From: Gammaproteobacteria bacterium
Lineage (GTDB): Bacteria > Pseudomonadota > Gammaproteobacteria > JAADGQ01
NCBI GenBank assembly: GCA_015490755.1
Contig: WFXF01000087.1
Span: 57,441-121,440, forward strand
Direction: 5' to 3'
DNA: 64,000 nt
In this document: in pieces, positions 1 to 64,000 of the stretch
How positions within the stretch are numbered: the stretch's first letter is position 1
Layout: the number at the start of each line of letters is the position of its first letter
The notes under the pieces: model-generated
What the model was told of the DNA's origin: nothing
Database searches by the model: none
Seen by the model: the letters and a program-made list of their open reading frames with translations, nothing else
Made by a program: the position numbers and the translations under genes

Positions 1-1
1 T

Positions 2-535
2 GGTAAACTTCCTCGTGTCAACATACCTAAAAAACAAGCAGGAGAACTCATCACACCTGGTAACCAGTTGGTTGGCAACCCCAATTATGGTGAATGGAAA
101 ACTGACTCATCGGGCAACTCTTTTTGGGAATGGTATGGACAATACATGATGCTTAGTACCGTGGCCAATGCCGTATTTGGCGGTGGTTTTGGTTATAACC
201 GCGGCCCAATTCAGCGCGACAATTGGTACAGCCGCCAAAATTACAGCTATCATCAGGATTATGGCCGCTCTTCATATGGTAGTGCTTCAGACCGCGCTGG
301 CTGGAAAAAGAGTAGCGAAAGCTTATCTAAAAAAGGTATTAAAACGCCTCCTGCCAAAAAATATGGCAGCATTGCTGGTCAAAAACGTCAAAGCAATTAT
401 GCGGCAAACCGTGGCTCATCATCCAAACCTCGCGGTTTTGGAAGTGCCTCAAAACGTGCTTCAACTTACTCTTCTTACTCCAGTAGCAGCCGAGGAACCT
501 CATCCGGTTCACGCGGCCTGAAAAGTGGAAAATAA
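2..535 (+). CDS. hypothetical protein, 5' end cut by the window edge; Gly/Ser/Tyr/Lys-rich low-complexity C-terminus
   Basis: The frame of the 68..535 ORF stays open back to base 2, so the TTG at 68 is probably not the true start. A DUF350-type membrane protein gene follows 21 bp downstream. Resemblance to YgiB/YjfM (DUF1190)-type proteins (FW..YMM..GGG, RGFG..SK) is weak and could not be verified here. Confidence 0.4.
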   Translation, partial: GKLPRVNIPKKQAGELITPGNQLVGNPNYGEWKTDSSGNSFWEWYGQYMMLSTVANAVFGGGFGYNRGPIQRDNWYSRQNYSYHQDYGRSSYGSASDRAGWKKSSESLSKKGIKTPPAKKYGSIAGQKRQSNYAANRGSSSKPRGFGSASKRASTYSSYSSSSRGTSSGSRGLKSGK

Positions 536-556
536 TCGACTTCTGAGAGAATAAAA

Positions 557-1444
557 ATGGAAAACTTTATCAATATTGATGCAGTCACGATGGGCTATTA
601 CCTGCTTGATTTCATTATCGTTGTTGCATTGCTGGCCGGTGTAAAATTGATGATGGGGTTGATCGCCAATGTTCCTGGCGGACAACCGCAGCAAACTAAT
701 CCCGCACTGGGCATCGCAAAAGCGGGAGCGATTGTTGCCATCGCCATCATGCTGATGGGGGTGCTTTCAGGGGATATCAGCACAACTCCAATGAGTGAAT
801 TAATACTGATCCTTATGTATGGTGTATCGGGTATTTTTCTGATGTGGCTGACCCGTATTGTATTTGACCGAGTTTCTCTGCCTCATATCTCAATTCAAAA
901 TGAGATCATGAAGGGTAATATTGCGGCTGGTCTCGTTGATGCAGGCAATATGATCGCAACGGCGATCATCATTCGCGCAGTTATGGTATGGGTTGATGGT
1001 AGTGCTTTGAGCGATATTTTTATGGTTCTTGGTGGTTTTTTGCTCTCACAAGCTCTACTGCTGCTTGCTACGTTATATCGAAGCAAGCTATTCAAATCTC
1101 GTCACCCTGAAGGGTCCATTCATCAGGAAATTGAAAATAATAATGTCGCTCTCGCTCTGCGCTTTTCTGGTCATCGCATCGGTGTTGCACTGTCTGTAAC
1201 CGCAGCATCCGGAATGGTTGCTTATATTGAGAATAATCTCTTCATTCAAGCATTGCTCTGGGCTGCGGTAGCCTGCTTCATGTTTATATTATTAACCGCT
1301 GCGGCAGCCATCACACGCAAGGTCGTACTTGCAGGTGTTAATGTTGCCGAAGAGGTTGATAAACAAAAAAATATTGCCATAGGTGCGATTGAAGCAGCGA
1401 TCTATCTGGCAATTGGTTTTCTGCTGGCAGGACTATTTGCATAG
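557..1444 (+). CDS. DUF350 (YjfL-like) inner-membrane protein, apparently with two DUF350-type repeats
   Basis: Polytopic hydrophobic 295-aa ORF. Two segments match the YjfL/DUF350 signature: 'QNEIMKGNIAAGLVDAGNMIATAIII' and 'ENNNVALALRFSGHRIGVALSV' (compare E. coli YjfL 'NNNTAASLAFSGTLLG'). Confidence 0.6.
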   Translation: MENFINIDAVTMGYYLLDFIIVVALLAGVKLMMGLIANVPGGQPQQTNPALGIAKAGAIVAIAIMLMGVLSGDISTTPMSELILILMYGVSGIFLMWLTRIVFDRVSLPHISIQNEIMKGNIAAGLVDAGNMIATAIIIRAVMVWVDGSALSDIFMVLGGFLLSQALLLLATLYRSKLFKSRHPEGSIHQEIENNNVALALRFSGHRIGVALSVTAASGMVAYIENNLFIQALLWAAVACFMFILLTAAAAITRKVVLAGVNVAEEVDKQKNIAIGAIEAAIYLAIGFLLAGLFA

Positions 1445-3511
1445 AGCCGCAATAGTTTGACGTAACATTTCAATCGCTTGGGTACGCCCTTGCAATCCCA
1501 ATAAAGAGACAACATAAGACCAACTCTGTTTTTGCAATATTTTGCTCACAAGCAGGCAACGCTGACTATTATTTAACAAAGCACATTGTGCTGGATCCGC
1601 CAGAGTGCAAATACTCAACTTCCATAATGGAAACAGTGTGACTTCATAGCCCCGTCTGGAAAAGGCAAACGCCCGAATATCACACCACTCATCATCTGTT
1701 ATTTTTTCATTCCCACAAATGTGCTGCTGAGATGTTTGATTTAACATCAACATTGAGGCTACGTCAGTCTCCAGCTCACGAAATGGATCTGACAATAGAT
1801 GTGGGAAATTGGTGAAAAATTTCTGACAAGACTTTTGATACAGGCTTATTCCCTTATTCGTTAAAGGCTTTAATACAATCACAGCATGACTGCCACTGAC
1901 ATGCTCTCGTGTCAGACCCAAATGAACGGGATGATAGCCCGAGTTTTTCCAAAACCGAACCAGTTCACAAGTTGCACCAAAACTGGCACCAATATAATCA
2001 AAATCTCTGTTTCTGGCGCTTTTGGTCACTTCGGCAAGCAACTGTGTTCCAAGCCCACGCCCATGCAAGGCGGGATGAACAGCTATACGCATTACTCGTG
2101 CGCACTTGAGCTCTGACGCATCAATAATCCCTGCATGTGCAACCAGTGATTGTGGAATAAGGTGCCCTTGTACTCGGCGACGGCCTTCATAAACGGCCTT
2201 ACTGAGCGTCGCATCTAAACCACCCTCTTTCGATACCAATACTGTTGCTACAATAAAACCTTTGTGACGTAATACATAAACAGATAAATTTGGTCCATCC
2301 AACAAATGACGCAAATCATTAGGACGTGTTCGATAATGTGCGAATACAAGCAAACCAAACAGTTGTGAAAGCAGATTTTCATTACTCATTAATTCATTGC
2401 GATCAATAGATTCAAAGATACAATTATTGGTACTTGCCTTTTCTACCTTTTCTATCGGTGAGTAAGATGCATCCAGCATTAATGCCTGAAAAATAAACCG
2501 TTCAACCGGATCATTTTCTGCAAAGCGAACAGGTTGTTTTAAATGAACTGTTTTCCAACCTGGGGTACGTTGATCCAGTATTTTATAAAAACGTAAAAAG
2601 AACCCTCGTCCTGTTCCTTCATAACCGTTAACAGTGGTAGAAAAAACAGTTCTAGCATACTTTTTTAAAAAATTTTCCAGCATAGGAATTGGTATCGCTG
2701 CCGCTTCATCAACCAGTAATAGATCAGCTTGTGGTGCAGAGGTACACAACTCATCTGGTGGTATAAAAACCAGTTTTGTTGTTGATTCTGAAAACAATAA
2801 AGCGGCGTGTTCAAATAGTGCCGCTACAGCCTCTCTACGTGGTGCAGTCACAATAATACGCTGCACTCCTTGCAGTAATAGCTCTGCTGCGACCATACCG
2901 AGTGCCGCTGATTTACCCCGCCCGCGATCAGCATTTAAAACAACAGGACGACGACGTCGCCCTGTCGCCACCTTGATCACTGCATTAATGGCTTTTTGTT
3001 GATCGTCTGTGCGAACTATTAATTTATTCTGTTTTTTATGTAATATACCAGAAAGTACACTATTGAATGGCCTGACTGCTTGCTGTTCCAGCAAAGTTAT
3101 ATCTGAAGCACTGGTAATCACATGAGCAAAACGCTGTAAAAAGCGCCCCTGAATATCAGTTACTTGATAAGGAATATTGATGAGGCGCTTATATTCAGGA
3201 TCATCAAACTGTGGCCATTCACTCAATTTTGGTACTAATAATATGAGCACTCCACCGCCATGTACCGTACCCGCAACGGCTCCTAAAGTATCTGGATTTA
3301 AGCCAGACCAGGCATCCACAACAACAGCATCAAATTCCTGACCCAATACTTTTTTTGCATGCTCATTAGTGAGTGTATACACATCATCAGGAGGATTGTT
3401 GGACACCCATAATATCGAAGAAAAACCTGAATCATCAAGCAGTTTTTTTGCACTGCGCTGGCACCACTCAAACGTTCCTGAAAAAACCAAAGCAGAGCGG
3501 TGAATAGTCAT
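1433..3511 (-). CDS. tmcA: tRNA(Met) cytidine acetyltransferase TmcA
   Basis: 692 aa. It has a helicase-like P-loop 'NADRGRGKSAALG', a DEAA box 'LLLVDEAAAIP' and a C-terminal GNAT motif 'RIAVHPALHGRGLGTQLL'. Length and domain order match E. coli TmcA (YpfI). Confidence 0.85.
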   Translation of the reverse strand: MTIHRSALVFSGTFEWCQRSAKKLLDDSGFSSILWVSNNPPDDVYTLTNEHAKKVLGQEFDAVVVDAWSGLNPDTLGAVAGTVHGGGVLILLVPKLSEWPQFDDPEYKRLINIPYQVTDIQGRFLQRFAHVITSASDITLLEQQAVRPFNSVLSGILHKKQNKLIVRTDDQQKAINAVIKVATGRRRRPVVLNADRGRGKSAALGMVAAELLLQGVQRIIVTAPRREAVAALFEHAALLFSESTTKLVFIPPDELCTSAPQADLLLVDEAAAIPIPMLENFLKKYARTVFSTTVNGYEGTGRGFFLRFYKILDQRTPGWKTVHLKQPVRFAENDPVERFIFQALMLDASYSPIEKVEKASTNNCIFESIDRNELMSNENLLSQLFGLLVFAHYRTRPNDLRHLLDGPNLSVYVLRHKGFIVATVLVSKEGGLDATLSKAVYEGRRRVQGHLIPQSLVAHAGIIDASELKCARVMRIAVHPALHGRGLGTQLLAEVTKSARNRDFDYIGASFGATCELVRFWKNSGYHPVHLGLTREHVSGSHAVIVLKPLTNKGISLYQKSCQKFFTNFPHLLSDPFRELETDVASMLMLNQTSQQHICGNEKITDDEWCDIRAFAFSRRGYEVTLFPLWKLSICTLADPAQCALLNNSQRCLLVSKILQKQSWSYVVSLLGLQGRTQAIEMLRQTIAALCK

Positions 3512-3520
3512 TTTTGTTAT

Positions 3521-5290
3521 TTAAAACGGCCACACCAAAGGTGCAATCAATACGGTTATAATTCCGACCACTATTGTTAAAGGAATACCAATTTTTAGAA
3601 AGTCCTTAAACTGGTATCCACCAGGTCCAAGCACCATTAAATTTGTTTGATAACCAATAGGTGTTGCAAAGCTCGCCGATGCTGCCACCATAATGGCGAT
3701 TAAAAAAGGGATATAATTGACATCAAGATTTTGCGCCGTTTGCAATGCAATTGGAAACATCAATACAGCCGCTGCATTATTTGTGATCATCGCCGTAAAT
3801 ATTGCGGTGATAAAAAATATCATGCCTAACGCAACCCAGGGATTACCTGCTGCAAAAGAGATGAGAAGCTGAGCCATTTGCTCTGCGGCTCCACTAACTT
3901 GCATCGCTTGTCCAATACCAAATGAAGCTGCAATAACGATTAAAACCATCCAGTCAACATTACGCCTGGCGCTTGATGCAGATACACAACGCGTCGCTAC
4001 CATCAAACCCGCTGCTAACATTGAAGCTTCCAGCATACTCAAAATATTAAATGTTGCAAAAACTACCATACCGGCAAGAATAGCTAAAGCAGCCACAGCT
4101 TTTTCATGGCGTGGTGGAGTTGAGTTTTCTATTTTACTGACCAGAAAAAAATCTTTTGAATTTTTTTCCTGCTCAGCAAATGAGTGATGACACTCTAGCA
4201 ACAAAGTATCACCCGGACGCAATACAATATCACCAATTTTTTCATTAATGTGCTCACCATTACGAGCAACAGCAATCACTGCTGCGTTGTACATTGTACG
4301 AAATCGACCACCACGAATACTTTTTCCAACCAGAGGACTGCTGTCTGAAACAACTGCTTCAACCAGCGACCGGTCAGTACGCGCTGAATTCAGTTTAAAT
4401 ACCTGATCTGTTGCCGGTGTTAGCCCCCGAACCCTATGCAGATCGACAACAGACTCCACAACTCCGGTAAAAATCAATCGATCATTCTCTTTTAGGCGTT
4501 CAAAAGAAGAAACGGCAGGCATAATGCAACCATCCCGATCAATCTCCATTAAATACATGCCAGGCAAATTACGTAAACCCGCATCACTAATGCTTTTTCC
4601 GGCAAGTGGACTGCTTTCTTCCACTAACATTTCAACAATATAGGAACGAGAGTTTGCTAATTGAGCAATGGCTGATTGACGCTGTGGCAATAACCACCGA
4701 CTAAATAACAAAACAAACAGCATTACGGCAATCACCACAGGCACACCCACCCATGCAATTTCAAACATCCCCAAACTGACATGATCTGTCTCTGAAATAA
4801 GTAAACCATTTACGACCAGATTTGTACTTGTACCGATCAATGTACAAGTTCCACCTGCAATGGCCGCATAACTCAAAGGGATCATGAGCTTGGATACGGC
4901 AATCTGGTGTTTTTTTGCCCACTCACTGACCACAGGAATTAACATGGCAACAACGGGGGTGTTATTCATGAATGCACTCATCGTGGCAACTGGTGCCATC
5001 AATCGGCTTTGTGCATATCGAAGTGATTTTGGCTGACCTAAAAGAGTGGGAATCAATGAATTTATCGCACCTGTTTCACGCACCCCGGCAGCAACAACAT
5101 ACAACATGCCAATCGTAACCATACCTTCATTTGAAAGACCAATAAGCGCTGTTTCTGGTGTCAATACACCACTTAATAAAAGAAGTGTTAACCCTCCGAC
5201 CAACACCATGTCCGGGGCCAATCGTGTCAAACTCAGGATCCCAAAACAGAGCGCAACAACACTTAACGTGAACCAGGCTTCCCATATCAT
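3521..5290 (-). CDS. SLC13/DASS-type anion permease with two central TrkA-C (RCK_C) domains
   Basis: 589 aa with N- and C-terminal polytopic halves ('GGTCTLIGTSTNLVV', 'TPIGYQTNLMV'). These flank two soluble repeats of the 'SPLAGKSI...' TrkA-C type. Confidence 0.8.
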   Translation of the reverse strand: MIWEAWFTLSVVALCFGILSLTRLAPDMVLVGGLTLLLLSGVLTPETALIGLSNEGMVTIGMLYVVAAGVRETGAINSLIPTLLGQPKSLRYAQSRLMAPVATMSAFMNNTPVVAMLIPVVSEWAKKHQIAVSKLMIPLSYAAIAGGTCTLIGTSTNLVVNGLLISETDHVSLGMFEIAWVGVPVVIAVMLFVLLFSRWLLPQRQSAIAQLANSRSYIVEMLVEESSPLAGKSISDAGLRNLPGMYLMEIDRDGCIMPAVSSFERLKENDRLIFTGVVESVVDLHRVRGLTPATDQVFKLNSARTDRSLVEAVVSDSSPLVGKSIRGGRFRTMYNAAVIAVARNGEHINEKIGDIVLRPGDTLLLECHHSFAEQEKNSKDFFLVSKIENSTPPRHEKAVAALAILAGMVVFATFNILSMLEASMLAAGLMVATRCVSASSARRNVDWMVLIVIAASFGIGQAMQVSGAAEQMAQLLISFAAGNPWVALGMIFFITAIFTAMITNNAAAVLMFPIALQTAQNLDVNYIPFLIAIMVAASASFATPIGYQTNLMVLGPGGYQFKDFLKIGIPLTIVVGIITVLIAPLVWPF

Positions 5291-6246
5291 TGTTGAATAT
5301 AGGCTCGTTTAAATTGTTGCAGGAATTCATTCAGCATACTTTCAGGAAGATTATTAATGCCCGCAGCTGCTTTTCGCCCCCCACCTGTCGGGAAACGGCG
5401 ACATAACAAGTCAGCTCCATCTTTATTTGAAAAAGGTGCCCTGACACTTACAAGATAACCACCATCACTTCGCTGTGTGAGCAGTGCATGAGCTCTATTT
5501 GGATTTTCACTTGCAAGTTTATTGGCATAAACCCCACTGACACGTCGTGCCCAAGCTTCATCAGGAAAGAGCAAAACAGCATGCGCCTCATCGACTTGCA
5601 TCATTTTGATATTTTCAGCTTTCTGCATATCCTGGCGATAACCATCACATAAGCTCTCAAAAACATTCGCCTCTTTTTCAATAAACTCAAAAGGCGATTC
5701 GTAGGGTCGAATCAAATTAAACAGCGCGACAGGCGTAAAATGCAGGTCATCCAGTGAAGCACCATAAGCATTATAGTTCATACATTCACCTAATTGACAA
5801 AGCAATGTTTTCTGTTCGTAATTAAGTGATTCTCCAATCTGTCCTGCCGCTATAGATAGATTATCGCCATAAGCACCCACAACGGCCCAGTCAGAAAACT
5901 TTCCATTTAAATATTGATTAACCAATACACTGGTACAAACATCCGAAGATGAATTAATTATCGCATTGAAATAGTCATTTTCAGGAATTTCACCTGCAAA
6001 ATGGTGATCAAAGTATTGGATATTCACACCTGTACTTAATAATCTTAACAACCCTTCTCTGTTTTTATCCAGTGAGATATCCAGTACAGTTACAAAATCA
6101 CCCGAACCTGCATCGACACGATTCAGTAATGCAATATCTCTTTTTACTCCTGTTACAAGCTGACTCGCCTGTGGGGTTTCCAATCTGAGCTGCTGCAGAG
6201 CACAAATACCATCCGCATCACCATTAAATACATCGTAGTACTTCAT
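5287..6246 (-). CDS. DHH-family phosphoesterase-like protein
   Basis: N-terminal 'FNGDADGICA' (DHH motif I/II-like) and 'YFDHHF' (DHH motif III). The stop overlaps the start of the downstream permease by 4 bp. Confidence 0.55.
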   Translation of the reverse strand: MKYYDVFNGDADGICALQQLRLETPQASQLVTGVKRDIALLNRVDAGSGDFVTVLDISLDKNREGLLRLLSTGVNIQYFDHHFAGEIPENDYFNAIINSSSDVCTSVLVNQYLNGKFSDWAVVGAYGDNLSIAAGQIGESLNYEQKTLLCQLGECMNYNAYGASLDDLHFTPVALFNLIRPYESPFEFIEKEANVFESLCDGYRQDMQKAENIKMMQVDEAHAVLLFPDEAWARRVSGVYANKLASENPNRAHALLTQRSDGGYLVSVRAPFSNKDGADLLCRRFPTGGGRKAAAGINNLPESMLNEFLQQFKRAYIQQ

Positions 6247-6311
6247 AAATGTTTTTAATCCTTTTGTTTTTTATGAAAGTCTTGAAATCAAGAATAAATA
6301 ATTACATTAAA

Positions 6312-6340
6312 TTGATCAACCGCCCCAAATTTACTATATA
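6312..6340 (+). promoter_or_regulatory. candidate sigma70 promoter for the 6375 membrane-protein gene
   Basis: TTGATC (6312-6317), a 17-bp spacer, then TATATA (6335-6340, overlapping TATAAT), about 35 bp upstream of the ATG. The match lies in AT-rich DNA, so it could be chance. Confidence 0.3.
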
Positions 6341-6374
6341 ATTCCGTCTCTTTTGTAAGTGCAGTTCTTTAATT

Positions 6375-7745
6375 ATGTCAAGCGAAAACCCGCTCGGGAT
6401 TTATCATTGGACGGCAACGGATTGGCGTCATTTTTTAATTTTATCTTCAATATTATTGCTTTATCCCTTAATGAATGGTTATCCATTTTTATTTCCAGAT
6501 GCATGGACCTATGCCGCTGGAAACTGTGTTAGTGAGTATCGCTCCCCTGTACTTGGTTGCGCAATGAAACCTGCCGTTTTAATTGGCGGGGTATGGGGCT
6601 ATATCAGCATTCAAGTTGCTGTTGCCGCATATATTTTAATTCTTTTTTCAAAACAAATGCTCGGTTCAGCAAACCTTCATGTACTCATTCCTGTAATGAT
6701 TATTTCAAGCCTAGGTCTCTTTACTGGCTGGTTAATGGCAGACGTGTGGTTACTATTTGCACTGCTTGCTCTTTTTATTATGCTTACAGCACAACGATCT
6801 GTATACCTGTTACTGCTTTTCACCTTTTCCATTTCCGTACACTTAGGCAACTTTCCTGTTATTATGATAACGATTATTTTATATATCATTGTCGTTAAAA
6901 CTAATATTCGGGCAATTATCACCAGCTTCATTTGTATAGCTGCTGCAGTATCACTAGTGGTTACTACAAACTTACTTAATCAGGAGTTTCATTTTTCATC
7001 TAAATGGACCTACACTTTTTTATCATCCCGAATAATTCATGATATGCCAGAAGTCCTTGAAAGCAGGTGTAAGCAGGACCCAGGCTTTGAACTTTGTGAG
7101 ATGAAAAGTACAATTTACAGAATCTCAAGATCACGCCCTGATCAACTTATATGGCACGAAGAAGCCCCCAGGAATATTAAAGCAATAGGCCCACTCAAAT
7201 ATGAAGCTTTATCCAGGGATCTCATACTTTCAAGTATTTTTCCATTTTTTAATGAACATATAAGTACCGCATTAAATAATATGTCCAAACAATTTGTTAA
7301 TTTCCATTATACTGAAGATTTTGCCGCCCATGGAGATGAAACATGGAGCGTTCAAGGTATGTTGCAATACTATCCCGAAGACTTTTCTACTTATAAAAGA
7401 TCATGGCAAGCAACAAATACGTTAACTAATATTTATGATGGGTTAGAGGAGTATATTCTATTTTTCTATCTTCTTTCCGTTTTAATATGCTTAGGATATG
7501 GAGTTGCGAAATGGAAACATCGCAATAACAAACTCTTGGTCAAGCTTTCTATTTTCACTGTAATTGTACTTTTGGTGAATGCTATGGTCATGTCAAATCT
7601 GGCTGGTTCATATGGTCGTTATCTCACACGCATCAGTTTCCTGCCATTCTTTACAGCAATATTGATTATTTTACAATGCAATATGATCGTAAATTATGCT
7701 AATTTTTTAAGGAATAGAATCAAAATATTAGTATTAGAAAAATAG
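6375..7745 (+). CDS. polytopic membrane protein, possible GT-C-type glycosyltransferase
   Basis: 456 aa. About 7 N-terminal TM helices carry an early loop with acidic and aromatic residues ('FLFPDAWTY'). A soluble segment of roughly 150 aa follows, then 2-3 C-terminal TM helices. No family was recognised with certainty. The call rests mainly on context beside GtrA and UbiA-type genes. Confidence 0.4.
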   Translation: MSSENPLGIYHWTATDWRHFLILSSILLLYPLMNGYPFLFPDAWTYAAGNCVSEYRSPVLGCAMKPAVLIGGVWGYISIQVAVAAYILILFSKQMLGSANLHVLIPVMIISSLGLFTGWLMADVWLLFALLALFIMLTAQRSVYLLLLFTFSISVHLGNFPVIMITIILYIIVVKTNIRAIITSFICIAAAVSLVVTTNLLNQEFHFSSKWTYTFLSSRIIHDMPEVLESRCKQDPGFELCEMKSTIYRISRSRPDQLIWHEEAPRNIKAIGPLKYEALSRDLILSSIFPFFNEHISTALNNMSKQFVNFHYTEDFAAHGDETWSVQGMLQYYPEDFSTYKRSWQATNTLTNIYDGLEEYILFFYLLSVLICLGYGVAKWKHRNNKLLVKLSIFTVIVLLVNAMVMSNLAGSYGRYLTRISFLPFFTAILIILQCNMIVNYANFLRNRIKILVLEK

Positions 7746-7747
7746 AA

Positions 7748-8122
7748 CTATTTTTTTCGAAATGTGTAATACCTGTTTGCTGTAAAATTCAACAATACGA
7801 CAATACCCATAGCCCAAAATTGAGCCCAAAAATAATAGATCATCCAGTATGTGATGAACCACCAAAAAATGAACATATTCACACCCAACATAATGAGTGT
7901 CACCATAAAATATCTACGAAAAAAGAAACCATGAGGAGAGCCTTTCATAGAAAAGGCCCAATGGTATTGCAGATTGTAGTTTACAAAAGTTGCACCGCAA
8001 AAACCGATCGCACTTGCAATAACTTTATTTACAGAAAATAGTTCGACCAGAAAGATCAAAACAAAAAGGTGTACGATACTCGCAATTGAACCTGAGATAA
8101 TATATTTAAAAAATGTTCCCAA
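7748..8122 (-). CDS. GtrA-family membrane protein (polyprenyl-phosphate-sugar flippase family)
   Basis: 124 aa with 4 TM helices, N-terminal 'KYIISGSIASIVHL' and C-terminal 'NFTANRYYTFRK', both typical of GtrA-like proteins. Confidence 0.75.
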   Translation of the reverse strand: MGTFFKYIISGSIASIVHLFVLIFLVELFSVNKVIASAIGFCGATFVNYNLQYHWAFSMKGSPHGFFFRRYFMVTLIMLGVNMFIFWWFITYWMIYYFWAQFWAMGIVVLLNFTANRYYTFRKK

Positions 8123-8124
8123 AA

Positions 8125-9048
8125 TTAGAACTCTTGTTTTTCAACAAATATTTCGAGCCAGGGTAAATCAACAACAAACAGTCCAGCAACCACAATACAA
8201 AGAAATATCAGATAAGCTATAAAACCTGTTTCTCGATATAGTTTCTCTGGATTCTGTGTGGGTGAATGAGGCTTCATGCCAATAGCCAAATACCAGACAA
8301 ACAGCAGTGCAAATAGTGGAAAACTCAGTAAAAACTCTATTCGATATTTCACAAGAAATATCCCCAAAAAAAAGGAAGATGACAACGCATAAAACAGTGC
8401 TGATAATAGTAGTCTCTGTTCGTTGTAATACTTAAATGAACGCCGATAAAGTGCCGCTTTTTTGGGATCATCAATAAAACGATATTCAGCATAACGTTTT
8501 ACAGCCATCAAAAAAGCCCCACCCATCCAGTAGGTTAAAATAATGCTTGAAGGTGGTAATACAACATAAGTGGTTACTGCAGACCATCCCAGTAATAGAC
8601 GTATAGGGTTATTGATGGATTCCGAAATCACATCAAGATAGACGCGATCTTTTGTGCGAAATGGCCGGACATTATAGAGAATACCCATCACCAGCAAAAA
8701 AATTGAAAGTGCCAAAAAAAGCGATGACAATAGAAATGCTAGCCCCAAGCCTGCTATAACCAGAAAAGCATATTCAAGGTAAACATACTTAGCTTCTATT
8801 TTACCTGAAGCAGAAGGCCGCACCTGTTTGACTGGGTGATGTCGATCAAACTCTGCATCCAGCCACTCATTAATAACATAGTTGGCAGAAGCAATAAGAG
8901 ATGTACTCAAAAGTGCAATAGATGCATTCCAAAGTGCATTACCGAGTACTGGATCCGTCATTAATATGCCCAGACCAACACCTGGAAGCATAAATATATT
9001 TTTAAACCAGTGATCTATGCGCGCAATACGCACATAATCTTTAAGCAT
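8125..9048 (-). CDS. UbiA-family prenyl-phosphate phosphoribosyltransferase (decaprenyl-phosphate 5-phosphoribosyltransferase-like)
   Basis: 307 aa, polytopic. 'ANYVINEWLDAEFDRHHPVKQVRPSASG' matches the N(D/E)xxDxxxD...HPxKxxRPxAxG motif of the Rv3806c-type DPPR synthase subfamily. Confidence 0.75.
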   Translation of the reverse strand: MLKDYVRIARIDHWFKNIFMLPGVGLGILMTDPVLGNALWNASIALLSTSLIASANYVINEWLDAEFDRHHPVKQVRPSASGKIEAKYVYLEYAFLVIAGLGLAFLLSSLFLALSIFLLVMGILYNVRPFRTKDRVYLDVISESINNPIRLLLGWSAVTTYVVLPPSSIILTYWMGGAFLMAVKRYAEYRFIDDPKKAALYRRSFKYYNEQRLLLSALFYALSSSFFLGIFLVKYRIEFLLSFPLFALLFVWYLAIGMKPHSPTQNPEKLYRETGFIAYLIFLCIVVAGLFVVDLPWLEIFVEKQEF

Positions 9049-9051
9049 TAT

Positions 9052-12000
9052 TTAAAAAGCCTGCTGGCTTTGGGGGTAGTGTTCCAAGGCAGAAAAAAAG
9101 CGTTTTTCCAACTGTTTATTAGATTTATACTCCACAAAACCTGTCGAATACCAACTATTTTCAATTTCTTCCAGTGTAGTTTTATTGTCCTTTTTCTCAC
9201 TGCTTTTCATCTCATCAGCCATAATAGCGACTTGGTACTGCATTCGTGCCTGCTTCGCTTCATCAGGTGATTCAACTCCAGCCAAAATTTCCAAACGCAA
9301 ACACAACTCCTCTTTAACCAGCTTATTTGATTGATTATAAGCATTAATTTCAGCAGCAATATCCTCACCATTCTGGTACATTTCAAGGTAGGACATCGTG
9401 TTTTTATAACGCTTCACAATAGCAGTATTAATAGGCGAACTCTGGCTTTCAGTTTCATTCCATTGCCTGTCAATAACTAATATTTTATCAAGTAAATCTG
9501 CCTTTTCGATATTGGTACTCACAACTTCACCCAATAGCTCTTCAAGGTCATTGCATATTTTATGTTTTAATTTTAATTGCTTTTTCTGCTCTTGATACTG
9601 TTTGTTAATATGATTTTTATAGTTTGTTTCAAATTTCTGACATACATCCTCAAAACGTTGAATTGATATCTTAAGATTATTTTTGGGGATATCTCCTATC
9701 TGTTTCCACTTTCCTTTCAGCTCTTTGAATTTCTCGTAGTTTGTTTTGATAGATTCAACATTAGAGTTTACTAACGACTCTATTTCATCACATAAAACTT
9801 CTTTTGCCGTTAAATTATTGAGCTGTTCTTGGTTAATTTCACTATTTTTTGCATCACGACGAGCAAAAAGATCATCACAAATAACTCGTAATTTCTTCCA
9901 CAGCTCTCGATCATCCAGTGCATGCCCTACACATTTCCACTCTGATTGAATTATTTTGATTTTTGAAATAGCTTGTTGAATATCAAGTTTTTCCTCATTC
10001 AGCTCTGCCAAAATCTCTTCAGATTGTTTAATCAACTCTAATTTTTTATTTTTATTTTCCAGTCGATTAGCTTTTGCAGTATTGCGCAACTGATTCATGA
10101 CCTTACGGAAACGACCATTAATCACTTTAAGATATTTACGATCAACAAAGCCCGTTTCACGCCACTCTTTTTGCGCTGTTCGTATGATTTTTTCTGCGGC
10201 AATCCAATCAACATCACCTTGCTCAATCTGGACAGCTTGTAGATCAGCATATTTCTCCAGCCCGTCACAAATGGCCTCTTTCTGTCTTAAGTTTTGTTGG
10301 CGTTGTTGTGATTGAATATCAAAATAATTTTTGCAAGGTTCATAAGCACGACTACAAGCATCATTAAAACGCTCCCAGATTTTTTTATCATCACTTGCTC
10401 CTGTTGTTTTCCACTCATCACGGGCAGCCCTTACTAAACGGGCCACTTCGCCTAAGTCATAATCCGAATTTCCCTGATTTCTTTCAACTTCATCAGCAAG
10501 CTGTTCCATCTCTTGGCAAAGACGCTCTTTAACAGGGTGGCTCGACCAATCATGCCAAGACTGAAGCTCATTCAGCTTCACCACATACTTTTGAAAATGG
10601 TGTGTTTTCTTTTGATTAACAAGTGACTTTAAATTCCGCTCTGGTAATTTTGCCAGTTTTTTCCGTCCCTGATTAACTAAAGCAGCAGCATGACGCACCT
10701 CACCCTTATTCAGTGCCACTCCTATCTCATCTACCAATAACTCAAATGCATGAGCATTCTCTTTATACCTAATTTCTTGTTGTTTAAATTTTTCACGAAG
10801 CTCCAACAAACCTTTTGTTACTGACTCTACAAGTGAATTTTCCAGCTTAAAACCCAGTGGCCTTTTCAGGTCATTCCACCGCCTCTCCAAGCCTTCAATT
10901 TTACGAGAATTTAGATGCTGACTACTATTTTCAATTGATATTTTTTCAAGTAAATCCAGCGCCTTATTTTTTGCCTGTATGTAAAGACCAATTTCTTTCG
11001 AATAAATATTTAATTTTTCACAAGCTTGCTCAAAGCGCAAACTGTAGAGCGCAGTATCTTCTGGCACATTGCTTTGTAGCTCTTTCCATTTTATTTTGGT
11101 TGTATCCAAATACTGCTCAATAAGCTTTAAATCATCAAAATCCGGGGACGAATGTTCAGAGTAGTTTGAAACCATAGCTTCCAAAGTTTCGCACAGCTCA
11201 ATAATCACTGCCCGCATAGGTGCATGCTTAGCTTCATACGCAAGCCTTTCAGACTCTTTTTGGCGTTGGGCAAGAAGTTCCCTGGAGTATTCATTACACA
11301 GCTCTGTGAACCTGTCATCTAACTGTTCATTCCATACCCCATAGTTTCCATCATTCCACTCTGCCTCCAATTTATGCCATGTTGAAAGCAGGGCTTCATA
11401 ACGATAATTTGTTTGCTCCCATTGCCGATTGCTTTTATTAGCACGAATTAACAATGAAAGATCTTTTGCACACTGCTTTGCTTCAGACTTAAGACGCTCG
11501 GGTCGCTCTGCTTCTGCAACTAATACAGCAACACGCTCTTTAGCAATCGTACTTATTTTTTTATCTATTGTACGGCTTTTTTTAGCGACTCTAGCCAAGG
11601 TGGAGCGCTGCGTAATTCGTTCTAATGCAGCCATACGTATCGTAGAACTATTATCATTAATAGCTAGGTCGCCAAGAAATGCCTGACGTTCAATACGATC
11701 AAGTGCTGCTTTTTTTAATTCCAGATTATTATTTGACTTGGCAATATGCTCCAACAACTTTTCATCTGTTGTTTGCTGAACGATTTCGAGGCATTCATCC
11801 AGATCAATATTTGACCCCGTCAATAGTTGTTGAAGCCGTTGGCGAGCAATCAACTTTACTCGATCATCATTATCACTATCCACAATTTTTTGTACGATAC
11901 CAAGTGCGCATAATCTTCGAACAGCCAATATTCGCAATTCACTTTCAATATCATTTTGTACAATTTGAGAGTAAATAGCCTGAGACTCTTTTTTCCCTGG

Positions 12001-12084
12001 AATCAATTCAAGAATCGCTTGTTTACGTACCTCAACTTTTTTGTGCTTCCATTTCGGGGTTAAAAATCGGCTAAATATATTCAT
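9052..12084 (-). CDS. DUF349 repeat protein (1010 aa)
   Basis: All-helical, charged protein with repeated units of about 75 aa that contain 'W...W' and 'LW.RF...CD.FF'-type motifs (for example 'KIWERFNDACSRAYEPCKNYF', 'ELWKKLRVICDDLFARRD'). These are characteristic of DUF349. Confidence 0.75.
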   Translation of the reverse strand: MNIFSRFLTPKWKHKKVEVRKQAILELIPGKKESQAIYSQIVQNDIESELRILAVRRLCALGIVQKIVDSDNDDRVKLIARQRLQQLLTGSNIDLDECLEIVQQTTDEKLLEHIAKSNNNLELKKAALDRIERQAFLGDLAINDNSSTIRMAALERITQRSTLARVAKKSRTIDKKISTIAKERVAVLVAEAERPERLKSEAKQCAKDLSLLIRANKSNRQWEQTNYRYEALLSTWHKLEAEWNDGNYGVWNEQLDDRFTELCNEYSRELLAQRQKESERLAYEAKHAPMRAVIIELCETLEAMVSNYSEHSSPDFDDLKLIEQYLDTTKIKWKELQSNVPEDTALYSLRFEQACEKLNIYSKEIGLYIQAKNKALDLLEKISIENSSQHLNSRKIEGLERRWNDLKRPLGFKLENSLVESVTKGLLELREKFKQQEIRYKENAHAFELLVDEIGVALNKGEVRHAAALVNQGRKKLAKLPERNLKSLVNQKKTHHFQKYVVKLNELQSWHDWSSHPVKERLCQEMEQLADEVERNQGNSDYDLGEVARLVRAARDEWKTTGASDDKKIWERFNDACSRAYEPCKNYFDIQSQQRQQNLRQKEAICDGLEKYADLQAVQIEQGDVDWIAAEKIIRTAQKEWRETGFVDRKYLKVINGRFRKVMNQLRNTAKANRLENKNKKLELIKQSEEILAELNEEKLDIQQAISKIKIIQSEWKCVGHALDDRELWKKLRVICDDLFARRDAKNSEINQEQLNNLTAKEVLCDEIESLVNSNVESIKTNYEKFKELKGKWKQIGDIPKNNLKISIQRFEDVCQKFETNYKNHINKQYQEQKKQLKLKHKICNDLEELLGEVVSTNIEKADLLDKILVIDRQWNETESQSSPINTAIVKRYKNTMSYLEMYQNGEDIAAEINAYNQSNKLVKEELCLRLEILAGVESPDEAKQARMQYQVAIMADEMKSSEKKDNKTTLEEIENSWYSTGFVEYKSNKQLEKRFFSALEHYPQSQQAF

Positions 12085-12178
12085 ATATTAATGGTATCGC
12101 ATGTTTATAACGGTGATCTACTTTCTACCAGAATTCGGTAGAATTGCAATAGACTTAGTAAGGGAGTGGTCAAATAAC

Positions 12179-12562
12179 TCAGGAAGAACCATAAAAAATT
12201 ACAAATGCGATAGCATAGTCACCATCATCAGAAATACTGAGCTGTGAATTGCTAATTTTTTTATTCACCATCAGCTGCTTTGCCTGACCATAAAATTGTA
12301 GCAATGGTTTACCATATTGATCATGTGAAACACCGATATGAGATAAAGCAAGCCCATTTCTAAAGCCTGTACCAAATGCTTTTGCTGACGCTTCTTTAAC
12401 GGCAAAGCGTTTAGCTAAAAATCTTGCAGGCAGTATAGCTTGCTCCATATTTGAAAGCTCACAGGGTGTCAGCACACGTTGTGCAAACCTGTCACCAAAA
12501 CGCTTTAATATTTTTTCTATACGCGGAACATAGACAATATCTGTGCCTATTCCATAAATCAC
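12179..12562 (-). CDS. acpS: holo-[acyl-carrier-protein] synthase
   Basis: 127 aa with '[10 protein letters not shown]' at the N-terminus and '[14 protein letters not shown]'. It overlaps pdxJ by 4 bp, the conserved pdxJ-acpS arrangement. Confidence 0.9.
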
Positions 12563-13323
12563 AAGCCACGCGCCTGATACATCAACTGTTTCATCTCTTT
12601 AACCGCACGGGAAAGACCTACAAATAAAGCACGAGCAATAATTGCATGACCAATATTTAATTCAACAATACCTGACAATGCTGCAATTTTAGCAACATTA
12701 TGATAGTTCAAACCATGCCCTGCGTTAACTTGCAAGCCAATCTTTTTCCCGTGTTCAACCGCTTTAATAATACGCTCAAGCTCTTGGCGACGTACTTGCG
12801 GATTACTTGCATCGGCAAAGTGGCCGGTATGAATCTCAATCACAGGCGCACCTACATTAGCTGCTGCGTCAATTTGATCGAGATCTGCATCAATGAATAA
12901 CGAGACACGTACACCTGCTTCCTGCAGTCTGCTGCAAGCATCAGCGATACGTGATGTTTGTCCTGATACATCCAAACCACCTTCTGTAGTGAGCTCCTCG
13001 CGACTCTCGGGAACCAGGCAACAATCTTCAGGTTGAATATGCTCAGCAATGGCAAGCATCTCATCAGTTACCGCCATTTCAAGGTTCATACGTGTCTGCA
13101 AGATTTCTTTAAAAATTTCTACATCACGCTCCTGGATATGGCGACGATCTTCACGCAAGTGCAGAGTAATAACATCTGCCCCAGCTTGCTCTGACTCTAT
13201 CGCAGCCTGAACAGGGTCCGGATATCGAGTCCCCCGGGCTTCACGAAGTGTTGCAACATGATCAATATTAACACCCAACAAAATAGGCAATACTACATTC
13301 ACACAAAATTCCCCGCTATTCAA
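12559..13323 (-). CDS. pdxJ: pyridoxine 5'-phosphate synthase
   Basis: '[16 protein letters not shown]', '[12 protein letters not shown]' and 'EIHTG' motifs. The true start is probably the GTG at 13302, preceded by GGGGAA, rather than the TTG at 13323. Confidence 0.9.
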
Positions 13324-14066
13324 TCAATGAGCGTATCAATCACATCAATCATAAACTCAATCTCTTCCTGCTCAATCTTTTCCCAACATTTAAAGCCAAG
13401 GTCTTGTAATACACCCCCTCCTTTCGAATGGTCCGGCATTGATAGTAACGCATCCTGAATCTCTTCAGCTTTGTGAGCCAAATTCGGCCCTACAAGCAAT
13501 GAATGGTGCAATACTCCAATCTTGCTTCGCATCAACACCCGTAATTTCTTCTGTGTTAACCCAGAAAAGCTATCAAAAACATCCTCTAGAAAGAAACCGA
13601 CATCAGCACTATCTTGTAACAAAGATTTAGCAACAGCTGTATAACTTTTATATTGGCATAACCGAATATTATCAGAGTTCAGATTTGCAGGCTCCAGCAA
13701 AGTCATGCAGATCATGTGGATATCCTGTTCATAAGTTGAAGCAAGTTTAGTTTCCGCTGATAGGTTTTCTATTGTTTGAATATCACTATCGGCAGTCGTT
13801 ACCATTACTGCTTCAACAAATTTCTGACTTGGCACTGCAATCACTTTAAAACCCAGCTGCCGTACTAATTTAGAGACATAACAGGGATTAATATAAATCA
13901 GATCTACTGTATTGTGAAGCAAAGCCTTATGCTGAGCTGTAAAATCGTTATATAGCTCTAGATGAATATTTTCTCCAAGTTTTTTTTGCAGCCACGTATT
14001 AAAAACAAACCAACTTGGCAAATAGCCCGCATTAATATCCGGACTGATAGTAAAAGTGTAAGACAT
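13320..14066 (-). CDS. PhnD-like (phosphonate/phosphate binding-protein fold) protein without a signal peptide
   Basis: '[47 protein letters not shown]' resembles type-2 periplasmic-binding-fold PhnD-like proteins, but there is no hydrophobic leader. The likely start is the ATG at 14066, preceded by GGGAGG. The ORF track extends to 14093. Confidence 0.5.
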
Positions 14067-14123
14067 TGCCCCTCCCATACAACCACAATGCACACTAATG
14101 TAACCTCTGACAATTTATGATAT

Positions 14124-14597
14124 TTAGAGCATTTCAGAGTATAGTTTTATGCACTCCTCAATGCGTTGGCGCGAAGGCTTGCGGCGCACAGAGGTATAGC
14201 CAATGATTACATTATTCCTTATATTTGGTATAACTGTAGCAGAAACCCAGTAATACCCCCCGTCCTTGCGTAAATTTTTCACATAACCATGCCACTTTTT
14301 ACCGGACTTTATTGTATCCCATAAATTTTTAAATGCCGCTTCAGGCATATCCGGGTGGCGCAATATACTATGAGGCTGCCCTATCAACTCCTCCTTGGAG
14401 TAACCTGACATATCTACAAAAGATTGGTTAACATGAGTAATAATCCCGTCAACATCTGTTCTGGACACGATAAGGCACCCATCTGGAAAGGAAGTCTCTA
14501 CATCGTTGACTAAAACACGACAACAACTTCCATCATAATAGGTCAATACAATTTCATGCGAGCCTTTACAAGCTGAAGTTACCTCTTCCAATTTCAA
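14124..14597 (-). CDS. stand-alone Aer-type PAS domain protein (likely FAD-binding redox sensor)
   Basis: 'ITHVNQSFVDMSGYSKEELIGQPHSILRHPDMPEAAFKNLWDTIKSGKKWHGYVKNLRKDGGYYWV' is nearly collinear with the E. coli Aer PAS domain ('ITHANDTFVQVSGYT..ELQGQPHNMVRHPDMPKAAFADMW...'). The start codon is uncertain: the track uses the TTG at 14597. Confidence 0.8.
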   Translation of the reverse strand: MKLEEVTSACKGSHEIVLTYYDGSCCRVLVNDVETSFPDGCLIVSRTDVDGIITHVNQSFVDMSGYSKEELIGQPHSILRHPDMPEAAFKNLWDTIKSGKKWHGYVKNLRKDGGYYWVSATVIPNIRNNVIIGYTSVRRKPSRQRIEECIKLYSEML

Positions 14598-14640
14598 TCC
14601 TTAATCCAGGCTTTGCAAAACCATCGAACAAAAACCAGGT

Positions 14641-14677
14641 AATAAGTACGAAATAACTTAAGCATTTCGTACTTATT
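14641..14677 (-). terminator. 14-bp perfect stem-loop immediately after the roadblock gene stop
   Basis: AATAAGTACGAAAT (14641-14654) pairs with ATTTCGTACTTATT (14664-14677) across a 9-nt loop. On the minus strand a GGTTTTTG run follows a few nt later. It may be an intrinsic terminator or an RNA-stability element between the GTPase operon and the PAS gene. Confidence 0.4.
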
Positions 14678-14678
14678 C

Positions 14679-15059
14679 CTAAAGTAATTTAGTAATATTC
14701 TCAGCAGCTCTTTTCACATCAAGAAAAATCAGGCCTAACCTGGCATTTGGTTTGGCGAGTACAGATAAAACTGCATCTTCCCCCGAATGAGTCATCAAAA
14801 CATAGCCTTGATTACCTTTTATCATGACTTGCTCCAGACTACCACGTGCCAGCTCTTGAGCGGTACGATCACCTAAAGAGAGCATTGCCGCTGACATTGC
14901 TCCAACCCGATCTTCATCCATGCCACTCGGTAATAATGCAGCAATCATTAAACCATCGGTAGAGATGACAGCTGAGGCCTCAATATCGGCAGAAGTTCCA
15001 TTTAAATCGCTGAGAATTGATGAAATCATTTCTTCACGCATTATTTTTATACTCCTCAA
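14679..15059 (-). CDS. roadblock/LC7 (MglB-like) domain protein
   Basis: About 120 aa. 'IEASAVISTDGLMIAALLPSGMDEDRVGAMSAAMLSLGDRTAQEL...GYVLM' is the canonical roadblock/LC7 pattern. Confidence 0.8.
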   Translation of the reverse strand: MRSIKIMREEMISSILSDLNGTSADIEASAVISTDGLMIAALLPSGMDEDRVGAMSAAMLSLGDRTAQELARGSLEQVMIKGNQGYVLMTHSGEDAVLSVLAKPNARLGLIFLDVKRAAENITKLL

Positions 15060-15080
15060 ACCATTCCTGTGTTGTAAAAA

Positions 15081-15731
15081 TTATTCTGAACCTACTTGTG
15101 CATAGCGTCGCCCCAGCAACCAAACTAAATCAACAAAAGAAGATTGATTTAAATTGGGCAAACCAGATAAAACTAACACAAAGCGACTTGAGCCAATATA
15201 AATAGGCCAAAACCCTAACTGACTATTGCCTGCGGCATCAACCAAACCCCACGCAGACATTGTAATACTTAGATTATTTTTCAATAACCCATTGTGGCGT
15301 TCATGTAATTTGGCTAAATCGGCACTGAGCGCTGAGACTTCTTCAGCAGCTTCATGAGGGAAACCATGTGTTGCAAGATAAAAACCTTCACTATCAGCGA
15401 GCAGTGCTTTGCCATTTATGGTGAGTGCCTCTAATAATTGAGGCACCTCTTCTTCGAGGGTACCGGAAGGAGCGTCCCTGGAGACCACACTACCTTGAAT
15501 CCAACCCAGATTTTGCATTCGATAAATAAGGTCCAATACATCATCTCCACTTTCATCAAATCCCCATGAGCGTAATTTATCCAAAGCAAAAGGCTGGGTG
15601 TTTCTTTGAATTAGCAGGTGAAATAATAACTTGCGCGCTACATCATCTGTCTGACTGGAAACAGCATAATATGCGCCGGCTGGAGTGGGCGTAATAAATC
15701 GATTGTCTACTATTTGGTAGCTTGACATCAT
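15081..15731 (-). CDS. hypothetical protein; C-terminal half resembles a divergent roadblock/longin-type domain
   Basis: 216 aa. 'LLEALTINGKALLADSEGFYLATHGFPHEAAEEVSALSADLAKL' mirrors the roadblock pattern of the neighbouring gene. The N-terminal region ('VLDLIYRMQNLGWIQ') could be a winged helix. The start overlaps the GTPase stop by 4 bp. Confidence 0.4.
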   Translation of the reverse strand: MMSSYQIVDNRFITPTPAGAYYAVSSQTDDVARKLLFHLLIQRNTQPFALDKLRSWGFDESGDDVLDLIYRMQNLGWIQGSVVSRDAPSGTLEEEVPQLLEALTINGKALLADSEGFYLATHGFPHEAAEEVSALSADLAKLHERHNGLLKNNLSITMSAWGLVDAAGNSQLGFWPIYIGSSRFVLVLSGLPNLNQSSFVDLVWLLGRRYAQVGSE

Positions 15732-16264
15732 CCACCCAATCCAGGATCAAGTGAATAAAGCAGCGCCTGCACCATGATTGAAACATCATCGCGTTGACGT
15801 GCATCAACAGAAAATACGGGCACTTTTAAATTTATTTTTTGCAATTGGGTATGATAATCGTCAATACGTGGATGTGATGCCAAATCCATCCTTGTCACAC
15901 CAATGACGACTTTTGTCCGGTCAATAAAATCTTTAAATGAACTCATAAAGAAATGCAAGTCCTGAAAAGGGTCGGTGCGTGTATTATCGAGCAACATAAC
16001 CAAGCCTAAACCGCCTTCACTGAGAATGTCCCACATAAAGTTGAATCGCTCTTGACCGGGCGTACCATAAAGGTGAATACGTTCATCACCGTCAAGCTTC
16101 ATCACTCCATAGTCCATCGCAACTGTTGTAGTTGGCTTCAAATCTTTTGTCATATCGCTGGCCTGCTCATCCGTCGTAACAGGAGGAACATCACTCAATG
16201 CTGCAATTGCTGTACTTTTACCCGCACCTACTGGGCCCGTGAATATAATCTTATAATTGCTCAT
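15728..16264 (-). CDS. small Ras-superfamily GTPase of the MglA/CvnD (COG2229-like) type
   Basis: 178 aa. G1 is 'GPVGAGKST', the G2 region is 'TTVAMDYG' and G3 is 'YGTPGQERF'. G4 is atypical ('GVTRMD' rather than NKxD). G5-like is 'SVDA'. Confidence 0.8.
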   Translation of the reverse strand: MSNYKIIFTGPVGAGKSTAIAALSDVPPVTTDEQASDMTKDLKPTTTVAMDYGVMKLDGDERIHLYGTPGQERFNFMWDILSEGGLGLVMLLDNTRTDPFQDLHFFMSSFKDFIDRTKVVIGVTRMDLASHPRIDDYHTQLQKINLKVPVFSVDARQRDDVSIMVQALLYSLDPGLGG

Positions 16265-16328
16265 CTGATACCTAAAAAGTATTTTTTTACCATCATGCTG
16301 GATGATATTTTTATCAATCTTCAGTTAT

Positions 16329-17498
16329 TCAAGCCGACCTTTTAATGTGACTCAAAATTCGCTTGAATAAACCACGGTGTTGATGCTTTTTAACAGGAAC
16401 AGGTTTTGACATCTTGCCTTCTACAGGACGCACAGCAGTATCTAGCAAACCAATAGCATGAGCAGCTGTATAAAAAGAAAAAACATGCTGAACAGGGACT
16501 TTAAGAACTTTTGCGACCAATAAAGGCGGATGTGGCATATCATTCCATAAGGATGCTATGCGCAAGGCATCCGGCATCATCATTAAACGTGTAAAGTTTG
16601 GCCATTGTTTTAAAGATGTGGGAGCTTTTACCTGAGTGCCTATTGGTACCCGACCATTTGATGTCCAGATCGCAATTTTCCATATAAAAGACTCCAGAGA
16701 TTGCTTTCGGGAACCTGCATCTATATCATCTGACTTTATGTGTGTAAATGGGCGAATATTGACAGCCTTGTCCAATTTAACAGAACACAAAGATTTAAGC
16801 TCATCATCTGTCATACAAGTAACAACTTCTGAACTTTGCGGCAACAAGGTAATGGGTTTAACCCCCCCCGCCAATTGATCTTCAATTCTGACTGGCTTGT
16901 TACTGGAGACTGCTCGACTACGTGCTTGAAGCAAATACCCTAAAAGCAGGTCAGAAGCATCAAAATAAGCTGATTTACCTCTGTTATTTCCAAAAAACTC
17001 ATCATCTTTGGTGATATTATTTCTTTCAACGGTTTCCAGTATTTTTGTTGCTGCACGTGTCCCCGTTGTTTTTTTTGCTGCTCTTACTTCTTTTCTGGCT
17101 TTTATTTCAGGTAAAGCTGGTGGGGTCACACTGGCACTTTCAGGAGAGGTTTGAGTACGAAGAGACTCGGTTTTGCTACCCTTCAGGCTGGCAAGCGCAT
17201 CTAGCAATTTATCAATACGCATTGGTTTCTGTACAAAAACAAACTCGGAGTCACCTTGTTGTTTTAGTTCTGGGCACTTTATCGCAATCAGGATGGTAGG
17301 TAATGATGGGTGACGTTCCCGATATTTTATTAATAACTCTTCAGCCCCCAAACTGTCCATATTGATAATTGCAGCCTCAGCCAAAGCTTCTTCAACCAAC
17401 TCATACTGACCATTCCCTGGACCTGAAAAGACCATTCGAAGCATTTCACGCGAACGCTGATCAACGCCAAATGCAACTATTTTAATCGGTGAAGTCAA
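16329..17498 (-). CDS. receiver-like domain protein with a Pro/Ser/Lys-rich linker and an uncharacterised C-terminal domain
   Basis: The N-terminal ~120 aa fit a CheY-like pattern: 'KIVAFGVDQ', 'AAIINMDSLG' (candidate acceptor Asp) and 'FVQKPM' (KP motif). A low-complexity stretch follows ('TQTSPESASVTPPALPEIKARKEVRAAKK'), then an unrecognised domain of about 200 aa. Confidence 0.45.
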   Translation of the reverse strand: MTSPIKIVAFGVDQRSREMLRMVFSGPGNGQYELVEEALAEAAIINMDSLGAEELLIKYRERHPSLPTILIAIKCPELKQQGDSEFVFVQKPMRIDKLLDALASLKGSKTESLRTQTSPESASVTPPALPEIKARKEVRAAKKTTGTRAATKILETVERNNITKDDEFFGNNRGKSAYFDASDLLLGYLLQARSRAVSSNKPVRIEDQLAGGVKPITLLPQSSEVVTCMTDDELKSLCSVKLDKAVNIRPFTHIKSDDIDAGSRKQSLESFIWKIAIWTSNGRVPIGTQVKAPTSLKQWPNFTRLMMMPDALRIASLWNDMPHPPLLVAKVLKVPVQHVFSFYTAAHAIGLLDTAVRPVEGKMSKPVPVKKHQHRGLFKRILSHIKRSA

Positions 17499-18226
17499 TT
17501 TAACACCCCACTTTCCTCAAAAGATACGCTCAAACTTTTCCATTCGTCAATTGCTGCTAATGGTCTACGACCAATTTTAACAAACATTTCGTTAAATGCA
17601 TCTTTGTTCTGTGTATGCTTGTAAATTTCCAACAGCTCTACATTAAGAGCCTCATTACCACGGTCAAGTAACAAGCTTGACTCCAGAAGCTTCCTCCCTT
17701 CATCAATCATTCCGGAATCGACAAGATCCCGAGCTTCGTCCAGTGGCGATCTAATTTCCATATCATCTATTGAGCACTTATACACAAGAGGGCTTGCTCC
17801 TACAAAGCTACCACTTAACATAGAATAAGGTGTATACGGCAATAACTCATCAGAAGTTATACCCCGCTCCAATACACCTAAAAGTCGAGCATAACGTGTC
17901 CGCCCAATAGCCTTGGCGACCATTTTTAACATTCGCTGTCGTATTGCAAAGCCCTTATTCCCCAGCACAATAAACAGATCCAGTAACGCTCCGTAAACTG
18001 CATCCGCATTTCGAAATCTTGAGTAAACAATGATTCGTTGAATATGGCTCTCCAGATCGGCAACCTGTCGAACAATTTTATGTGCCAGATAGTTTGAAAC
18101 TCGAACACCTAATGCTTTGTCACCATCAACGATGTCCAACTTTGAAAGGAAGGCCGGCTCGATTAATGCGCTATCCGCCATATCTCTAACAGGCGTCTCT
18201 TTTTGAATCAACAATACACTATCCAT
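17495..18226 (-). CDS. hypothetical protein (helical, TPR-like C-terminus)
   Basis: 243-aa ORF and first gene of the cluster. Its stop overlaps the next start by 4 bp. No family was recognised. Confidence 0.5.
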   Translation of the reverse strand: MDSVLLIQKETPVRDMADSALIEPAFLSKLDIVDGDKALGVRVSNYLAHKIVRQVADLESHIQRIIVYSRFRNADAVYGALLDLFIVLGNKGFAIRQRMLKMVAKAIGRTRYARLLGVLERGITSDELLPYTPYSMLSGSFVGASPLVYKCSIDDMEIRSPLDEARDLVDSGMIDEGRKLLESSLLLDRGNEALNVELLEIYKHTQNKDAFNEMFVKIGRRPLAAIDEWKSLSVSFEESGVLN

Positions 18227-18330
18227 CGACAGCTATTTTCCATAATTTATGATAACAAAAGCATCATTCCACTTTGCAAAGTCGCTTTTTGCATTATTAT
18301 CGACTCAAGACATTAAAAATATTAATCTTC

Positions 18331-18750
18331 TTAAACGATCTTATTACACTGCTCACATATACCGTAGATATTCAGGCAGTGATCAGTCACAGTATAACCT
18401 GACTGTTTCGCAATTTCGCGTTGTCGTTGTTCGATTACATCATCAAAAAACTCATCCACTCTACCGCATTTCACACAAACAATATGATCATGATGCTCCC
18501 CATCATCCAGCTCATAGACTGAATGCCCACCTTCAAAATGATGCCTGACAACCAAATCCGCACTTTCAAACTGAGCCAGCACCCGGTAAATTGTTGCCAG
18601 CCCAATTTCCCCACCTTCTCGCATAAGCTCCCTGTAAATACCTTCAGCACTCATATGCCTTGCTTGATTGCGCTCTAGTATTTCAAGTATTTTGATTCTT
18701 GGTAATGTTGCTTTAAGACCCGCTTTTTTCAATTCGCCATTATCGACCAT
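18331..18750 (-). CDS. fur: ferric uptake regulator Fur
   Basis: 139 aa with 'LKKAGLKATLPRIKILEIL', 'HHDH' and the 'CVKCGRV...CEQC' zinc motifs. Confidence 0.9.
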   Translation of the reverse strand: MVDNGELKKAGLKATLPRIKILEILERNQARHMSAEGIYRELMREGGEIGLATIYRVLAQFESADLVVRHHFEGGHSVYELDDGEHHDHIVCVKCGRVDEFFDDVIEQRQREIAKQSGYTVTDHCLNIYGICEQCNKIV

Positions 18751-18797
18751 ACAACACCCACAAGCTTATAGCGTATTATTAACTTTAAAGTTTTGAG

Positions 18798-18963
18798 CTA
18801 GGAGCCTGTCCGAGAATGGAAGTCGTAGCGAGGGAAAGCCATTTTGAGGCAGATTTGGTGTAAATTTGAGGCGAATAGCTGTTCTATTTAACGAAAATTT
18901 ACACCAAATATGGCCGAAATGGATTTTCCGCAGTAGACTTTTCATTCTCGGACAGGCTCCTAG
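18798..18963. repeat. 166-bp near-perfect palindromic (MITE-like) element in the fur/bamE divergent intergenic region
   Basis: The outer arms are 21 bp and perfect: CTAGGAGCCTGTCCGAGAATG (18798-18818) and CATTCTCGGACAGGCTCCTAG (18943-18963). An inner perfect pair is ATTTGGTGTAAATTT/AAATTTACACCAAAT, and the segments between them pair imperfectly. Confidence 0.8.
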
Positions 18964-19005
18964 TATACTATTACAAAATCAAACAACTGAAAAACATTAA
19001 ATTTA

Positions 19006-19326
19006 ATGAAAAAAATATTCGTAGCCACATTAATCTCTTTATTGCTGCTTCTATCAGGGTGCTCAATACATAAAATTGACATCCAGCAAGGAAACATTAT
19101 TGATGCAGAACTCGTCAAACAACTCACACTCGGCATGAATAAAAATCAAGTAAGATTCATCCTCGGAGAACCACTTGTTACAAGCGCGTTTAACAACAAC
19201 AGCTGGTACTATACATATATATTTCAACCCGGAGATGGTTCAAAACCAAAAACAAAGCACCTCTCACTCCTATTTAAGGACGATACACTCTCAAAAATTA
19301 CAAACCAAAAAACAGCTGAATTATAA
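19006..19326 (+). CDS. bamE: outer membrane protein assembly factor BamE (SmpA/OmlA)
   Basis: Lipobox 'LLLLSGCS' and 'GNIIDAELVKQLTLGMNKNQVRFILGEPL'. It lies in the conserved position divergent from fur. Confidence 0.8.
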   Translation: MKKIFVATLISLLLLLSGCSIHKIDIQQGNIIDAELVKQLTLGMNKNQVRFILGEPLVTSAFNNNSWYYTYIFQPGDGSKPKTKHLSLLFKDDTLSKITNQKTAEL

Positions 19327-19333
19327 TGCCGAA

Positions 19334-19618
19334 CTACTTTCCCGCCCTCTTTTTACGAACCGATTTGGGGTCAGCAATAAGAGGGCGATAAATTTCAACC
19401 CGGTCGCCTGCAACCAGCTTTTTATCTAATTTGCCAAGCTTACCAAAGACACCTACCTTGCAATCAGAAATATCAATTTCAGGAAATTTCTCCAAAATCC
19501 CGGATTCTAGAATTGCACTCTCAATAGTTGTACCAGGTACAACATTCAAAGTGATAATGACTTGCTCATCAGGGCGAGCATAAGCAACCTCTATTTTGAT
19601 TTTATTTTCACTATCCAT
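19334..19618 (-). CDS. rnfH: RnfH family (UPF0125, RatB/YfjF-like) ubiquitin-fold protein
   Basis: 94 aa with 'IKIEVAYARPDEQ...' and 'GDRVEIYRPLIADPK'. It overlaps ratA, as in other gammaproteobacteria. Confidence 0.8.
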   Translation of the reverse strand: MDSENKIKIEVAYARPDEQVIITLNVVPGTTIESAILESGILEKFPEIDISDCKVGVFGKLGKLDKKLVAGDRVEIYRPLIADPKSVRKKRAGK

Positions 19619-20042
19619 AAATATTTTTTGCTCTTTGGCAAAAAGAGTCCACCAAGCTTTCTGCCACCTGACTAAACATAGGCCCCATACTCATACTCAA
19701 CAGTTTTCCTGAAAATTCAAACTCCATATCGTAAGAGACCTTGCACGCTTCATCACCTAATGCTTCAAACCGCCAAAAACCTTCCAAATGATGAAACGGC
19801 CCCTCTTCCAGACGAATCTCAATCATTTTATTTTTTTGAATACGATTGCATGTTGTAAATGATTTTTTCAACATACCCTTGGAGAGTTCCAGCGAAGCTC
19901 GAACCTCATCCCTGTTTCGACTCAACACCCTTGATCGTGAACACCAGGGAAGAAACTCAGGATAAGCAGCAACATCATCGACTAAATCAAACATTTGAGC
20001 AGCAGAGTAAGAGACTATTGCGCTTTTCTTTATCGTTGTCAT
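19611..20042 (-). CDS. ratA: SRPBCC-fold RatA/YfjG family protein
   Basis: 143 aa with 'YSAAQMFDLVDDVAAYPEFLPWC'. Conserved smpB-ratA-rnfH neighbourhood. Confidence 0.8.
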   Translation of the reverse strand: MTTIKKSAIVSYSAAQMFDLVDDVAAYPEFLPWCSRSRVLSRNRDEVRASLELSKGMLKKSFTTCNRIQKNKMIEIRLEEGPFHHLEGFWRFEALGDEACKVSYDMEFEFSGKLLSMSMGPMFSQVAESLVDSFCQRAKNIYG

Positions 20043-20051
20043 CGCCCTAAC

Positions 20052-20531
20052 CTATCCACCTTTGAGTAAACGTGCTTTTTGACGCTTCCAGTCATTATCC
20101 TTCTCAACGGCGCGTTTATCATAGTCTTTTTTACCTTTACCCAAACCAACTTTCAGCTTAGCTTTACCCTGCTTCCAATACATCGCCAATGCAACCAATG
20201 TATACCCTTTTCGATCAACCAAACCAGAAAGCTTTGCCAGCTCTTTTCCATTAAGCAATAATTTTCGGGCTCGAACAGGTGCGGGATGAATATGCGTGGA
20301 TGCTGTCGGTAATGGAGTGATATGCGCACCTAGAAGCCATGCTTCACGATTCCTCAACATCACATAACTCTCCCTTATTTGTACTTTATTGGAACGAAGA
20401 CTTTTAACTTCCCAACCTTCCAAAACAAGACCAGCCTCATATTGATCTTCAATAAAATAGTCATGACGTGCTTTTTTATTTAACACAATCGTATTACCAT
20501 CAGATCTGTTTCTAGAGTTTTTCTTTGCCAT
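20052..20531 (-). CDS. smpB: SsrA-binding protein SmpB
   Basis: 159 aa with '[29 protein letters not shown]' and '[17 protein letters not shown]'. Confidence 0.95.
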
Positions 20532-20739
20532 AATCCCGAAAAATAAATATAAAAAACAACTTTAATTCAACCAAACTTTTGGTACTATCGCACAAAACCG
20601 CACAATAATATGTGCAATTATCAGTGTAAAGCCTTATTATATATCCATATACACCGTTAAATGACAAGCTTATAACAGTCGTTAACAGCTTCTACAACGG
20701 TATCTTCATTTATTTTTCTGTTCGTAAGAAAGGCACAGC

Positions 20740-23700
20740 ATGTACGAATCATTCTATCGCTTAAGTACAAAACCATTTGGTTTAAACCCTGATCCCGACT
20801 TTATATTCACACGCCGCGGTCATGAATTAGCGATGGCACACTTACGCTACGGCATTAGCCAGAGTACCGGTTTTGTTGTTATTACAGGCGCACCAGGCAC
20901 GGGCAAAACAACACTTGCACGTGTTCTACTTAAAGAACTTGCCAACAATACCACTATTGTTGTTGCACACTTACCCAGCACACACCTTGCTGCTGATGAT
21001 CTATTACGTGTTGTCGCAGATTCATTTGGCCTTAAATACGAAGGGCTGTCCAAACCAGAAATCTTAAAGTTACTTAATAATTTTTTACTGACTTGTGTGC
21101 GTGAACGAAAACGTACACTGCTGGTTATAGATGAAGCGCAAAATTTACCCGCTTGTGCATTTGAAGAGTTACGTTTGCTCGCTAATCTAAGATTAGGTGC
21201 AAAAGCACTGTTGCAAACAATTCTTTTGGGGCAAGAGCAATTTCGCCAGATGCTAGGCTCTCAGGAATTCAGCCAGATTATGCAGCGTGTGGTTGCCAAC
21301 TATCATCTCGTACCTTTAACACTCGAAGAGACTCAAGCCTATATTGAAAGTCGCCTGATTCATGCAAACTGGCAAGGTAATCCACACTTTTCTGACGAAG
21401 CAATTTACTGCATACACGAACATACTGAAGGTATTCCACGCCGCATCAATAAATTTTGCGAACGGCTACTGCTGTATGGTTATCTTGAAGAACGAACGGA
21501 GATTTCACAAGACATTGTCCAGGTTGTCATTAACGAGTTCCAGCAAGAGACTCCCGTTTCACAACGCCGGCCTGAAGATATAGAGATAGACGAAATTGCT
21601 CAAACAGAACCGCTTTCTGTTCCGTATGAAATAGAAAATGAGATCGCTGAAGCGACACAAACCAATAGTTCAGATGAACATAAAGAGATTGAAGGTTCAT
21701 TGATTGATTTTTCAATCAATTCTGAAAATAGTAATGCAGAAACTATCTCATCCACACAGGAAAAAATCGAAAGCACTCCACCTGTTACTGAAAAAATTAA
21801 CCAAAATAGAGGCTCACACTCATTAGAATCACCACCACTCATTGAAACCAGTAATGATGTTGATAAACTAAAAGAAAAAAAAGAACCTGCTGAAAATATA
21901 CATTCTGTTTCAGAAATATTTTCTCTTATACCTCAAGAGCAGGAAAAAACAGAGGATAAAAATGAATCTGCTCCTCAGGAACTTTCTGCAGAAGAGACTC
22001 AAAACACAGACAAATCCGAACAAAAACAAGAGCGGATTATTGAGGCAGAACAAGAAGCTTTGGCTGCTATAGAAGCTGAAAACTCAAACCTGAAAAGTGA
22101 TATTGGAGAACTAGAAGAGAGTACAGCGATCGCAATGGCTCACTCCTCGCAATTGTCCTCCAATGTAAGTGAGGTGCCTGCGGCTAATAGAACAAAATTT
22201 CGTGTTATTGATGGCGGCAAAGATAGTCGATCAACATCTCAACCCATAAACAGCAATCTGCAACAATCCTCCACCAACAAAGATATTGAACACAAACTTC
22301 TGAAACTTGTTCTTGCTTTTCAACTTTCCCCCAAACATTTCGAATACCTGACAGACCCGGAACAACCTTCTCCAGAAAATGCAGGACGATTATTAGAACT
22401 TGCAACAACTGATAACACTACAATTGCAACAGCGCTTCCCCAATCACTGCGGGGAATCTCTCAGCAAAATTTACAAACAGCAATCAACTTCTATATATGG
22501 GAAGTGATACTAAAACCTGGTGGCAATGATTACAGAACTCTTGGCTTGCAAGAAAATGCCCCCATCAGTGAAATAAAGACCCATTACCAAAATTTGAGGT
22601 TATTTCTAAACAATCAAAAAGCAGACCATGAAAACGGGATTGAATATATATCACGCATAGAAAAAGCATATACAAATCTAACAAATGAAGCTGAAATTGA
22701 AAATAATTTTCTAGAACTACCAACAACGCCTGGGCCAAAGCAAAAAAGTCGGGCTGAAATTGATCGCATTGAAGAGGCTTATGAAATTCTTAGTGAAGAA
22801 ACAATAGACTCCACAGAGATACTCGAACCACCATTCAAAAAATCGGGTTCTAATGGCCAATCAACTACATATACAAAGTATTTAATTTTTGGGCTCATTG
22901 CTACAGCAATTGGAGTCACTGTTTACAAGACACAATTTACCACCAATGAAAGTGAGCACCTCACTACTGAAATAGAACCTACAAATAAACAACCAGAAAA
23001 AGCAGTTATTTTTGGTGCAAAAAATAATAGTTCAGAAGTCATTGATGAACCCATTATCAATAATACAGATATATACCAGCATGACCCAAATACAGATATA
23101 GCATCGACAGAAAGTACTGTAGAAACAGAGTCTGATAATTTCACATTACTTGATGGCGACGACCCTTGGGCTGAATATTCAGAGATTTCAGAAAAAATAG
23201 CTCAAGCTCCAAGTGAGCCCCCCCCCTCTGAAGATTCCTTTATTGTTGAGCAGCCAATAATTACGCCTGAGCCTGTCGCATCAACCTTGCAAAAAGAGAT
23301 CACAACGACTCCCGAGGTAATACAGACCTCAAAACCAGACATAGTTGAAAATCAACCAATAGCTGTTGCAACACCAAAAGCTCTACCTATAGCAACGCTC
23401 TATTCAGACAGAGTTACGACAAAGGCCGTAACACCAGCACCTGATAATAATATCGAAAAACTGGATCTGATTAACTTAATCAATAATTTTACAACGGCCT
23501 ATGAGCAGGGTGATATTAATCAATTCATGAAGCTGTTTTCAATTGATGCGACAAGTTTTGATGGTACAACTCAAACCGACCGCAATGGTATTGAAGCTGA
23601 CTATATTGATCTTTTTCAAACAACTACCGCAAGACAAATTGCTATCAAAAATATTGCATGGAATACTAACCACAACACATCCGAAGGTATCAGTGACTTT

Positions 23701-23826
23701 GTTGTTACTGTGAAAAGTATTGACAACGACCAACTTGAATTTATATCTGGCATTATTACACTTGAGGTAGAAAAAAATCAGCAAAATGTATTTATTACAA
23801 GATTGACATACCAGGTCACTGAATAA
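20740..23826 (+). CDS. ExeA/MshM-like AAA+ ATPase fused to a long acidic disordered region, a J-like segment, one TM helix and a C-terminal NTF2/SnoaL-like domain
   Basis: The N-terminus 'YESFYRLSTKPFGLNPDPDFIFTRRGHELA...VVITGAPGTGKTTL...LLVIDEAQNL' is ExeA/GspA-like. Residues ~270-590 are Glu/Ser/Asn-rich. 'DYRTLGLQENAPISEIKTHYQNLRLFL...IEKAYTNL' is J-domain-like but lacks HPD. The TM helix is 'YLIFGLIATAIGVTVY'. The C-terminus 'LINNFTTAYEQGDINQFMKLFS...' is NTF2-like. Confidence 0.7.
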   Translation: MYESFYRLSTKPFGLNPDPDFIFTRRGHELAMAHLRYGISQSTGFVVITGAPGTGKTTLARVLLKELANNTTIVVAHLPSTHLAADDLLRVVADSFGLKYEGLSKPEILKLLNNFLLTCVRERKRTLLVIDEAQNLPACAFEELRLLANLRLGAKALLQTILLGQEQFRQMLGSQEFSQIMQRVVANYHLVPLTLEETQAYIESRLIHANWQGNPHFSDEAIYCIHEHTEGIPRRINKFCERLLLYGYLEERTEISQDIVQVVINEFQQETPVSQRRPEDIEIDEIAQTEPLSVPYEIENEIAEATQTNSSDEHKEIEGSLIDFSINSENSNAETISSTQEKIESTPPVTEKINQNRGSHSLESPPLIETSNDVDKLKEKKEPAENIHSVSEIFSLIPQEQEKTEDKNESAPQELSAEETQNTDKSEQKQERIIEAEQEALAAIEAENSNLKSDIGELEESTAIAMAHSSQLSSNVSEVPAANRTKFRVIDGGKDSRSTSQPINSNLQQSSTNKDIEHKLLKLVLAFQLSPKHFEYLTDPEQPSPENAGRLLELATTDNTTIATALPQSLRGISQQNLQTAINFYIWEVILKPGGNDYRTLGLQENAPISEIKTHYQNLRLFLNNQKADHENGIEYISRIEKAYTNLTNEAEIENNFLELPTTPGPKQKSRAEIDRIEEAYEILSEETIDSTEILEPPFKKSGSNGQSTTYTKYLIFGLIATAIGVTVYKTQFTTNESEHLTTEIEPTNKQPEKAVIFGAKNNSSEVIDEPIINNTDIYQHDPNTDIASTESTVETESDNFTLLDGDDPWAEYSEISEKIAQAPSEPPPSEDSFIVEQPIITPEPVASTLQKEITTTPEVIQTSKPDIVENQPIAVATPKALPIATLYSDRVTTKAVTPAPDNNIEKLDLINLINNFTTAYEQGDINQFMKLFSIDATSFDGTTQTDRNGIEADYIDLFQTTTARQIAIKNIAWNTNHNTSEGISDFVVTVKSIDNDQLEFISGIITLEVEKNQQNVFITRLTYQVTE

Positions 23827-23838
23827 CTTTCCAAATCT

Positions 23839-24681
23839 GTGTCTGAAAATTATTATCACCTATCTGAACAAGATAGAATCAAACTCCTACCCCGCCGCCC
23901 TGAATCATCCCACAAAGGCAATTATGGTCATGTAGTTATTATTGGTGGTGACCATGGAATGGCAGGAGCAACAAGGTTGGCCGGAGAGGCTGCCGTACGT
24001 GTTGGTGCTGGATTAGTCAGCATCGCAACTCGCCCTGATCATGCAGCTATTATCAGTGCCCAACGACCAGAATTAATGAGCCACGGCATCAAAACACCAA
24101 CAGAGCTGCAACCTCTGCTGGACAAAGCCAACGCTATAGTAATCGGCCCTGGACTTGGACAAACCCAATGGGCGCAACAACTATTCACCACAGTATTGCA
24201 ATACACCTGCCCTATTATCGTTGATGCTGACGCATTAAATTTACTCGCCAAAAAACCTGAACACCGCAACAACTGGATACTCACTCCTCACCCGGGCGAA
24301 GCTGCACGACTGCTTAACCAAAGCTGCACTGCTGTTCAAAATAGTCGCCCTGAAGCGATCAACGCATTACAAAAAAAATATGGTGGCACAATCGTCCTGA
24401 AAGGCAGTGGAACCCTTATTAATAACGGCAGCAATAATCTTGCGTTATGCAATGCAGGAAACCCGGGAATGGCCAGCGGAGGAATGGGTGACCTTCTCAC
24501 TGGCATTATTGCAGGCTTAATTGCACAAAACCTCACAATAAGAGACGCCGCTAATTTAGGGGTATATATACACTCAAAAGCAGGAGACCAGGCTGCACTC
24601 AAAGGCGAAAGAGGGCTTATCGCGAGTGACCTTCTTGCACATATACGCCAACTCGCCAACCCTGATATCGTTTTCGCATGA
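23839..24681 (+). CDS. nnrD: ADP-dependent NAD(P)H-hydrate dehydratase (YjeF C-terminal domain only)
   Basis: 280 aa with 'HKGNYGHVVIIGG', 'LKGSGTLI' and 'GNPGMASGGMGDLLTG'. The N-terminal epimerase domain is absent. The yjeF-tsaE-amiB order is conserved. Confidence 0.85.
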   Translation: MSENYYHLSEQDRIKLLPRRPESSHKGNYGHVVIIGGDHGMAGATRLAGEAAVRVGAGLVSIATRPDHAAIISAQRPELMSHGIKTPTELQPLLDKANAIVIGPGLGQTQWAQQLFTTVLQYTCPIIVDADALNLLAKKPEHRNNWILTPHPGEAARLLNQSCTAVQNSRPEAINALQKKYGGTIVLKGSGTLINNGSNNLALCNAGNPGMASGGMGDLLTGIIAGLIAQNLTIRDAANLGVYIHSKAGDQAALKGERGLIASDLLAHIRQLANPDIVFA

Positions 24682-25136
24682 AAAAATTTACCATAAAAAA
24701 TGAAACTGCCATGCAGACACTCGGCTCAGAACTTGCCAAATTATGTCCAGGTAACACCATCATCCATATTAAAGGTGAGCTTGGTGTTGGAAAAACAACA
24801 TTTGCTCGAGGGTTTATTCAATCAACTGGGCATCAAGGAGCCGTTAAGAGCCCAACTTACACGCTTGTAGAGTCTTATCCATTTAATAACCTCACCATTC
24901 ACCACTTTGACCTGTATCGACTCAGTGATGCCGAAGAGCTGGAGTTTATGGGAATTAGAGATTACTTCACACAGCAAACAATCGTTCTAATCGAATGGCC
25001 TGATAAAGGTGGAAAACTCCTTCCTGCCCCCGGTTTAACCATAAACATTGACTATAAAAGCCTGGAACGAGAAGTGACCTTAATACCTCACACAGAAGCT
25101 ACTAAAAACATCATTAAAAAAATAACCACCCATTAG
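24678..25136 (+). CDS. tsaE: tRNA t6A37 biosynthesis ATPase TsaE
   Basis: 152 aa with 'GELGVGKTTFARG', 'SPTYTLV' and 'HFDLYRL'. Confidence 0.9.
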   Translation: MKKFTIKNETAMQTLGSELAKLCPGNTIIHIKGELGVGKTTFARGFIQSTGHQGAVKSPTYTLVESYPFNNLTIHHFDLYRLSDAEELEFMGIRDYFTQQTIVLIEWPDKGGKLLPAPGLTINIDYKSLEREVTLIPHTEATKNIIKKITTH

Positions 25137-25293
25137 GTCACACTTTTGCTAAAATAAGAGATATTTTTAACTTAAATTGCAAAAGAGATACCAACAATTT
25201 TTTATTACATACTCAATTTGATACTCTATCTTATTAAATATTAATAAAATTTTATCTTTTGCCGACAAAATCTTTATTAGAGTTTTAGCGGTT

Positions 25294-26610
25294 TTGGAAC
25301 AGTTATTTATGCGATCATTCTTACTACTTTTTATACTCTTCTCTTTTTACACACAAGCATATGCAGGATCTGCTGCCATTAAAGATGTCCGAATGTGGGC
25401 TGCGCCTGATAAAACTCGCGTTGTTTTTGATGTCAGCAAAAATGTTGAGCATCGATTATTCACACTGCATAATCCCGAACGTCTGGTGATAGATATAATT
25501 AACGCTTCCGCGTCAACAAGCCCCGGAATTTCTGACTTTGGTGACAGCCCTCTAACAGGAATTCGCACCGCAACCAGGAATAAAAACGATTACCGTATTG
25601 TTTTAGATCTAAACTCAAAAGTTGAGTCGAAAAGCTTTATCTTGAAACCATACAAAAATCACGGATACAGACTCGTTGTAGACCTGATTCAACCAGGAGT
25701 TAAAAAGAAAATAAAAACCGTTAAAAGCACAGTAATTGATAAAAAGTTACGAGATGTTGTTATTGCTATCGATGCTGGGCATGGTGGAGAAGACCCTGGT
25801 GCAATTGGCCTTAAAAAAACAAAAGAGAAGGATGTTGTATTTAAAATTGCCAGCGAATTAGCTACATTGATTAATAATAAAAAAGGCATGAAAGCTCTCA
25901 TGATTCGTGATGGAGACTACTACGTCGCTCTTCGTGATCGTATCAGAAAAGCGCACGAAGCCAAAGCTGATATGTTCATTTCAATTCATGCAGACGCATT
26001 TGAAGCATCAAATGTACATGGTGCTTCAATCTATGTTCTATCCAAAGAGGGTGCCAGTAGTGAAATGGCACGCTTAATAGCCAGCAATGAAAACAGCTCA
26101 GATTTAATTGGTGGTGTACTTGAAGATAGTGATAATAGCCTGTTAAGAACGGTTTTACTTGACCTATCTCAAACTGCGACTCTGAAAAGCAGTATTGAAG
26201 CAGGCAACGTTCTCTTGAAGCATTTTAAGAAAAGTGGAAAAATCAAACTACATAAACACAAACTGGAACATGCAGGCTTTGCAGTACTCAAGTCACCTAA
26301 CATTCCCTCTATTCTGGTTGAAACTGCATTTATATCCAACCCCAGTGAAGAACGTAAATTACGTACAAAGAAATACCAAAAAGCACTTGCTAAAACAATG
26401 TTATCAGGCATTCATAGCTATTTTTCACGCAATGCACCGCCCGGTAGCTGGCTAGCGTCTAATAGACATGTCACAACAAAAGGCGAAACTCTGACACTCA
26501 TTGCCGATCAATACAATGTGACTTTAAGCAGTTTACTTAAATCCAACAAGCTTCCACTTAATGCAACATTGAAAGCAGGGCAAATTCTAAAAATTCCGTA
26601 TCAAATATAA
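25294..26610 (+). CDS. amiB: N-acetylmuramoyl-L-alanine amidase with an N-terminal AMIN domain and a C-terminal LysM
   Basis: A signal peptide is followed by the AMIN motif 'DVRMWAAPDKTRVVFDV'. The Amidase_3 core is 'IAIDAGHGGEDPGA...SIHADA...ETAFISN'. The C-terminal LysM is 'TTKGETLTLIADQYNV'. The likely start is the second Met, at 25309. Confidence 0.85.
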   Translation: MEQLFMRSFLLLFILFSFYTQAYAGSAAIKDVRMWAAPDKTRVVFDVSKNVEHRLFTLHNPERLVIDIINASASTSPGISDFGDSPLTGIRTATRNKNDYRIVLDLNSKVESKSFILKPYKNHGYRLVVDLIQPGVKKKIKTVKSTVIDKKLRDVVIAIDAGHGGEDPGAIGLKKTKEKDVVFKIASELATLINNKKGMKALMIRDGDYYVALRDRIRKAHEAKADMFISIHADAFEASNVHGASIYVLSKEGASSEMARLIASNENSSDLIGGVLEDSDNSLLRTVLLDLSQTATLKSSIEAGNVLLKHFKKSGKIKLHKHKLEHAGFAVLKSPNIPSILVETAFISNPSEERKLRTKKYQKALAKTMLSGIHSYFSRNAPPGSWLASNRHVTTKGETLTLIADQYNVTLSSLLKSNKLPLNATLKAGQILKIPYQI

Positions 26611-26613
26611 TTT

Positions 26614-27312
26614 TTATTGCAACTCAACGCGCCCATTAATATTAACCTGTATTGTTTGAGTCCCAGCCTCAAGTGTTGGCGGTGTCATCCGTTTTGAGGC
26701 ATCCATCGCATACATTTCAGTACGCATTCGCCCTTGCATAACAGAATAGCCGCCCGATGTATTAACATTGAGATCAATCAATTTATAGCTCCCAAAACCC
26801 AGCTGCTGGCTGATAATATCTGCCCTCTCTTTAAATGCTGTCAGTGTTTTTTTAATCACCTGGTTTTCTGCTTCTCCTCGTCTCTCAGGGGAGACCTGAT
26901 AACTTACTTGCTCCAAAGCCAAATTCTCTTGCAGCTCACCAATCAGCTGGCTTAGCTGGCTGAAGTTTTTACTCTCCAATCGAATCGATTGACGCACTCG
27001 CCAACCAGCTATTTTCTGTTTTTTGTAAAATGGGTTTGTACGATAAGCCAAAGTCTGAACTTTAATTTCTGTCTGTTGCTTGGCTTTTTCGACAGCCCTA
27101 CTGACCTTTTCATTCACTTTGTCTGCAAGCTTTTTTGGATAGCGACCCTCTTCTTGCACATAGAGTATTGCGACCAAAATATCATTTTTAATCTCATTTG
27201 AAGCCATTGCGGATAAACTGACCTGGTTATAATTTTTCTTTTCATCATCCGCCCATGTTACCTGAGTTAAAAATAATGAAGCGCACAACCCTATTAAAAT
27301 TATTCTTGACAT
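26614..27312 (-). CDS. SIMPL-domain (DUF541/YggE-like) periplasmic protein
   Basis: 232 aa with a signal peptide and an overall YggE-like pattern ('QVSLSA...', 'ALEQVSYQVSPE', 'AFKERADIISQQLG'). Confidence 0.7.
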   Translation of the reverse strand: MSRIILIGLCASLFLTQVTWADDEKKNYNQVSLSAMASNEIKNDILVAILYVQEEGRYPKKLADKVNEKVSRAVEKAKQQTEIKVQTLAYRTNPFYKKQKIAGWRVRQSIRLESKNFSQLSQLIGELQENLALEQVSYQVSPERRGEAENQVIKKTLTAFKERADIISQQLGFGSYKLIDLNVNTSGGYSVMQGRMRTEMYAMDASKRMTPPTLEAGTQTIQVNINGRVELQ

Positions 27313-27335
27313 AACTTTCCCCTAAACTTAAAAAT

Positions 27336-29858
27336 TTAACCCGAAACGGTAATGCTCCATCGATTCAGTTTTCCAATATCACGTCCAGCATGATCAGCAA
27401 CATTTAGTTGCCACTCTCCTTTCGCTTTCTGCCCAACCAACAGACCAAATTCGGTATAATTTTCAACGCTCCACTCCCTCTTCAAATTGTCCTGACCACG
27501 ACCACTGCGATTATGTAAAATAAATTCATCTTGAGTCGGCGCAATTAATTTAACCACCAAATCACCAATCCATGGATGAGTTATATCAACAGCAATACTC
27601 ACCTTTTTTATTACAATTTCCTCGTCAATTTCAACTATTTTGATAATTCCATCCGGTTGATTATCAGGAATTTTGATTGAGTTCGTATCTTCTTTAAATG
27701 CAGAAGCTGCACCCACTTGAAACCTTAAATTCCATAGATTTAACTGCCCCACATCCTGCCTTGCCAGATCTTTTACCTGCAATATCCAGCGCCCTTTGAT
27801 TTCACTTCCTTTAAAAGAAGCTAGGGCGGCAAGGTTATTAAGATCATAACTCTGTTGAATATTTTGTTGATTAGCCCCCGTCCTGTTATGCAAAAGCACA
27901 CTATTGCCATCAGGAGCGGTCAGCCGTATCTCCAGATCACCCACCCAAGTATGGGTAATATCAAGATTAACCTGAATGCTTTCCAGACGACCACTTTGAT
28001 TAACATCAATTATATCTTGAATACCTATCGTATTTTCATCGGGAATATTTTTATCAGGTGATGATTCAAATAGATAATCATCGGTTGCAACTGTGCCTTT
28101 AGATTCTTCCATAGCTGCCCGCACAGCATTAAATGCATCAACATTGCCATAACCAAACCAGGGACTCCAACTCCCATCATCACTCCCAATCTCCTGAAAG
28201 TCTCCTTGATCAAATGGCATAACGGGCGAAACATCCCAGTCAGGATCCGGGTCGTAACTTGCTGCGGGCGTTCTCGGATAACCTGACATATCAAGCTGCT
28301 TTGATGCCGTACGTTTAAGCAGAGAAATCACAGCTTGCCCACTCAATGAAGGGTTTGCAGAGATCACTAAAGCAGCAACACCTGCAACGAGAGGTGCTGC
28401 ACTGGAGGTCCCACCGAAGCTTTGTGTCACGGGTGATGATGAATCTGTTGAAGGCCCCGTTGTCGTTGTAATACCTAACCCTTTAACCTCAAGGCGGTAA
28501 TATGAATGGCTGTTACTACTGGGAGCACAAAGAGAAATTCCGTTGCCATAATTTGAATAATGGCTGCGTTTTCCAGTACTGGCTAATGCAGCAATATGCA
28601 TCACCCCATCCAATCCTACAAGATCATTTCTAAATTTCCTTGACGTACGAACACCACTCCAGTACCAACCATTTACACCAAAGCTCCAACCATCAGAATA
28701 GGGCACATCAATATCACCGTCATAGCTTATTGGGCAATTTTCATTACCCGCAGCCCATAAAAAAACGATTCCTTTACCCCGTCGTCCTCCATCTTTCGCT
28801 AAAGTTTTAATGTATTCCGTCACATAGCTGGGCCAATAGCTTGAAGGTGTTGACCCCCATGAGTTTGAAAGAATATCAACCTTATCAGAGAGGTACTGTA
28901 AAGCAGTATAAAATTTACCTGTTGAGATATAGAGAGTTGGCCCATCCGACTCCCACTTCACAGGAAACAACTTACAACCCGGCGCAGCGCCTACTGTTAA
29001 CTCTGCATCCAGTTCAGCAGCAATCACACCTGCCACAGAAGTTCCGTGATTTGAACCCGGTTGATACATTGCACCGGGGTCAGAGCCGATATCACTGTTT
29101 GTAATAAGACTATCACCTTGAAAATAACCCCAACCTGAAAATTTTTGTTCTGAATCGAAATCAACATGATCAAGTTGGCAGCCATCATCGGTTACTCCAA
29201 CCACGACGTCAGCACTGCCATATCCATCCAATAATTGCCAGGCAGATTGACAACGGCTTGAAGCAATCGGGTCAAATTCATCATCAATAAAATCAGTATG
29301 AAGATGCCACTGACGATTATAATAAGGATCCGTTGGCAGAGGTAACACCTGAGTCCTGGCTAATAGATTCAAATCATGTTCCGCACGTTTAACCAATGAC
29401 TCATTCTCAGTCAATTTAACAATTAACTTAACCGGATTCATACCTGTTGCATTGGTTAGCTGAAACAAAAATTCATGATGGCTATAACGTGCCTTTGTAA
29501 TCAAGCCATATTTTCCCGCCAAAGCACTGATCTGCTCTAATGTTGCACTGGGAATGAAGGTCACGAATATACGGTCGGTAATAAGAAAAGCATCCTCACC
29601 ATCAGCGACTTCATAAGCATGATGAGTCACTGCCAAGCTCCGTGCCCGTCCCATTAACTCATCCAGCTTTTCACGAGCGATACCACTCACACGAGATGAT
29701 GCAGAAGAGACACGCTCCAATGAGTGAATACCCGCTTTTTCCAGTACGTCTGGTAGTGCTCGCACCACCATCTGATCCGGCCTTTTTTTGAGCAGGAGCT
29801 TTTTTCCTGCATGGTATGTATAAATTTCCCGGGCTGCTTTTGTCATTATTACCCCCAT
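27336..29858 (-). CDS. S8 (subtilisin/kexin-like) serine peptidase with two tandem C-terminal proprotein-convertase P-domains
   Basis: Catalytic Asp 'VVGVTDDG', His 'NHGTSVAGVIAA', Asn 'WAAGNEN' and Ser 'GGTSSAAPLVAGVAALV'. Two P-domain repeats are present ('DITHTWVGDLEIRLTAPDG...', 'DITHPWIGDLVVKLIAPTQ...'). The N-terminus has no hydrophobic leader. Confidence 0.85.
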   Translation of the reverse strand: MGVIMTKAAREIYTYHAGKKLLLKKRPDQMVVRALPDVLEKAGIHSLERVSSASSRVSGIAREKLDELMGRARSLAVTHHAYEVADGEDAFLITDRIFVTFIPSATLEQISALAGKYGLITKARYSHHEFLFQLTNATGMNPVKLIVKLTENESLVKRAEHDLNLLARTQVLPLPTDPYYNRQWHLHTDFIDDEFDPIASSRCQSAWQLLDGYGSADVVVGVTDDGCQLDHVDFDSEQKFSGWGYFQGDSLITNSDIGSDPGAMYQPGSNHGTSVAGVIAAELDAELTVGAAPGCKLFPVKWESDGPTLYISTGKFYTALQYLSDKVDILSNSWGSTPSSYWPSYVTEYIKTLAKDGGRRGKGIVFLWAAGNENCPISYDGDIDVPYSDGWSFGVNGWYWSGVRTSRKFRNDLVGLDGVMHIAALASTGKRSHYSNYGNGISLCAPSSNSHSYYRLEVKGLGITTTTGPSTDSSSPVTQSFGGTSSAAPLVAGVAALVISANPSLSGQAVISLLKRTASKQLDMSGYPRTPAASYDPDPDWDVSPVMPFDQGDFQEIGSDDGSWSPWFGYGNVDAFNAVRAAMEESKGTVATDDYLFESSPDKNIPDENTIGIQDIIDVNQSGRLESIQVNLDITHTWVGDLEIRLTAPDGNSVLLHNRTGANQQNIQQSYDLNNLAALASFKGSEIKGRWILQVKDLARQDVGQLNLWNLRFQVGAASAFKEDTNSIKIPDNQPDGIIKIVEIDEEIVIKKVSIAVDITHPWIGDLVVKLIAPTQDEFILHNRSGRGQDNLKREWSVENYTEFGLLVGQKAKGEWQLNVADHAGRDIGKLNRWSITVSG

Positions 29859-29874
29859 ATTATATTTATTATTT

Positions 29875-30035
29875 AGGAACGTTCACGAAATAACTTCTGC
29901 ACTCTGGCTTGCCCTTTTACTCCGGCTCAAACGATCTCAATCGTTACATAGGCCAGCTATGCGCCTCTTAAGATCGTTTGAGCCGAAGCAAAATTTCTAC
30001 GCAATAGTTGCAGAAGTTATTCCGTGCACGTTCCT
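29875..30035. repeat. 161-bp two-tier palindromic element between the sensor-kinase gene and the S8 protease gene
   Basis: The outer arms AGGAACGTTCACGAAATAACTTCTGCA (from 29875) and TGCAGAAGTTATTCCGTGCACGTTCCT (to 30035) have 2 mismatches. The inner stem is perfect over 15-16 bp (CCGGCTCAAACGATCT / AGATCGTTTGAGCCG). Confidence 0.8.
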
Positions 30036-30047
30036 TACCGAATTGGA

Positions 30048-31418
30048 TTATGTGCCTTTCAGGTAGACTGAAACCATTGCACCACCGAGTGGCCCAGCTT
30101 CAATATTAACGCACCCACCATAAAGCTGAGCAATCGTATCCACAATTGCAAGCCCAATACCATGCCCCTCCGTCCCCACATCTGCACGAGTTCCACGCTG
30201 TAGAACTTTGTCCATCAGCTCTACCGGAATACCGGGTCCATCGTCCCATACCCGTATTTTTACTCCGGCAATAGTACCGCTTTTAGTAATTTCTCGTTTA
30301 ACACTCATAACAACACGACTGTCGCACCATTTATAAGCGTTATCTAACAAGTTACCAGTAATTTCCATCAAGTCGCCTTCATCACCGTGATAAACTACCT
30401 CTTTATCAAAATCCAACTGGCTTTCAACTGTTTTTTCCAGGTAGACCTTATTAAGTGCTGCGATCACTTTCTTAACTAATGGTTCCAAAGCAACGGGTTT
30501 AGCCAATGCAATTCGGCCCGAAGTTGCCGCACGTTGTAACTGATACTCTACAATCTGTGTCATTCGCGCCACTTGCTCTTTTGCATCATTAGCAAGCAAC
30601 TCTTTTTTTTCAGAATCTTCCATATAGCCCTGCAAAACAGCCAGCGGAGTTTTCATACTATGTGCCAGATCACCCAATGCATCCCGGTAACGCTTGATGT
30701 GCTCTCTTTCACTGTTAATCAGCGCATTAATATTATTGGTTAAACCTCTTAATTCTTTGGGGTAATTACCCTGAAGCTGCGTCTGTTTTCCGGCCTCTAT
30801 AGCAGTCAACCCATCAGCTGCACGGCGCAAAGGAACCAATCCCCAACGCAAGACTAACCACTGTGTAACAAGCAGTAATAGTGCCACACTACCTAATGAT
30901 ATTGCTAGATTTTGACGAAATTCAGCGACCTGTTTTTTATAGTTATACAAACTTTCTGCAACACTAAACGTATACTGTTTTTCAGGCCCGGCATTGTTCT
31001 GTAAAGTCAAACCAAAACTAAAGACAAATAACTCTTGACCATTCGATGCAACTGACCTTTTAAAACGCTGCTCTAATGGCTTCAAGTTTTTATGATAAGA
31101 GATATTCAATGTACTCATGGATGGAGAGCGCCACAAACCTTTTCCTGCATTATTTGCAACCTGTGCATAAAGTCCAGATTTAAGTGTTGAAAATCGGGCT
31201 TCAGGCAACATATCAGGCAAACTGACCCCCTCCTTCCCGCCTAACTCAGCAGCAGACATGAGTAAATATGTTGTTGTTTTCAAGCGCTGCTGAATGCCTG
31301 ACTCAATACTGTGACAAAACAACCGATCCAGTATCAGCCCGGTCACACCTAAAAATGCAGTCAAGACTAAACTTCCTGCAAGCAACAGGCGACCACTGAT
31401 TGATTGGAATAAGCGCAT
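30048..31418 (-). CDS. two-component sensor histidine kinase (PhoQ/QseC-like topology)
   Basis: 456 aa with two TM helices flanking a periplasmic domain of about 150 aa, a HAMP region, the H-box 'LAHSMKTPLAVL', the N-box 'LLDNAYKW' and the G-box 'GHGIGLAIV'. Confidence 0.85.
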   Translation of the reverse strand: MRLFQSISGRLLLAGSLVLTAFLGVTGLILDRLFCHSIESGIQQRLKTTTYLLMSAAELGGKEGVSLPDMLPEARFSTLKSGLYAQVANNAGKGLWRSPSMSTLNISYHKNLKPLEQRFKRSVASNGQELFVFSFGLTLQNNAGPEKQYTFSVAESLYNYKKQVAEFRQNLAISLGSVALLLLVTQWLVLRWGLVPLRRAADGLTAIEAGKQTQLQGNYPKELRGLTNNINALINSEREHIKRYRDALGDLAHSMKTPLAVLQGYMEDSEKKELLANDAKEQVARMTQIVEYQLQRAATSGRIALAKPVALEPLVKKVIAALNKVYLEKTVESQLDFDKEVVYHGDEGDLMEITGNLLDNAYKWCDSRVVMSVKREITKSGTIAGVKIRVWDDGPGIPVELMDKVLQRGTRADVGTEGHGIGLAIVDTIAQLYGGCVNIEAGPLGGAMVSVYLKGT

Positions 31419-31420
31419 AC

Positions 31421-32101
31421 CTACGATGAACGTGTCAGAGTAAAACGATACCCTCGTCCACGTAATGTTTCGATGGGTTGTAACTGTTTGTCAGGATCAA
31501 TCTTGTTTCTCAAGCGTCGAATAAATACTTCAATCACATTACTGTCACGATCAAAATCCTGATCATATAAATGCTCCGTCAGATCAGTTTTCGAGATGAC
31601 CTCACCCGCGTGCAACATCAAGTACTCCAACACTTTATATTCATAAGATGTCAGATCCACGACCTCTTCATTCACTGTGACTGCTTGAGTGCTGGTATTC
31701 AATGCAATTACTCCGCACTGCAATACAGATTGCGCCCAACCCGCCGCTCGTCGAGTAAGGACTTTAATCCGTGCCAATAACTCTTCGATATGAAAAGGCT
31801 TAACCATATAATCATCTGCACCGGCTTCCAGACCATCCACCTTTTCATTCCAGCGCCCACGTGCAGTTAAAATCAGTATCGGAGATATATTACCTTCTGA
31901 ACGCAACGTTTTAATGACATCAATTCCGGGCATTCCAGGCAACCCCAAGTCAACAATCATCACGTCGTAGGGGTATTCTTGCCCCAAAAACAGACCATCA
32001 ACGCCATTATCAGCTGAGTCCACGGCAAAACCATCACTAATTAACCGCTCCGTTAACTGTTCTCGTAATGGAGCTTCATCTTCTATCACTAATACACGCA
32101 T
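31421..32101 (-). CDS. OmpR/PhoB-family response regulator
   Basis: 226 aa with 'MRVLVIEDE', 'DVMIVDLGLPGMPG', 'ILTARG', 'DDYMVKPF' and the winged-helix 'TLRGRGYRF'. Confidence 0.9.
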   Translation of the reverse strand: MRVLVIEDEAPLREQLTERLISDGFAVDSADNGVDGLFLGQEYPYDVMIVDLGLPGMPGIDVIKTLRSEGNISPILILTARGRWNEKVDGLEAGADDYMVKPFHIEELLARIKVLTRRAAGWAQSVLQCGVIALNTSTQAVTVNEEVVDLTSYEYKVLEYLMLHAGEVISKTDLTEHLYDQDFDRDSNVIEVFIRRLRNKIDPDKQLQPIETLRGRGYRFTLTRSS

Positions 32102-32230
32102 AGGCGACTTCCTTTTGAATATATCGATACAATAACAATACCCTGTGAGTTTTCATAGCCACCACAAAAGATCCTCACGCCTGTTATACTTCTCCCGATA
32201 TATTCACAATTATGTTTAAAGAAAAAACAG

Positions 32231-33547
32231 ATGCAAAACATAGATACATTAATCCACGCCCGCTGGATTATCCCCGTTGAGCCAGAAAATATTGTTCATG
32301 AAAATTACAGCCTTGCAATTCATGAGGGGCATATTATTGAACTCTTGCCTACGGACCAAGCCAAAGAGAAGTACCTGAGTCGTAATGTACAGAATCTCAC
32401 CGAACATGCCCTGATTCCCGGCCTGATTAATACGCATACTCATGCCGCCATGAGTCTGTTTCGTGGGCTGTCTGACGATTTGCCCTTGATGGAGTGGCTG
32501 AACGATCACATCTGGCCCGCCGAAGGCAAATGGGTCAATAGCGAATTTGTTCAGGATGGCACTGAACTCGCCATTGCCGAAATGATACGCGGCGGCACAA
32601 CCACTTTCAGTGACATGTACTTTTTCCCGGATGTTGCTGCACATGTTGCTGACAAAAGTGGCATACGTGCTGTTGTGGGCATGATCATTATTGATTTTCC
32701 AACGGTGTGGGCCAGCAGTGCCGGTGAATACATCAGCAAAGGTCTGGAGGTGAATGAGCGTTATCGTCACCACCCCCGAATCACCACCGCATTTGCACCT
32801 CATGCGCCTTACACCGTTTCTGATGAACCGCTGCAACAGATTAATACACTTGCAGAGCAACTCGATATTCCGGTGCATATTCATCTTCATGAAACCGACG
32901 ATGAAATCAAGCAAAGTATTGAAAACCATAAAGAGCGACCTCTGCAACGATTGACTCGATTGGGTTTGCTATCCCCCCGTTTAATTGCCGTTCATATGAC
33001 TCACTTGAGTGACGACGAAATTTCACAAGTCGCTCAGGCAGGCGCACACGTTGTACATTGCCCTGAATCGAACTTAAAACTGGCCAGTGGTTTTTGCCCT
33101 GTTCATAAAATTATGAGTACAGGTGGAAATGTGGCACTGGGAACCGATGGCGCCGCCAGTAATAACGACCTTGATATGTTTGGAGAGATGCGTACCGCTG
33201 CACTGCTTGCCAAAGCAGTTGCTAACGATGCCAGCGCTTTACCGGCAGAGTGTGCCCTCAAAATGGCAACGCTCAATGGCGCTCAAGCGTTAGGCATTGA
33301 TGATAAAACAGGCTCACTTAAAGCTGGCAAAGCAGCGGATATCACCGCCGTGCACCTGGGTTCATTAGAAAATCAGCCGATCTATCATCCAGTTTCACAG
33401 ATCGTTTATACCAGCGGGCGGCATAATGTGACGGACGTATGGGTCGCAGGCCAACACCTGTTAAAAAGTGGTATGCTCACTACATTGAATGAAGACAAAA
33501 TCAAACAAAAAACGATGCGCTGGCAAACTTGTATTGCCGAAGAATAA
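32231..33547 (+). CDS. mtaD: TRZ/ATZ-family amidohydrolase, 5-methylthioadenosine/S-adenosylhomocysteine deaminase-like
   Basis: 438 aa with 'GLINTHTHAAMSLFRGLSDDLPLMEWL', 'HIHLHET' and 'LGTDGAASNN'. Its position upstream of ubiG matches Pseudomonas. Confidence 0.75.
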   Translation: MQNIDTLIHARWIIPVEPENIVHENYSLAIHEGHIIELLPTDQAKEKYLSRNVQNLTEHALIPGLINTHTHAAMSLFRGLSDDLPLMEWLNDHIWPAEGKWVNSEFVQDGTELAIAEMIRGGTTTFSDMYFFPDVAAHVADKSGIRAVVGMIIIDFPTVWASSAGEYISKGLEVNERYRHHPRITTAFAPHAPYTVSDEPLQQINTLAEQLDIPVHIHLHETDDEIKQSIENHKERPLQRLTRLGLLSPRLIAVHMTHLSDDEISQVAQAGAHVVHCPESNLKLASGFCPVHKIMSTGGNVALGTDGAASNNDLDMFGEMRTAALLAKAVANDASALPAECALKMATLNGAQALGIDDKTGSLKAGKAADITAVHLGSLENQPIYHPVSQIVYTSGRHNVTDVWVAGQHLLKSGMLTTLNEDKIKQKTMRWQTCIAEE

Positions 33548-33560
33548 TAGGTAGTTCGCT

Positions 33561-34271
33561 ATGACTGAAATTCTCCATAATGTTGACCCTCAAGAAGTTG
33601 AAAAATTTAATGCTTTGGCATCGCGCTGGTGGGACTCAACCAGTGAATTCAAACCCCTGCATGATATTAATCCACTGCGCTTAAACTATATTGATGAAAA
33701 TGCAGGCATTGCTGGAAAAGAGGTGCTGGATGTTGGCTGTGGCGGCGGCATACTCTCGGAGAGTATGTCTCTGCGTGGCGCAGAAGTTACTGGAATCGAC
33801 ATGGCAAAAGCTGCTCTTTCCGTGGCGAAGTTACACCTGCTTGAATCTGGTATAAAAGTTAATTATCAGCAAATTTCAGTCGAAGAACTTGCTTTTAACC
33901 AACCGGAAACATTCGATGTCGTTACTTGTATGGAGATGCTGGAGCACGTACCCGATCCTTCATCGGTGATTGAATCCTGCGCAAAGCTGGTGAAACCGGG
34001 CGGAGATATTTTCTTTTCCACTCTCAACCGCAATGCAAAATCCTACCTCTTTGCAATTTTGGGTGCAGAATACATCTTGAAAATGCTCCCTAAAGGTACG
34101 CATGACTATCAAAAATTTATTCGCCCCTCAGAGCTTGAAGCGTGGATTCGAGGCTCGGGTCTTGAACTCAAAAAAATAACCGGCATGAGTTATAACCCTC
34201 TCACTAAAAATTATAAGCTGGGTCAAGATATCAGCGTCAATTATCTGGTTCATGTGGTTCGCCCTGAATGA
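33561..34271 (+). CDS. ubiG: bifunctional ubiquinone biosynthesis O-methyltransferase UbiG
   Basis: 236 aa with '[10 protein letters not shown]', 'LHDINPLRL' and the SAM motif '[13 protein letters not shown]'. Confidence 0.9.
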
Positions 34272-34915
34272 CAGCAATAATAGAGACTGTTTTATTTGAC
34301 CTTGATGGCACACTGGCTGATACAGCACCCGATCTGGCTTATGCATTAAATATTGTATTGAAAGAACAAGGTAAAAAGCCATGTCCCTACGACCAGATTC
34401 GTTACACAGCCTCCAACGGCACAGCCGCTCTAATCAAACTGGGATTTGGTGAAATAGAGGATCACCACACTCTCAGTCAAAGACTCATTGAAATTTATGC
34501 CAATAACATTACGCGCGAAACCACTCTGTTTGATGGAATGAGTTCGCTGCTGGAGCATATCGAGCAACAAGGGAAAAACTGGGGTGTAGTCACCAATAAA
34601 CCCACATTTTTAACTGAGCCACTCATGGCTCAACTCGGACTATCTGATCGAGCCGCCTGTATTGTCAGCGGTGATACAACCGCAATGCGCAAACCTCACC
34701 CAGAACCACTGCTTCATGCCAGTCGATTGGTTAATCACCCCCCTGAAGAGTGTCTTTATGTCGGTGATGCCGAGCGAGACATTGAAGCAGGTAATCGTGC
34801 CGGCATGACAACATTGGCCGCGCTGTTTGGTTATATTAGTGATCATGATTCGCCGCAACACTGGCAAGCCGATGGATTGATCAATCGTCCCCAGGATATT
34901 TTGCAGTGGATTTAA
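34268..34915 (+). CDS. HAD-superfamily phosphatase (phosphoglycolate phosphatase / MupP-like)
   Basis: 215 aa with '[12 protein letters not shown]', 'VTNKP' and '[12 protein letters not shown]'. It follows ubiG, as mupP does in pseudomonads. Substrate specificity cannot be determined from sequence alone. Confidence 0.7.
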
Positions 34916-36225
34916 GCCTGATATTTACTGAAAGCACTCTTTATCTTCTGTTTGCAGTCACCGCCCTGCTCTCTTCTGTCACGGCCTGGGCATTCACTTA
35001 TTTCTGGGCTCTGCGCCGTTACTCCGAACTGCGTGAGGAAAACACAAAACTCAGAACCACTTTAGAGCTTGAACGACAAAATGCATTAGAAAAACGTGCC
35101 GATACACACACGATGCAAAAGCAGCTCAGAGATACATTCTCAATGCTCTCTACCCGGGCACTGCAACAAAATAATGAGCAATTCCTCAACCTCGCTAACG
35201 AAAACCTGAAACAACTCCATATACAGTCCCAAAGTGATCTGACACAAAAAGAGCAGGCAATCAAAAATATGCTTGATCCAATCAGAGAAGCACTTAATAA
35301 AACAGACCAGCAGATCCAGCGCGTTGAGAAAGATCGTAAAGAGGCTTATGGCTCACTCAACCAATATCTCGATTCAATGCAGCAGACCCAGAAAATGCTT
35401 CATGCTGAAACGCACAATTTAAGCCAGGCCATGCGTCGCCCTGAAGTACGTGGTCAATGGGGTGAATTAACCCTGAAACGCCTTGCTGAACTCTCTGGCA
35501 TGGTTGAGTATTGTGATTTCTACGAACAGGAGCATACAGCTACATCTGAAGGGGCTTTTCGCCCTGATATGATCATACGCGTTCCCGGTTCACGCGAAAT
35601 TATTGTCGATGTTAAAACTCCGCTTGATGCGTATTTAAGCGCTATTGAAGCCACAGAGGATCAAACACGCAATAAATACCTTGCAAAACATGCACGAAAC
35701 ATCAATCAGCGTGTTAATGAACTGGCCAGCAAAAATTACTGGAAACAATTCAAACACAGCCCTGACTTTGTGGTGCTGTTTATTCCGGGCGATCCATTTT
35801 TAAGCGCTGCACTGGAGTTTGACCGGGATCTGTTAGAAAAAGCACTCGCCAAAAAAGTGGTTCCCGCCACCCCGACCAGCTTCGTCGCCCTGCTGCGCAC
35901 CATCGCCTACGGCTGGCGACAGCAAACACTCGCTGACAATGCAGAAACAATCCGTTACCTTGGTGAAGACCTTTATAAACGTCTCGCTATATTCTCGGAA
36001 CATCTGGGAAAAGTTGGAAAAAATCTGGAAAATACTGTAGAAAACTATAACAAAGCTATTGGGTCATTTGAACGCCAAATTACCCCGGCTGCACAGAAAT
36101 TTACAAAGCTGGGCATCAGCGCAAGTAAAAAAGTTGAACAACCAGACTGTATTGAAAAGAGTGTCAGGTCTGTTGCTGGAAGCTCAGAAAGAGACCATCA
36201 TTCAGCCCCCATTAGCAAACTGTAA
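34906..36225 (+). CDS. rmuC: DNA recombination protein RmuC
   Basis: 439 aa with an N-terminal TM helix, a coiled coil, and 'RGQWGELTLKRLAELSGM...DMIIRVPG...IVDVKTPL'. GTG start at 34906. Confidence 0.85.
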   Translation: MDLSLIFTESTLYLLFAVTALLSSVTAWAFTYFWALRRYSELREENTKLRTTLELERQNALEKRADTHTMQKQLRDTFSMLSTRALQQNNEQFLNLANENLKQLHIQSQSDLTQKEQAIKNMLDPIREALNKTDQQIQRVEKDRKEAYGSLNQYLDSMQQTQKMLHAETHNLSQAMRRPEVRGQWGELTLKRLAELSGMVEYCDFYEQEHTATSEGAFRPDMIIRVPGSREIIVDVKTPLDAYLSAIEATEDQTRNKYLAKHARNINQRVNELASKNYWKQFKHSPDFVVLFIPGDPFLSAALEFDRDLLEKALAKKVVPATPTSFVALLRTIAYGWRQQTLADNAETIRYLGEDLYKRLAIFSEHLGKVGKNLENTVENYNKAIGSFERQITPAAQKFTKLGISASKKVEQPDCIEKSVRSVAGSSERDHHSAPISKL

Positions 36226-36304
36226 TTTGTACTTTATTCAGCCATGTTTGAGCTATAGCACTAAATTAATCACATATTAACCGGTTTTATATTGGACATT
36301 CATC

Positions 36305-37855
36305 ATGCATAAAAAAATATTTTGGACGCTTGCATTCATTATTTTGTTCACAAGTTTATTTATATCAGGCCAGGCTTTTGCTACTGAAAATATCGGTTTT
36401 GGTGAGGCCATTGATATATGGTTTGGTGTATTGGTCGGTTATATTGCTGCCATCTCGTTTTTCGATATTTTGTTTTTTACAGACGATTACAAACTCCCTT
36501 TTGCTGTTGCATGGCTTATTGTCGGTGCTGTTTTTTTCACGATCCGTATGGGTTTCATTAATGTAAGAGCTTTTACTCATGCCATTCAGTGCGTTCGAGG
36601 GCGTTATGACAATCCAAATGATGTTGGTGAAACCAGCCATTTCCAGGCGCTGACAACCGCACTCTCTGCCACCGTAGGACTTGGTAATATCGCCGGTGTT
36701 GCAATCGCCATCAGCATCGGTGGGCCAGGCGCAACACTCTGGATGATTGTCGCTGGCTTTTTTGGAATGACGGCTAAATTCACAGAGTGTACTTTGGCGC
36801 AAATGTATCGAAAAGTTCGCCCCGATGGTCATATCATGGGGGGGGCTATGGAGTATTTAAGCCAAGGCTTGGCCGAAGTAGGCTGGGCCAGGCTGGGTAA
36901 AGTGCTGGCCATATTATTTTGCATTCTGTGTATTTTAGGCTCTTTCGGTGGTGGAAATGCTTTTCAGGTCAGCCAGTCACTTGGAATCGTGCAGCAAAGC
37001 ATTCCATTTTTGGAGAGTAACTCCTGGATTTTCGGGGTCATTATGATGACGCTGGTTGGTGCGGTCATTATTGGCGGAATCAGGCGCATTGCTCATGTGA
37101 CCGAAGCCGTCGTACCTACAATGTGTGGCATCTATGTGGTTGCCTGCCTCTGGGTTATCCTGACTAATATGCCTGAAATCCCCGCCGCATTTTCATCCAT
37201 AATTACTGGTGCCTTTTCACCTGAAGCAGGGCTGGGTGGTGTGATCGGTGTATTGATTGTCGGTTTTCAACGTGCTGCATTTTCTAATGAAGCCGGTATT
37301 GGTTCCGCAGCCATCGCCCACTCAACCGCAAAAACACAATACCCCGTAAGAGAAGGTATAGTTTCACTGCTAGAACCTTTTATCGATACCATCGTTATCT
37401 GCACCATGACAGCTTTAGTGATCATTATTACCGGTGTTTACAGTAGCCCTGAAACTGCTGAACTGGTTGCAAATAAACAAGGTGCAGCATTGACCAGCGC
37501 CGCTTTTGGTAGTGCCATTTCATGGTTTCCTGTCATACTGACAATATCTGTCACTCTATTTGCTTTTAGCACAATGATCTCTTGGTCTTTTTATGGTGAG
37601 CGCTGCTGGTCATACCTGTTTGGTGATCAATCATCCATCATTTATAAATTATTATTTTTACTATTCGTTTTATTAGGCTCCATAACCAGTGCCCCCAATA
37701 TTTTAAATTTCAGTGACTTAATGATTTTACTCATGGCAATTCCTAACCTGATTGGACTCTATTTTCTGCATGGAAAAGTAAAAGTGGCACTTCGCGGTTA
37801 TATGAAAAAATTAAAAAACGGTGAATTTGAGAAAGAGCACCAGCATCCGTTATAA
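36305..37855 (+). CDS. alanine/glycine:cation symporter (AGCS family)
   Basis: 516 aa, polytopic. 'FQALTTALSATVGLGNIAGVAIAI' and 'FSNEAGIGSAAIAH' are AGCS signatures. Confidence 0.85.
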   Translation: MHKKIFWTLAFIILFTSLFISGQAFATENIGFGEAIDIWFGVLVGYIAAISFFDILFFTDDYKLPFAVAWLIVGAVFFTIRMGFINVRAFTHAIQCVRGRYDNPNDVGETSHFQALTTALSATVGLGNIAGVAIAISIGGPGATLWMIVAGFFGMTAKFTECTLAQMYRKVRPDGHIMGGAMEYLSQGLAEVGWARLGKVLAILFCILCILGSFGGGNAFQVSQSLGIVQQSIPFLESNSWIFGVIMMTLVGAVIIGGIRRIAHVTEAVVPTMCGIYVVACLWVILTNMPEIPAAFSSIITGAFSPEAGLGGVIGVLIVGFQRAAFSNEAGIGSAAIAHSTAKTQYPVREGIVSLLEPFIDTIVICTMTALVIIITGVYSSPETAELVANKQGAALTSAAFGSAISWFPVILTISVTLFAFSTMISWSFYGERCWSYLFGDQSSIIYKLLFLLFVLLGSITSAPNILNFSDLMILLMAIPNLIGLYFLHGKVKVALRGYMKKLKNGEFEKEHQHPL

Positions 37856-37903
37856 TGCGCTGCTATTTTTTTAGACCCCCTCTATATATTCAGGAATAAA
37901 AAA

Positions 37904-39499
37904 TTGTTAACAACAGCCAATATCACCATGCAGTTCGGGGCCAAACCCCTTTTTGAAAATATTTCTGTCAAATTTGGCAATGGCCATCGCTACGGTTTGA
38001 TTGGCGCAAATGGCTGTGGAAAATCAACTTTGATGAAGATTCTCGGTGGTGATCTCGAACCTTCCGCCGGCACTGTTTCTATTGATGTTAATGAACGCAT
38101 TGGTAAATTACGTCAGGATCAGTTTGCCTACGAAGAGTTCAAGGTCATTGATACCGTCATCATGGGGCATACCGAGTTATGGGATATCAAAGAAGAGCGT
38201 GATCGTATTTATTCATTGCCTGAAATGAGTGAAGAGGATGGCATGAAAGTCGCCGATCTTGAAGTCCAGTTTGCTGAAATGGACGGTTATACCGCAGAGT
38301 CACGCGCAGGTGAACTCTTGTTAGGGCTGGATATTCCGCTGGATCAACATAATAGCTTGATGAGCACAATTGCCCCCGGCTGGAAGTTACGCGTTTTATT
38401 GGCTCAGGCACTTTTTTCTGATCCAGATATTTTATTACTGGATGAACCGACCAATAACCTTGATATTAATACCATCCGCTGGTTAGAAGAAATTCTCAAA
38501 GCGCGTAGCAGCACTATGATTATCATTTCACATGACCGTCATTTTTTAAACAGTGTTTGCACTCACATGGCTGATCTGGATTATGGTGAACTCTGCCTTT
38601 TCCCGGGTAATTATGATGAATATATGACCGCAGCGACTCAGGCACGTGAACGTTTACTGTCAGACAATGCCAAGAAAAAGGCGCAAATTGCAGAGCTGCA
38701 AAGTTTTGTCAGCCGTTTTTCTGCCAATGCCTCCAAAGCAAGACAAGCCACTTCTCGTGCCAAATTGATTGATAAAATTCAGCTGGATGAAGTCAAGCCT
38801 TCCAGCCGGGTCAGTCCATTTATTCGTTTTGATCAAGATAAAAAACTCTATCGTCTGGCGCTGGAAGTTGAAAAAATGAGTAAAGGTTTTGATGACCTTA
38901 AATTGATTAAAGACTTTAATTTAATGGCTGAGGTTGGCGAGCGTATCGCCATCATTGGCCCCAATGGCATAGGTAAAACCACTCTGCTTCGCTGCCTGGT
39001 CGGAGAGCTTGAACTGGATAGCGGTACTGTTAAGTGGTCAGAAAACTCTAATGTTGGTTTTTTTGCACAAGACCATGCAGCTGATTTTGAACAAGATATA
39101 AAACTATTCGACTGGATGGCACAATGGACTAAAGAGGGCGATGATGATCAGGTCATTCGCGGCACTTTAGGGCGTTTACTATTCTCTCGTGATGATATCA
39201 ACAAGTCCGTCAAAGTGCTTTCAGGAGGAGAGCAAGGCCGAATGATGTTTGGTCGGTTAATGCTACAAAAACCTAATATTCTCGTGATGGATGAGCCGAC
39301 AAACCACCTGGATATGGAGTCAATTGAAGCACTGAATCTGGCGCTGGAAAATTATCCCGGCACACTGATTTTTGTCAGCCATGACCGTGAATTTGTTTCA
39401 TCACTGGCCACACGTATTATCGAAATGAAACCCGAGGGGATTGTCGATTACCAGGGAACTTATGATGAATACCTGCATAGCCAAGGGATAGAGCAATAA
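37904..39499 (+). CDS. ybiT: ABC-F family ATPase YbiT
   Basis: 531 aa, essentially collinear with E. coli YbiT from residue 1 ('[37 protein letters not shown]...[22 protein letters not shown]'). Two ABC cassettes and a TTG start. Confidence 0.9.
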
Positions 39500-39500
39500 A

Positions 39501-39821
39501 TCAGTCAAAAAAGCCCTGCTCATGCGGGGCTTTTTTGACAAGAACTTCTTTCTCTTTCCGACTCATTTTTTTGATTTCATGCTCGCGCTTCGCGGCTTCT
39601 GAGCGTGTGGCCACTAACTCTTTATAAATCAGCCTGACAGGCCTTCTTGCTCGCGTGTATCGAGCTGCTTTCAGATCATCCTGATTATGCTCATCAATGC
39701 GCCGCAAAACATCTTTTGCAATGCCTGTATAAAAACTACCATCCGAGCAACTAACAATATAAATTTGCCACTCACTCGACACTATAACGAACCCATAGAT
39801 GGTGTTTTTCCCCTGGAGCAA
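39501..39821 (-). CDS. GIY-YIG nuclease-family protein (UPF0213/YhbQ-like)
   Basis: 'WQIYIVSCSDGSFYTGIAKDVLRRIDEHN' and 'REHEIKKMSRKEK'. The true start is probably internal (GTG), which removes the 50-bp overlap with the upstream gene. Confidence 0.75.
   Translation of the reverse strand: MLQGKNTIYGFVIVSSEWQIYIVSCSDGSFYTGIAKDVLRRIDEHNQDDLKAARYTRARRPVRLIYKELVATRSEAAKREHEIKKMSRKEKEVLVKKAPHEQGFFD
39509..39536 (+). terminator. intrinsic terminator after ybiT (palindromic A-run/T-run, potentially bidirectional)
   Basis: AAAAGCCCTGC-tcat-GCGGGGCTTTTTT begins 10 bp after the ybiT stop. It overlaps the last codons of the convergent GIY-YIG gene. Confidence 0.6.
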
Positions 39822-40677
39822 TCAGTACGACATCATCTGCGGCATTTGCACTCTCCACACAAACCATATTAAGGTAACCATCCTTCCCCAGATCCCCCAT
39901 TCGTTCCGACTTTTCAATCCAGGGATTCCAGACAATCGTTGATTCACTATTGAGCTTACTGATTCGAATACGGCGCTTCAAACCCGGATCATCGATCACG
40001 CAATCTTCAGTGGACTCCAGATAGATCCGATCCGTTTCCTGATCAAATTGCACATCTCCCACCTGTTGCTTTTTCTGCTCACTGCCATCCACTTTATCCA
40101 GATATGGGCAACCATCCAAACCATTGATCGTAATATTGCGCACGTCACTGACAGCAAAGTAAGTATGTAATGCATCACCCACCGTAATTGCAGATTTTCC
40201 TGTATTACGTGTCACCAAATCAATCTTAAGCGAGTCACCAATAATGAAATGTATTTCCAGCTCAGCAGAATATGGCCAACCATCATGGTTTCCACCCTCT
40301 TGTATCAGACGAAAAGCAATCAGTGTTGTATCATCTTTTAATGCTTCTGTTTGTATCACTTCCCATAACGCTGTCCGTGCAAAACCATGTGCAGGCAACG
40401 AAGAGTTCGCCGAATGATCACCAAACCAGGGCCAACAAACAGGAATACCTCCGCGAATTGGTTTCCCGCTTTCAAAGCTTGCCTCTTGAGACATCCATAT
40501 CACCGGCTCACCACCTTTTGGCACCCAACTCATCAAATGAGCACCTTGCAGAGATATACTTGCCGAAGCATGAGCATTGTCTATTTCAACAATCGAAAAG
40601 TGCTCGGAAATTGTTTTAAATACGACTTGATCATCAATACCAAAACAACTATTTAATACGGCTATATCTGTATTCAT
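39772..40677 (-). CDS. D-hexose-6-phosphate mutarotase (YeaD-like aldose 1-epimerase family)
   Basis: 301 aa with 'PIRGGIPVCWPWFG', 'HGFAR' and 'NPW'. Confidence 0.8.
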   Translation of the reverse strand: MNTDIAVLNSCFGIDDQVVFKTISEHFSIVEIDNAHASASISLQGAHLMSWVPKGGEPVIWMSQEASFESGKPIRGGIPVCWPWFGDHSANSSLPAHGFARTALWEVIQTEALKDDTTLIAFRLIQEGGNHDGWPYSAELEIHFIIGDSLKIDLVTRNTGKSAITVGDALHTYFAVSDVRNITINGLDGCPYLDKVDGSEQKKQQVGDVQFDQETDRIYLESTEDCVIDDPGLKRRIRISKLNSESTIVWNPWIEKSERMGDLGKDGYLNMVCVESANAADDVVLIAPGEKHHLWVRYSVE

Positions 40678-40688
40678 AAATCTGCTTC

Positions 40689-43094
40689 CTATATTTTATC
40701 CAGGGTTGTACTAGCCTCTTCCCTGCCTACAAAGTTTTCATTCGAGTTAATTGCTTTTTTCAGATGCTCTTTTGCCTGCGTAATATTTCCCTGTTTATAA
40801 TAGGTCATTCCAAGATGGTACTGAAAAATTGCAATATTCGGAGCCTGTTTAACTGCTCGCTCCAGCAACACTTGCGCTTGTTTCAGCTCTCCTTTTTTAT
40901 AGTAAATCCAACCTAATGTATTAAGAAAAACAGGGTTTTTAGATGTTTCAAAGTGACGCACCAACTCCAACGCACGATCTATACTGGATTCATCTTCTTG
41001 AAGAGTCGCAAGTAATACGGCTAAATTGTTGGTGGCAACATCAACACTGGTATTTTTTTTACGTAAAAACTCATAGACTGAAATAGCATTTTCAACTTCA
41101 CCAGCCTCTTCATAAACCTTTGCAAGCTCCAGGGCAATATTAAGATTTTCGGGCATAGCTGATAGTGCCTGGCGATAAATACGTATTGCTTCTTCTGTAT
41201 TTTTTTGTGTTAGGTACAGGTTAGCAAGATCAGTATAAGCATCCGCATGGCGCGGATTAAGCTCAATAGCCTTTATAAGCGCACTTTCTGCTTTTTTAAA
41301 CTCATTATTAAAGGCATAAACTTCACCCAGCAATGCATAAGCTGCAGCTAGCTCAGGTGAAGTTTTGAGGATTTTTTTAATTGCCTTAATAGCGCTTTCA
41401 GCATCACCTTGAATAATAAAATTTTTGTAAATTCGAAACAGTTTAGTAAGGGGTTCTGATGAATCCTTTGAACGCTCCAAAGCACCTTCAAACTCTGAGC
41501 TGGCCTCACTCTCTTTTCCTTGTGCTTGATAGAGCTGACCCAATCGATAATAACCCACAGCCTGATCAGGATAGGCTAACTTAATTTCAGCTGCTGTCTG
41601 CTCTGCTCCTTTCCAGTCCATCTGTTTAGATTGAATATCTATCTTGGCCAAAAGCCCTTCCAAATGTTTAGGAGATAATTTAAGCAACTGATTAACGGCA
41701 TCCAGCGCAGCAGCATACTCCTCGTTTGCCATTAAGATGCGAGTTAATCCAAACCAGCCACCCACATCACCAGGGTTTAGTGACAATGATTTATAGATTC
41801 TGTCCTTAGCCTTTTCCAACTCTGAATTTGCAGCATAAGCCAGCGCCAGAAGTTTCAATACGCCAGCAGAGTCAGGCTGTACTTTCAAAACTGCTTCCAA
41901 ATCTTTAATAGCCTCTTCGGCCTCTTGTCTGGAAAGTGATAGTTTACCTCGTGCAAGCAGTGCATCACGATCAGATGGATTTTGTTGAAGCACCTCATCC
42001 AATAGTAAACCCGCTTCTTCAGCCTGCCCTTCCTGCAACAAAGTGAGTGCTAATTTATTACGTGCAAGAATGCCATCCTCTCCGGAATGATCAAGCTGTA
42101 AAATATTTCGATAAAGTTTTTCAGCTTCATCCAGGCGCCGTGATGACATGTATAATTCAGCTAAAGCGAAACGCAACGTCAATGCTTCAGGCTGATCCTC
42201 AATCGCTGTCATAAGCTCTTTTTCAGCCACTTCACTGCCTTTTTTTGAAGCTAAAAACTTACTTAAAAGGACAACGCGCTGCGGATCTTTCGGATCAAGT
42301 TTAACCAAAGTCCGCAATATCTCTTCAGCTTTTGCCAACTGATTGGTATTTGAATAGAAGGTTGCCAAACGAACACGGTGTTTTAGTTCTTCTGGTTCAA
42401 TGGAAACCAACTGTTTTAGAATCTGTTCACTCTTTTCAGGTTGATTTTGATTCAGTAAAATTTGTGACAAAGAGAGGTGAAGTGCCGCACTTTTGGGGTT
42501 TGCTTCAATTGCTCGTTGCAATATTTCATCAGTCTCACTCAAATCACCCGCTTTGGTGTAAAGCGTTAGTAGTAAAATTGCGGCTCCAGACTGGGTTGCA
42601 TCCGCATCAAAAACGGCCTTGGCCTCCATGATTGCATCATCAATTTTCCCATCATTCGCCATCATGACGGCTCGAATCATTCGTGCTTCAGGATCATTAG
42701 GGTTCTTTGCTAGAACAGAGTTAACCATCTCGCGACATTTATCAACCTTACCTGCTTGCAAGTATAGTTTGGCCAGTTTAATTCGAGCTTCAACATGGTC
42801 AGGGTCAAGCTCAATGACTTTTGAATAGTATTTAAAAACAGCAGACCAATTTTTGTTTTTTTCTTCAATTTTGGCCAGGAGATAATAAGCATCCGTAAGC
42901 TTTTTCTCATCTTTAACCGTATCAAGCACTGTAGTTAACGCAGTTTGCGCCTCAACATAATCCCCTTTATCGAAAAGAACCTTTCCTTTTTGCAATTCAC
43001 TGATCTTCGGTGCCTCACTACTGCTGCAACCCACCAGCAACGCACCACACAGTAAAAATATTGAATATCTGCTTTTTTTGTCATTGATAGCCAT
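40689..43094 (-). CDS. large tetratricopeptide-repeat lipoprotein
   Basis: 801 aa with the lipobox 'ALLVGCSS', followed by about 20 consecutive TPR units (A..Y..AL...P....A...LA..Y). Confidence 0.75.
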   Translation of the reverse strand: MAINDKKSRYSIFLLCGALLVGCSSSEAPKISELQKGKVLFDKGDYVEAQTALTTVLDTVKDEKKLTDAYYLLAKIEEKNKNWSAVFKYYSKVIELDPDHVEARIKLAKLYLQAGKVDKCREMVNSVLAKNPNDPEARMIRAVMMANDGKIDDAIMEAKAVFDADATQSGAAILLLTLYTKAGDLSETDEILQRAIEANPKSAALHLSLSQILLNQNQPEKSEQILKQLVSIEPEELKHRVRLATFYSNTNQLAKAEEILRTLVKLDPKDPQRVVLLSKFLASKKGSEVAEKELMTAIEDQPEALTLRFALAELYMSSRRLDEAEKLYRNILQLDHSGEDGILARNKLALTLLQEGQAEEAGLLLDEVLQQNPSDRDALLARGKLSLSRQEAEEAIKDLEAVLKVQPDSAGVLKLLALAYAANSELEKAKDRIYKSLSLNPGDVGGWFGLTRILMANEEYAAALDAVNQLLKLSPKHLEGLLAKIDIQSKQMDWKGAEQTAAEIKLAYPDQAVGYYRLGQLYQAQGKESEASSEFEGALERSKDSSEPLTKLFRIYKNFIIQGDAESAIKAIKKILKTSPELAAAYALLGEVYAFNNEFKKAESALIKAIELNPRHADAYTDLANLYLTQKNTEEAIRIYRQALSAMPENLNIALELAKVYEEAGEVENAISVYEFLRKKNTSVDVATNNLAVLLATLQEDESSIDRALELVRHFETSKNPVFLNTLGWIYYKKGELKQAQVLLERAVKQAPNIAIFQYHLGMTYYKQGNITQAKEHLKKAINSNENFVGREEASTTLDKI

Positions 43095-43223
43095 ACAATA
43101 TCTCTTTACGATGTCACTCTAATAATTCTGTTCATCATACCTAAATTCCAAAAATTATTTAAAATAATCAGTATAATCCAATAATCCAAATGATTGATCG
43201 AAGTACGGAAGTTTCACTCTACA

Positions 43224-44114
43224 ATGACTCCAAACGAATACTGCCAAGATAAGGCATCAAAAAGCGGCTCAAGTTTCTATTACAGCTTTCTTTTTCTTCC
43301 CCCTAAAAAGCGTCAAGCAATTATTGCGCTCTATGCATTTTGTCGTGAAGTCGATGATATCGTAGATGAATGCACTGATGAAGCAATCGCTCACACCAAG
43401 TTACAGTGGTGGCGCAGTGAAATTGATGCCATTTTTTCTGGTAACGCGCAACACCCCGTCAGCAAAGCTTTGGATGAAGCCCGTCAAAATCACTATCTTC
43501 CTCAAGAATATTTTCTGGAAATTATCGATGGCATGGCGATGGATCTTCAGCATTGTGAATATGAAAGTTTCAAACACTTAGCTCTCTACTGTTATCGTGT
43601 GGCTGGTGTTGTGGGTTTAATGTCTGCTGAAATTTTTGGTTATACTGATCGCAAAACACTCAAATATGCTGAAAATTTAGGTACTGCCCTGCAACTGACT
43701 AATATTTTACGAGATGTACGTGAAGATGCAGACAGGGGTCGAATCTATCTGCCACAAGATGATCTGCAACGCTTCGGTATTTCCAGACAAGATATTTTGC
43801 AACATAAAATGTCGAATAATTTTCAAAAAATGATGAAGTTTCAGGCAGAACGTGCAAGAGAGTACTACCAATCAGCCATGAAAAAACTTCCTGATATTGA
43901 TCGTCATGCACAAATGAGCGGCTTGGTGATGGCTGAAATTTACAGGACAACACTCGATGAAATTGAAAAGGATGGATTTCGAGTGCTTGAACATCGCACC
44001 AGATTAACTCCACTCCGTAAATTATGGATTGCTTACAAAACAGCAAGAAAAGAGAGACGTTTGTATAAAGCTTTTAAAAAACAAACAGAAATAAAACAAG
44101 GCGATAAACTGTGA
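43224..44114 (+). CDS. squalene/phytoene synthase family protein, HpnD (presqualene diphosphate synthase)-like
   Basis: 'SFYYSFLFLPPKKRQAIIALYAFCREVDDIVDE', 'YCYRVAGVVGLM' and 'LQLTNILRDVREDADRGRIYLP'. The ATG at 43224 is preferred over the TTG at 43194. Confidence 0.75.
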   Translation: MTPNEYCQDKASKSGSSFYYSFLFLPPKKRQAIIALYAFCREVDDIVDECTDEAIAHTKLQWWRSEIDAIFSGNAQHPVSKALDEARQNHYLPQEYFLEIIDGMAMDLQHCEYESFKHLALYCYRVAGVVGLMSAEIFGYTDRKTLKYAENLGTALQLTNILRDVREDADRGRIYLPQDDLQRFGISRQDILQHKMSNNFQKMMKFQAERAREYYQSAMKKLPDIDRHAQMSGLVMAEIYRTTLDEIEKDGFRVLEHRTRLTPLRKLWIAYKTARKERRLYKAFKKQTEIKQGDKL

Positions 44115-44165
44115 TCATGTTGGCTTTCCGCTGTCTACTACCTTGTTAAGTATTATCTAAGCCCT

Positions 44166-45209
44166 TTATCTAACCTGAAAGCCTGTAGTGACTCCAGCCA
44201 ATACTTCAGCCATTGCAACGCCAATACGCTCTGCAATCTGCTCAAAATAGTCAGGATGCCTTGTAAAGTCTTCAATTTGCTCAACACCTATCAATTCACG
44301 AGCAACATAACTACTGCTTCCTAAACCGTCAACCAAACCAAGCTCTACACTTTTTTCACCCGTCCAGACCAGACCACTAAACAGAGAATCATTGCCCGCT
44401 TGCAAACGGTCACCACGACCTTTTTTAACCACATCAATAAATTGCTGATGAATATTATTTAATAACCCTTTGATATGTTGCTGGTCTTCAGGCTGCGCGG
44501 GTGAAAATGGATCCATAAATCCTTTATGTTCACCCGCTGTTAACAAACGACGCTCAACACCCAGTTTTTCCATCGCTCCAGTAAAGCCAAAGCTATCCAT
44601 CAATACACCAATAGATCCGACTATACTGGCCTTATCTGCATAAATTTCATCAGCTGCCGCAGCTATGTAGTAACCGCCCGAGGCACACATATCAGTAATC
44701 ACTGCATACACAGGAATGTCTGGGTACAACTCTCGAAGACGATATATTTCATCATTAACATAGCCTGCTTGCACAGGGCTTCCACCGGGGCTATTAATTC
44801 TCATAATAATACCCGCAGTATTTTTATCGTCAAAAGCAGTTCGCAAGCTGGTGATCAAATTATCAGCACTGGCTTCGGTATTGTCCGCAATAACACCTTG
44901 CACCTCTATAAGCGCAGTATGTTGACCTGAACTCATTCCCCCACTACTGCCAATTTTACCTGGCAAATAAAGTATGAGTAATATTGCCAGGTAAATAAAC
45001 ATTAAAGATTTGAAAAAAATACCCCAGCGTCTTGCCCTGCGTTGCTCTTGAAGTGATGCCAATGCAACCCGGCTAATTAGATTACGTTCCCAGGGCTCTT
45101 CTTTTTTAGCTCCCCCTTCAACTTGTTGTTCACTTTTTTCAACAGGCTTCTCTTCCTGCCTGGCATTCCAGGGAACTTCTCTTTTTTCTGGTGAGATTTC
45201 GTCAGTCAT
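44166..45209 (-). CDS. sppA: signal peptide peptidase SppA, 36K type (S49)
   Basis: 347 aa with one TM helix, 'INSPGGSP' and 'MCASGGYYIAAAADEIYA'. Confidence 0.85.
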   Translation of the reverse strand: MTDEISPEKREVPWNARQEEKPVEKSEQQVEGGAKKEEPWERNLISRVALASLQEQRRARRWGIFFKSLMFIYLAILLILYLPGKIGSSGGMSSGQHTALIEVQGVIADNTEASADNLITSLRTAFDDKNTAGIIMRINSPGGSPVQAGYVNDEIYRLRELYPDIPVYAVITDMCASGGYYIAAAADEIYADKASIVGSIGVLMDSFGFTGAMEKLGVERRLLTAGEHKGFMDPFSPAQPEDQQHIKGLLNNIHQQFIDVVKKGRGDRLQAGNDSLFSGLVWTGEKSVELGLVDGLGSSSYVARELIGVEQIEDFTRHPDYFEQIAERIGVAMAEVLAGVTTGFQVR

Positions 45210-45221
45210 TTTTAATTATAT

Positions 45222-45872
45222 TCAAGAGTTCAGCCAGTCATAAATTTGTGTCACATCATCGACACAACCAGCAGGGTTAAACGGTAAAAAACGTGTTGGC
45301 TCATGAACACCATAACTCACACCAAGTGAGTGTGTTTTAGCATTAAAGGCCATCTCCATATCGTAACTTGTATCTCCAATCATTAAAGTTTGATCTGGAG
45401 TGACATTGAGTTCACTCATAATTTCGTTCAGCATTCTAGGAGCTGGTTTTGAGTCCGTTTCATCTGCACAACGAGTCGCATGAAATAGAGAGCAAAGCTT
45501 GTGAGAAAGCAAGACTCGATCCAGACCCTGCCTGCTTTTTCCGGTAGCAACAGCCAGCTTATAACCTTCAGAGCTTAACATATTGAGAATCTTTTCCGCT
45601 CCATCAAAAAGCGCCATTTCAGAAAAATTATCACTTAAAAAGTGTTCACGGTATCGTTCAGTATAAGCTTTAATCATTACTGCACTTATATTTGGATAGA
45701 GCTTTAAAATAGCCTCTTTCATCCCCAAACCAATAACATCACGTAGTATCGAGTCACTTAAAACAGGTAGTTCAAGGTCTGCACTGCTTGCACGTAAACA
45801 TGAAACGATACGACTCTCTGAGTCCATCAAAGTACCATCCCAGTCAAAAACCAATAACTTAAATTTTTTCAT
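45222..45872 (-). CDS. HAD-superfamily hydrolase
   Basis: 216 aa with 'LVFDWDGTLMDS', 'ATGKS' and 'MIGDTSYDMEMA'. It overlaps the end of rluC. Confidence 0.75.
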   Translation of the reverse strand: MKKFKLLVFDWDGTLMDSESRIVSCLRASSADLELPVLSDSILRDVIGLGMKEAILKLYPNISAVMIKAYTERYREHFLSDNFSEMALFDGAEKILNMLSSEGYKLAVATGKSRQGLDRVLLSHKLCSLFHATRCADETDSKPAPRMLNEIMSELNVTPDQTLMIGDTSYDMEMAFNAKTHSLGVSYGVHEPTRFLPFNPAGCVDDVTQIYDWLNS

Positions 45873-46821
45873 TTTCTAGCTGTATTAAATAATTATTTAA
45901 TTCTGCAGGGAGCTGAGCGATAAAGTGATACTGCTTATTTGTTCGTTTCAACTTGAACTTTAACGAATATGCGTGCAAAAACATTCGTTTCAACCCTAAC
46001 CTGCGAATACTTTTATTAAAAGGAAAGTCACCATACTTATTATCACCAACAACAGGAAACCCGAGCGATGCAGTATGCACCCGAATCTGGTGAGTACGCC
46101 CCGTTAAAAGCGATATATCCAACAACGTCATTTCCCGAAAAACTTTATTGGGTCTGATGATGGTTTTCGCTATCTTGCACTCCTCCCCTTTCTTTGCTGG
46201 ACGCACTCCCTGTTTTTCATCATTCACCAGCGGAATATCAACAAGAAGCTCATCACGATCCCAACAACCCTTAACTAATGCCTGGTAGCTCTTTTCAATA
46301 TTATTATTTACTTTTAATAACTCGTGTAACTCAATGAGAGTCAATCTGTTTTTAGCTACAACCAGACATCCTGATGTTGCTCGATCCAATCTATGAACAA
46401 GTTCTAAAAAAGGGGCATCAGGAAAAATAAATCGAAGTACATCAATAATACCGTATTGAATTCTACTGCCTCTATGCACAGCAATACCAGCAGGCTTATT
46501 CAAAACAAGAAGGTCATCATCTTCATAAATAACACTTTTCAATACCTGATTTAAGAGATGTTTGCCAGGTTGAATATCCCTATCACGGACAGCTTTATAT
46601 CGTACAGGGGGAATTCGCACTACGTCACCCAGCTTAAGTTTATAAACAGGTTTGATGCGACCTTTATTGACTCTTACTTCGCCTTTGCGCACTATTTTGT
46701 AGATATGTGTTTTAGGAACACCTTTTAAATGACATAACAGGAAATTATCAACACGCTGCCCCTCATGCTTCTCATCCACCTCAATTTTCTGTACCTTATT
46801 TAAAACTTCGCTAACATTCAT
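45859..46821 (-). CDS. rluC: 23S rRNA pseudouridine(955/2504/2580) synthase RluC
   Basis: 320 aa with an S4 domain, 'HRLDRATSGCLVVAK' and 'GRTHQIRVH'. It is divergent from rne, as in E. coli and Pseudomonas. Confidence 0.85.
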   Translation of the reverse strand: MNVSEVLNKVQKIEVDEKHEGQRVDNFLLCHLKGVPKTHIYKIVRKGEVRVNKGRIKPVYKLKLGDVVRIPPVRYKAVRDRDIQPGKHLLNQVLKSVIYEDDDLLVLNKPAGIAVHRGSRIQYGIIDVLRFIFPDAPFLELVHRLDRATSGCLVVAKNRLTLIELHELLKVNNNIEKSYQALVKGCWDRDELLVDIPLVNDEKQGVRPAKKGEECKIAKTIIRPNKVFREMTLLDISLLTGRTHQIRVHTASLGFPVVGDNKYGDFPFNKSIRRLGLKRMFLHAYSLKFKLKRTNKQYHFIAQLPAELNNYLIQLENEKI

Positions 46822-47325
46822 TTATCTATTAAATTCAAAAGGTCACCAGATGTTTTTAATGTTAAATATTACCCAACACTAAAAAAGATATTCTATTTAT
46901 ATTGCAATATATGCTTGAAAAGGTAAAAATGCGATGCATATTCTGTAATTGAGCCATATAATATTTAAAATTGCTCTACCAGAAGAATGCAGTTTGAACG
47001 ATGTTTTCGTCAACTAACCGTTTATCCAGGGATGTACTTTCGAAAAGCGGGCAATTTACTGACAGAAACCCAGTACATGTCTTGAGAGTTGCCTTAAAAC
47101 ACCACAAAGTCTAACGCAATAGCGTTAGCCTGAACTCTTTGTGAGTACTGATTTTAAAGATAAATTTATACTAAATAAAGGGAATTATTGGTTTTGTTGC
47201 TTTCAAGGGTAAACACTTACCCTGATTAATCAATATAAAATATTAAACCGATTGCGCTCCCGGAATTGTTGGGGCTACACAACAATTTTACCGGTTGAGC
47301 GCTTGATTAAGAGATAGAATAAAAA
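46822..47325 (+). promoter_or_regulatory. rne promoter/leader region with long structured 5' UTR hairpins
   Basis: 504 bp of non-coding DNA upstream of rne. A three-tier 80-nt hairpin spans 47071-47150: CAGTAC...GAGAGTT...CTAACGC-aata-GCGTTAG...GAACTCT...GTACTG. A compound hairpin spans 47254-47302 (GCGCTC-CCGG-AATTGTT...AACAATT-CCGG-GAGCGC) and ends about 24 nt before the ATG. This resembles the autoregulatory rne leader of E. coli. Confidence 0.5.
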
Positions 47326-49737
47326 ATGAAAAGAATGCTGATAAACGCGACTCAGCCAGAAGAGTTACGCGTTGCGATTGCCGATGGCCAACATTTAATA
47401 GACCTTGATGTCGAAACTCCTTCAAAAGAGCGCAAAAAATCTAATATCTATAAAGGGAAAATCACCCATATAGAACCCAGCCTGGAAGCTGCTTTTGTTG
47501 ATTACGGCGCAGATCGCCACGGTTTTCTTCCTATCAAGGAGGTAGCTCCCGCCTGCTACATCAACGAACAGCCGGAGGGTAACAGGCGCCCTCATATCAA
47601 GGATGTCTTGCAAGAAGGCCAAGAACTCATCATCCAGATCGATAAAGAGGAGCGTGGCAATAAGGGTGCAGCATTGACCACCTACATCAGCCTCGCAGGC
47701 CGTTACCTTGTATTGATGCCCAATAACCCGGGAGCCGGTGGTGTTTCGCGCCGTATCGCAGGAGAAGAGCGCAACGAACTCCGAGAAGTCCTAAGCTCAC
47801 TGACTGTTCCAGAAGATATGGGGCTCATTGTCAGAACTGCTGGCGTTGGAAAAAGTAGCGAAGAACTTCAGTGGGATCTGGACTACTTGATCAGTGTATG
47901 GGCTGCAATTACAACAGCCACACAAGACCGCCCCTCCCCTTTTCTTGTTTATCAGGAAAGCAAACTGATTATTCGTGCGATCCGCGACTATCTTAGCAAG
48001 GACGTGGGTGAAATCCTGATTGATGATGAAGGGCTCCATCAAGAAGCGTGCGACTTCATGCAGCAAGTAATGCCACAAAACCTTAGCAAATTAAAGCTTT
48101 ATACGGACGACGTTCCACTATTCACCCGATATCAGATTGAAAGTCAGATTGAAGGTGTGTTTCAACAAGAGGTTCGATTGCCTTCTGGTGGCGCTATCGT
48201 TATTGATCATACCGAAGCACTGATCGCAATTGATATAAACTCTGGACGTGCAACCCAAGGCAGCGATATCGAAGAGACCGCCCTTAAAACCAACCTGGAA
48301 GCAGCAGTAGAGATCGCTCGTCAATTACGACTCCGTGACCTGGGTGGTTTAGTCGTAATTGATTTTATCGATATGACTCCCGCTCGCAACCAACGGGAAG
48401 TTGAGAGCTGTATCAAAGAAGCACTTCGCCCAGATCGTGCACGCATCCAGGTTGGAAGAATCTCCCGCTTCGGCCTTCTTGAAATGTCTCGTCAACGCCT
48501 GCGATCTTCTTTGGCTGAATACAGTCAAAGTACTTGCCCTCGCTGTACCGGACGTGGCCGTATACGTAACGTAGAGTCATTAGCACTCTCTATACTGCGT
48601 GTTATAGAAGAAGAGGCCATGAAAGAAGGAACTGTAAAAATTATTACCCAGGTTCCTGTAAATGTTGCGACTTTCCTGCTTAATGAGAAGCGCCAGGATA
48701 TTCTTGCAATTGAATCAAGACAAAAAACACATGTTGTTCTGGTTCCGAATATCGCAATGGAAACGCCTCATTATGAAGTCAGCCGGGTTAAACCAGATGG
48801 CTCTTCAGTAAATGCTACACAGCAACCCAGCTACGAAATTGCCAAACCTGCAAAAAATGAGGTCATTACAGATGCGTTTGCCGAAAAACCAACAATTGAA
48901 AAGCCAGCAGTAGGACGAATAAAACCTAGCGGCCCAGCGCCCGCACAAGGCGTGGGTTCAGGAGTTTTTAAACGCATCTTTTCCGGGCTGTTTGGTGGAA
49001 ACGTCAGCAACAGCAATAAGCTGTTAACACAAACAGAAACACCTGATATAACCGAAACTGAAACTAAAGAGCAAAAAACAACAACTCGCTCCAACCAACG
49101 TAATCGAGGGCGAACTACAAATAATCGACGTCGCAATACAAATAAAAACAGTGGCTCGCAACAACAAAAAAAACCATCAAACCGAAACCAGAATGAGCGC
49201 AACCAACAAACAGATAGCGAACAAAAAGAGACTCGAAACAGACCAGCTCAATCAAGTACAAATGAAGAGACTCGCACGGGGCATAACCGCAGAGGTCGTC
49301 GTGGTGGTCGCCGTGGTGGTCGTCGCCCCGCTTCAACAGACAACAAAGTCAACCCAACAAGCGGTGGGCAGCAACAACCCTCTCCAACTCCATCTGAAGC
49401 CAACACTACATCACCAAAAACAGTAACCCCCCCTAAACCAGCGCCTGCTGCTGAACCATCAAAACCTGTTTCTACAGAGAAAAAATCAGCTGCGCCCAAG
49501 GAAAAAAGAGTAGAGCCTACACCTGCTATCGAGAAAAAAACCGAGACCAAAGCAGCGCCAACAACAAATGCAACACCGAAACCTGATCATCAGCCCGAAA
49601 AAACAAAACGGGTCGTTAAAAAGCCCGCTCGCTCTATTTCTCAACCAAGAAATGAAACTCCTTCGACTACCAAACCCAAGGCTGAAACACCAAAAATTCA
49701 ACCATCGGCCGCCAGCAACAAGAGTAGTGAAAAGTAA
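47326..49737 (+). CDS. rne: ribonuclease E
   Basis: 803 aa. The N-terminal catalytic half is '[19 protein letters not shown]....D......[22 protein letters not shown]'. Also present are the Zn-link 'CPRCTGRG' and an Arg-rich C-terminal scaffold ('[13 protein letters not shown]'). Confidence 0.95.
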
Positions 49738-49744
49738 AAAACTC

Positions 49745-49774
49745 CCGTTCCCGCGCCTTTCCGCGTGGGAACGG
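49745..49774 (-). terminator. intrinsic terminator between the convergent rne and ptp genes
   Basis: CCGTTCCCGCG...CGCGTGGGAACGG stem. On the minus strand it is followed by GAGTTTTTT. On the plus strand an A-run precedes it, so it is possibly bidirectional. Confidence 0.6.
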
Positions 49775-49783
49775 TCACGAACA

Positions 49784-50263
49784 TCAAAAATCCTTTAATA
49801 TGATTTTACTTAGCAAACCTTCAGAAGCGGCCTCAACAAGATCCAAAACACGCTCAAACCCGGACTGACCACCATAATAAGGGTCAGGAACTTCTCTCTC
49901 GGGCAAGTTTGGTGCATATTCCAAAAACAACTCTATTTTATTGTGATACTCAGATGGTGCTGCATCTTTTAAATTATTTAGATTCTCTCTATCCATTGCC
50001 AGAATATAATCATAGTACTCAAAATCCCGCTCTTCGACTCGCCTGGCACGATAAATACTAATATCAGCTTCACGTTTTGCCGCAGCCATTTGAGCTCTGG
50101 GATCGGGACTCTCTTCAATATGATAGGCATGAGTCCCCGCTGAATCAATTTCAAGAGAGTCTGACAGCCCATATTGATTCACCAATTTTTGAAACATACC
50201 CTCAGCCGTTGGTGAGCGACAGATATTTCCCATACAAACAAAAAGAACTTTAACCATACTCAC
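49784..50263 (-). CDS. low-molecular-weight protein-tyrosine phosphatase
   Basis: 159 aa with the 'VLFVCMGNICRSPTAEG' CX5R(S/T) P-loop and a 'DPYY' Asp loop. Confidence 0.9.
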   Translation of the reverse strand: MSMVKVLFVCMGNICRSPTAEGMFQKLVNQYGLSDSLEIDSAGTHAYHIEESPDPRAQMAAAKREADISIYRARRVEERDFEYYDYILAMDRENLNNLKDAAPSEYHNKIELFLEYAPNLPEREVPDPYYGGQSGFERVLDLVEAASEGLLSKIILKDF

Positions 50264-50289
50264 CCCATCTTATATAGATTGATTGTACT

Positions 50290-50610
50290 ATGCCGATTAT
50301 AATCTATACTCAAAATATATTTAACATGGATCACTTTGAATTAATGAAAGAAATTTCAACACAAAAACTTCGCTCATTAATTGGCACACATGTTAATTGG
50401 CAAAACCAGGAGCACGTCATTGTAGAAGTATTGGAGGATGAGCTTGCATTGGTGCTCAGATCAACGCAACAATCAAAAATTATACAACCCGACCAGCATG
50501 GCGAGGCGCACCGACGTGTTCAAAACACTGTCACTTTAACTATTTATAGCAACACAGAAAAGAGTGAATTAAACCCTGAGTTTATGGAGCTTGGGCTACA
50601 GCTTGATTAA
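50290..50610 (+). CDS. hypothetical protein (start probably the Met at 50326)
   Basis: This is the only substantial ORF in the gap between ptp and kdsB. No family was recognised and coding status is unverified. Confidence 0.35.
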   Translation: MPIIIYTQNIFNMDHFELMKEISTQKLRSLIGTHVNWQNQEHVIVEVLEDELALVLRSTQQSKIIQPDQHGEAHRRVQNTVTLTIYSNTEKSELNPEFMELGLQLD

Positions 50611-50644
50611 AGTGCAACCACGAGATAGCTTCCACCCTTACCCC

Positions 50645-50742
50645 CACTGCCATTAAGTTAAGGGATGCATCTGGTTCCATATGCATCCCCACGCTGGAGC
50701 ATGGGGACGAGGTGTATTTATATGCTTAACTTAATGGCAGTG
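50645..50742. repeat. 98-bp palindromic element abutting the kdsB stop codon
   Basis: The 18-bp arms are perfect: CACTGCCATTAAGTTAAG (50645-50662) and CTTAACTTAATGGCAGTG (50725-50742). Internal hairpins are GGGATGCAT/ATGCATCCC and CCCCA/TGGGG. ACCCTTA occurs on both flanks (50634-50640 and 50743-50749). Confidence 0.75.
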
Positions 50743-50746
50743 ACCC

Positions 50747-51508
50747 TTAACCCTGACTCAAAAGCTCTCTTAAACGAACCAAATCATCCTCAGTATCCAC
50801 TCCATACCCCGGATGCTCAAGCGCCTCAGCCACATGTATTCGCCTACCTAACCATAAAGCTCTAAGCTGCTCCAATGACTCCATACTCTCCAAAGCACAA
50901 GGTGAACAACTTACATACTCCTCTAAAAATCCAGCCCTATATGCATACAACCCAACATGCCTGTAATGCTCGGAGCGTTTGGGTAACTCAGCGGTCGACA
51001 CTGAAAAAGCATCCCTGTCCCATGGAATAGATGCGCGACTAAAATAGAGTGCATAACCCTCATGATCCATAACGACTTTCACAACATGTGGATCAAACAG
51101 CTCTGACACACATTTAATTCGCTCATATAAAGTTGCAATACTTGCCTGCTTATAAGTCGACAGATTCTCAGCAACCTGACGTATCAGGCTTGCGGGCATC
51201 AACGGCTCATCCCCTTGAAGGTTGACCACCACATCATCACTTGAAAAATTTAGCATTTGAGCCACTTCTGACAAACGATCCGTACCAGAGTGGTGTTGAT
51301 CAGAAGTCATCACAACATGGGCATCAAAATATTGAGCAGCCTGATAGATACGATCATCGTCTGTAGCAATAATTACATCATCTGCACCTGAAGCAACAGC
51401 TCGTTCATAAACGTGCTGGATCATGGTTTTTCCCACAATATCAAGCAACGGCTTACCCGGTAATCGCCGGGATGCGTAACGTGCAGGAATTACCACTCGA
51501 AATTTCAT
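50747..51508 (-). CDS. kdsB: 3-deoxy-manno-octulosonate cytidylyltransferase
   Basis: 253 aa with 'VVIPARYASRRLPGKPL', 'VVNLQGDEP' and 'HVGLYAYR'. Confidence 0.9.
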   Translation of the reverse strand: MKFRVVIPARYASRRLPGKPLLDIVGKTMIQHVYERAVASGADDVIIATDDDRIYQAAQYFDAHVVMTSDQHHSGTDRLSEVAQMLNFSSDDVVVNLQGDEPLMPASLIRQVAENLSTYKQASIATLYERIKCVSELFDPHVVKVVMDHEGYALYFSRASIPWDRDAFSVSTAELPKRSEHYRHVGLYAYRAGFLEEYVSCSPCALESMESLEQLRALWLGRRIHVAEALEHPGYGVDTEDDLVRLRELLSQG

Positions 51509-51688
51509 TTATACTTCTTCTTCTGCATCAAGCTGGCGAGCTTCGGTTTCCAGCATGACCGGAATATCATCTTGAATTGGATATGCCAGCCTACATGCTT
51601 TGCACACCAACTCCTGAACCTCTTTTTTATATATAAGCGGCCCCTTACATACTGGGCAAACCAAAATATCTAATAATTTTTTATCCAT
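51509..51688 (-). CDS. ycaR: Trm112/YcaR-family small zinc-ribbon protein (UPF0434)
   Basis: This gene is absent from the supplied ORF track because it is 59 aa. My translation is [59 protein letters not shown]. The ATG overlaps the lpxK stop by 8 bp, and it sits in the conserved lpxK-ycaR-kdsB position. Confidence 0.85.
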
Positions 51689-52682
51689 GAGACTCTCTAT
51701 TTTTTAATGTTTTAATGAGTAAATGATTAAAATCAATAGCAAATTTTTGCTCCATAAGAGCATCCACAGGTAAATACCAGTAATTATCTTTTGCAAATTT
51801 TCTACACTTCATAGCATCTTTTTCCGTCATCAAGATTGGCAAGGAAGAGCCTTCAAATGAAAAATCACTCTTCAAAAAGTTGTGATGGTCAGGAAAAGGG
51901 TGCTCAATAATTGTTAAGCCAAAATTTTTTAAGTATTTAAAAAAGCGTGCAGGATGACCTATGCCAGCAACAGCATGCACAGTTTGACCTTTCAAAAAAG
52001 ACAATGAGCGCCGCACTCTATGATTGTTATCGTTTACACTACATATTTCAGTCCCACCGAGCCGCATCAGATATTCAGTTTTTTTGACTGGCCCACCATT
52101 ATTAACAACCAAATCGACACTGCTCAAGCGGCTCTTTGTTTCACGAAGTGGCCCCGCAGGTAAACAGAAACCATTACCAAAACGACGCTCCCCATCAACA
52201 ACAACAATTTCAATATCTCGACCCAATGCATAATGCTGCAGACCATCATCACTAACTACAACATCACACGGATTGTTCTTCAAAAGATACTCTACAGCCA
52301 AAGGGCGATTCCGATTAACAACAACAGGGCATTGACAACGATGCGCAAGCAACCAGGGTTCATCGCCTACAACAGCAGGATCAGATCGGTTCGTAACAGC
52401 ACAAGGCTTGAGACCATTCACTCCCCCATAGCCTCGACTCACAATACCTGGTGAGTACCCTTGTTTTTTCAAATACTCTACCAGCCAAATAACCAGAGGC
52501 GTTTTACCTGTACCGCCTACACTAATATTTCCAACAATAATGACTGGAACAGGAAAGTGTATGACCTTGAAAACCCCTGAGCGATACAACATGCGACGCA
52601 CATTAGACAACACCCAGAACAATAATGATACAGGTAACAACAACCAGACAGTCAGTTTTTTACTGTACCAAAGGCGATTCAC
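51681..52682 (-). CDS. lpxK: tetraacyldisaccharide 4'-kinase
   Basis: 333 aa with '[16 protein letters not shown]' and 'SRGYGG'. Confidence 0.9.
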
Positions 52683-53098
52683 TGCTGATTTGTTTGCTGC
52701 GTTGCAATTGAAATGTGCACTAATCCCAATTGACGTGCTATATCCATTGCAGTGACTACAGATTGGTGTGGTGTTTTAGCATCTGCAATAATTGTTAAAG
52801 GTGGATTTTGGCGATCACCTAATACTTTAGTCAATGCTGATTTTAATGTTTTGGTTTGCGTGTTAATCACAAGCTGCTGATTTATATAATACTTTCCATC
52901 TTCACTAATAGTAATTTCAATGGGGTTCTCGTCTGCTGGCAATGTCGTTGCGCTAGCATCTGGCAGGTCAACAGAAATCTCGGTTTCTCGATTAAATGTT
53001 GTTGATACCATGAAAAATATTAGCAACAAAAAAACGACATCAATGAGAGGGGTTAAATTAATATCAATTGATTTTCGGCGAAATTGACGCAAATTCAC
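52679..53098 (-). CDS. exbD: ExbD/TolR-family biopolymer transport protein
   Basis: 139 aa with 'INLTPLIDVVFLLLIFFMVSTTF'. Confidence 0.85.
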   Translation of the reverse strand: MNLRQFRRKSIDINLTPLIDVVFLLLIFFMVSTTFNRETEISVDLPDASATTLPADENPIEITISEDGKYYINQQLVINTQTKTLKSALTKVLGDRQNPPLTIIADAKTPHQSVVTAMDIARQLGLVHISIATQQTNQQ

Positions 53099-53736
53099 TT
53101 AACTGATTCCTCAATCTCACTACTATCAATATCACGTTCGCCATGAAGAATTTCTACCATTTTTATCGACTCTTGCTCCATAGTGCAAACCAATTGATCA
53201 ACACGCCCCTGAAAATAGCGATAAAAAATCAGAGTAGGAATAGCAACTGTCAAGCCTGCTGCCGTTGTAATTAAAGCCTCTGATATACCACCAGCCAGAA
53301 TGGCAGCATTCCCGGTACCCTGTTCAGTGATTGCCGTAAATACCTTAATCATACCAATAACAGTACCCAGCAATCCGAGTAATGGTGTAATTGCTGCGAT
53401 AGTGCCTAACGTATTCAAAAAACGCTCCATCTCAAGAACAACATGCCGCCCAGCATCTTCTATACTCTCTTTCATAACCTCACGGCTATGTGCAAGATTT
53501 GATAAACCAGAGGCTAAAACACGCCCCAGCGGTGAACTTGTTCGTATCGCATTGATACGCCGCTCATGTAACTCCCCCTCTTTCGCAAGCTTTAGAATTT
53601 GAGGCACTAACTCTTTTGGACAAATATGTTGCTTTTGAAGTGCCCAAAAACGCTCACATATGATGGCAAGTGAAATCACTGAGCAAAATATAATTGGCAA
53701 CATGAGCCAACCACCAGACTGGATGAGTTCAAACAT
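53095..53736 (-). CDS. exbB: MotA/TolQ/ExbB proton-channel family protein
   Basis: 213 aa with 'LGTIAAITPLLGLLGTVIGMIKVF' and 'GISEALITTAAGL'. Confidence 0.85.
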   Translation of the reverse strand: MFELIQSGGWLMLPIIFCSVISLAIICERFWALQKQHICPKELVPQILKLAKEGELHERRINAIRTSSPLGRVLASGLSNLAHSREVMKESIEDAGRHVVLEMERFLNTLGTIAAITPLLGLLGTVIGMIKVFTAITEQGTGNAAILAGGISEALITTAAGLTVAIPTLIFYRYFQGRVDQLVCTMEQESIKMVEILHGERDIDSSEIEESVK

Positions 53737-53802
53737 TTTTTATTTCGATCCTAAAATCATTAGTTGTATATTCAGTGTTGCTGATAATACTGGATTTTCT
53801 AT

Positions 53803-56097
53803 CTATTTAACATGCCAGTAACGCTGCCCTGATTGACGATAACTTTCCACACTGCTTTCCAACCTGTTTAGCCTGAATGTCACCGCACCATGTGAAGCGG
53901 AATCAAATAGTTGAGCACCCAGCTCTTGGTAACGTTCAAATACAGATTTTTTTGGAAAACCCCACCGGTTTCTATAACCGACTGGAAAAACAACATACTC
54001 TGGATTAACCGCACTAATAAACTGTTCACTCGATGAAGTTTTACTACCATGGTGCGGTGCGACCAATATCTTTGACGGTAATTCAGCGGTATAATGCTTC
54101 ACCAGATAGGCTTCCGCTTCTTTCTCTATATCTCCCGTAATCAAAATACGACTTCCCCACCTATTTTCAATACGCAGTACGCATGATCCATTATTACCTG
54201 AAAATGGTTGCTTCTTATCGGGATGAATAATCTGGAAAGAGACGTCATCCCATTGCCATTGTTGCCCAGACCAACAATGCTCTACATGATCACCCGCTAT
54301 TTTTTCTGGAGTGCTTGTTAATATGCGGTGCACTTGAAATTGATCTAATACAGAACCCAATCCACCCATGTGATCATTATCACTATGGCTCACAATCAAA
54401 GCATCAATTTTATCAACACCCAGATTTTTCATAAAAGGTACGACAACGGCTTTTCCCGTATCAAACCTTTGATTAAAGCGGGGGCCAAAATCATATACCA
54501 GCGTATGATTTGTCGTCCGAACAACCGCTGAAAGCCCTTGCCCCACATCAAGCACAGTAAACCATACCTCACCGCTAACAGGTGATACAGGCTTCACTAA
54601 AAAGATTGGCATTAACCAAATAATTCCTAACCAACGTGCAGGAACTCCTTTTGGAATCAGTAACCATAAAATACCAATGACTGCAAAGACAATACTCCAG
54701 AGTGGTGGTTGATGCTGGTTCCACAATAGAGTATCAATTGATGCAATATACGCCAAAAACGGCCATATAATAGCAAGGGAAAGATCCGCTAGCCCAAGGA
54801 AAAACGCCCCTATAGAAGGCATCACAGGCATTGCTATGGTTCCAGATAGTGTTAAAGGAACCGTAATAGCACTTACCCAAGGCACTGCTACAAAATTAGC
54901 TAAAGGTGAAAGCAGAGCAACTTTCTGAAATAACAACAATAGTAGTGGACTGAGCCCCACACCTACAACAACATGTATATAACCCCATTTATGCCATAAA
55001 CCGGGTTTTCCAATACGCCCGTTCATCGCAAATAGAATAATACCAACCGCCCCAAAAGAGAGCCAAAATCCAGCCGACAATACAGAGTTTGGATCAAGCA
55101 ACAGCACAACTAGCAACGACAACATTAAAACTTCACTAGCTGCACGTTGACGTTGCCATATCACACATATCATCACTACAAAAAGCATAATAAATGCTCG
55201 CTGAGTGGGTACAGAAAACCCCGCAAGCGCTGCATAAAGAAATGCACCGATAATAGCAGCAACAGCTGCAGCTTTAGGTGCTGAAAATCGAAGGGACAAA
55301 TAACTGAAGCGCCCCCATAAATATCTGACAATAAAAAATAGCAGAGCTGACACCATACCTACATGCAGCCCGGATATAGCCATCAAATGGTTCGTGCCTG
55401 TATTTGTGAGTACCTCCCATTGCTCATGCGAAATATGTTGACGCTCGCCAATCGCAAGAGCCATCACTATGCCAGTATATGGACTATCACTTAGCACTGA
55501 TGAAATAGAGTTTGCAAGGTAGTGGCGAAATCGTTGCAGAGAGTAGTCGCTATTATTGGATGTGATTCGTTGGTTTACAGAGCTTTTTCTGATATAGCCT
55601 TTAGCACGTATTTTTTTCTGAAACAGCCAACTTTCATAATCAAACCCACCCGGATTCATAAACCCGTGAGGCCTTTTCAAACGCACAACAAAGCGCCACT
55701 GATCTCCTGGATGAAGTGGTGGCGCTCTATCGTACCAGGTCAGAACAATTTTTCCCGGGAACACTTGCGATTGGTTCTGAAAAGTTAAATCAGTAACATC
55801 AAATTCGAATTGAGTGCTACGTTCACGAACTTTTGGCAGTGATGAAATATACCCCTCAACAACAAGATTCTTTCCTTCTAGTGATTCATTCAAATGACTC
55901 GATAGTGTCATGGTCGAGAAAAACAGCGCCCATAAAAAACCACAAATAAAAGATGCGATGAGCCTGAAGAGTACTGGTAAAACAAATACTATTGGAACGA
56001 ACAGAAACAGTAACACGCACCAAAAGCTATCAGGCAACTGTTTAACCTGCTGAAGTAAAAGAACTCCCAATAAAAATGCGATCGTCCCTGAACGCAT
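53803..56097 (-). CDS. comEC: DNA internalization-related competence protein ComEC/Rec2
   Basis: 764 aa with a polytopic competence domain ('GTNHLMAISGLHVG') and a C-terminal metallo-beta-lactamase domain ('VLDVGQG', 'SHSDNDHMGG', 'APHHGS'). Confidence 0.9.
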   Translation of the reverse strand: MRSGTIAFLLGVLLLQQVKQLPDSFWCVLLFLFVPIVFVLPVLFRLIASFICGFLWALFFSTMTLSSHLNESLEGKNLVVEGYISSLPKVRERSTQFEFDVTDLTFQNQSQVFPGKIVLTWYDRAPPLHPGDQWRFVVRLKRPHGFMNPGGFDYESWLFQKKIRAKGYIRKSSVNQRITSNNSDYSLQRFRHYLANSISSVLSDSPYTGIVMALAIGERQHISHEQWEVLTNTGTNHLMAISGLHVGMVSALLFFIVRYLWGRFSYLSLRFSAPKAAAVAAIIGAFLYAALAGFSVPTQRAFIMLFVVMICVIWQRQRAASEVLMLSLLVVLLLDPNSVLSAGFWLSFGAVGIILFAMNGRIGKPGLWHKWGYIHVVVGVGLSPLLLLLFQKVALLSPLANFVAVPWVSAITVPLTLSGTIAMPVMPSIGAFFLGLADLSLAIIWPFLAYIASIDTLLWNQHQPPLWSIVFAVIGILWLLIPKGVPARWLGIIWLMPIFLVKPVSPVSGEVWFTVLDVGQGLSAVVRTTNHTLVYDFGPRFNQRFDTGKAVVVPFMKNLGVDKIDALIVSHSDNDHMGGLGSVLDQFQVHRILTSTPEKIAGDHVEHCWSGQQWQWDDVSFQIIHPDKKQPFSGNNGSCVLRIENRWGSRILITGDIEKEAEAYLVKHYTAELPSKILVAPHHGSKTSSSEQFISAVNPEYVVFPVGYRNRWGFPKKSVFERYQELGAQLFDSASHGAVTFRLNRLESSVESYRQSGQRYWHVK

Positions 56098-56165
56098 ACA
56101 AATACCCGTGGTTTTTTGCTATTCTTAAAAGAATAAATATTATATGGATTGCGATAAAAGAGAAT

Positions 56166-56687
56166 ATGCCAAGGAGATTGATTAAAAAATATATGCCCAA
56201 TCCAAAAGTGGTTCGAAGGCATAGATTTATAAAACTATTTGGGTCTCTTTTACATGATGCAAACTTATGGCATTTAAATCGTCGCTCAGTCTCTGGTGCA
56301 TTTGCCGTAGGCTTGTTCGTGGCCTTTATCCCTGTCCCGGCTCAAATGTTATTAGCAGCAGCCATTGCTATTGTTGTTCGAGTTAATTTACCCGTTGCGG
56401 TTGGCTTGGTATGGATCACAAATCCGGTCACTATACCCTTTATACTATTCCTGGCCTTCAAGATTGGCACTCTATTTACTGGTTCATCCATCACCCCCAT
56501 AGAGCTGGAGTTTACCTTTGAAAGCTTGCAAAATGGACTGGGAGACGTTTGGATACCTGTTTTGATCGGGTGTATTATTTTAGCAATCGGCTGTGCTGTA
56601 ACAGGATACCTTTTAATTCACTTGGCATGGCGCATAAAAGTGGCGCAAGCATGGAATGCACGCCGCACCAAGAAAAAAAATAATTAG
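56166..56687 (+). CDS. DUF2062 membrane protein
   Basis: '[13 protein letters not shown]...[28 protein letters not shown]' is the DUF2062 signature. The start was chosen at the internal ATG to avoid overlap with comEC. Confidence 0.7.
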
Positions 56688-58051
56688 CAAACTTTTTCAG
56701 AAGCTTGCTTTACAATATTCGCTAAATTTTCAGCTTGCATATGGACCAACTCATAATCACTTCCCTCCACCATCACACGAATAAGCGGCTCAGTGCCAGA
56801 CTCACGAAGCAAAATCCGCCCTGAACCCGCAAGTTCCGCTTCAGCGATATCCATAGCTTCTGAAACTTCAGTATCATTACGAAAATCAAACTTCTTATTG
56901 ATTCTGACATTAATCAGTTTTTGCGGATACTTATTCATGCCAGACTTGAGTTCATTAAGCGTCTTTCCTGTTTGCCTGACCTCATTCAAAACCTGCAACG
57001 CCGAGATAAGACCATCTCCTGTTGTTGTTCGATTCAGACAGATAATATGACCCGATGACTCCCCTCCTAAAACACCCCCCTTTTCCTTTAGCATCTCCAT
57101 AACATAACGATCACCCACATTGGCTCGTTCCAGTGTTATACCTAAGTTTGCAAGTGCATGCTCCAAACCCAGGTTGCTCATTAAAGTGCCCACGACAACA
57201 GAATTTTCTCCAAGTGAGCCACTTTTTAGATAAGAGTTTGCAATGATAAAGAGTATTTCATCGCCATCAATCACTTCACCTTTTTCATCAACCATGATTA
57301 AGCGGTCGCCATCACCATCCAGAGCAACACCCAAGTCAGCGCGATGGGTTAAAACAGCCTTACTTAACATATCGGGCTGTGTTGATCCACAATTCTCATT
57401 GATATTTAAGCCATCAGGTTCAACAGCAATCGCAATCACTTCTGCGCCCAGCTCTTCAAAAACAGCTGGGGCTACCTGATATGTTGCTCCATTGGCACAG
57501 TCAACAACAATTCTTAACCCATGAAGCCCTACTTTTGACGGAATCGTACTTTTACAAAATTCGATATAACGTCCGGCAGAATCTTCTATACGCTCAGCCT
57601 TACCCAACTGAGCTGAATCTACTGTTTTCATAACCTCATCCAACTCAGCTTCAATCGCCAACTCGACATCATCTGGAAGTTTCTTTCCTTCTGCAGAGAA
57701 AAATTTTATACCGTTATCAAAGTATGGATTGTGAGAAGCACTGATCACGATACCTGCTTGTGCACGAAATGTACGTGTCAGATAAGCAATTGCCGGGGTT
57801 GGCATTGGTCCTAAAAGCAAAACATCAACACCCGCCGCCGACAATCCAGCCTCCAAAGCCGATTCAAACATATAACCTGACGTACGGGTATCTTTTCCAA
57901 TAAGAACTTTGCTTGATTCGCCTTTTGCCAAAACACGCCCAAGAGCCCAGCCCAGTTTTAACATAAATTCTGCGGTAATAGGATTCTCCCCCACTTTTCC
58001 ACGAATGCCATCAGTTCCAAAGTAACGCTTTTCCATTATTTTCTCCTGCAC
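56684..58051 (-). CDS. glmM: phosphoglucosamine mutase
   Basis: '[10 protein letters not shown]', the active-site '[16 protein letters not shown]' and 'DGDGDR'. The likely start is the Met at 58036. Confidence 0.95.
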
Positions 58052-58166
58052 GTAACATCATAGAGACAGTACTACTATTGTAATTGCTTTATAATATCGG
58101 ATATGAAATTGTTAACACCATGCGTAAGAACATGGATACTCTCAGCACTGAATATGTGTGAAAATT

Positions 58167-59018
58167 TTAACTGCTCTGTTTAACTGCATTGCAAACATGA
58201 ATTGCATCAAATGTCTCTTTTACGTCATGGGTTCTTATAATTGATGCGCCCTGCCATACAGCGAGCACCGCTAATGCAATACCGCCATGAAGCCTTTTTT
58301 CTATAGGCGCATCAAGCAGCATACCAAGCATTGATTTACGAGAGACGCCCACAAGTATCGGAACATCAAAATCTAAAAAAACAGACAAGTTCTTTAATAA
58401 TTTAATGTTATGCTTCAATGTTTTTCCAAAACCAAAACCTGGATCAATAATTATGTTTTCACGCAAAATGCCAGCATTAATGCAAGCCATCATACGCTGC
58501 TGAAAGAAAAACCTGATTTCATCGACAACACTATGATATTTCGGCTGTATCTGCATCGTACCAGGCATACCCTGCATATGCATTAAACATACAGGAACTT
58601 GCAGTTGAGCCACCACATCTAAAGCGCCATGAGCCTGCAGTGCTCTGACATCATTGATGATATTAGCGCCCGCAATGATTGCCGCTTCCATAACTTCAGG
58701 TTTGCTTGTATCAATAGAAATAGGAATCAAAGACTCTTTTCGAATGGCTTCGATCACTGGAATGACCCGCCCAAGCTCTTCATCGACGGAAACAGGAGTT
58801 GCGCCAGGTCGAGTAGATTCTCCCCCGACATCAATAATTGCCGCTCCATCGGCCTCCATAACCAAAGCACGTTCCAATGCCTCATCCAACGAATAAAACT
58901 GCCCCGCATCTGAAAACGAATCGGGTGTCACATTAAGTACACCCATAACCTTCGGAAAATTCAGATCAGGCCTATAACCAGCACAAGAAAATTGAGACAC
59001 ACAGTCTGCATCAGACAT
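58167..59018 (-). CDS. folP: dihydropteroate synthase
   Basis: 283 aa with 'VMGVLNVTPDSFSD', 'IIDVGGESTRPG' and 'DPGFGFGK'. Confidence 0.95.
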   Translation of the reverse strand: MSDADCVSQFSCAGYRPDLNFPKVMGVLNVTPDSFSDAGQFYSLDEALERALVMEADGAAIIDVGGESTRPGATPVSVDEELGRVIPVIEAIRKESLIPISIDTSKPEVMEAAIIAGANIINDVRALQAHGALDVVAQLQVPVCLMHMQGMPGTMQIQPKYHSVVDEIRFFFQQRMMACINAGILRENIIIDPGFGFGKTLKHNIKLLKNLSVFLDFDVPILVGVSRKSMLGMLLDAPIEKRLHGGIALAVLAVWQGASIIRTHDVKETFDAIHVCNAVKQSS

Positions 59019-59100
59019 TACTTTTTATACTCAATTATTCAGATTACTTCTAATTAAAGCGATCTGAATAGATTTGATTTATCAGTTTTTAATAAAAATA

Positions 59101-61041
59101 TCAGAGCTGTTCAGCAGGGCCAGAAATACTGTTTTTACCAGGTTTGTCTTCCTCTGGATCACTCGCTTCAACCTCATTGATAGTCTCCCCATTGTTACTG
59201 CTACTCTTTGGAGAGTCATTAGAGTTGTCCCAATCTTTCGGAGGAGTTGGGGTTTTACCATCCATGATTTCATCAATCTGATCACTATCAATTGTCTCAT
59301 ATTTCAATAAACTTTCAGCCATTAAATGAAGCTTCTGAATATTCTTTTTCAACAATTTTTCTGATCTTTCATAATTTACATCAACAATGCGTCGGACTTC
59401 CTGATCAATTGCCATAGCTGTTTCATCAGAAACAGTTTTATGTTGACTTACTGAACGCCCCAGAAAAATCTCTTCCTCTTCTTCGCCATAAGTTAGAGGC
59501 CCTAACTTTTCAGACAAGCCCCATTGAGTCACCATACGGCGTGCAATATCCGTGGCTCGCTGGATATCATTGCTGGCTCCAGTTGTAACAAAATCTGCAC
59601 CAAAAACTAACTCCTCTGCAATGCGACCACCAAACATGCTCGAGATTTGGCTCTCCAGACGCTGTTTACTCATGCTGTGGCGATCTTCAGTAGGTAAGAA
59701 CATGGTTACCCCCAAAGCCCTGCCACGAGGAATAATTGTAACTTTATGGACAGGATCATGAGAAGGAACCAATCGCCCCACAATGGCATGGCCAGCTTCA
59801 TGATAAGCTGTCAACTTCTTCTCTTCGTCACTCATCACCATTGAGCGACGTTCTGCACCCATCATAATTTTATCTTTGGCTTTCTCAAACGCATCCATAT
59901 TCACGGTGCGTTTATCTTCCCGTGCAGCAAACAGAGCGGCTTCGTTAACTAAATTGGCAAGATCAGCCCCAGAAAAGCCAGGAGTACCTCGAGCCAGAAT
60001 ACTTGGATTCACATCATCAGCAATAGGAGTTTTACGCATATGAACTGTCAAGATTTTTTCACGCCCCCGCACATCAGGCAGTGGCACAACAACCTGACGA
60101 TCAAAACGGCCTGGACGTAATAACGCAGGGTCTAAAACATCAGGTCGGTTTGTAGCAGCAATAACAATGACACCTTCGCTACCTTCAAAACCATCCATCT
60201 CGACGAGCAATTGGTTGAGTGTCTGCTCACGCTCATCGTGTCCACCACCTAAACCCGCGCCGCGATGACGGCCAACAGCGTCAATCTCATCAATAAAAAT
60301 AATACAGGGAGCATGCTTTTTGGCTTGCTCGAACATATCACGAACACGAGCTGCACCCACACCAACAAACATTTCAACAAAATCGGAACCTGAAATAGTA
60401 AAAAAAGGAACTTTTGCTTCACCAGCAATGGCTTTGGCAAGCAATGTCTTACCTGTACCAGGAGAACCAACCATCAAAACGCCTCTAGGAATTTTCCCCC
60501 CTAGCTTTTGAAATTTCCCTGGATCACGTAAAAACTCAACAAGCTCACTAACCTCCTCTTTGGCTTCATCAACCCCGGCAACATCCTGAAATGTTACTTT
60601 AACCTGATCTTCATTTAACATGCGTGCTTTACTACGTCCAAAAGACATTGCACCACCGCGACCACCTCCACCTTGCATCTGGCGCATGAAAAAGATCCAG
60701 ACACCAATTAGCAGAAGCATTGGAAACCATGAGATAAAAATCTGCATCAGCATGCTTTGATTTTCTACAGCTTGAGCCTTAATCTCAACCCCGCCTTCGA
60801 GTAGATCACCAACCAAACCAGGGTCGCCAGGACTATAAGTCACAAACCGCTCACCTGTCTGAGTGACACCATGAATCGTACGCCCTTCAATCAAGACCTG
60901 AGCAACTTCTCCACGCTTAACACTATTAATAAATTGTGAGTAAGGCAAAGTCTGTGCGCTTGCCTGAGGAGGGTTAAAACTATTAAAAACTGCCATCAAT
61001 ACAATAGCAATTACAACCCATAAAACTAAATTTTTTACCAT
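59101..61041 (-). CDS. ftsH: ATP-dependent zinc metalloprotease FtsH
   Basis: '[16 protein letters not shown]', Walker A '[13 protein letters not shown]', 'IIFIDEIDA' and 'HEAGHA'. The ATG at 61041 is preferred over the upstream GTG at 61059. Confidence 0.95.
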
Positions 61042-61132
61042 TTCATTCACAATGCGCACTCCACATCACTTAAATATTTTGATAACATAATATAGCATTG
61101 TGTCTGTCTTAGTCGACTTATTCACTCAGAAA

Positions 61133-61753
61133 TTATGCTTTGTAGTTTTTTGCCAGAAGGTAGACTTCTCTCGATCGTGGACGAGAAGATTTTGGCTTAC
61201 GAATCACCACTTTTTTAAACTTTGTCCGTAAATCCTGCAATAATTCATCAAAACCACTCCCTTGAAATACTTTGATCAGCAAATGGCCATTATCAAAAGG
61301 GATATGATTTAGAAAATCAACCACAAGTTCTGACAAATGTATTGCACGTGGCTGATCAATAGCAGCAACCCCAGTTATATTGGGGGCCATATCAGAAATA
61401 ACAAGCCCAACTTGCGTATCTCCCACACATTTTAACAACCGATCCAATGTTTCCTGTTCCCGAAAATCACCTTGAATGATATCAACATCAGGAAATTTAT
61501 CCATAGGTAATATATCCGTAGCTATAATTCGGCCTTGGCCATTTAAAACGTTAGATACAACTTGCGTCCATCCGCCCGGTGCTGCACCCAGATCAACAAC
61601 TGTAACCCCAGGTTTCAAGATGGAATCTCTCTCATTAATCTCAAGTAATTTATAAGCTGCGCGGGACCTGAAACCATCTTTTTGTGCTTGCTTTACATAA
61701 GTGTCAGAAAAGTGTTCTTTTAACCATTGACCACTACTTTTACTACGTGCCAC
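61133..61753 (-). CDS. rlmE: 23S rRNA (uridine2552-2'-O)-methyltransferase RlmE/FtsJ
   Basis: 206 aa with '[29 protein letters not shown]' and '[11 protein letters not shown]'. Confidence 0.95.
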
Positions 61754-61755
61754 AA

Positions 61756-62040
61756 CTAACTGCTCTCATCATCATAATTATTTTGGGTTTTGAAAGCTTT
61801 TCCTGATATCTGTTTTGTCCTGAAAATAATCCATACCATCGAGGCGATACCATAGAACCAAAGCAAAACAACCTGTAAAAAATCGTTTATATCCAGGCCG
61901 ATCAGCAACAACCAAAACAACCCACCAACAATAAAAGCCACAATCAGCTCAAGCTTAACTGGATTTAAAGGACTTGCTATAACACTGAAGCCTTTAGTTT
62001 TGCGTGCTATACTTTCGGAGCTTATTTTTTGAGACAACAT
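61756..62040 (-). CDS. small hypothetical membrane protein (2 TM helices)
   Basis: 94-aa ORF ending 2 bp before the rlmE start. It has two clear hydrophobic helices. No family was recognised. Confidence 0.4.
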
Positions 62041-62056
62041 AAAGTAATTAAAATTA

Positions 62057-62353
62057 ATGAAACAAATTAAAGAACAGCAAAAACGCTATTTGCGTGGTTT
62101 AGGCCATAAGATAAAACCCGTTGTTTTACTTGGAAAGTCAGGGTTTAACGATCAGGTTTTTGAAGAGATCATTATTGCCTTGAATCACCACGAACTTATA
62201 AAAGTTAAAATTAATGCTGATAGCCGTGAAGAACGCAAAAGAATCTCAAGTGAAATCGTCAATCGTTCACAAGCATTGCTGATTCACTCCATCGGCAATG
62301 TCATTTTGATATATAAAAACAACCCTGATAATACCCGCATTACTCTCCCTTAA
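62057..62353 (+). CDS. yhbY: ribosome assembly RNA-binding protein YhbY (CRS1/YhbY domain)
   Basis: 98 aa with 'QKRYLRGLGHKIKPVVLLGKSG' and 'HELIKVKI'. Confidence 0.9.
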   Translation: MKQIKEQQKRYLRGLGHKIKPVVLLGKSGFNDQVFEEIIIALNHHELIKVKINADSREERKRISSEIVNRSQALLIHSIGNVILIYKNNPDNTRITLP

Positions 62354-62363
62354 AAATCAAACG

Positions 62364-62392
62364 CCGTATGAGCTTCAAATTCAGTCATACGG
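62364..62392. terminator. bidirectional intrinsic terminator between yhbY and greA
   Basis: CCGTATGA-(13 nt)-TCATACGG is followed by CATTTTTT on the plus strand and preceded by an A-rich run. Confidence 0.55.
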
Positions 62393-62401
62393 CATTTTTT
62401 A

Positions 62402-62878
62402 TCAGATATATTTAACAGCCAAAATTTCATAAAAAACTGTACCGCCAGGTGTGATAACCTCAACCTCATCACCTTCCACCTTTCCTATCAATGCACGGGC
62501 AATTGGCGAGCTTACAGAGATTTTATGATCTTTGATATCGGCCTCATCTACACCAACAATTTGATAGGTAATTTTTTCTTCAGTATCATCATTTAATAAT
62601 TCAACAGTCGCACCAAATACAACCTTACCTGCTGCATTAAGTTTTGTCACATCAATAATTTGAGCATTTGAAAGCTTGCCTTCAATTTCAGAGATACGCC
62701 CCTCAATAAAAGATTGTTGCTCTTTCGCTGCGTGATATTCTGCATTTTCTTTCAAATCACCATGCGCCCGCGCTTCAGAGATCGCATTAATGACTTTAGG
62801 TCGTGCATTATGTTTCAGCTCATTGAGCTCTTCACGTAATTTTTCTGCCCCCTGAATAGTCATAGGCTCTTTATTCAT
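62402..62878 (-). CDS. greA: transcription elongation factor GreA
   Basis: 158 aa with '[13 protein letters not shown]...[24 protein letters not shown]'. Confidence 0.95.
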
Positions 62879-64000
62879 GCCACGTCCTCTTTAGATTTAA
62901 GATGTTTATGCAAATCTTGCAGACGGTTAACCTCGTCAAGATCGCTGCTTTCAAGTGCCAGACAAGTCGCTTCTGCACAAGAAATCGTTGTCATGTAATT
63001 AACCTTATGCTGGAGCGCTGCCCGCCTTATCTCAAAAGAGTCAGAAGCAGCCTGTTTCCCTTCCGTCGTATTAATTACCAGAGAAATTTCTCCATTATTA
63101 ATCATATCAACAATGTGAGGCCGACCTTCACCTACTTTATGAACCTGCTCACAAGCAATATCTTCAGCATTAATTACACGAACTGTACCACGCGTACCAT
63201 AAAGTTTGAAACCCAACTTTTCGAGATTACGAGCCACGTTAACAGCTTGTACTTTATCAGCATCACGCACACTAATAAAAGCAGAACCACCTTGAGGAAG
63301 ATCAACACTCGCTCCCAACTGTGATTTAGCAAACGCCTCGGCAAAAGTCTTGCCGACCCCCATAACTTCACCTGTAGATTTCATTTCAGGCCCTAAAGTC
63401 GGATCAACATTCTGAAACTTTGCAAATGGAAAAACGGCTTCTTTAACACAAAAGTAATCAGGAATTATTTCGTTATTAATATGTTGATCAGTCAGACTAA
63501 CACCAGCCATGCAGCGTGCTGCTACTTTAGCAAGCGGCACACCAATCGCTTTGGATACAAACGGCACAGTTCTTGATGCACGAGGATTAACTTCCAATAC
63601 ATAAACATCATCACCCTTTACGGCAAACTGTACATTCATCAAACCACGAACACCCAATGCAAGCGCCATATCTTTTGTCTGTTGTCGAATTTGACCCTGA
63701 ATTTTTTTGCTCAGACTAAAAGGTGGCACTGAACAAGCAGAATCACCCGAATGAACCCCGGCTTGCTCAATATGCTCAAGCACACCGCCAATAACTACAT
63801 TTTTACCGTCACAAATAGCATCAACATCAACCTCTTTAGCATCATTTAAAAAACGATCCAGCAAGACTGGTGATTCATTGGAAACACGAACAGCTTCGGT
63901 CATGTAACGCCGTAAATCATTTTCATTGTAGACGATCTCCATAGCTCTTCCACCTAAAACATAAGATGGACGAACCACAAGCGGATAACCAATCTCTTTT
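62875..64000 (-). CDS. carB: carbamoyl-phosphate synthase large subunit, C-terminal part (5' end beyond the window)
   Basis: '[16 protein letters not shown]' and '[16 protein letters not shown]' plus the MGS-like allosteric domain. The reading frame stays open to base 64000. Confidence 0.95.

Follow-up and report, generated by a model that had tools for sequence, protein, structure and literature searches.

The mycobacterial decaprenyl-phosphate-arabinose pathway comprises the DPPR synthase (DPPRS) Rv3806c, the phosphatase Rv3807c, DprE1/DprE2, the GtrA-like protein Rv3789 and GT-C enzymes of the Emb and Aft types, and in the arabinofuranose (Araf) system acting on pilin of Pseudomonas aeruginosa PA7/Pa5196, the GT-C is TfpW. 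Phage and enterobacterial systems for O-antigen glucosylation consist of GtrA, the GT2 enzyme GtrB and a serotype-specific Gtr protein. The prototype for ribofuranose (Ribf) comes from Citrobacter youngae O1, where a polyprenyl-phosphate 5-phosphoribosyltransferase (PPPRS; ORF15, PPPRS-PRP), a flippase (ORF14) and a GT-C (ORF12, GT136) add α-Ribf without an epimerase (Kelly et al., PNAS 2024; PMC11127046).

Here, we describe a three-gene cassette within a 64-kb stretch of DNA (hereafter ‘the window’), which stems from an uncultured hydrothermal-vent gammaproteobacterium represented in a vent metagenome. The cassette probably specifies a self-contained system that adds a pentofuranose to an envelope glycoconjugate in the periplasm, after assembly, with ribofuranose as the likeliest sugar. 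As in C. youngae O1, adjacent genes specify a predicted UbiA-fold, PRPP-dependent PPPRS, a presumed small flippase and a putative transferase of the GT-C type, with no epimerase, a predicted ribofuranose product and a predicted periplasmic site of modification. Unlike in the prototype, the putative PPPRS is not fused to a HAD phosphoribose-phosphatase domain, nor does any other gene of the cassette encode a phosphatase; the presumed flippase belongs to the GtrA family (PF04138), where the prototype has an ArnE/F-like protein (called MATE by its authors); the role of transferase falls to a 456-aa protein whose family lacks a Pfam model and which has no C-terminal carbohydrate-binding module; and the genes sit between housekeeping genes instead of in an O-antigen locus.

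With the mycobacterial and PA7 Araf systems, the cassette shares a stand-alone DPPRS-type enzyme, a GtrA-family protein and a GT-C-type enzyme, but the 64-kb window lacks DprE1/DprE2 and an Rv3807c-type phosphatase gene, and in sequence its GT-C-like protein resembles none of the Emb, Aft and TfpW enzymes. The resemblance to Gtr systems lies in a compact accessory cassette that combines a synthase for a lipid-phosphate sugar with GtrA and a membrane-embedded, polytopic transferase acting in the periplasm; the synthase, however, would be a PRPP-using UbiA-fold enzyme rather than a GT2 GtrB, and no GT2 (GtrB-type) gene occurs in or adjoining the cassette. A preliminary description of this DNA had called epimerase-free ribofuranosylation poorly documented in gammaproteobacteria, which does not hold given its experimental demonstration in C. 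youngae O1 (PMC11127046). The logic of PRPP-based ribofuranosylation is not new, having been published in 2024; the departures of the present cassette are its GtrA-type flippase, the missing HAD phosphatase and a GT-C family without a Pfam model.

Layout of the cassette and its neighbours

The cassette comprises the following features (the intergenic region and the whole cassette carry no strand):

6247-6374: AT-rich intergenic region, 128 bp (read from the sequence)
6247-9051: whole cassette, an indel relative to the related genome L088 (locus comparison)
6375-7745, plus strand: divergent GT-C-like polytopic protein, 456 aa, presumed periplasmic pentofuranosyltransferase (AF2, Foldseek, hhalign, gene linkage)
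7748-8122, minus strand: GtrA-family small membrane protein, 124 aa, TTG start, presumed lipid-linked-sugar flippase (PF04138)
8125-9048, minus strand: putative polyprenyl-phosphate 5-phosphoribosyltransferase (PPPRS, UbiA fold, stand-alone), 307 aa (PF01040, DPPRS models)

The three open reading frames were correctly placed in the preliminary description. So were the convergent stops of the 456-aa gene and gtrA, 2 bp apart (TAG ends at 7745; CTA, on the plus strand, begins at 7748), and the 3-bp gap that separates the end of the DUF349 gene (9052) from the start of ubiA (ATG up to 9048). The TTG start of gtrA lies 2 nt past the ubiA stop, and both start and reading frame are kept in the related locus L003 (86% amino-acid identity). 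All three genes are real and under purifying selection, with dN/dS values against L003, whose locus is 83-84% identical, of 0.11 for the GT-C-like gene, 0.115 for gtrA and 0.05 for ubiA.

An AT-rich character had been noted by eye, and GC fractions of 0.360 (456-aa gene), 0.341 (gtrA) and 0.385 (ubiA), compared with 0.420 (sd 0.029) for the average gene, bear this out. GC3 is nevertheless ordinary at 0.315, 0.376 and 0.308, respectively (mean 0.353, sd 0.041), so that the low GC is due to hydrophobic amino-acid composition and is no sign of a foreign or horizontal origin.

Comparison with L088 delimits the cassette. In that genome, pdxJ-acpS-DUF349 (70% identity) is followed directly by DHH (86.5% identity)-SLC13-tmcA; DUF349 overlaps DHH as TAATG, and all three cassette genes and the 128-bp spacer are absent. 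The cassette occupies the same site in L003/L004 and in L089, where it consists of ubiA and the GT-C-like gene alone, implying that GtrA is dispensable or supplied in trans. Since DUF349 abuts DHH in a genome without the cassette, neither gene is a cassette member; judged from this gene order, the DUF349 gene next to ubiA is only a neighbour, which corrects the earlier reading. No direct or inverted repeats beyond chance flank the cassette. A promoter for the GT-C-like gene (plus strand) could lie only in region 6247-6374, and so could one for DHH-SLC13-tmcA (minus strand) now that the DUF349-DHH unit is split by the cassette. It contains one weak sigma-70-like match (6273-6302, plus strand), with overall match counts no higher than in shuffled sequence.

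The UbiA-fold and GtrA-family proteins

The ubiA product matches PF01040 (UbiA; E 3.5e-26) and contains the motif N60-E-W-L-D64-A-E-F-D68-R-H-H-P-V-K74-Q-V-R77-P-S-A-S-G, whose proposed Rv3806c-type character is borne out by a residue-for-residue alignment with Rv3806c NDVRDVEADREHPTKRFRPIAAG. The best NCBIfam models are those of the DPPR synthases NF008977, NF008978 and NF008976, with 91.3, 70.6 and 64.2 bits, all below the respective equivalog cut-offs of 234, 207 and 474. The HAD-UbiA fusion model NF006088 gives 86 bits, also under its curated cut-off, and every other prenyltransferase model at most 48 bits, leaving the top DPPRS-type model ahead by ~40 bits or more. Among solved structures, Mycobacterium tuberculosis Rv3806c (PDB 8j8j) is the top match (E 3e-13), followed by chlorophyll synthase (E 0.05). 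These best scores agree with the earlier assignment to the DPPRS type, as opposed to the quinone, haem or chlorophyll prenyltransferases.

Eleven of the 13 residues with which Rv3806c contacts PRPP and the lipid phosphate are kept (equivalents of R22, K28, Y70, N73, D77, K87, R90, Y138, K143, K191 and K208), and the equivalents of the NDxxDxxxD motif (N73, D77, D81) and the K/R cluster are likewise conserved. K28 and Y70 bind the 5'-phosphate in Rv3806c and are reportedly not conserved in ordinary UbiA prenyltransferases (PMC10994848). The two changed positions are Q135, replaced by Gly, and Y157, replaced by Asn. By homology only, the protein thus fits a candidate PRPP-using polyprenyl-phosphate phosphoribosyltransferase. 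Rv3806c Q135 contacts the ribose O3, and the Gly at this position counts against the PPPRS reading, as do bit scores so far under the NCBIfam equivalog cut-offs.

The protein falls into a subfamily separate from the NCBIfam DPPRS equivalogs, with members from many phyla that are 53-91% identical to it; at 53-69% identity, these include Pseudomonadota, Desulfobacterota, Bacteroidota, Planctomycetota, Verrucomicrobiota and CPR genomes. A Pfam search of its 307 residues found no fused HAD phosphatase or other extra domain. A search of IMG/VR returned no relatives of the subfamily, and hence no phage context.

As proposed before, 7748-8122 encodes a GtrA-family protein, which matches PF04138 (GtrA_DPMS_TM) with E 5e-19 and 69.1 bits (gathering score 26.1) over the full model length (residues 6-121 against profile positions 1-117 of 117). 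It is the presumed flippase for the lipid-linked sugar, of the Rv3789/GtrA type.

The 456-aa polytopic protein

Searches of Pfam, NCBIfam and PDB sequences with the 456-aa protein returned no match, including none to Pfam PMT_2 directly. Its AF2 model (pLDDT 85.7 with 9 sequences, 94.2 with 64 sequences) comprises ~10 transmembrane helices and, at 202-348, a periplasmic domain of 147 residues that is helical; the C-terminus is a transmembrane helix and no β-rich C-terminal domain is present in the model, so a carbohydrate-binding module is absent. When both models were compared with solved structures using Foldseek, ArnT ranked first with a probability of 0.98 but with E of only 0.01-0.02 and a TM-score of ~0.3; similarity to solved GT-Cs is weak in absolute terms (E 0.012-0.022, TM-scores 0.30-0.39), and nothing reached E ≤ 0.001; ALG9, EmbC, STT3, DPY19, ALG12 and WaaL followed with non-trivial probability. 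At the profile level, hhalign of the family against the PMT_2-type GT-Cs that adjoin homologous ubiA genes gave 91.8% probability (E 7e-7) over the N-terminal ~190 residues and paired Asp42 in loop 1 with the loop-1 Asp of the PMT_2-type enzymes, whereas a second PMT_2 group (A5) gave no match.

Across 64 diverse homologues, Asp42, Asp123 and His156 are invariant (64/64) and P37, Y46, W74, R415 and R419 nearly so; D42, D123, H156, R415 and R419 all map to predicted periplasmic loops. Within the soluble domain, C232 and C241 make up a Cys pair, 50 of the 64 sequences having Cys at each position; this pair and the positive-inside rule assign a periplasmic location to loop 35-58 and to domain 202-348. 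With ~10 predicted transmembrane helices and an acidic residue in the first extracytoplasmic loop, the protein agrees with the GT-C superfamily, whose members have 7-13 such helices and a catalytic acidic residue in that loop. The top match to ArnT, the PMT_2 profile match and the invariant Asp42 sustain the previously suggested GT-C-like fold with an acidic first loop, and we class the protein as a predicted divergent GT-C-like enzyme at the level of remote homology, the absolute structural scores being weak. Its likeness to ArnT/PMT_2 enzymes (GT83/GT39-like) thus lies in the top structural match and the N-terminal profile alignment; the differences are a sequence identity of ~10%, a TM-score of ~0.3, and a periplasmic domain that is helical and bears the conserved Cys pair. 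Pfam has no model for the superfamily to which it belongs, and clustering at 50% identity divides that superfamily into over 2,300 clusters.

Gene linkage, donor sugar and alternative readings

Linkage was counted over 61 well-flanked loci of the ubiA subfamily. An adjacent HAD phosphatase gene occurs in 36 of them (59%) and is lacking in 25; gtrA lies downstream of ubiA on the same strand in 18; a GT-C or an unassigned protein with at least eight transmembrane helices is encoded in 45; and a candidate epimerase gene, SDR (NAD-epimerase, PF01370) or GMC oxidoreductase, stands beside ubiA in 14. The 456-aa family adjoins the ubiA subfamily in four separate lineages (the window, L003/4, L089 and L092-94), even where the GT-C-like protein is only 38% identical (L092-94), and adjoins a gene for a GT2+TM polyprenyl-phosphate-sugar synthase in nine other loci, amounting to at least 13 loci with either synthase type. 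Pairing with two unrelated synthase classes is the pattern expected of a GT-C that uses polyprenyl-monophosphate sugars, and the family presumably draws on a polyprenyl-phosphate-linked donor.

In agreement with the preliminary description, no epimerase gene (DprE1/E2-like, GalE-like SDR or GMC) was found within the 64-kb window upon reading of open reading frames of ≥80 aa (1-16 kb), ≥150 aa (16-40 kb) and ≥180 aa (40-64 kb), and profiles of the SDR and GMC neighbours had no match there either. With no epimerase encoded nearby, the donor should stay ribose, making ribofuranose the most likely sugar on this analysis. Also as described before, phosphatase genes, whether HAD, PAP2 or other, are missing from the cassette. 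Within the window, just two HAD genes occur, gph (34268-34915) and a gene next to rluC (45222-45872), and the neighbouring DHH/DHHA1 gene, being present in the cassette-less L088 as well, is not cassette-specific.

In the pathway that we propose, the UbiA-fold enzyme, judging by its conserved active-site residues, would act at the cytoplasmic face, using PRPP to load 5-phosphoribose onto polyprenyl (undecaprenyl) phosphate. An unlinked phosphatase would then remove the 5-phosphate to give polyprenyl-P-Ribf, and GtrA, going by its family membership, would bring the lipid-linked sugar to the periplasmic leaflet. There, the 456-aa protein—as fold, profile match, periplasmic residues and linkage suggest—would place the pentofuranose on an acceptor, with LPS, capsule or protein as candidates. 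Asp42 in the first periplasmic loop would act as catalytic base, Asp123, His156, Arg415 and Arg419 being further candidate active-site residues, and an inverting GT-C would produce an α-Ribf side branch. The lack of a phosphoribose phosphatase, which is fused in the prototype and encoded adjacently in most homologous loci, counts against the cassette pathway, and so does L089 with its gtrA-less version.

Were epimerases encoded elsewhere in the genome, the same machinery could make polyprenyl-P-Araf (DprE1/E2 type) or polyprenyl-P-Xylf (GalE-like SDR, cf. C. youngae O2 ORF13) before flipping. The 64-kb window searched is part of a contig of at least 161 kb, 14 of the 61 loci have a PF01370 or GMC gene beside ubiA, and the GT-C ORF12 takes Ribf or Xylf donors (PMC11127046); we still consider this unlikely, as the window holds no epimerase gene, known Araf/Xylf systems cluster theirs with the PPPRS gene (PMC11127046) and the cassette travels as a compact two- or three-gene indel without one. 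A donor that keeps its phosphate, polyprenyl-P-ribose-5-phosphate, would let the GT-C-like protein install Rib-5-P as an anionic modification of a periplasmic acceptor. Consistent with this are the missing phosphatase gene in the cassette, the non-specific DHH/DHHA1 neighbour and the 25 loci that likewise lack an adjacent HAD gene. We know of no precedent, however, for periplasmic Rib-5-P transfer from a lipid carrier, and the HAD gene beside ubiA in 59% of loci implies that the donor is normally dephosphorylated. Moreover, phosphatase-dead D18A ORF15 still yielded some farnesyl-P-Ribf and Ribf side chains (PMC11127046), so other cellular phosphatases may substitute, and the window contains two generic HAD genes. 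Rib-5-P transfer thus appears decidedly improbable; if true, the cell envelope would undergo a phosphoribosylation that depends on a lipid carrier, with the 456-aa protein as founding member of a large GT-C-like family.

The 456-aa protein could instead serve in ligation or polymerisation (WaaL- or Wzy-like), in transport or in carrier recycling, with ubiA and gtrA feeding a GT-C encoded elsewhere. Foldseek E values above 0.01, WaaL as second match of the better model (probability 0.30), the lack of any sequence match and the empty alignment to PMT_2 group A5 would suit such a role, which we nonetheless rate as quite unlikely: the family repeatedly adjoins two unrelated classes of polyprenyl-monophosphate-sugar synthase genes, the PMT_2 profile match pairs the loop-1 Asp, periplasmic loops carry the invariant Asp and His residues, and in L089 ubiA and the GT-C-like gene form the entire cassette. 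The least probable reading takes the UbiA homologue for a conventional prenyltransferase acting on aromatic compounds or lipids (quinone, haem O, chlorophyll or ether-lipid type) in a coincidental neighbourhood. The homologue is a PF01040 member scoring under every NCBIfam equivalog cut-off, but the lead of the DPPRS-type models, the gap between the DPPRS structure and the next family, the conserved phosphoribose-specific K28 and Y70, and the recurrence of GtrA, HAD and GT-C partners in dozens of genomes argue against this.

If confirmed, the ribofuranosylation pathway would extend PRPP-based periplasmic pentofuranosylation to uncultured vent Gammaproteobacteria and provide a function for the ubiA subfamily and the GT-C-like superfamily, both of them large and unannotated. 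A new CAZy GT family would probably follow, and annotators would gain a rule for spotting cassettes for ribofuranose side chains even where the HAD marker relied on to date is missing; no concept would be overturned, the logic having been in print since 2024. Members of the GT-C-like superfamily pair with lipid-sugar synthases of either the PRPP type or the NDP-sugar type.

Layout and conservation of the three-gene cassette

Reading of the ORFs in the window recovered three genes exactly where a preliminary description had placed them.

Cassette genes of the window (coordinates, strand, product)
6375-7745, plus strand: gene of a 456-aa polytopic protein; no Pfam or NCBIfam match
7748-8122, minus strand: gtrA, 124-aa GtrA-family protein; PF04138, E 5e-19, whole model matched
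8125-9048, minus strand: ubiA, 307-aa UbiA-fold protein; PF01040, E 3.5e-26

The ubiA start lies 3 bp after the end of the ORF of a DUF349 protein, gtrA opens with a TTG codon 2 nt past the ubiA stop, and the 456-aa gene ends in a TAG at 7745, with the gtrA stop beginning at 7748. Comparison with L003, a homologous locus with the cassette at the same site (83-84% identical), yielded dN/dS values of 0.11 for the 456-aa gene, 0.115 for gtrA—whose TTG start is kept in L003—and 0.05 for ubiA. Given this range of 0.05-0.115, with 0.08 for the flanking DHH gene, all three cassette genes are functional. Promoter and terminator scans of 5000-12700 returned no more matches than shuffled sequence and are thus uninformative on transcription units. 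A search of sequencing runs retrieved the locus from vent metagenome DNA runs only.

The UbiA homologue and its polytopic neighbor

Judged from its sequence, the 307-aa UbiA homologue is an enzyme of the phosphoribosyltransferase type. Three NCBIfam models of decaprenyl-phosphate phosphoribosyltransferase (91, 71 and 64 bits) led the scores together with NF006088, which describes a HAD-UbiA fusion (86 bits); quinone, haem, chlorophyll and ether-lipid prenyltransferase models reached 48 bits or less, and every score fell under its equivalog cut-off. In the PDB, Rv3806c of M. tuberculosis (8j8j) was the sole real match at E 3e-13; chlorophyll synthase, the family ranked second, came in at E 0.05. 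We transferred the substrate contacts of Rv3806c from its structure paper (PMC10994848) onto the 8j8j alignment, which placed R22, K28, Y70, N73, D77 and K87 on R10, K16, Y57, N60, D64 and K74, and R90, Y138, K143, K191 and K208 on R77, Y125, K133, K184 and R203. K28 and Y70 bind the PRPP 5'-phosphate, and the phosphoribose site is described as unconserved in ordinary UbiA enzymes (PMC10994848). Two contacts alone differed: Q135 (G122 in the window protein), which contacts ribose O3, and Y157 (N147), which is variable in mycobacteria (PMC10994848). Database searches point to a very large, unusually conserved subfamily: 6,502 proteins matched at E <= 1e-10, the best 120 being 62-91% identical, and among GTDB representative genomes more than 538 loci code for relatives that share 53-69% identity with the window UbiA and range over Gamma-, Alpha- and Betaproteobacteria, Desulfobacterota, Bacteroidota, Planctomycetota, Verrucomicrobiota and CPR.

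Close homologues of the 456-aa protein numbered eight among 5.8 billion proteins; an exhaustive profile search extended the family to 2,315 clusters at 50% identity (E <= 1e-3). Neither the protein nor a profile of 64 sequences had a meaningful sequence match in Pfam, NCBIfam or PDB, and none of the 64 sampled members had a relevant Pfam or NCBIfam match. Matches of the soluble domain to Arc capsids (E 2e-3) were weak and put down to chance. In one distant superfamily member (from alignment A3), the membrane protein is fused to a phosphoesterase-like module, a metallohydrolase domain of the PHP/CehA-McbA type (E 1.6e-5 and 1.1e-15).

AlphaFold models of the 456-aa protein (pLDDT 85.7 with nine sequences; 94.2 and pTM 0.93 with 64) comprise roughly 10 TM helices and, past TM7, a helical domain of 147 residues. 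D42, D123 and H156 are invariant over the 64 homologues and P37, Y46, W74, R415 and R419 nearly so. With Lys and Arg concentrated on the predicted cytoplasmic loops, the predicted topology puts D42, D123, H156, R415 and R419 on the periplasmic face; positions 232 and 241 of the soluble domain, each Cys in 50 of the 64 sequences, suggest a disulfide and hence a periplasmic location of that domain.

Foldseek ranked ArnT first for both models at a probability of 0.98, but E values of 0.012-0.022 and TM scores of 0.30-0.39 are weak in absolute terms; the only other matches of non-trivial probability were GT-Cs or WaaL (ALG9, EmbC, STT3, DPY19, ALG12). Independent support for a GT-C assignment came from profile comparison with hhalign, in which the family matched ubiA-flanking PMT_2-type GT-Cs of Methylococcales (91.8% probability, E 7e-7, N-terminal 190 columns; Pfam E 2e-10 for the Methylococcales representative), placing D42 on their loop-1 Asp. 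No match was obtained with another set of PMT_2 GT-Cs encoded beside ubiA (alignment A5; probability 3.8%).

Gene neighborhoods bear on the same assignment. The 456-aa family adjoins the ubiA subfamily in four lineages, namely the window, L003/L004 (84% identity), L089 (73%) and L092-94 (38% for the GT-C, with UbiA at 51%). At nine other loci (L002, L005, L006, L096, L097, L099, L102, L104 and L106), the homologue lies 50-80 bp downstream of a gene for a 384-389-aa GT2 protein (PF00535 + PF26629) with a C-terminal TM domain, which is the architecture of a polyprenyl-phosphate hexose synthase. Partnering two unrelated kinds of lipid-monophosphate-sugar synthase is the pattern expected of a GT-C transferase, and implies that the same family also serves hexose-type lipid donors. 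We conclude that the 456-aa gene encodes a divergent enzyme of GT-C-like type.

Proposed pathway and comparison with known systems

The preliminary description had noted the absence of epimerase genes, and this holds within the 64-kb window: upon reading every sizeable ORF and running HAD, SDR, GMC and other neighbor-family profiles, we found no DprE1/DprE2-like, GalE-like or GMC genes, and the only HAD genes were gph and one beside rluC. Epimerase or phosphatase genes could lie elsewhere in the genome. Housekeeping genes make up the remainder of the window (tmcA, acpS, pdxJ, smpB, amiC, ubiG, gph, rne, kdsB, lpxK, comEC, glmM, folP, ftsH and carB).

Clustering of ubiA neighbors over the genome-scan loci (counts from 61 loci flanked by at least 3 kb on each side) revealed an adjoining HAD phosphatase gene (PF13419 or PF12710) in 36, a PMT_2-type GT-C or unassigned protein of at least 8 TM helices nearby in 45, gtrA nearby in 18—mostly directly downstream on the same strand—and an NAD-epimerase or GMC oxidoreductase gene nearby in 14; no recurrent DprE1/E2-like cluster emerged from these loci. 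A SAM-dependent methyltransferase gene (PF13489, ~296 aa) stood directly beside ubiA in 18/61, commonly in the order HAD-MT-UbiA-GT-C, and a methylated pentose or lipid-linked donor is one possibility for its substrate. Methyltransferase linkage was recorded at L013, L023, L037, L038, L040, L049-L055, L058, L060, L061, L066, L070, L078 and L080.

In the pathway we propose, the polyprenyl-phosphate 5-phosphoribosyltransferase (PPPRS) would convert PRPP to polyprenyl-P-ribose-5-P, which an unlinked phosphatase would turn into polyprenyl-P-ribofuranose (polyprenyl-P-Ribf). GtrA would flip this donor to the periplasmic leaflet, where the GT-C-like protein would transfer Ribf to an acceptor with D42 as catalytic base; if the enzyme inverts, the linkage is probably alpha.

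In Citrobacter youngae O1, ORF15, ORF14 and ORF12 were shown by experiment in 2024 to add alpha-Ribf, ORF15 being a PPPRS fused to a HAD phosphatase, ORF14 the flippase and ORF12 a GT-C and founder of GT136 (PMC11127046). According to the same study, an SDR epimerase turns the donor into xylofuranose, DprE1/E2 homologues go with arabinofuranose systems, and candidate systems of unspecified product have GT-Cs annotated as hypothetical proteins (PMC11127046). The earlier reading of the module as a Gtr-like system that may transfer ribofuranose is supported, yet with the C. youngae logic established it is no new concept. Unlike that system, the window has a GtrA-type flippase, as do mycobacteria and P. 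aeruginosa, no phosphatase within the cassette and a GT-C from an uncharacterised family, and the cassette lies outside any polysaccharide locus.

The cassette as an indel and its surroundings

L088, from a related gammaproteobacterial MAG of vent or marine origin (DUF349 70% and DHH 86.5% identical to the window), has the order pdxJ-acpS-DUF349-DHH-SLC13-tmcA with none of the three cassette genes. Its positions 10001-13971 correspond to window 5287-12084, and there the DUF349 stop and DHH start codons share bases (TAATG). The abutting genes delimit the cassette to window 6247-9051 as an indel, and imply an ancestral DUF349-DHH-SLC13-tmcA transcription unit that the cassette splits in the window. 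In L089, from another related MAG (DUF349 61% identical; 6689-8206, corresponding to window 6375-9048), ubiA and the convergent GT-C gene are separated by 12 bp between stops and gtrA is absent, so in that lineage GtrA is either not needed or provided in trans.

A search of 6100-9200 for repeats turned up no direct or inverted ones that flank the cassette and would mark a mobile-element insertion, and scanning viral contigs with the ubiA alignment gave no phage copy and thus no evidence of phage carriage. The AT-richness ascribed to the segment by eye is real, but GC3 deviates from the window mean by no more than 1.1 sd; we therefore dropped horizontal transfer as a reading of the low GC, which stems from hydrophobic amino-acid content.

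Both flanking genes were considered as partners. DUF349 (window 9052-12084; 1010 aa, five repeats) adjoins ubiA only in the window, L003/L004 and L089 and in 0/80 genome-scan loci, and it also occurs in cassette-free L088. The DHH/DHHA1 neighbor, a candidate for the missing phosphatase, occupies the same position in L088 and is not cassette-specific. DUF349 and DHH are bystanders. The DUF349 protein has eight close relatives at E <= 1e-20 and none in a metagenome scan, and its gene always follows pdxJ-acpS in the window lineage.

Elsewhere in the window, an operon at 14679-16264 encodes a Roadblock/LC7 protein, a 216-aa protein and an MglA-like small GTPase; it is kept in L088 and L089 and is followed by genes for two proteins without assigned function (16329-18226). 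A squalene/phytoene-synthase-like ORF (306 aa, 43194-44114) adjoins a large TPR lipoprotein gene (40689-43094); a hopanoid or carotenoid link is possible and would fit a methanotroph-like or vent gammaproteobacterium. A 1028-aa protein (20740-23826) combines an N-terminal ExeA-like AAA ATPase domain with a long, low-complexity, acidic and Ser/Thr-rich C-terminal region, its L088 counterpart being a 956-aa AAA_16/AAA_22 protein.

Follow-up and report, generated by a model that had tools for sequence, protein, structure and literature searches.

The window analysed here, a stretch of 64,000 nucleotides (64 kb), contains a cluster of five co-directional ORFs on the minus strand, which the ORF list places exactly where the preliminary description had them (Table 1). 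Both 4-bp stop/start overlaps described there were confirmed, namely TTGA at 17495-17498, in which the TGA stop of p243 overlaps the TTG start of p389, and ATGA at 15728-15731. The gap of 64 bp between the p389 gene and the GTPase gene was found as well, but the gap of 21 bp in front of the 120-aa roadblock gene only applies for a TTG start at 15059 and becomes 39 bp with the ATG at 15041. The latter is most likely the start of this gene, because it is preceded by a GGAG Shine-Dalgarno sequence (15055-15052), is an ATG and yields the length of 120 aa found in nearly all homologues. The housekeeping genes fur-bamE-smpB and pdxJ-acpS flank the cluster on its two sides. No transmembrane segments were found in any of seven proteins, i.e., the five core proteins, the PAS protein and the PhnD-like protein.

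Table 1. Features of the GTPase gene cluster and the adjacent genes (positions within the window).
Feature	Position	Strand	Evidence
p243, 243-aa all-helical protein	17495..18226	-	ORF; family profile and AF2
p389, receiver (CheY-like) domain, residues 1-110	17169..17498	-	AF2, Foldseek, family profile vs PDB
p389, disordered linker, residues 111-168	16995..17168	-	pLDDT 31-42; gapped alignment
p389, small alpha/beta domain, residues 178-267	16698..16967	-	AF2 secondary structure
p389, winged-helix domain and C-terminal amphipathic helix, residues 268-389	16332..16697	-	AF2; hhalign
178-aa MglA-family (Group 3), CvnD-like small GTPase	15728..16264	-	Pfam, hhalign, motifs
p216, N-terminal domain, residues 1-87	15471..15731	-	Family alignment
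p216, putative divergent roadblock/LC7-like domain, residues 88-216	15084..15470	-	Sub-threshold sequence signals
120-aa roadblock/LC7 (MglB/CvnB-like) protein	14679..15041	-	Pfam, PDB, hhalign
Hairpin and U-run, possible intrinsic terminator or attenuator	14641..14677	-	Terminator scan, RNAfold
157-aa stand-alone Aer-type PAS protein	14124..14597	-	PDB profile match, Pfam
PhnD-like protein	13320..14093	-	Pfam Phosphonate-bd 6e-35

For the neighbourhood survey, the loci of the best 80 of 219 GTPase relatives from other species were used. The gene order is kept in about 70 of these 80 loci, including those of Methylomonas, Thiodiazotropha and Neisseria, which shows the module to be conserved across species. 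The p389-GTPase pair is retained in 75 of the 80, even where roadblock genes are missing nearby. Because most of these loci have the same genes in the same order, the core ORFs are not a product of chance. The idea of a self-contained five-gene module holds for the conserved core, but the unit is larger in many genomes, the window included, since about 31 of the 80 loci have genes for an Aer-type PAS protein and a PhnD-like protein after the roadblock gene. The locus itself is ordinary, being a widely conserved gene cluster around a Ras-like GTPase switch.

The 178-aa GTPase carries the motifs GPVGAGKS (G1), TTVAMDYG (switch I), GTPGQ (G3, with Thr where Asp is usual), GVTRMD (G4) and DAR (G5). 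Among 65 homologues, GPVGAGKS, YGTPGQERF, GVTRMD and VDAR are nearly invariant, so that the P-loop GTPase with the deviant G4 (VTRMD) stands as it had been read, with VDAR in addition. Its identity to the best 80 of the 219 relatives is 59-90%. The proposed assignment to the MglA/CvnD-like class is in agreement with the Pfam matches ATP_bind_1 (5.9e-14) and Ras (4e-7) and with the hhalign comparison to CvnD (99.9%, 1e-37).

Two roadblock-type proteins are encoded downstream. The ORF at 14679-15059 had been regarded as a canonical roadblock/LC7 protein, and this agrees with matches to Pfam Robl_LC7 (9.5e-16), to 7f8m (1.9e-26) and CvnB5 (1.9e-9) in the PDB and to CvnB in hhalign (98.7%, 3e-16). 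For the C-terminal half of p216, which had been proposed to be a second roadblock domain, all signals stay below the curated thresholds. Robl_LC7 is matched by the protein from the window with 1.2e-3 and by 35 of 45 family members (best 1.9e-5), and LAMTOR5 by 13 of the 45. In the PDB, the best match of the family profile is CvnB5 (3leq, E=0.06), followed by the roadblock protein Rv3364c. The hhalign comparison of this half with CvnB gave 33-39% (P 3-5e-4), co-linear across the whole domain at low stringency, and p216 showed no similarity to the family of the 120-aa roadblock (Robl126; hhalign 0.7%). These sub-threshold signals point to a divergent roadblock/LC7-like domain and thereby to a second MglB homologue. 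Two coupled MglB genes have been counted in Group 3 MglA systems (PMC4316618; PMC11112851). The N-terminal domain of p216 is conserved (PTPAGAYYAVS ... LELLYRxQxLGWxQG in the family alignment) and looks winged-helix-like by eye; no similarity to DUF742, the C-terminus of p389 or p243 was detected by hhalign.

The receiver pattern noticed earlier in p389 was confirmed by structure prediction (AF2, pLDDT ~90). In Foldseek, nearly all of the top ~45 PDB matches are receivers, with 4dad as the best (7.4e-4), followed by PorX, FleR and CheY. Likewise, 9 of 9 PDB matches of the family profile are receiver domains, in which D48 is aligned with the acceptor Asp. Of 67 sequences, 66 have D48 and all have K91 and P92. 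The domain may nevertheless be a pseudo-receiver, because the acidic pair that would bind the metal is degenerate, with a hydrophobic residue at position 12 and D13 in only 39 of the 67; in addition, the window has Ala instead of the conserved Ser72. The linker is rich in Pro, Ser, Thr and Lys, much as the preliminary description had it, and varies in length and composition. The following domain is predicted as alpha-beta-beta-beta-alpha-beta-beta (pLDDT mostly 78-94) and hhalign comparisons with the roadblock, CvnB and DUF742 profiles were negative (0.1-0.4%).

The C-terminal domain is the most conserved part of p389 (WKxAxWTSxGRxP ... WPNFTRL ... ALRIAxL). AF2 predicts helices at 311-320, 325-332 and 336-348 with flanking strands, and a further helix at 375-388. 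Aligned with 10 DUF742 proteins, the C-terminus gave 80.7% over 74 columns in hhalign (P=1.3e-5), while controls, which comprised families other than winged-helix ones, gave 0.1-0.5%. Reciprocal hmmsearch runs against small databases aligned co-linearly (E=1.9e-5 and 2.6e-4), and the co-linear alignment with DUF742/CvnC covers the last ~85-120 residues of p389. By contrast, the Pfam DUF742 model has zero matches among 52 family members and their consensus sequences. On the profile comparisons, the domain is a candidate remote homologue of DUF742 (CvnC/MfpC), and the earlier statement that DUF742 is missing from the locus is probably wrong. The coding region of the domain directly precedes the GTPase gene, as cvnC precedes cvnD.

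The first gene of the cluster encodes p243, which had been called unrecognisable and has indeed no match in Pfam or NCBIfam. AF2 predicts an all-alpha protein (pLDDT 78), for which the best Foldseek match has E=0.27. A conserved N-terminal helical domain (residues ~37-117; DLxSHxQRI, YGALLDLFxVLGxKGxxLRxRML) is followed by a disordered stretch (142-157) and two TPR-like repeats (~161-238), the TPR matches being obtained with the family profile against the PDB. The family comprises 427 clusters at E<=1e-30. Its gene was found in 59 of the 80 loci by blast clustering, in addition to 9 Neisseria long forms identified by HMM, and it remains in the cluster even where its position is changed (e.g., L047, L059 and L069). 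Therefore, p243 is a constant fifth member of the system.

Downstream of the core, the PAS protein matches the PAS domain of the aerotaxis receptor Aer (8dik, 2.9e-36), full-length Aer (8.6e-35) and Pfam PAS_3 (1.4e-18), and it is likely an FAD-binding redox sensor. The PAS gene is found likewise in Methylomonas sp. MK1. In the loci surveyed, the PhnD-like gene is always paired with a PAS gene. Its product has a periplasmic-binding-protein fold, with no signal peptide or hydrophobic segment, and likely starts at a Met at about 14066; homologues have 247-255 aa. At other loci, the sensor genes match Protoglobin (1e-19) or CZB (3e-13). Such stand-alone sensor genes are often attached. However, many loci lack them, among them those of Neisseria and of the closest relative (L001), and in the window a strong hairpin lies between them and the core.

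Group 3 MglA systems of beta- and gamma-proteobacteria were catalogued computationally in 2014 (Wuichet & Søgaard-Andersen, PMC4316618). In these systems, an MglA/CvnD-like GTPase, whose G4 is deviant and whose G5 reads DAR, is accompanied by one or two MglB/roadblock proteins and by an uncharacterised protein that has a REC-like part at its N-terminus and a winged helix at its C-terminus; hallmarks are Thr in G3, a G4 without the Lys of [NT]KxD and the DAR G5 (PMC4316618). The locus almost certainly belongs to this group, because its GTPase is 60-63% identical and syntenic to Neisseria genes named Group 3 and carries the hallmarks, and because a REC-like/winged-helix protein and two roadblock-type genes are present. 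It shares with the mgl locus of Snodgrassella and Neisseria (PMC11112851) the GTPase clade, the deviant G4 and DAR G5, the set of one GTPase and two roadblocks, and the protein in which a variable linker joins a REC-like N-terminus to a winged-helix-like C-terminus. Nothing contradicts the membership. p243, the DUF742-like signal and the stand-alone sensor genes go beyond the published description and are absent from the literature searched. The preliminary description had implied an undescribed system, which does not hold, as the architecture is already catalogued and some genetic data exist for a Neisseriaceae member (PMC11112851). No mechanistic characterisation of a Group 3 MglA system was found in the literature searched.

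The best explanation of the locus is a Group 3 MglA-type GTPase module which is a proteobacterial sister of the actinobacterial conservon. As a whole, we consider this reading reasonably probable, since it blends the firm identity with a more doubtful wiring. From the gene set, its folds and families, its conservation and the Group 3 membership, we infer a tentative circuit by analogy with characterised systems. MfpC (DUF742) is the GEF and MfpD (roadblock) the GAP of MfpB (PMC11343762), and MglA has MglB as GAP and RomR-RomX as GEF (PMC11343762; PMC4316618). The 178-aa GTPase would be the switch, whose GTP hydrolysis is most likely stimulated by the 120-aa roadblock, as that of MglA is by MglB and that of MfpB by MfpD; the roadblock-like domain of p216 probably acts with this roadblock or modulates it. 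p389 most likely loads the switch by its winged helix, because this part resembles DUF742 and exchange activity on the conservon GTPase has been demonstrated for MfpC. The flexibly linked receiver would gate the exchange, either through its phosphorylation on Asp48 or through protein contacts, and p243, as the constant partner, is most plausibly an adaptor or effector. The attached small cytoplasmic sensors, Aer-type PAS and PhnD-like here, protoglobin or CZB elsewhere, suggest oxygen or redox state as the input. The output would lie outside the genes of the cluster.

Conservons (CvnA-CvnB-CvnC-CvnD; MfpE-D-C-B in Mycobacterium) have the CvnD-type GTPase (ATP_bind_1, GTPGQ, DAR) and the CvnB-type roadblock in common with the locus, and a probable CvnC/DUF742-like domain directly upstream of the GTPase gene occurs here, too. 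However, the locus has no counterpart of the CvnA/MfpE membrane sensor-kinase-like protein, and, as expected beforehand, no kinase is encoded in the core cluster. Instead, a cytoplasmic receiver is fused via the linker and the alpha/beta domain to the DUF742-like part, which is not recognised by the curated DUF742 model. Further differences are the extra divergent roadblock with N-terminal extension, the extra helical/TPR protein and the G4 motif (GVTxMD here, (A/G)VNxF in conservons). If the DUF742 likeness holds, the system would be a kinase-less proteobacterial counterpart of the conservons.

The module could also work like MglA/MglB/MglC/RomR-RomX of Myxococcus xanthus (Group 1) and control the place or the timing at which type IV pili, or some other machine at the pole, operate. 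p389 would then be a polar scaffold comparable to RomR, and p243 a TPR effector comparable to SgmX; we regard this reading as unlikely. The architectures match, since Myxococcus likewise has a GTPase with Thr in G3, a roadblock GAP plus another roadblock paralogue, TPR effectors (SgmX), and a receiver protein that contributes to nucleotide exchange and whose linker is flexible and Pro-rich. SgmX is described as a TPR effector of MglA, and the Neisseria homologue of p243 has an N-terminal membrane anchor. In Snodgrassella, which has a Group 3 system, a G78R exchange in an orphan MglB altered soft-agar spreading and gut colonisation, and all three mglB genes were beneficial in the authors' re-analysis of public Tn-seq data (PMC11112851). 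However, this evidence is indirect, and the orphan third roadblock gene has no counterpart within the 64-kb window. The Myxococcus GTPase belongs to another MglA group with canonical G4, and the GTPase studied here is nearer to CvnD than to Group 1 MglA (deviant G4, DAR G5; 35-37% identity to CvnD versus E~4e-5 for Thermus MglA). RomR ends in an acidic tail, and RomX, the exchange factor, is a distinct protein. Furthermore, the locus shows no link to Frz, pilus or gliding genes, and no pilus or motility gene was found within or beside the cluster, either here or in the neighbourhoods that recur elsewhere, as the preliminary description had already indicated for this locus.

Somewhat less probable still is a role of p389 as an atypical response regulator that binds DNA through its winged helix, with the GTPase and roadblocks modulating the binding and gene expression as the output. 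Wuichet & Søgaard-Andersen proposed this from the REC and winged-helix prediction (PMC4316618), and it fits the three-helix winged-helix unit at 294-354 predicted by AF2, the predicted DNA-binding domain which the MfpC authors mention for DUF742 (PMC11343762) and weak matches of p389 family members to HTH_20, MarR_2 and Dimerisation. However, the matches to DNA-binding families all fall short of significance, the best alignment of the winged helix is to DUF742, for which only GEF activity has been demonstrated, and the alpha/beta domain and disordered linker between REC and winged helix are unlike OmpR/NarL-type regulators. A role as transcription factor and a role as GEF are not mutually exclusive.

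Co-transcription with or regulation by the upstream fur gene in the service of iron homeostasis, as considered earlier, is very improbable: the genes are on the same strand and the terminator scan confirmed a gap of 104 bp after fur with no terminator-like site, but among the 80 loci, only that of one 90%-identical MAG shares with the window the position next to fur, the neighbours differ elsewhere and are unrelated (e.g., a two-component system and argininosuccinate lyase in Methylomonas), the flanks here are housekeeping genes, and a search of the gap for Fur boxes, allowing up to 3 mismatches, found none. Promoter-like matches were at chance level. Directly 3' of the roadblock stop codon, a hairpin with a 15-bp stem (RNAfold, -20.5 kcal/mol) is followed by a U-run and may separate the five-gene core from the PAS/PhnD-like pair as an attenuator or intrinsic terminator.

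The GTPase gene of the window encodes a single-domain protein of 178 aa, within the limit of less than 240 aa used for MglA proteins. Its motifs GPVGAGK(T/S), TTVAMDYG, LYGTPGQERF, GVTxMD and VDAR are essentially invariant in 65 homologues. The G3 region LYGTPGQERF is invariant in 65 family members and lacks the usual Asp (TxxGQ). G4 reads GVTRMD, without the Lys of [NT]KxD, and G5 reads VDAR; both features are family-wide and common to CvnD, the GTPase of the actinobacterial conservons. Among the Pfam models it matches ATP_bind_1 best (PF03029; 5.9e-14, above the cutoff), to which the CvnD proteins of conservons belong, and next Ras (4e-7). In hhalign the family was aligned to ten CvnD sequences at 99.9% (P 1e-37), and the window protein matched CvnD at 1e-17 to 1e-23 in tblastn, but Thermus MglA only at E=4.3e-5. 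An MglA/CvnD-like GTPase with a deviant G4, as proposed in the preliminary description, is therefore well founded. At residue 42, the family consensus is Arg-Lys before switch I (RK..TTVAMDYG), while the window protein has Leu-Lys. Group 1 MglA proteins carry an intrinsic arginine finger; if the family Arg had this role, the window GTPase would be without an arginine finger.

Group 3 MglA systems are almost exclusive to beta- and gammaproteobacteria, including Neisseria, Stenotrophomonas and Xanthomonas. Their G4 deviates from [NT]KxD, and a DAR G5 is common to Group 3 and the conservon Group 2. The GTPase is coupled to one or two MglB (roadblock/LC7) genes and to a conserved neighbour protein, for which Phyre2 predicted a receiver-like part at the N-terminus and, beyond a variable linker, a winged-helix-like part at the C-terminus (Wuichet and Søgaard-Andersen, PMC4316618). 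The window shows the G3 without Asp, the deviant G4 with the DAR G5 and, in the 389-aa protein p389, the receiver/linker/winged-helix neighbour, a protein type found in 75 of the 80 loci compared. One MglB is provided by the canonical roadblock protein (family Robl126), and a second gene, p216 (216 aa), is roadblock-like at sub-threshold level. The locus is a member of the Group 3 MglA class, which is catalogued and functionally uncharacterised. The earlier domain calls were largely correct, and the class is not undescribed. An already characterised orthologous operon, a possibility raised at that stage, was half confirmed, because the operon class is described but not characterised: in the full-text literature beyond PMC4316618 and PMC11112851, neither a mechanistic study of a Group 3 system nor a characterised orthologue was found. 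Experimental material on the class was found for Snodgrassella alone, which carries a single mglA, two coupled mglB genes and an orphan mglB. The G78R exchange in the orphan mglB led to better colonisation of a non-native bee host and altered soft-agar spreading, and public Tn-seq data re-analysed by the same authors indicated that all three mglB genes are beneficial (PMC11112851). An orphan third roadblock gene of this kind is absent from the window.

Features of the window, with their frequency among the best 80 of 219 related loci (blast clustering of ORFs; many absences are contig ends) and the regions of p389 in the AlphaFold2 model
Feature	Position	Strand	Loci (of 80)	Description
1028-aa protein	20740-23826	+		AAA_22/STAND-like P-loop domain
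fur	18331-18750			Pfam FUR 2e-43; NCBIfam Fur equivalog 1.9e-55
p243	17495-18226	-	59, plus 9 long Neisseria forms by HMM	core gene
p389	16329-17498	-	75	core gene
p389 receiver	residues 1-110			confident alpha/beta domain
p389 linker	residues 111-168			disordered; variable in the alignment of 52
p389 middle domain	residues 178-267			small alpha/beta domain
p389 winged helix	residues 294-354			three-helix winged-helix unit
p389 terminal helix	residues 375-388			amphipathic helix
GTPase	15728-16264	-	80	core gene
p216	15081-15731	-	71	core gene
roadblock (Robl126)	14679-15041	-	68	core gene, most likely start
hairpin	14641-14677	-		directly 3' of the roadblock stop
PAS gene	14124-14597			accessory gene
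PhnD-like gene	13320-14093	-		accessory gene
PhnD-like gene to acpS	12559-14093	-		overlapping genes
Fur-box-like match	11862-11880	-		inside the DUF349 repeat protein gene
DUF349 repeat protein	9052-12084			1010 aa

For the comparison of loci, the GTPase was used as query with one genome per species, which gave 219 relatives, of which the best 80 were kept. These share 59-90% identity with the window GTPase and come from Methylococcales, Thiodiazotropha, Chromatiaceae, Sedimenticolaceae, Leucothrix, Rhodocyclaceae, Burkholderiales and nine Neisseria species. Using tblastn and then family HMMs, the order p243-p389-GTPase-p216-roadblock was recovered in the great majority of these best 80 of 219 loci, which answers the earlier question of whether the five-gene order is conserved. 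In the nine Neisseria loci the GTPase shows 60-63% identity to the window and the gene order is the same, a comparison by identity and synteny. A seven-gene cluster, which consists of the core and the PAS and PhnD-like genes, is present in the cultured Methylomonas sp. MK1 (GCA_000365425.1). With 219 species-level GTPase matches, including the genus Neisseria and cultured methanotrophs, Group 3 is widespread. In Methylomonas sp. MK1, a histidine-phosphatase-family gene and a class I adenylate cyclase gene follow the seven-gene cluster on the same strand (L092 13126-16566); at this single locus the cyclase hints at a possible cAMP connection.

The canonical roadblock protein matches Pfam Robl_LC7 (9.5e-16), PDB 7f8m (1.9e-26) and CvnB5 (1.9e-9), and its family aligns with the conservon roadblock protein CvnB at 98.7% in hhalign (P 3e-16). 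The roadblock call made for 14679-15059 thus stands, apart from the gene start. The ORF opens at TTG 15059 and is followed by a GGAG at 15055-15052 and an ATG, at 15041, and the homologues nearly all have 120 aa; the start is most likely the ATG, not the TTG. With this start, the gap between p216 and the roadblock gene measures 39 bp instead of the 21 bp first assumed, whereas the 64-bp gap before the GTPase gene was found again in the junction sequence.

For p216, a second and divergent roadblock/longin-type domain had been suggested. The window protein gives a sub-threshold match to Robl_LC7 (1.2e-3, residues 108-151), while in the family alignment of 45 homologues, 35 match this model (best 1.9e-5) and 13 match LAMTOR5. 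Searched against PDB, the family profile has CvnB5 as its best match (E=0.06) and the roadblock protein Rv3364c as the third. Compared with CvnB, p216 reaches 33-39% in hhalign (P 3-5e-4) over alpha1-beta1-beta2-alpha2, and at low stringency the two are co-linear across the whole domain with one inserted hairpin. No similarity was detected between p216 and the Robl126 family (hhalign 0.7-0.8%), therefore the two roadblock-type proteins of the cluster are not detectably related. Because of the Pfam, PDB and CvnB comparisons and the published two-MglB classification, we accept residues ~88-216 of p216 as a putative divergent roadblock domain.

The protein p389 has no Pfam or NCBIfam match, and neither REC nor DUF742 of Pfam was found in 52 members, three consensus sequences or the best-scoring member. 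Its structure was predicted by AlphaFold2 on an alignment of 52 homologues (mean pLDDT 78). Foldseek against PDB returned almost solely receiver domains (4dad at 7.4e-4, then PorX, FleR, CheY and FrzS, among others). The family profile had nine matches among PDB sequences, each of them to a receiver domain in which the acceptor Asp lines up with D48. The N-terminal domain has the (beta-alpha)5 CheY fold, in which beta3 ends with an Asp and beta5 with a Lys, in agreement with the CheY-like pattern first seen in the sequence. D48 is present in 66 of 67 sequences and K91-P92 in all 67. Of the acidic pair that follows beta1, one variably conserved Asp is left: position 12 is hydrophobic, and D13 is kept by 39 of the 67 sequences, or by 49 of 52 if the Methylococcales-rich set is taken. 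The window has Ala in place of Ser72, a residue shared by 56 of the 67 sequences. Judged from these residues, phosphorylation of the receiver is possible but not assured.

The core cluster encodes no kinase. Only in the Sedimenticola loci is there a hybrid kinase with an Hpt domain nearby. This 1369-aa hybrid histidine kinase is located just upstream of the cluster (L059 495-4604, L069 508-4572) and contains PhnD-like, three PAS, HisKA, HATPase, REC and Hpt domains; its sensor domain types are the same two as in the stand-alone accessory genes. It is a possible phosphodonor for the receiver domain of p389. Two unusual forms of p389 were seen, a homologue of 650 aa instead of the usual ~400 in Pseudaquabacterium (L033 5994-7946) and an extra C-terminal fragment upstream of p243 in a MAG (L076 473-979).

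The matches of the whole p389 model were swamped by the receiver domain, so the middle domain was judged by sequence; a roadblock/longin fold was rejected at this level (hhalign 0.1-0.4% against three roadblock profiles). For the C-terminus, the CvnD-like GTPase pointed to conservons, in which cvnD is preceded by the gene for a DUF742 protein. The CvnB, CvnD and DUF742 profiles used for comparison were taken from ten conservons on actinobacterial plasmids. The C-terminus of p389 aligned with the ten DUF742 proteins at 80.7% in hhalign (P=1.3e-5) over 74 columns, from the first helix of the winged helix to the terminal helix. The controls (p216, its N-terminal domain, p243, and the receiver and middle domains of p389) gave a non-significant 0.1-0.5%, a control set made up of families from the cluster itself. 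Searches with hmmsearch were co-linear in both directions, with E 1.9e-5 in a set of 67 sequences and 2.6e-4 in a set of 10. When the stringency is lowered, the alignment reaches back to WTSxGRxP, within one residue of the DUF742 motif TxGRT. The curated Pfam DUF742 model (PF05331) matched neither the 52 p389 members nor the consensus sequences. Homology of the p389 C-terminus to DUF742 is likely on these profile comparisons, but not established. The preliminary description had stated that the cluster lacks both the CvnA-type kinase and DUF742. This holds for the kinase, with neither a kinase domain nor a TM segment in the seven proteins or the flanking genes of the window; for DUF742 it holds in terms of Pfam, yet not of the profile alignment. 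The homology matters because MfpC, a DUF742 protein, has been shown to act as GEF on the conservon GTPase MfpB, for which MfpD, a roadblock protein, is the GAP (PMC11343762). The terminal helix of p389 has a high hydrophobic moment; a role as membrane-targeting sequence is unproven, and the helix aligns with the C-terminal helix of DUF742.

The first gene of the core, p243 (243 aa), had been called unrecognisable, and no Pfam or NCBIfam match was obtained for it here. Iterated searches collected 54 homologues, and an exhaustive profile search 427 representative clusters at E<=1e-30, nearly all of ~240 aa; no informative fusions were found in the family, longer members included. The AlphaFold2 model (pLDDT 78) is all-helical, with a disordered stretch between the helical domain at the N-terminus, which is well defined, and a TPR unit, and the C-terminal ~75 residues form two TPR repeats. 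Foldseek returned generic TPR or helical-repeat matches only (E>=0.27), which gave no structural identification. A relationship to the C-terminal TPR of FimV was marginal (E about 0.1), with NCBIfam silent. The gene stays with the cluster when moved: it follows the PhnD-like gene in Sedimenticola and lies between the GTPase gene and p216 in one Pseudomonadales MAG. p243 is a constant member of the system, and its family, sizeable and without a Pfam or NCBIfam model, can now be placed firmly in a genomic context. In Neisseria, p243 corresponds to the C-terminal half of a longer protein (472-485 aa), which has a transmembrane helix at its N-terminus; no membrane segment was found in any of the seven proteins of the window. 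For Neisseria at least, a tether of the system to the inner membrane is possible. The long form, which has an extra ~240-residue region ahead of the complete p243 domain, occurs in Neisseria lactamica (L063 5454-6872) and also in L073, L075, L078 and L080.

The PAS gene encodes a stand-alone PAS protein of 157 aa that matches the PAS domain of the aerotaxis receptor Aer (PDB 8dik) at 2.9e-36; the PhnD-like gene, which is next, encodes a binding-protein fold without signal peptide. This pair lies 3' of the roadblock gene in about 31 of the 80 loci and in Methylomonas sp. MK1, and is absent from L001, the closest relative of the window. In other lineages, a stand-alone protoglobin (PF11563, 1e-19; about 18 of 80 loci) or a CZB domain gene (PF13682, 3e-13; about 10 of 80) is inserted in or after the cluster. 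Aer PAS, HemAT-type globins and CZB domains are cytoplasmic chemoreceptor-type sensor modules, which respond to oxygen, redox state or oxidants. The attached sensor domains suggest oxygen or redox state as the signal of the system. The protoglobin and CZB genes (e.g., L040 4123-4686, 187 aa, and L031 6070-6435, 121 aa, from Thiodiazotropha or Sedimenticolaceae loci) stand between p216 and the roadblock gene or after the latter, and they replace or join the PAS/PhnD-like pair. In the window, a hairpin with a perfect 15-bp stem (-20.5 kcal/mol) and a following U-run is a possible terminator or attenuator between the core and the pair, so the pair may be transcribed separately or in attenuated form. 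When the 70 nt after the roadblock stop were folded for 32 other loci, the median was -14 kcal/mol; the hairpin is therefore not obviously conserved.

To our knowledge, there are only two bacterial settings in which small Ras-like GTPases and their dedicated GAPs and GEFs are well understood, Myxococcus polarity and the mycobacterial and Streptomyces conservons. With the conservons, the window shares the CvnD-type GTPase (ATP_bind_1) and a CvnB-type roadblock/LC7 protein. In contrast, all ten conservon loci have CvnA, the membrane sensor histidine-kinase-like protein encoded first in conservon operons, which the window does not have. The Myxococcus-type Group 1 is further removed: its G4 is the canonical [NT]KxD, against GVTRMD here, and the likeness of RomR to p389 is one of architecture, with receiver, flexible linker and C-terminal domain. 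Genes for type IV pili, gliding or Frz were found neither in the cluster nor among the recurrent neighbour families of the 80 loci or the immediate neighbours in the window, in line with the initial impression.

To the parts, folds and conservation observed here, activities can be added by analogy. The GTPase would be the switch, turned off by one or both roadblock proteins, as by MglB and MfpD, and turned on by the DUF742-like domain of p389, as by MfpC. The receiver of p389 could gate this exchange domain through the flexible linker, comparable to the contribution of RomR to exchange on MglA; p243 may serve as adaptor or effector, and the input would be oxygen or redox state via small sensor proteins, where present. 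We put forward tentatively, as a rather improbable reading when taken as a whole, that Group 3 is a complete kinase-less "proteobacterial conservon". Stand-alone sensors (an Aer-type FAD-PAS with its cytoplasmic PhnD-like partner, protoglobin, CZB) would report to a receiver-gated exchange factor of the DUF742 type, the roadblock pair would reset the GTPase, and the hitherto unnoticed p243 family, with at least 427 clusters and no Pfam model, would provide the adaptor or effector. If true, Group 3 would add a third type to the bacterial sensory pathways that use a Ras-like switch, and it would occur in methanotrophs, sulfur-oxidising symbionts and Neisseria. Should p389 contain a DUF742-type exchange factor, one ancestral GTPase/roadblock/DUF742 core with interchangeable inputs would extend across the two studied systems and Group 3, and the biochemical model would be immediately testable. 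What is added here to the published class is p243 as fifth core gene, the candidate DUF742-like exchange factor and the oxygen/redox sensor cassettes.

In the ORF listing of 12-22 kb, the five co-directional minus-strand genes were reproduced at the coordinates first reported, including the 4-bp overlaps, which read TTGA at 17495-17498 (p243 stop and p389 TTG start) and ATGA at 15728-15731. The core is flanked by fur on one side and by the PAS gene, the PhnD-like gene, pdxJ and acpS on the other. Base composition is even over the region (GC 0.39-0.42), so there is no sign of a foreign island. Co-transcription with fur or coupling to iron had been considered possible. A terminator scan of the 104-bp gap between fur and p243 found no terminator-like site, as before, and read-through from fur is therefore possible. 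Iron coupling is unsupported, because promoter-like matches in the gap do not exceed chance, the gap contains no Fur box even when 3 mismatches are allowed, and adjacency to fur is not conserved: among the best 80 of 219 loci it is restricted to the window and L001, a MAG with proteins 72-95% identical to those of the window. The sole Fur-box-like match of the window (GATAGTGATAATGATGATC, 3 mismatches) lies within the gene for a DUF349 repeat protein, which is no promoter position; 4 of 100 shuffled sequences gave at least one match at the same level. The stop of the PhnD-like gene overlaps the annotated start of pdxJ, which in turn overlaps acpS, so that the accessory pair directly abuts housekeeping genes. 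In L001, pdxJ directly follows the roadblock gene. The 1028-aa protein encoded on the plus strand of the window has its P-loop domain at the N-terminus, a weak DnaJ-like stretch at residues ~598-652 and long low-complexity regions rich in acidic residues, Ser and Thr.
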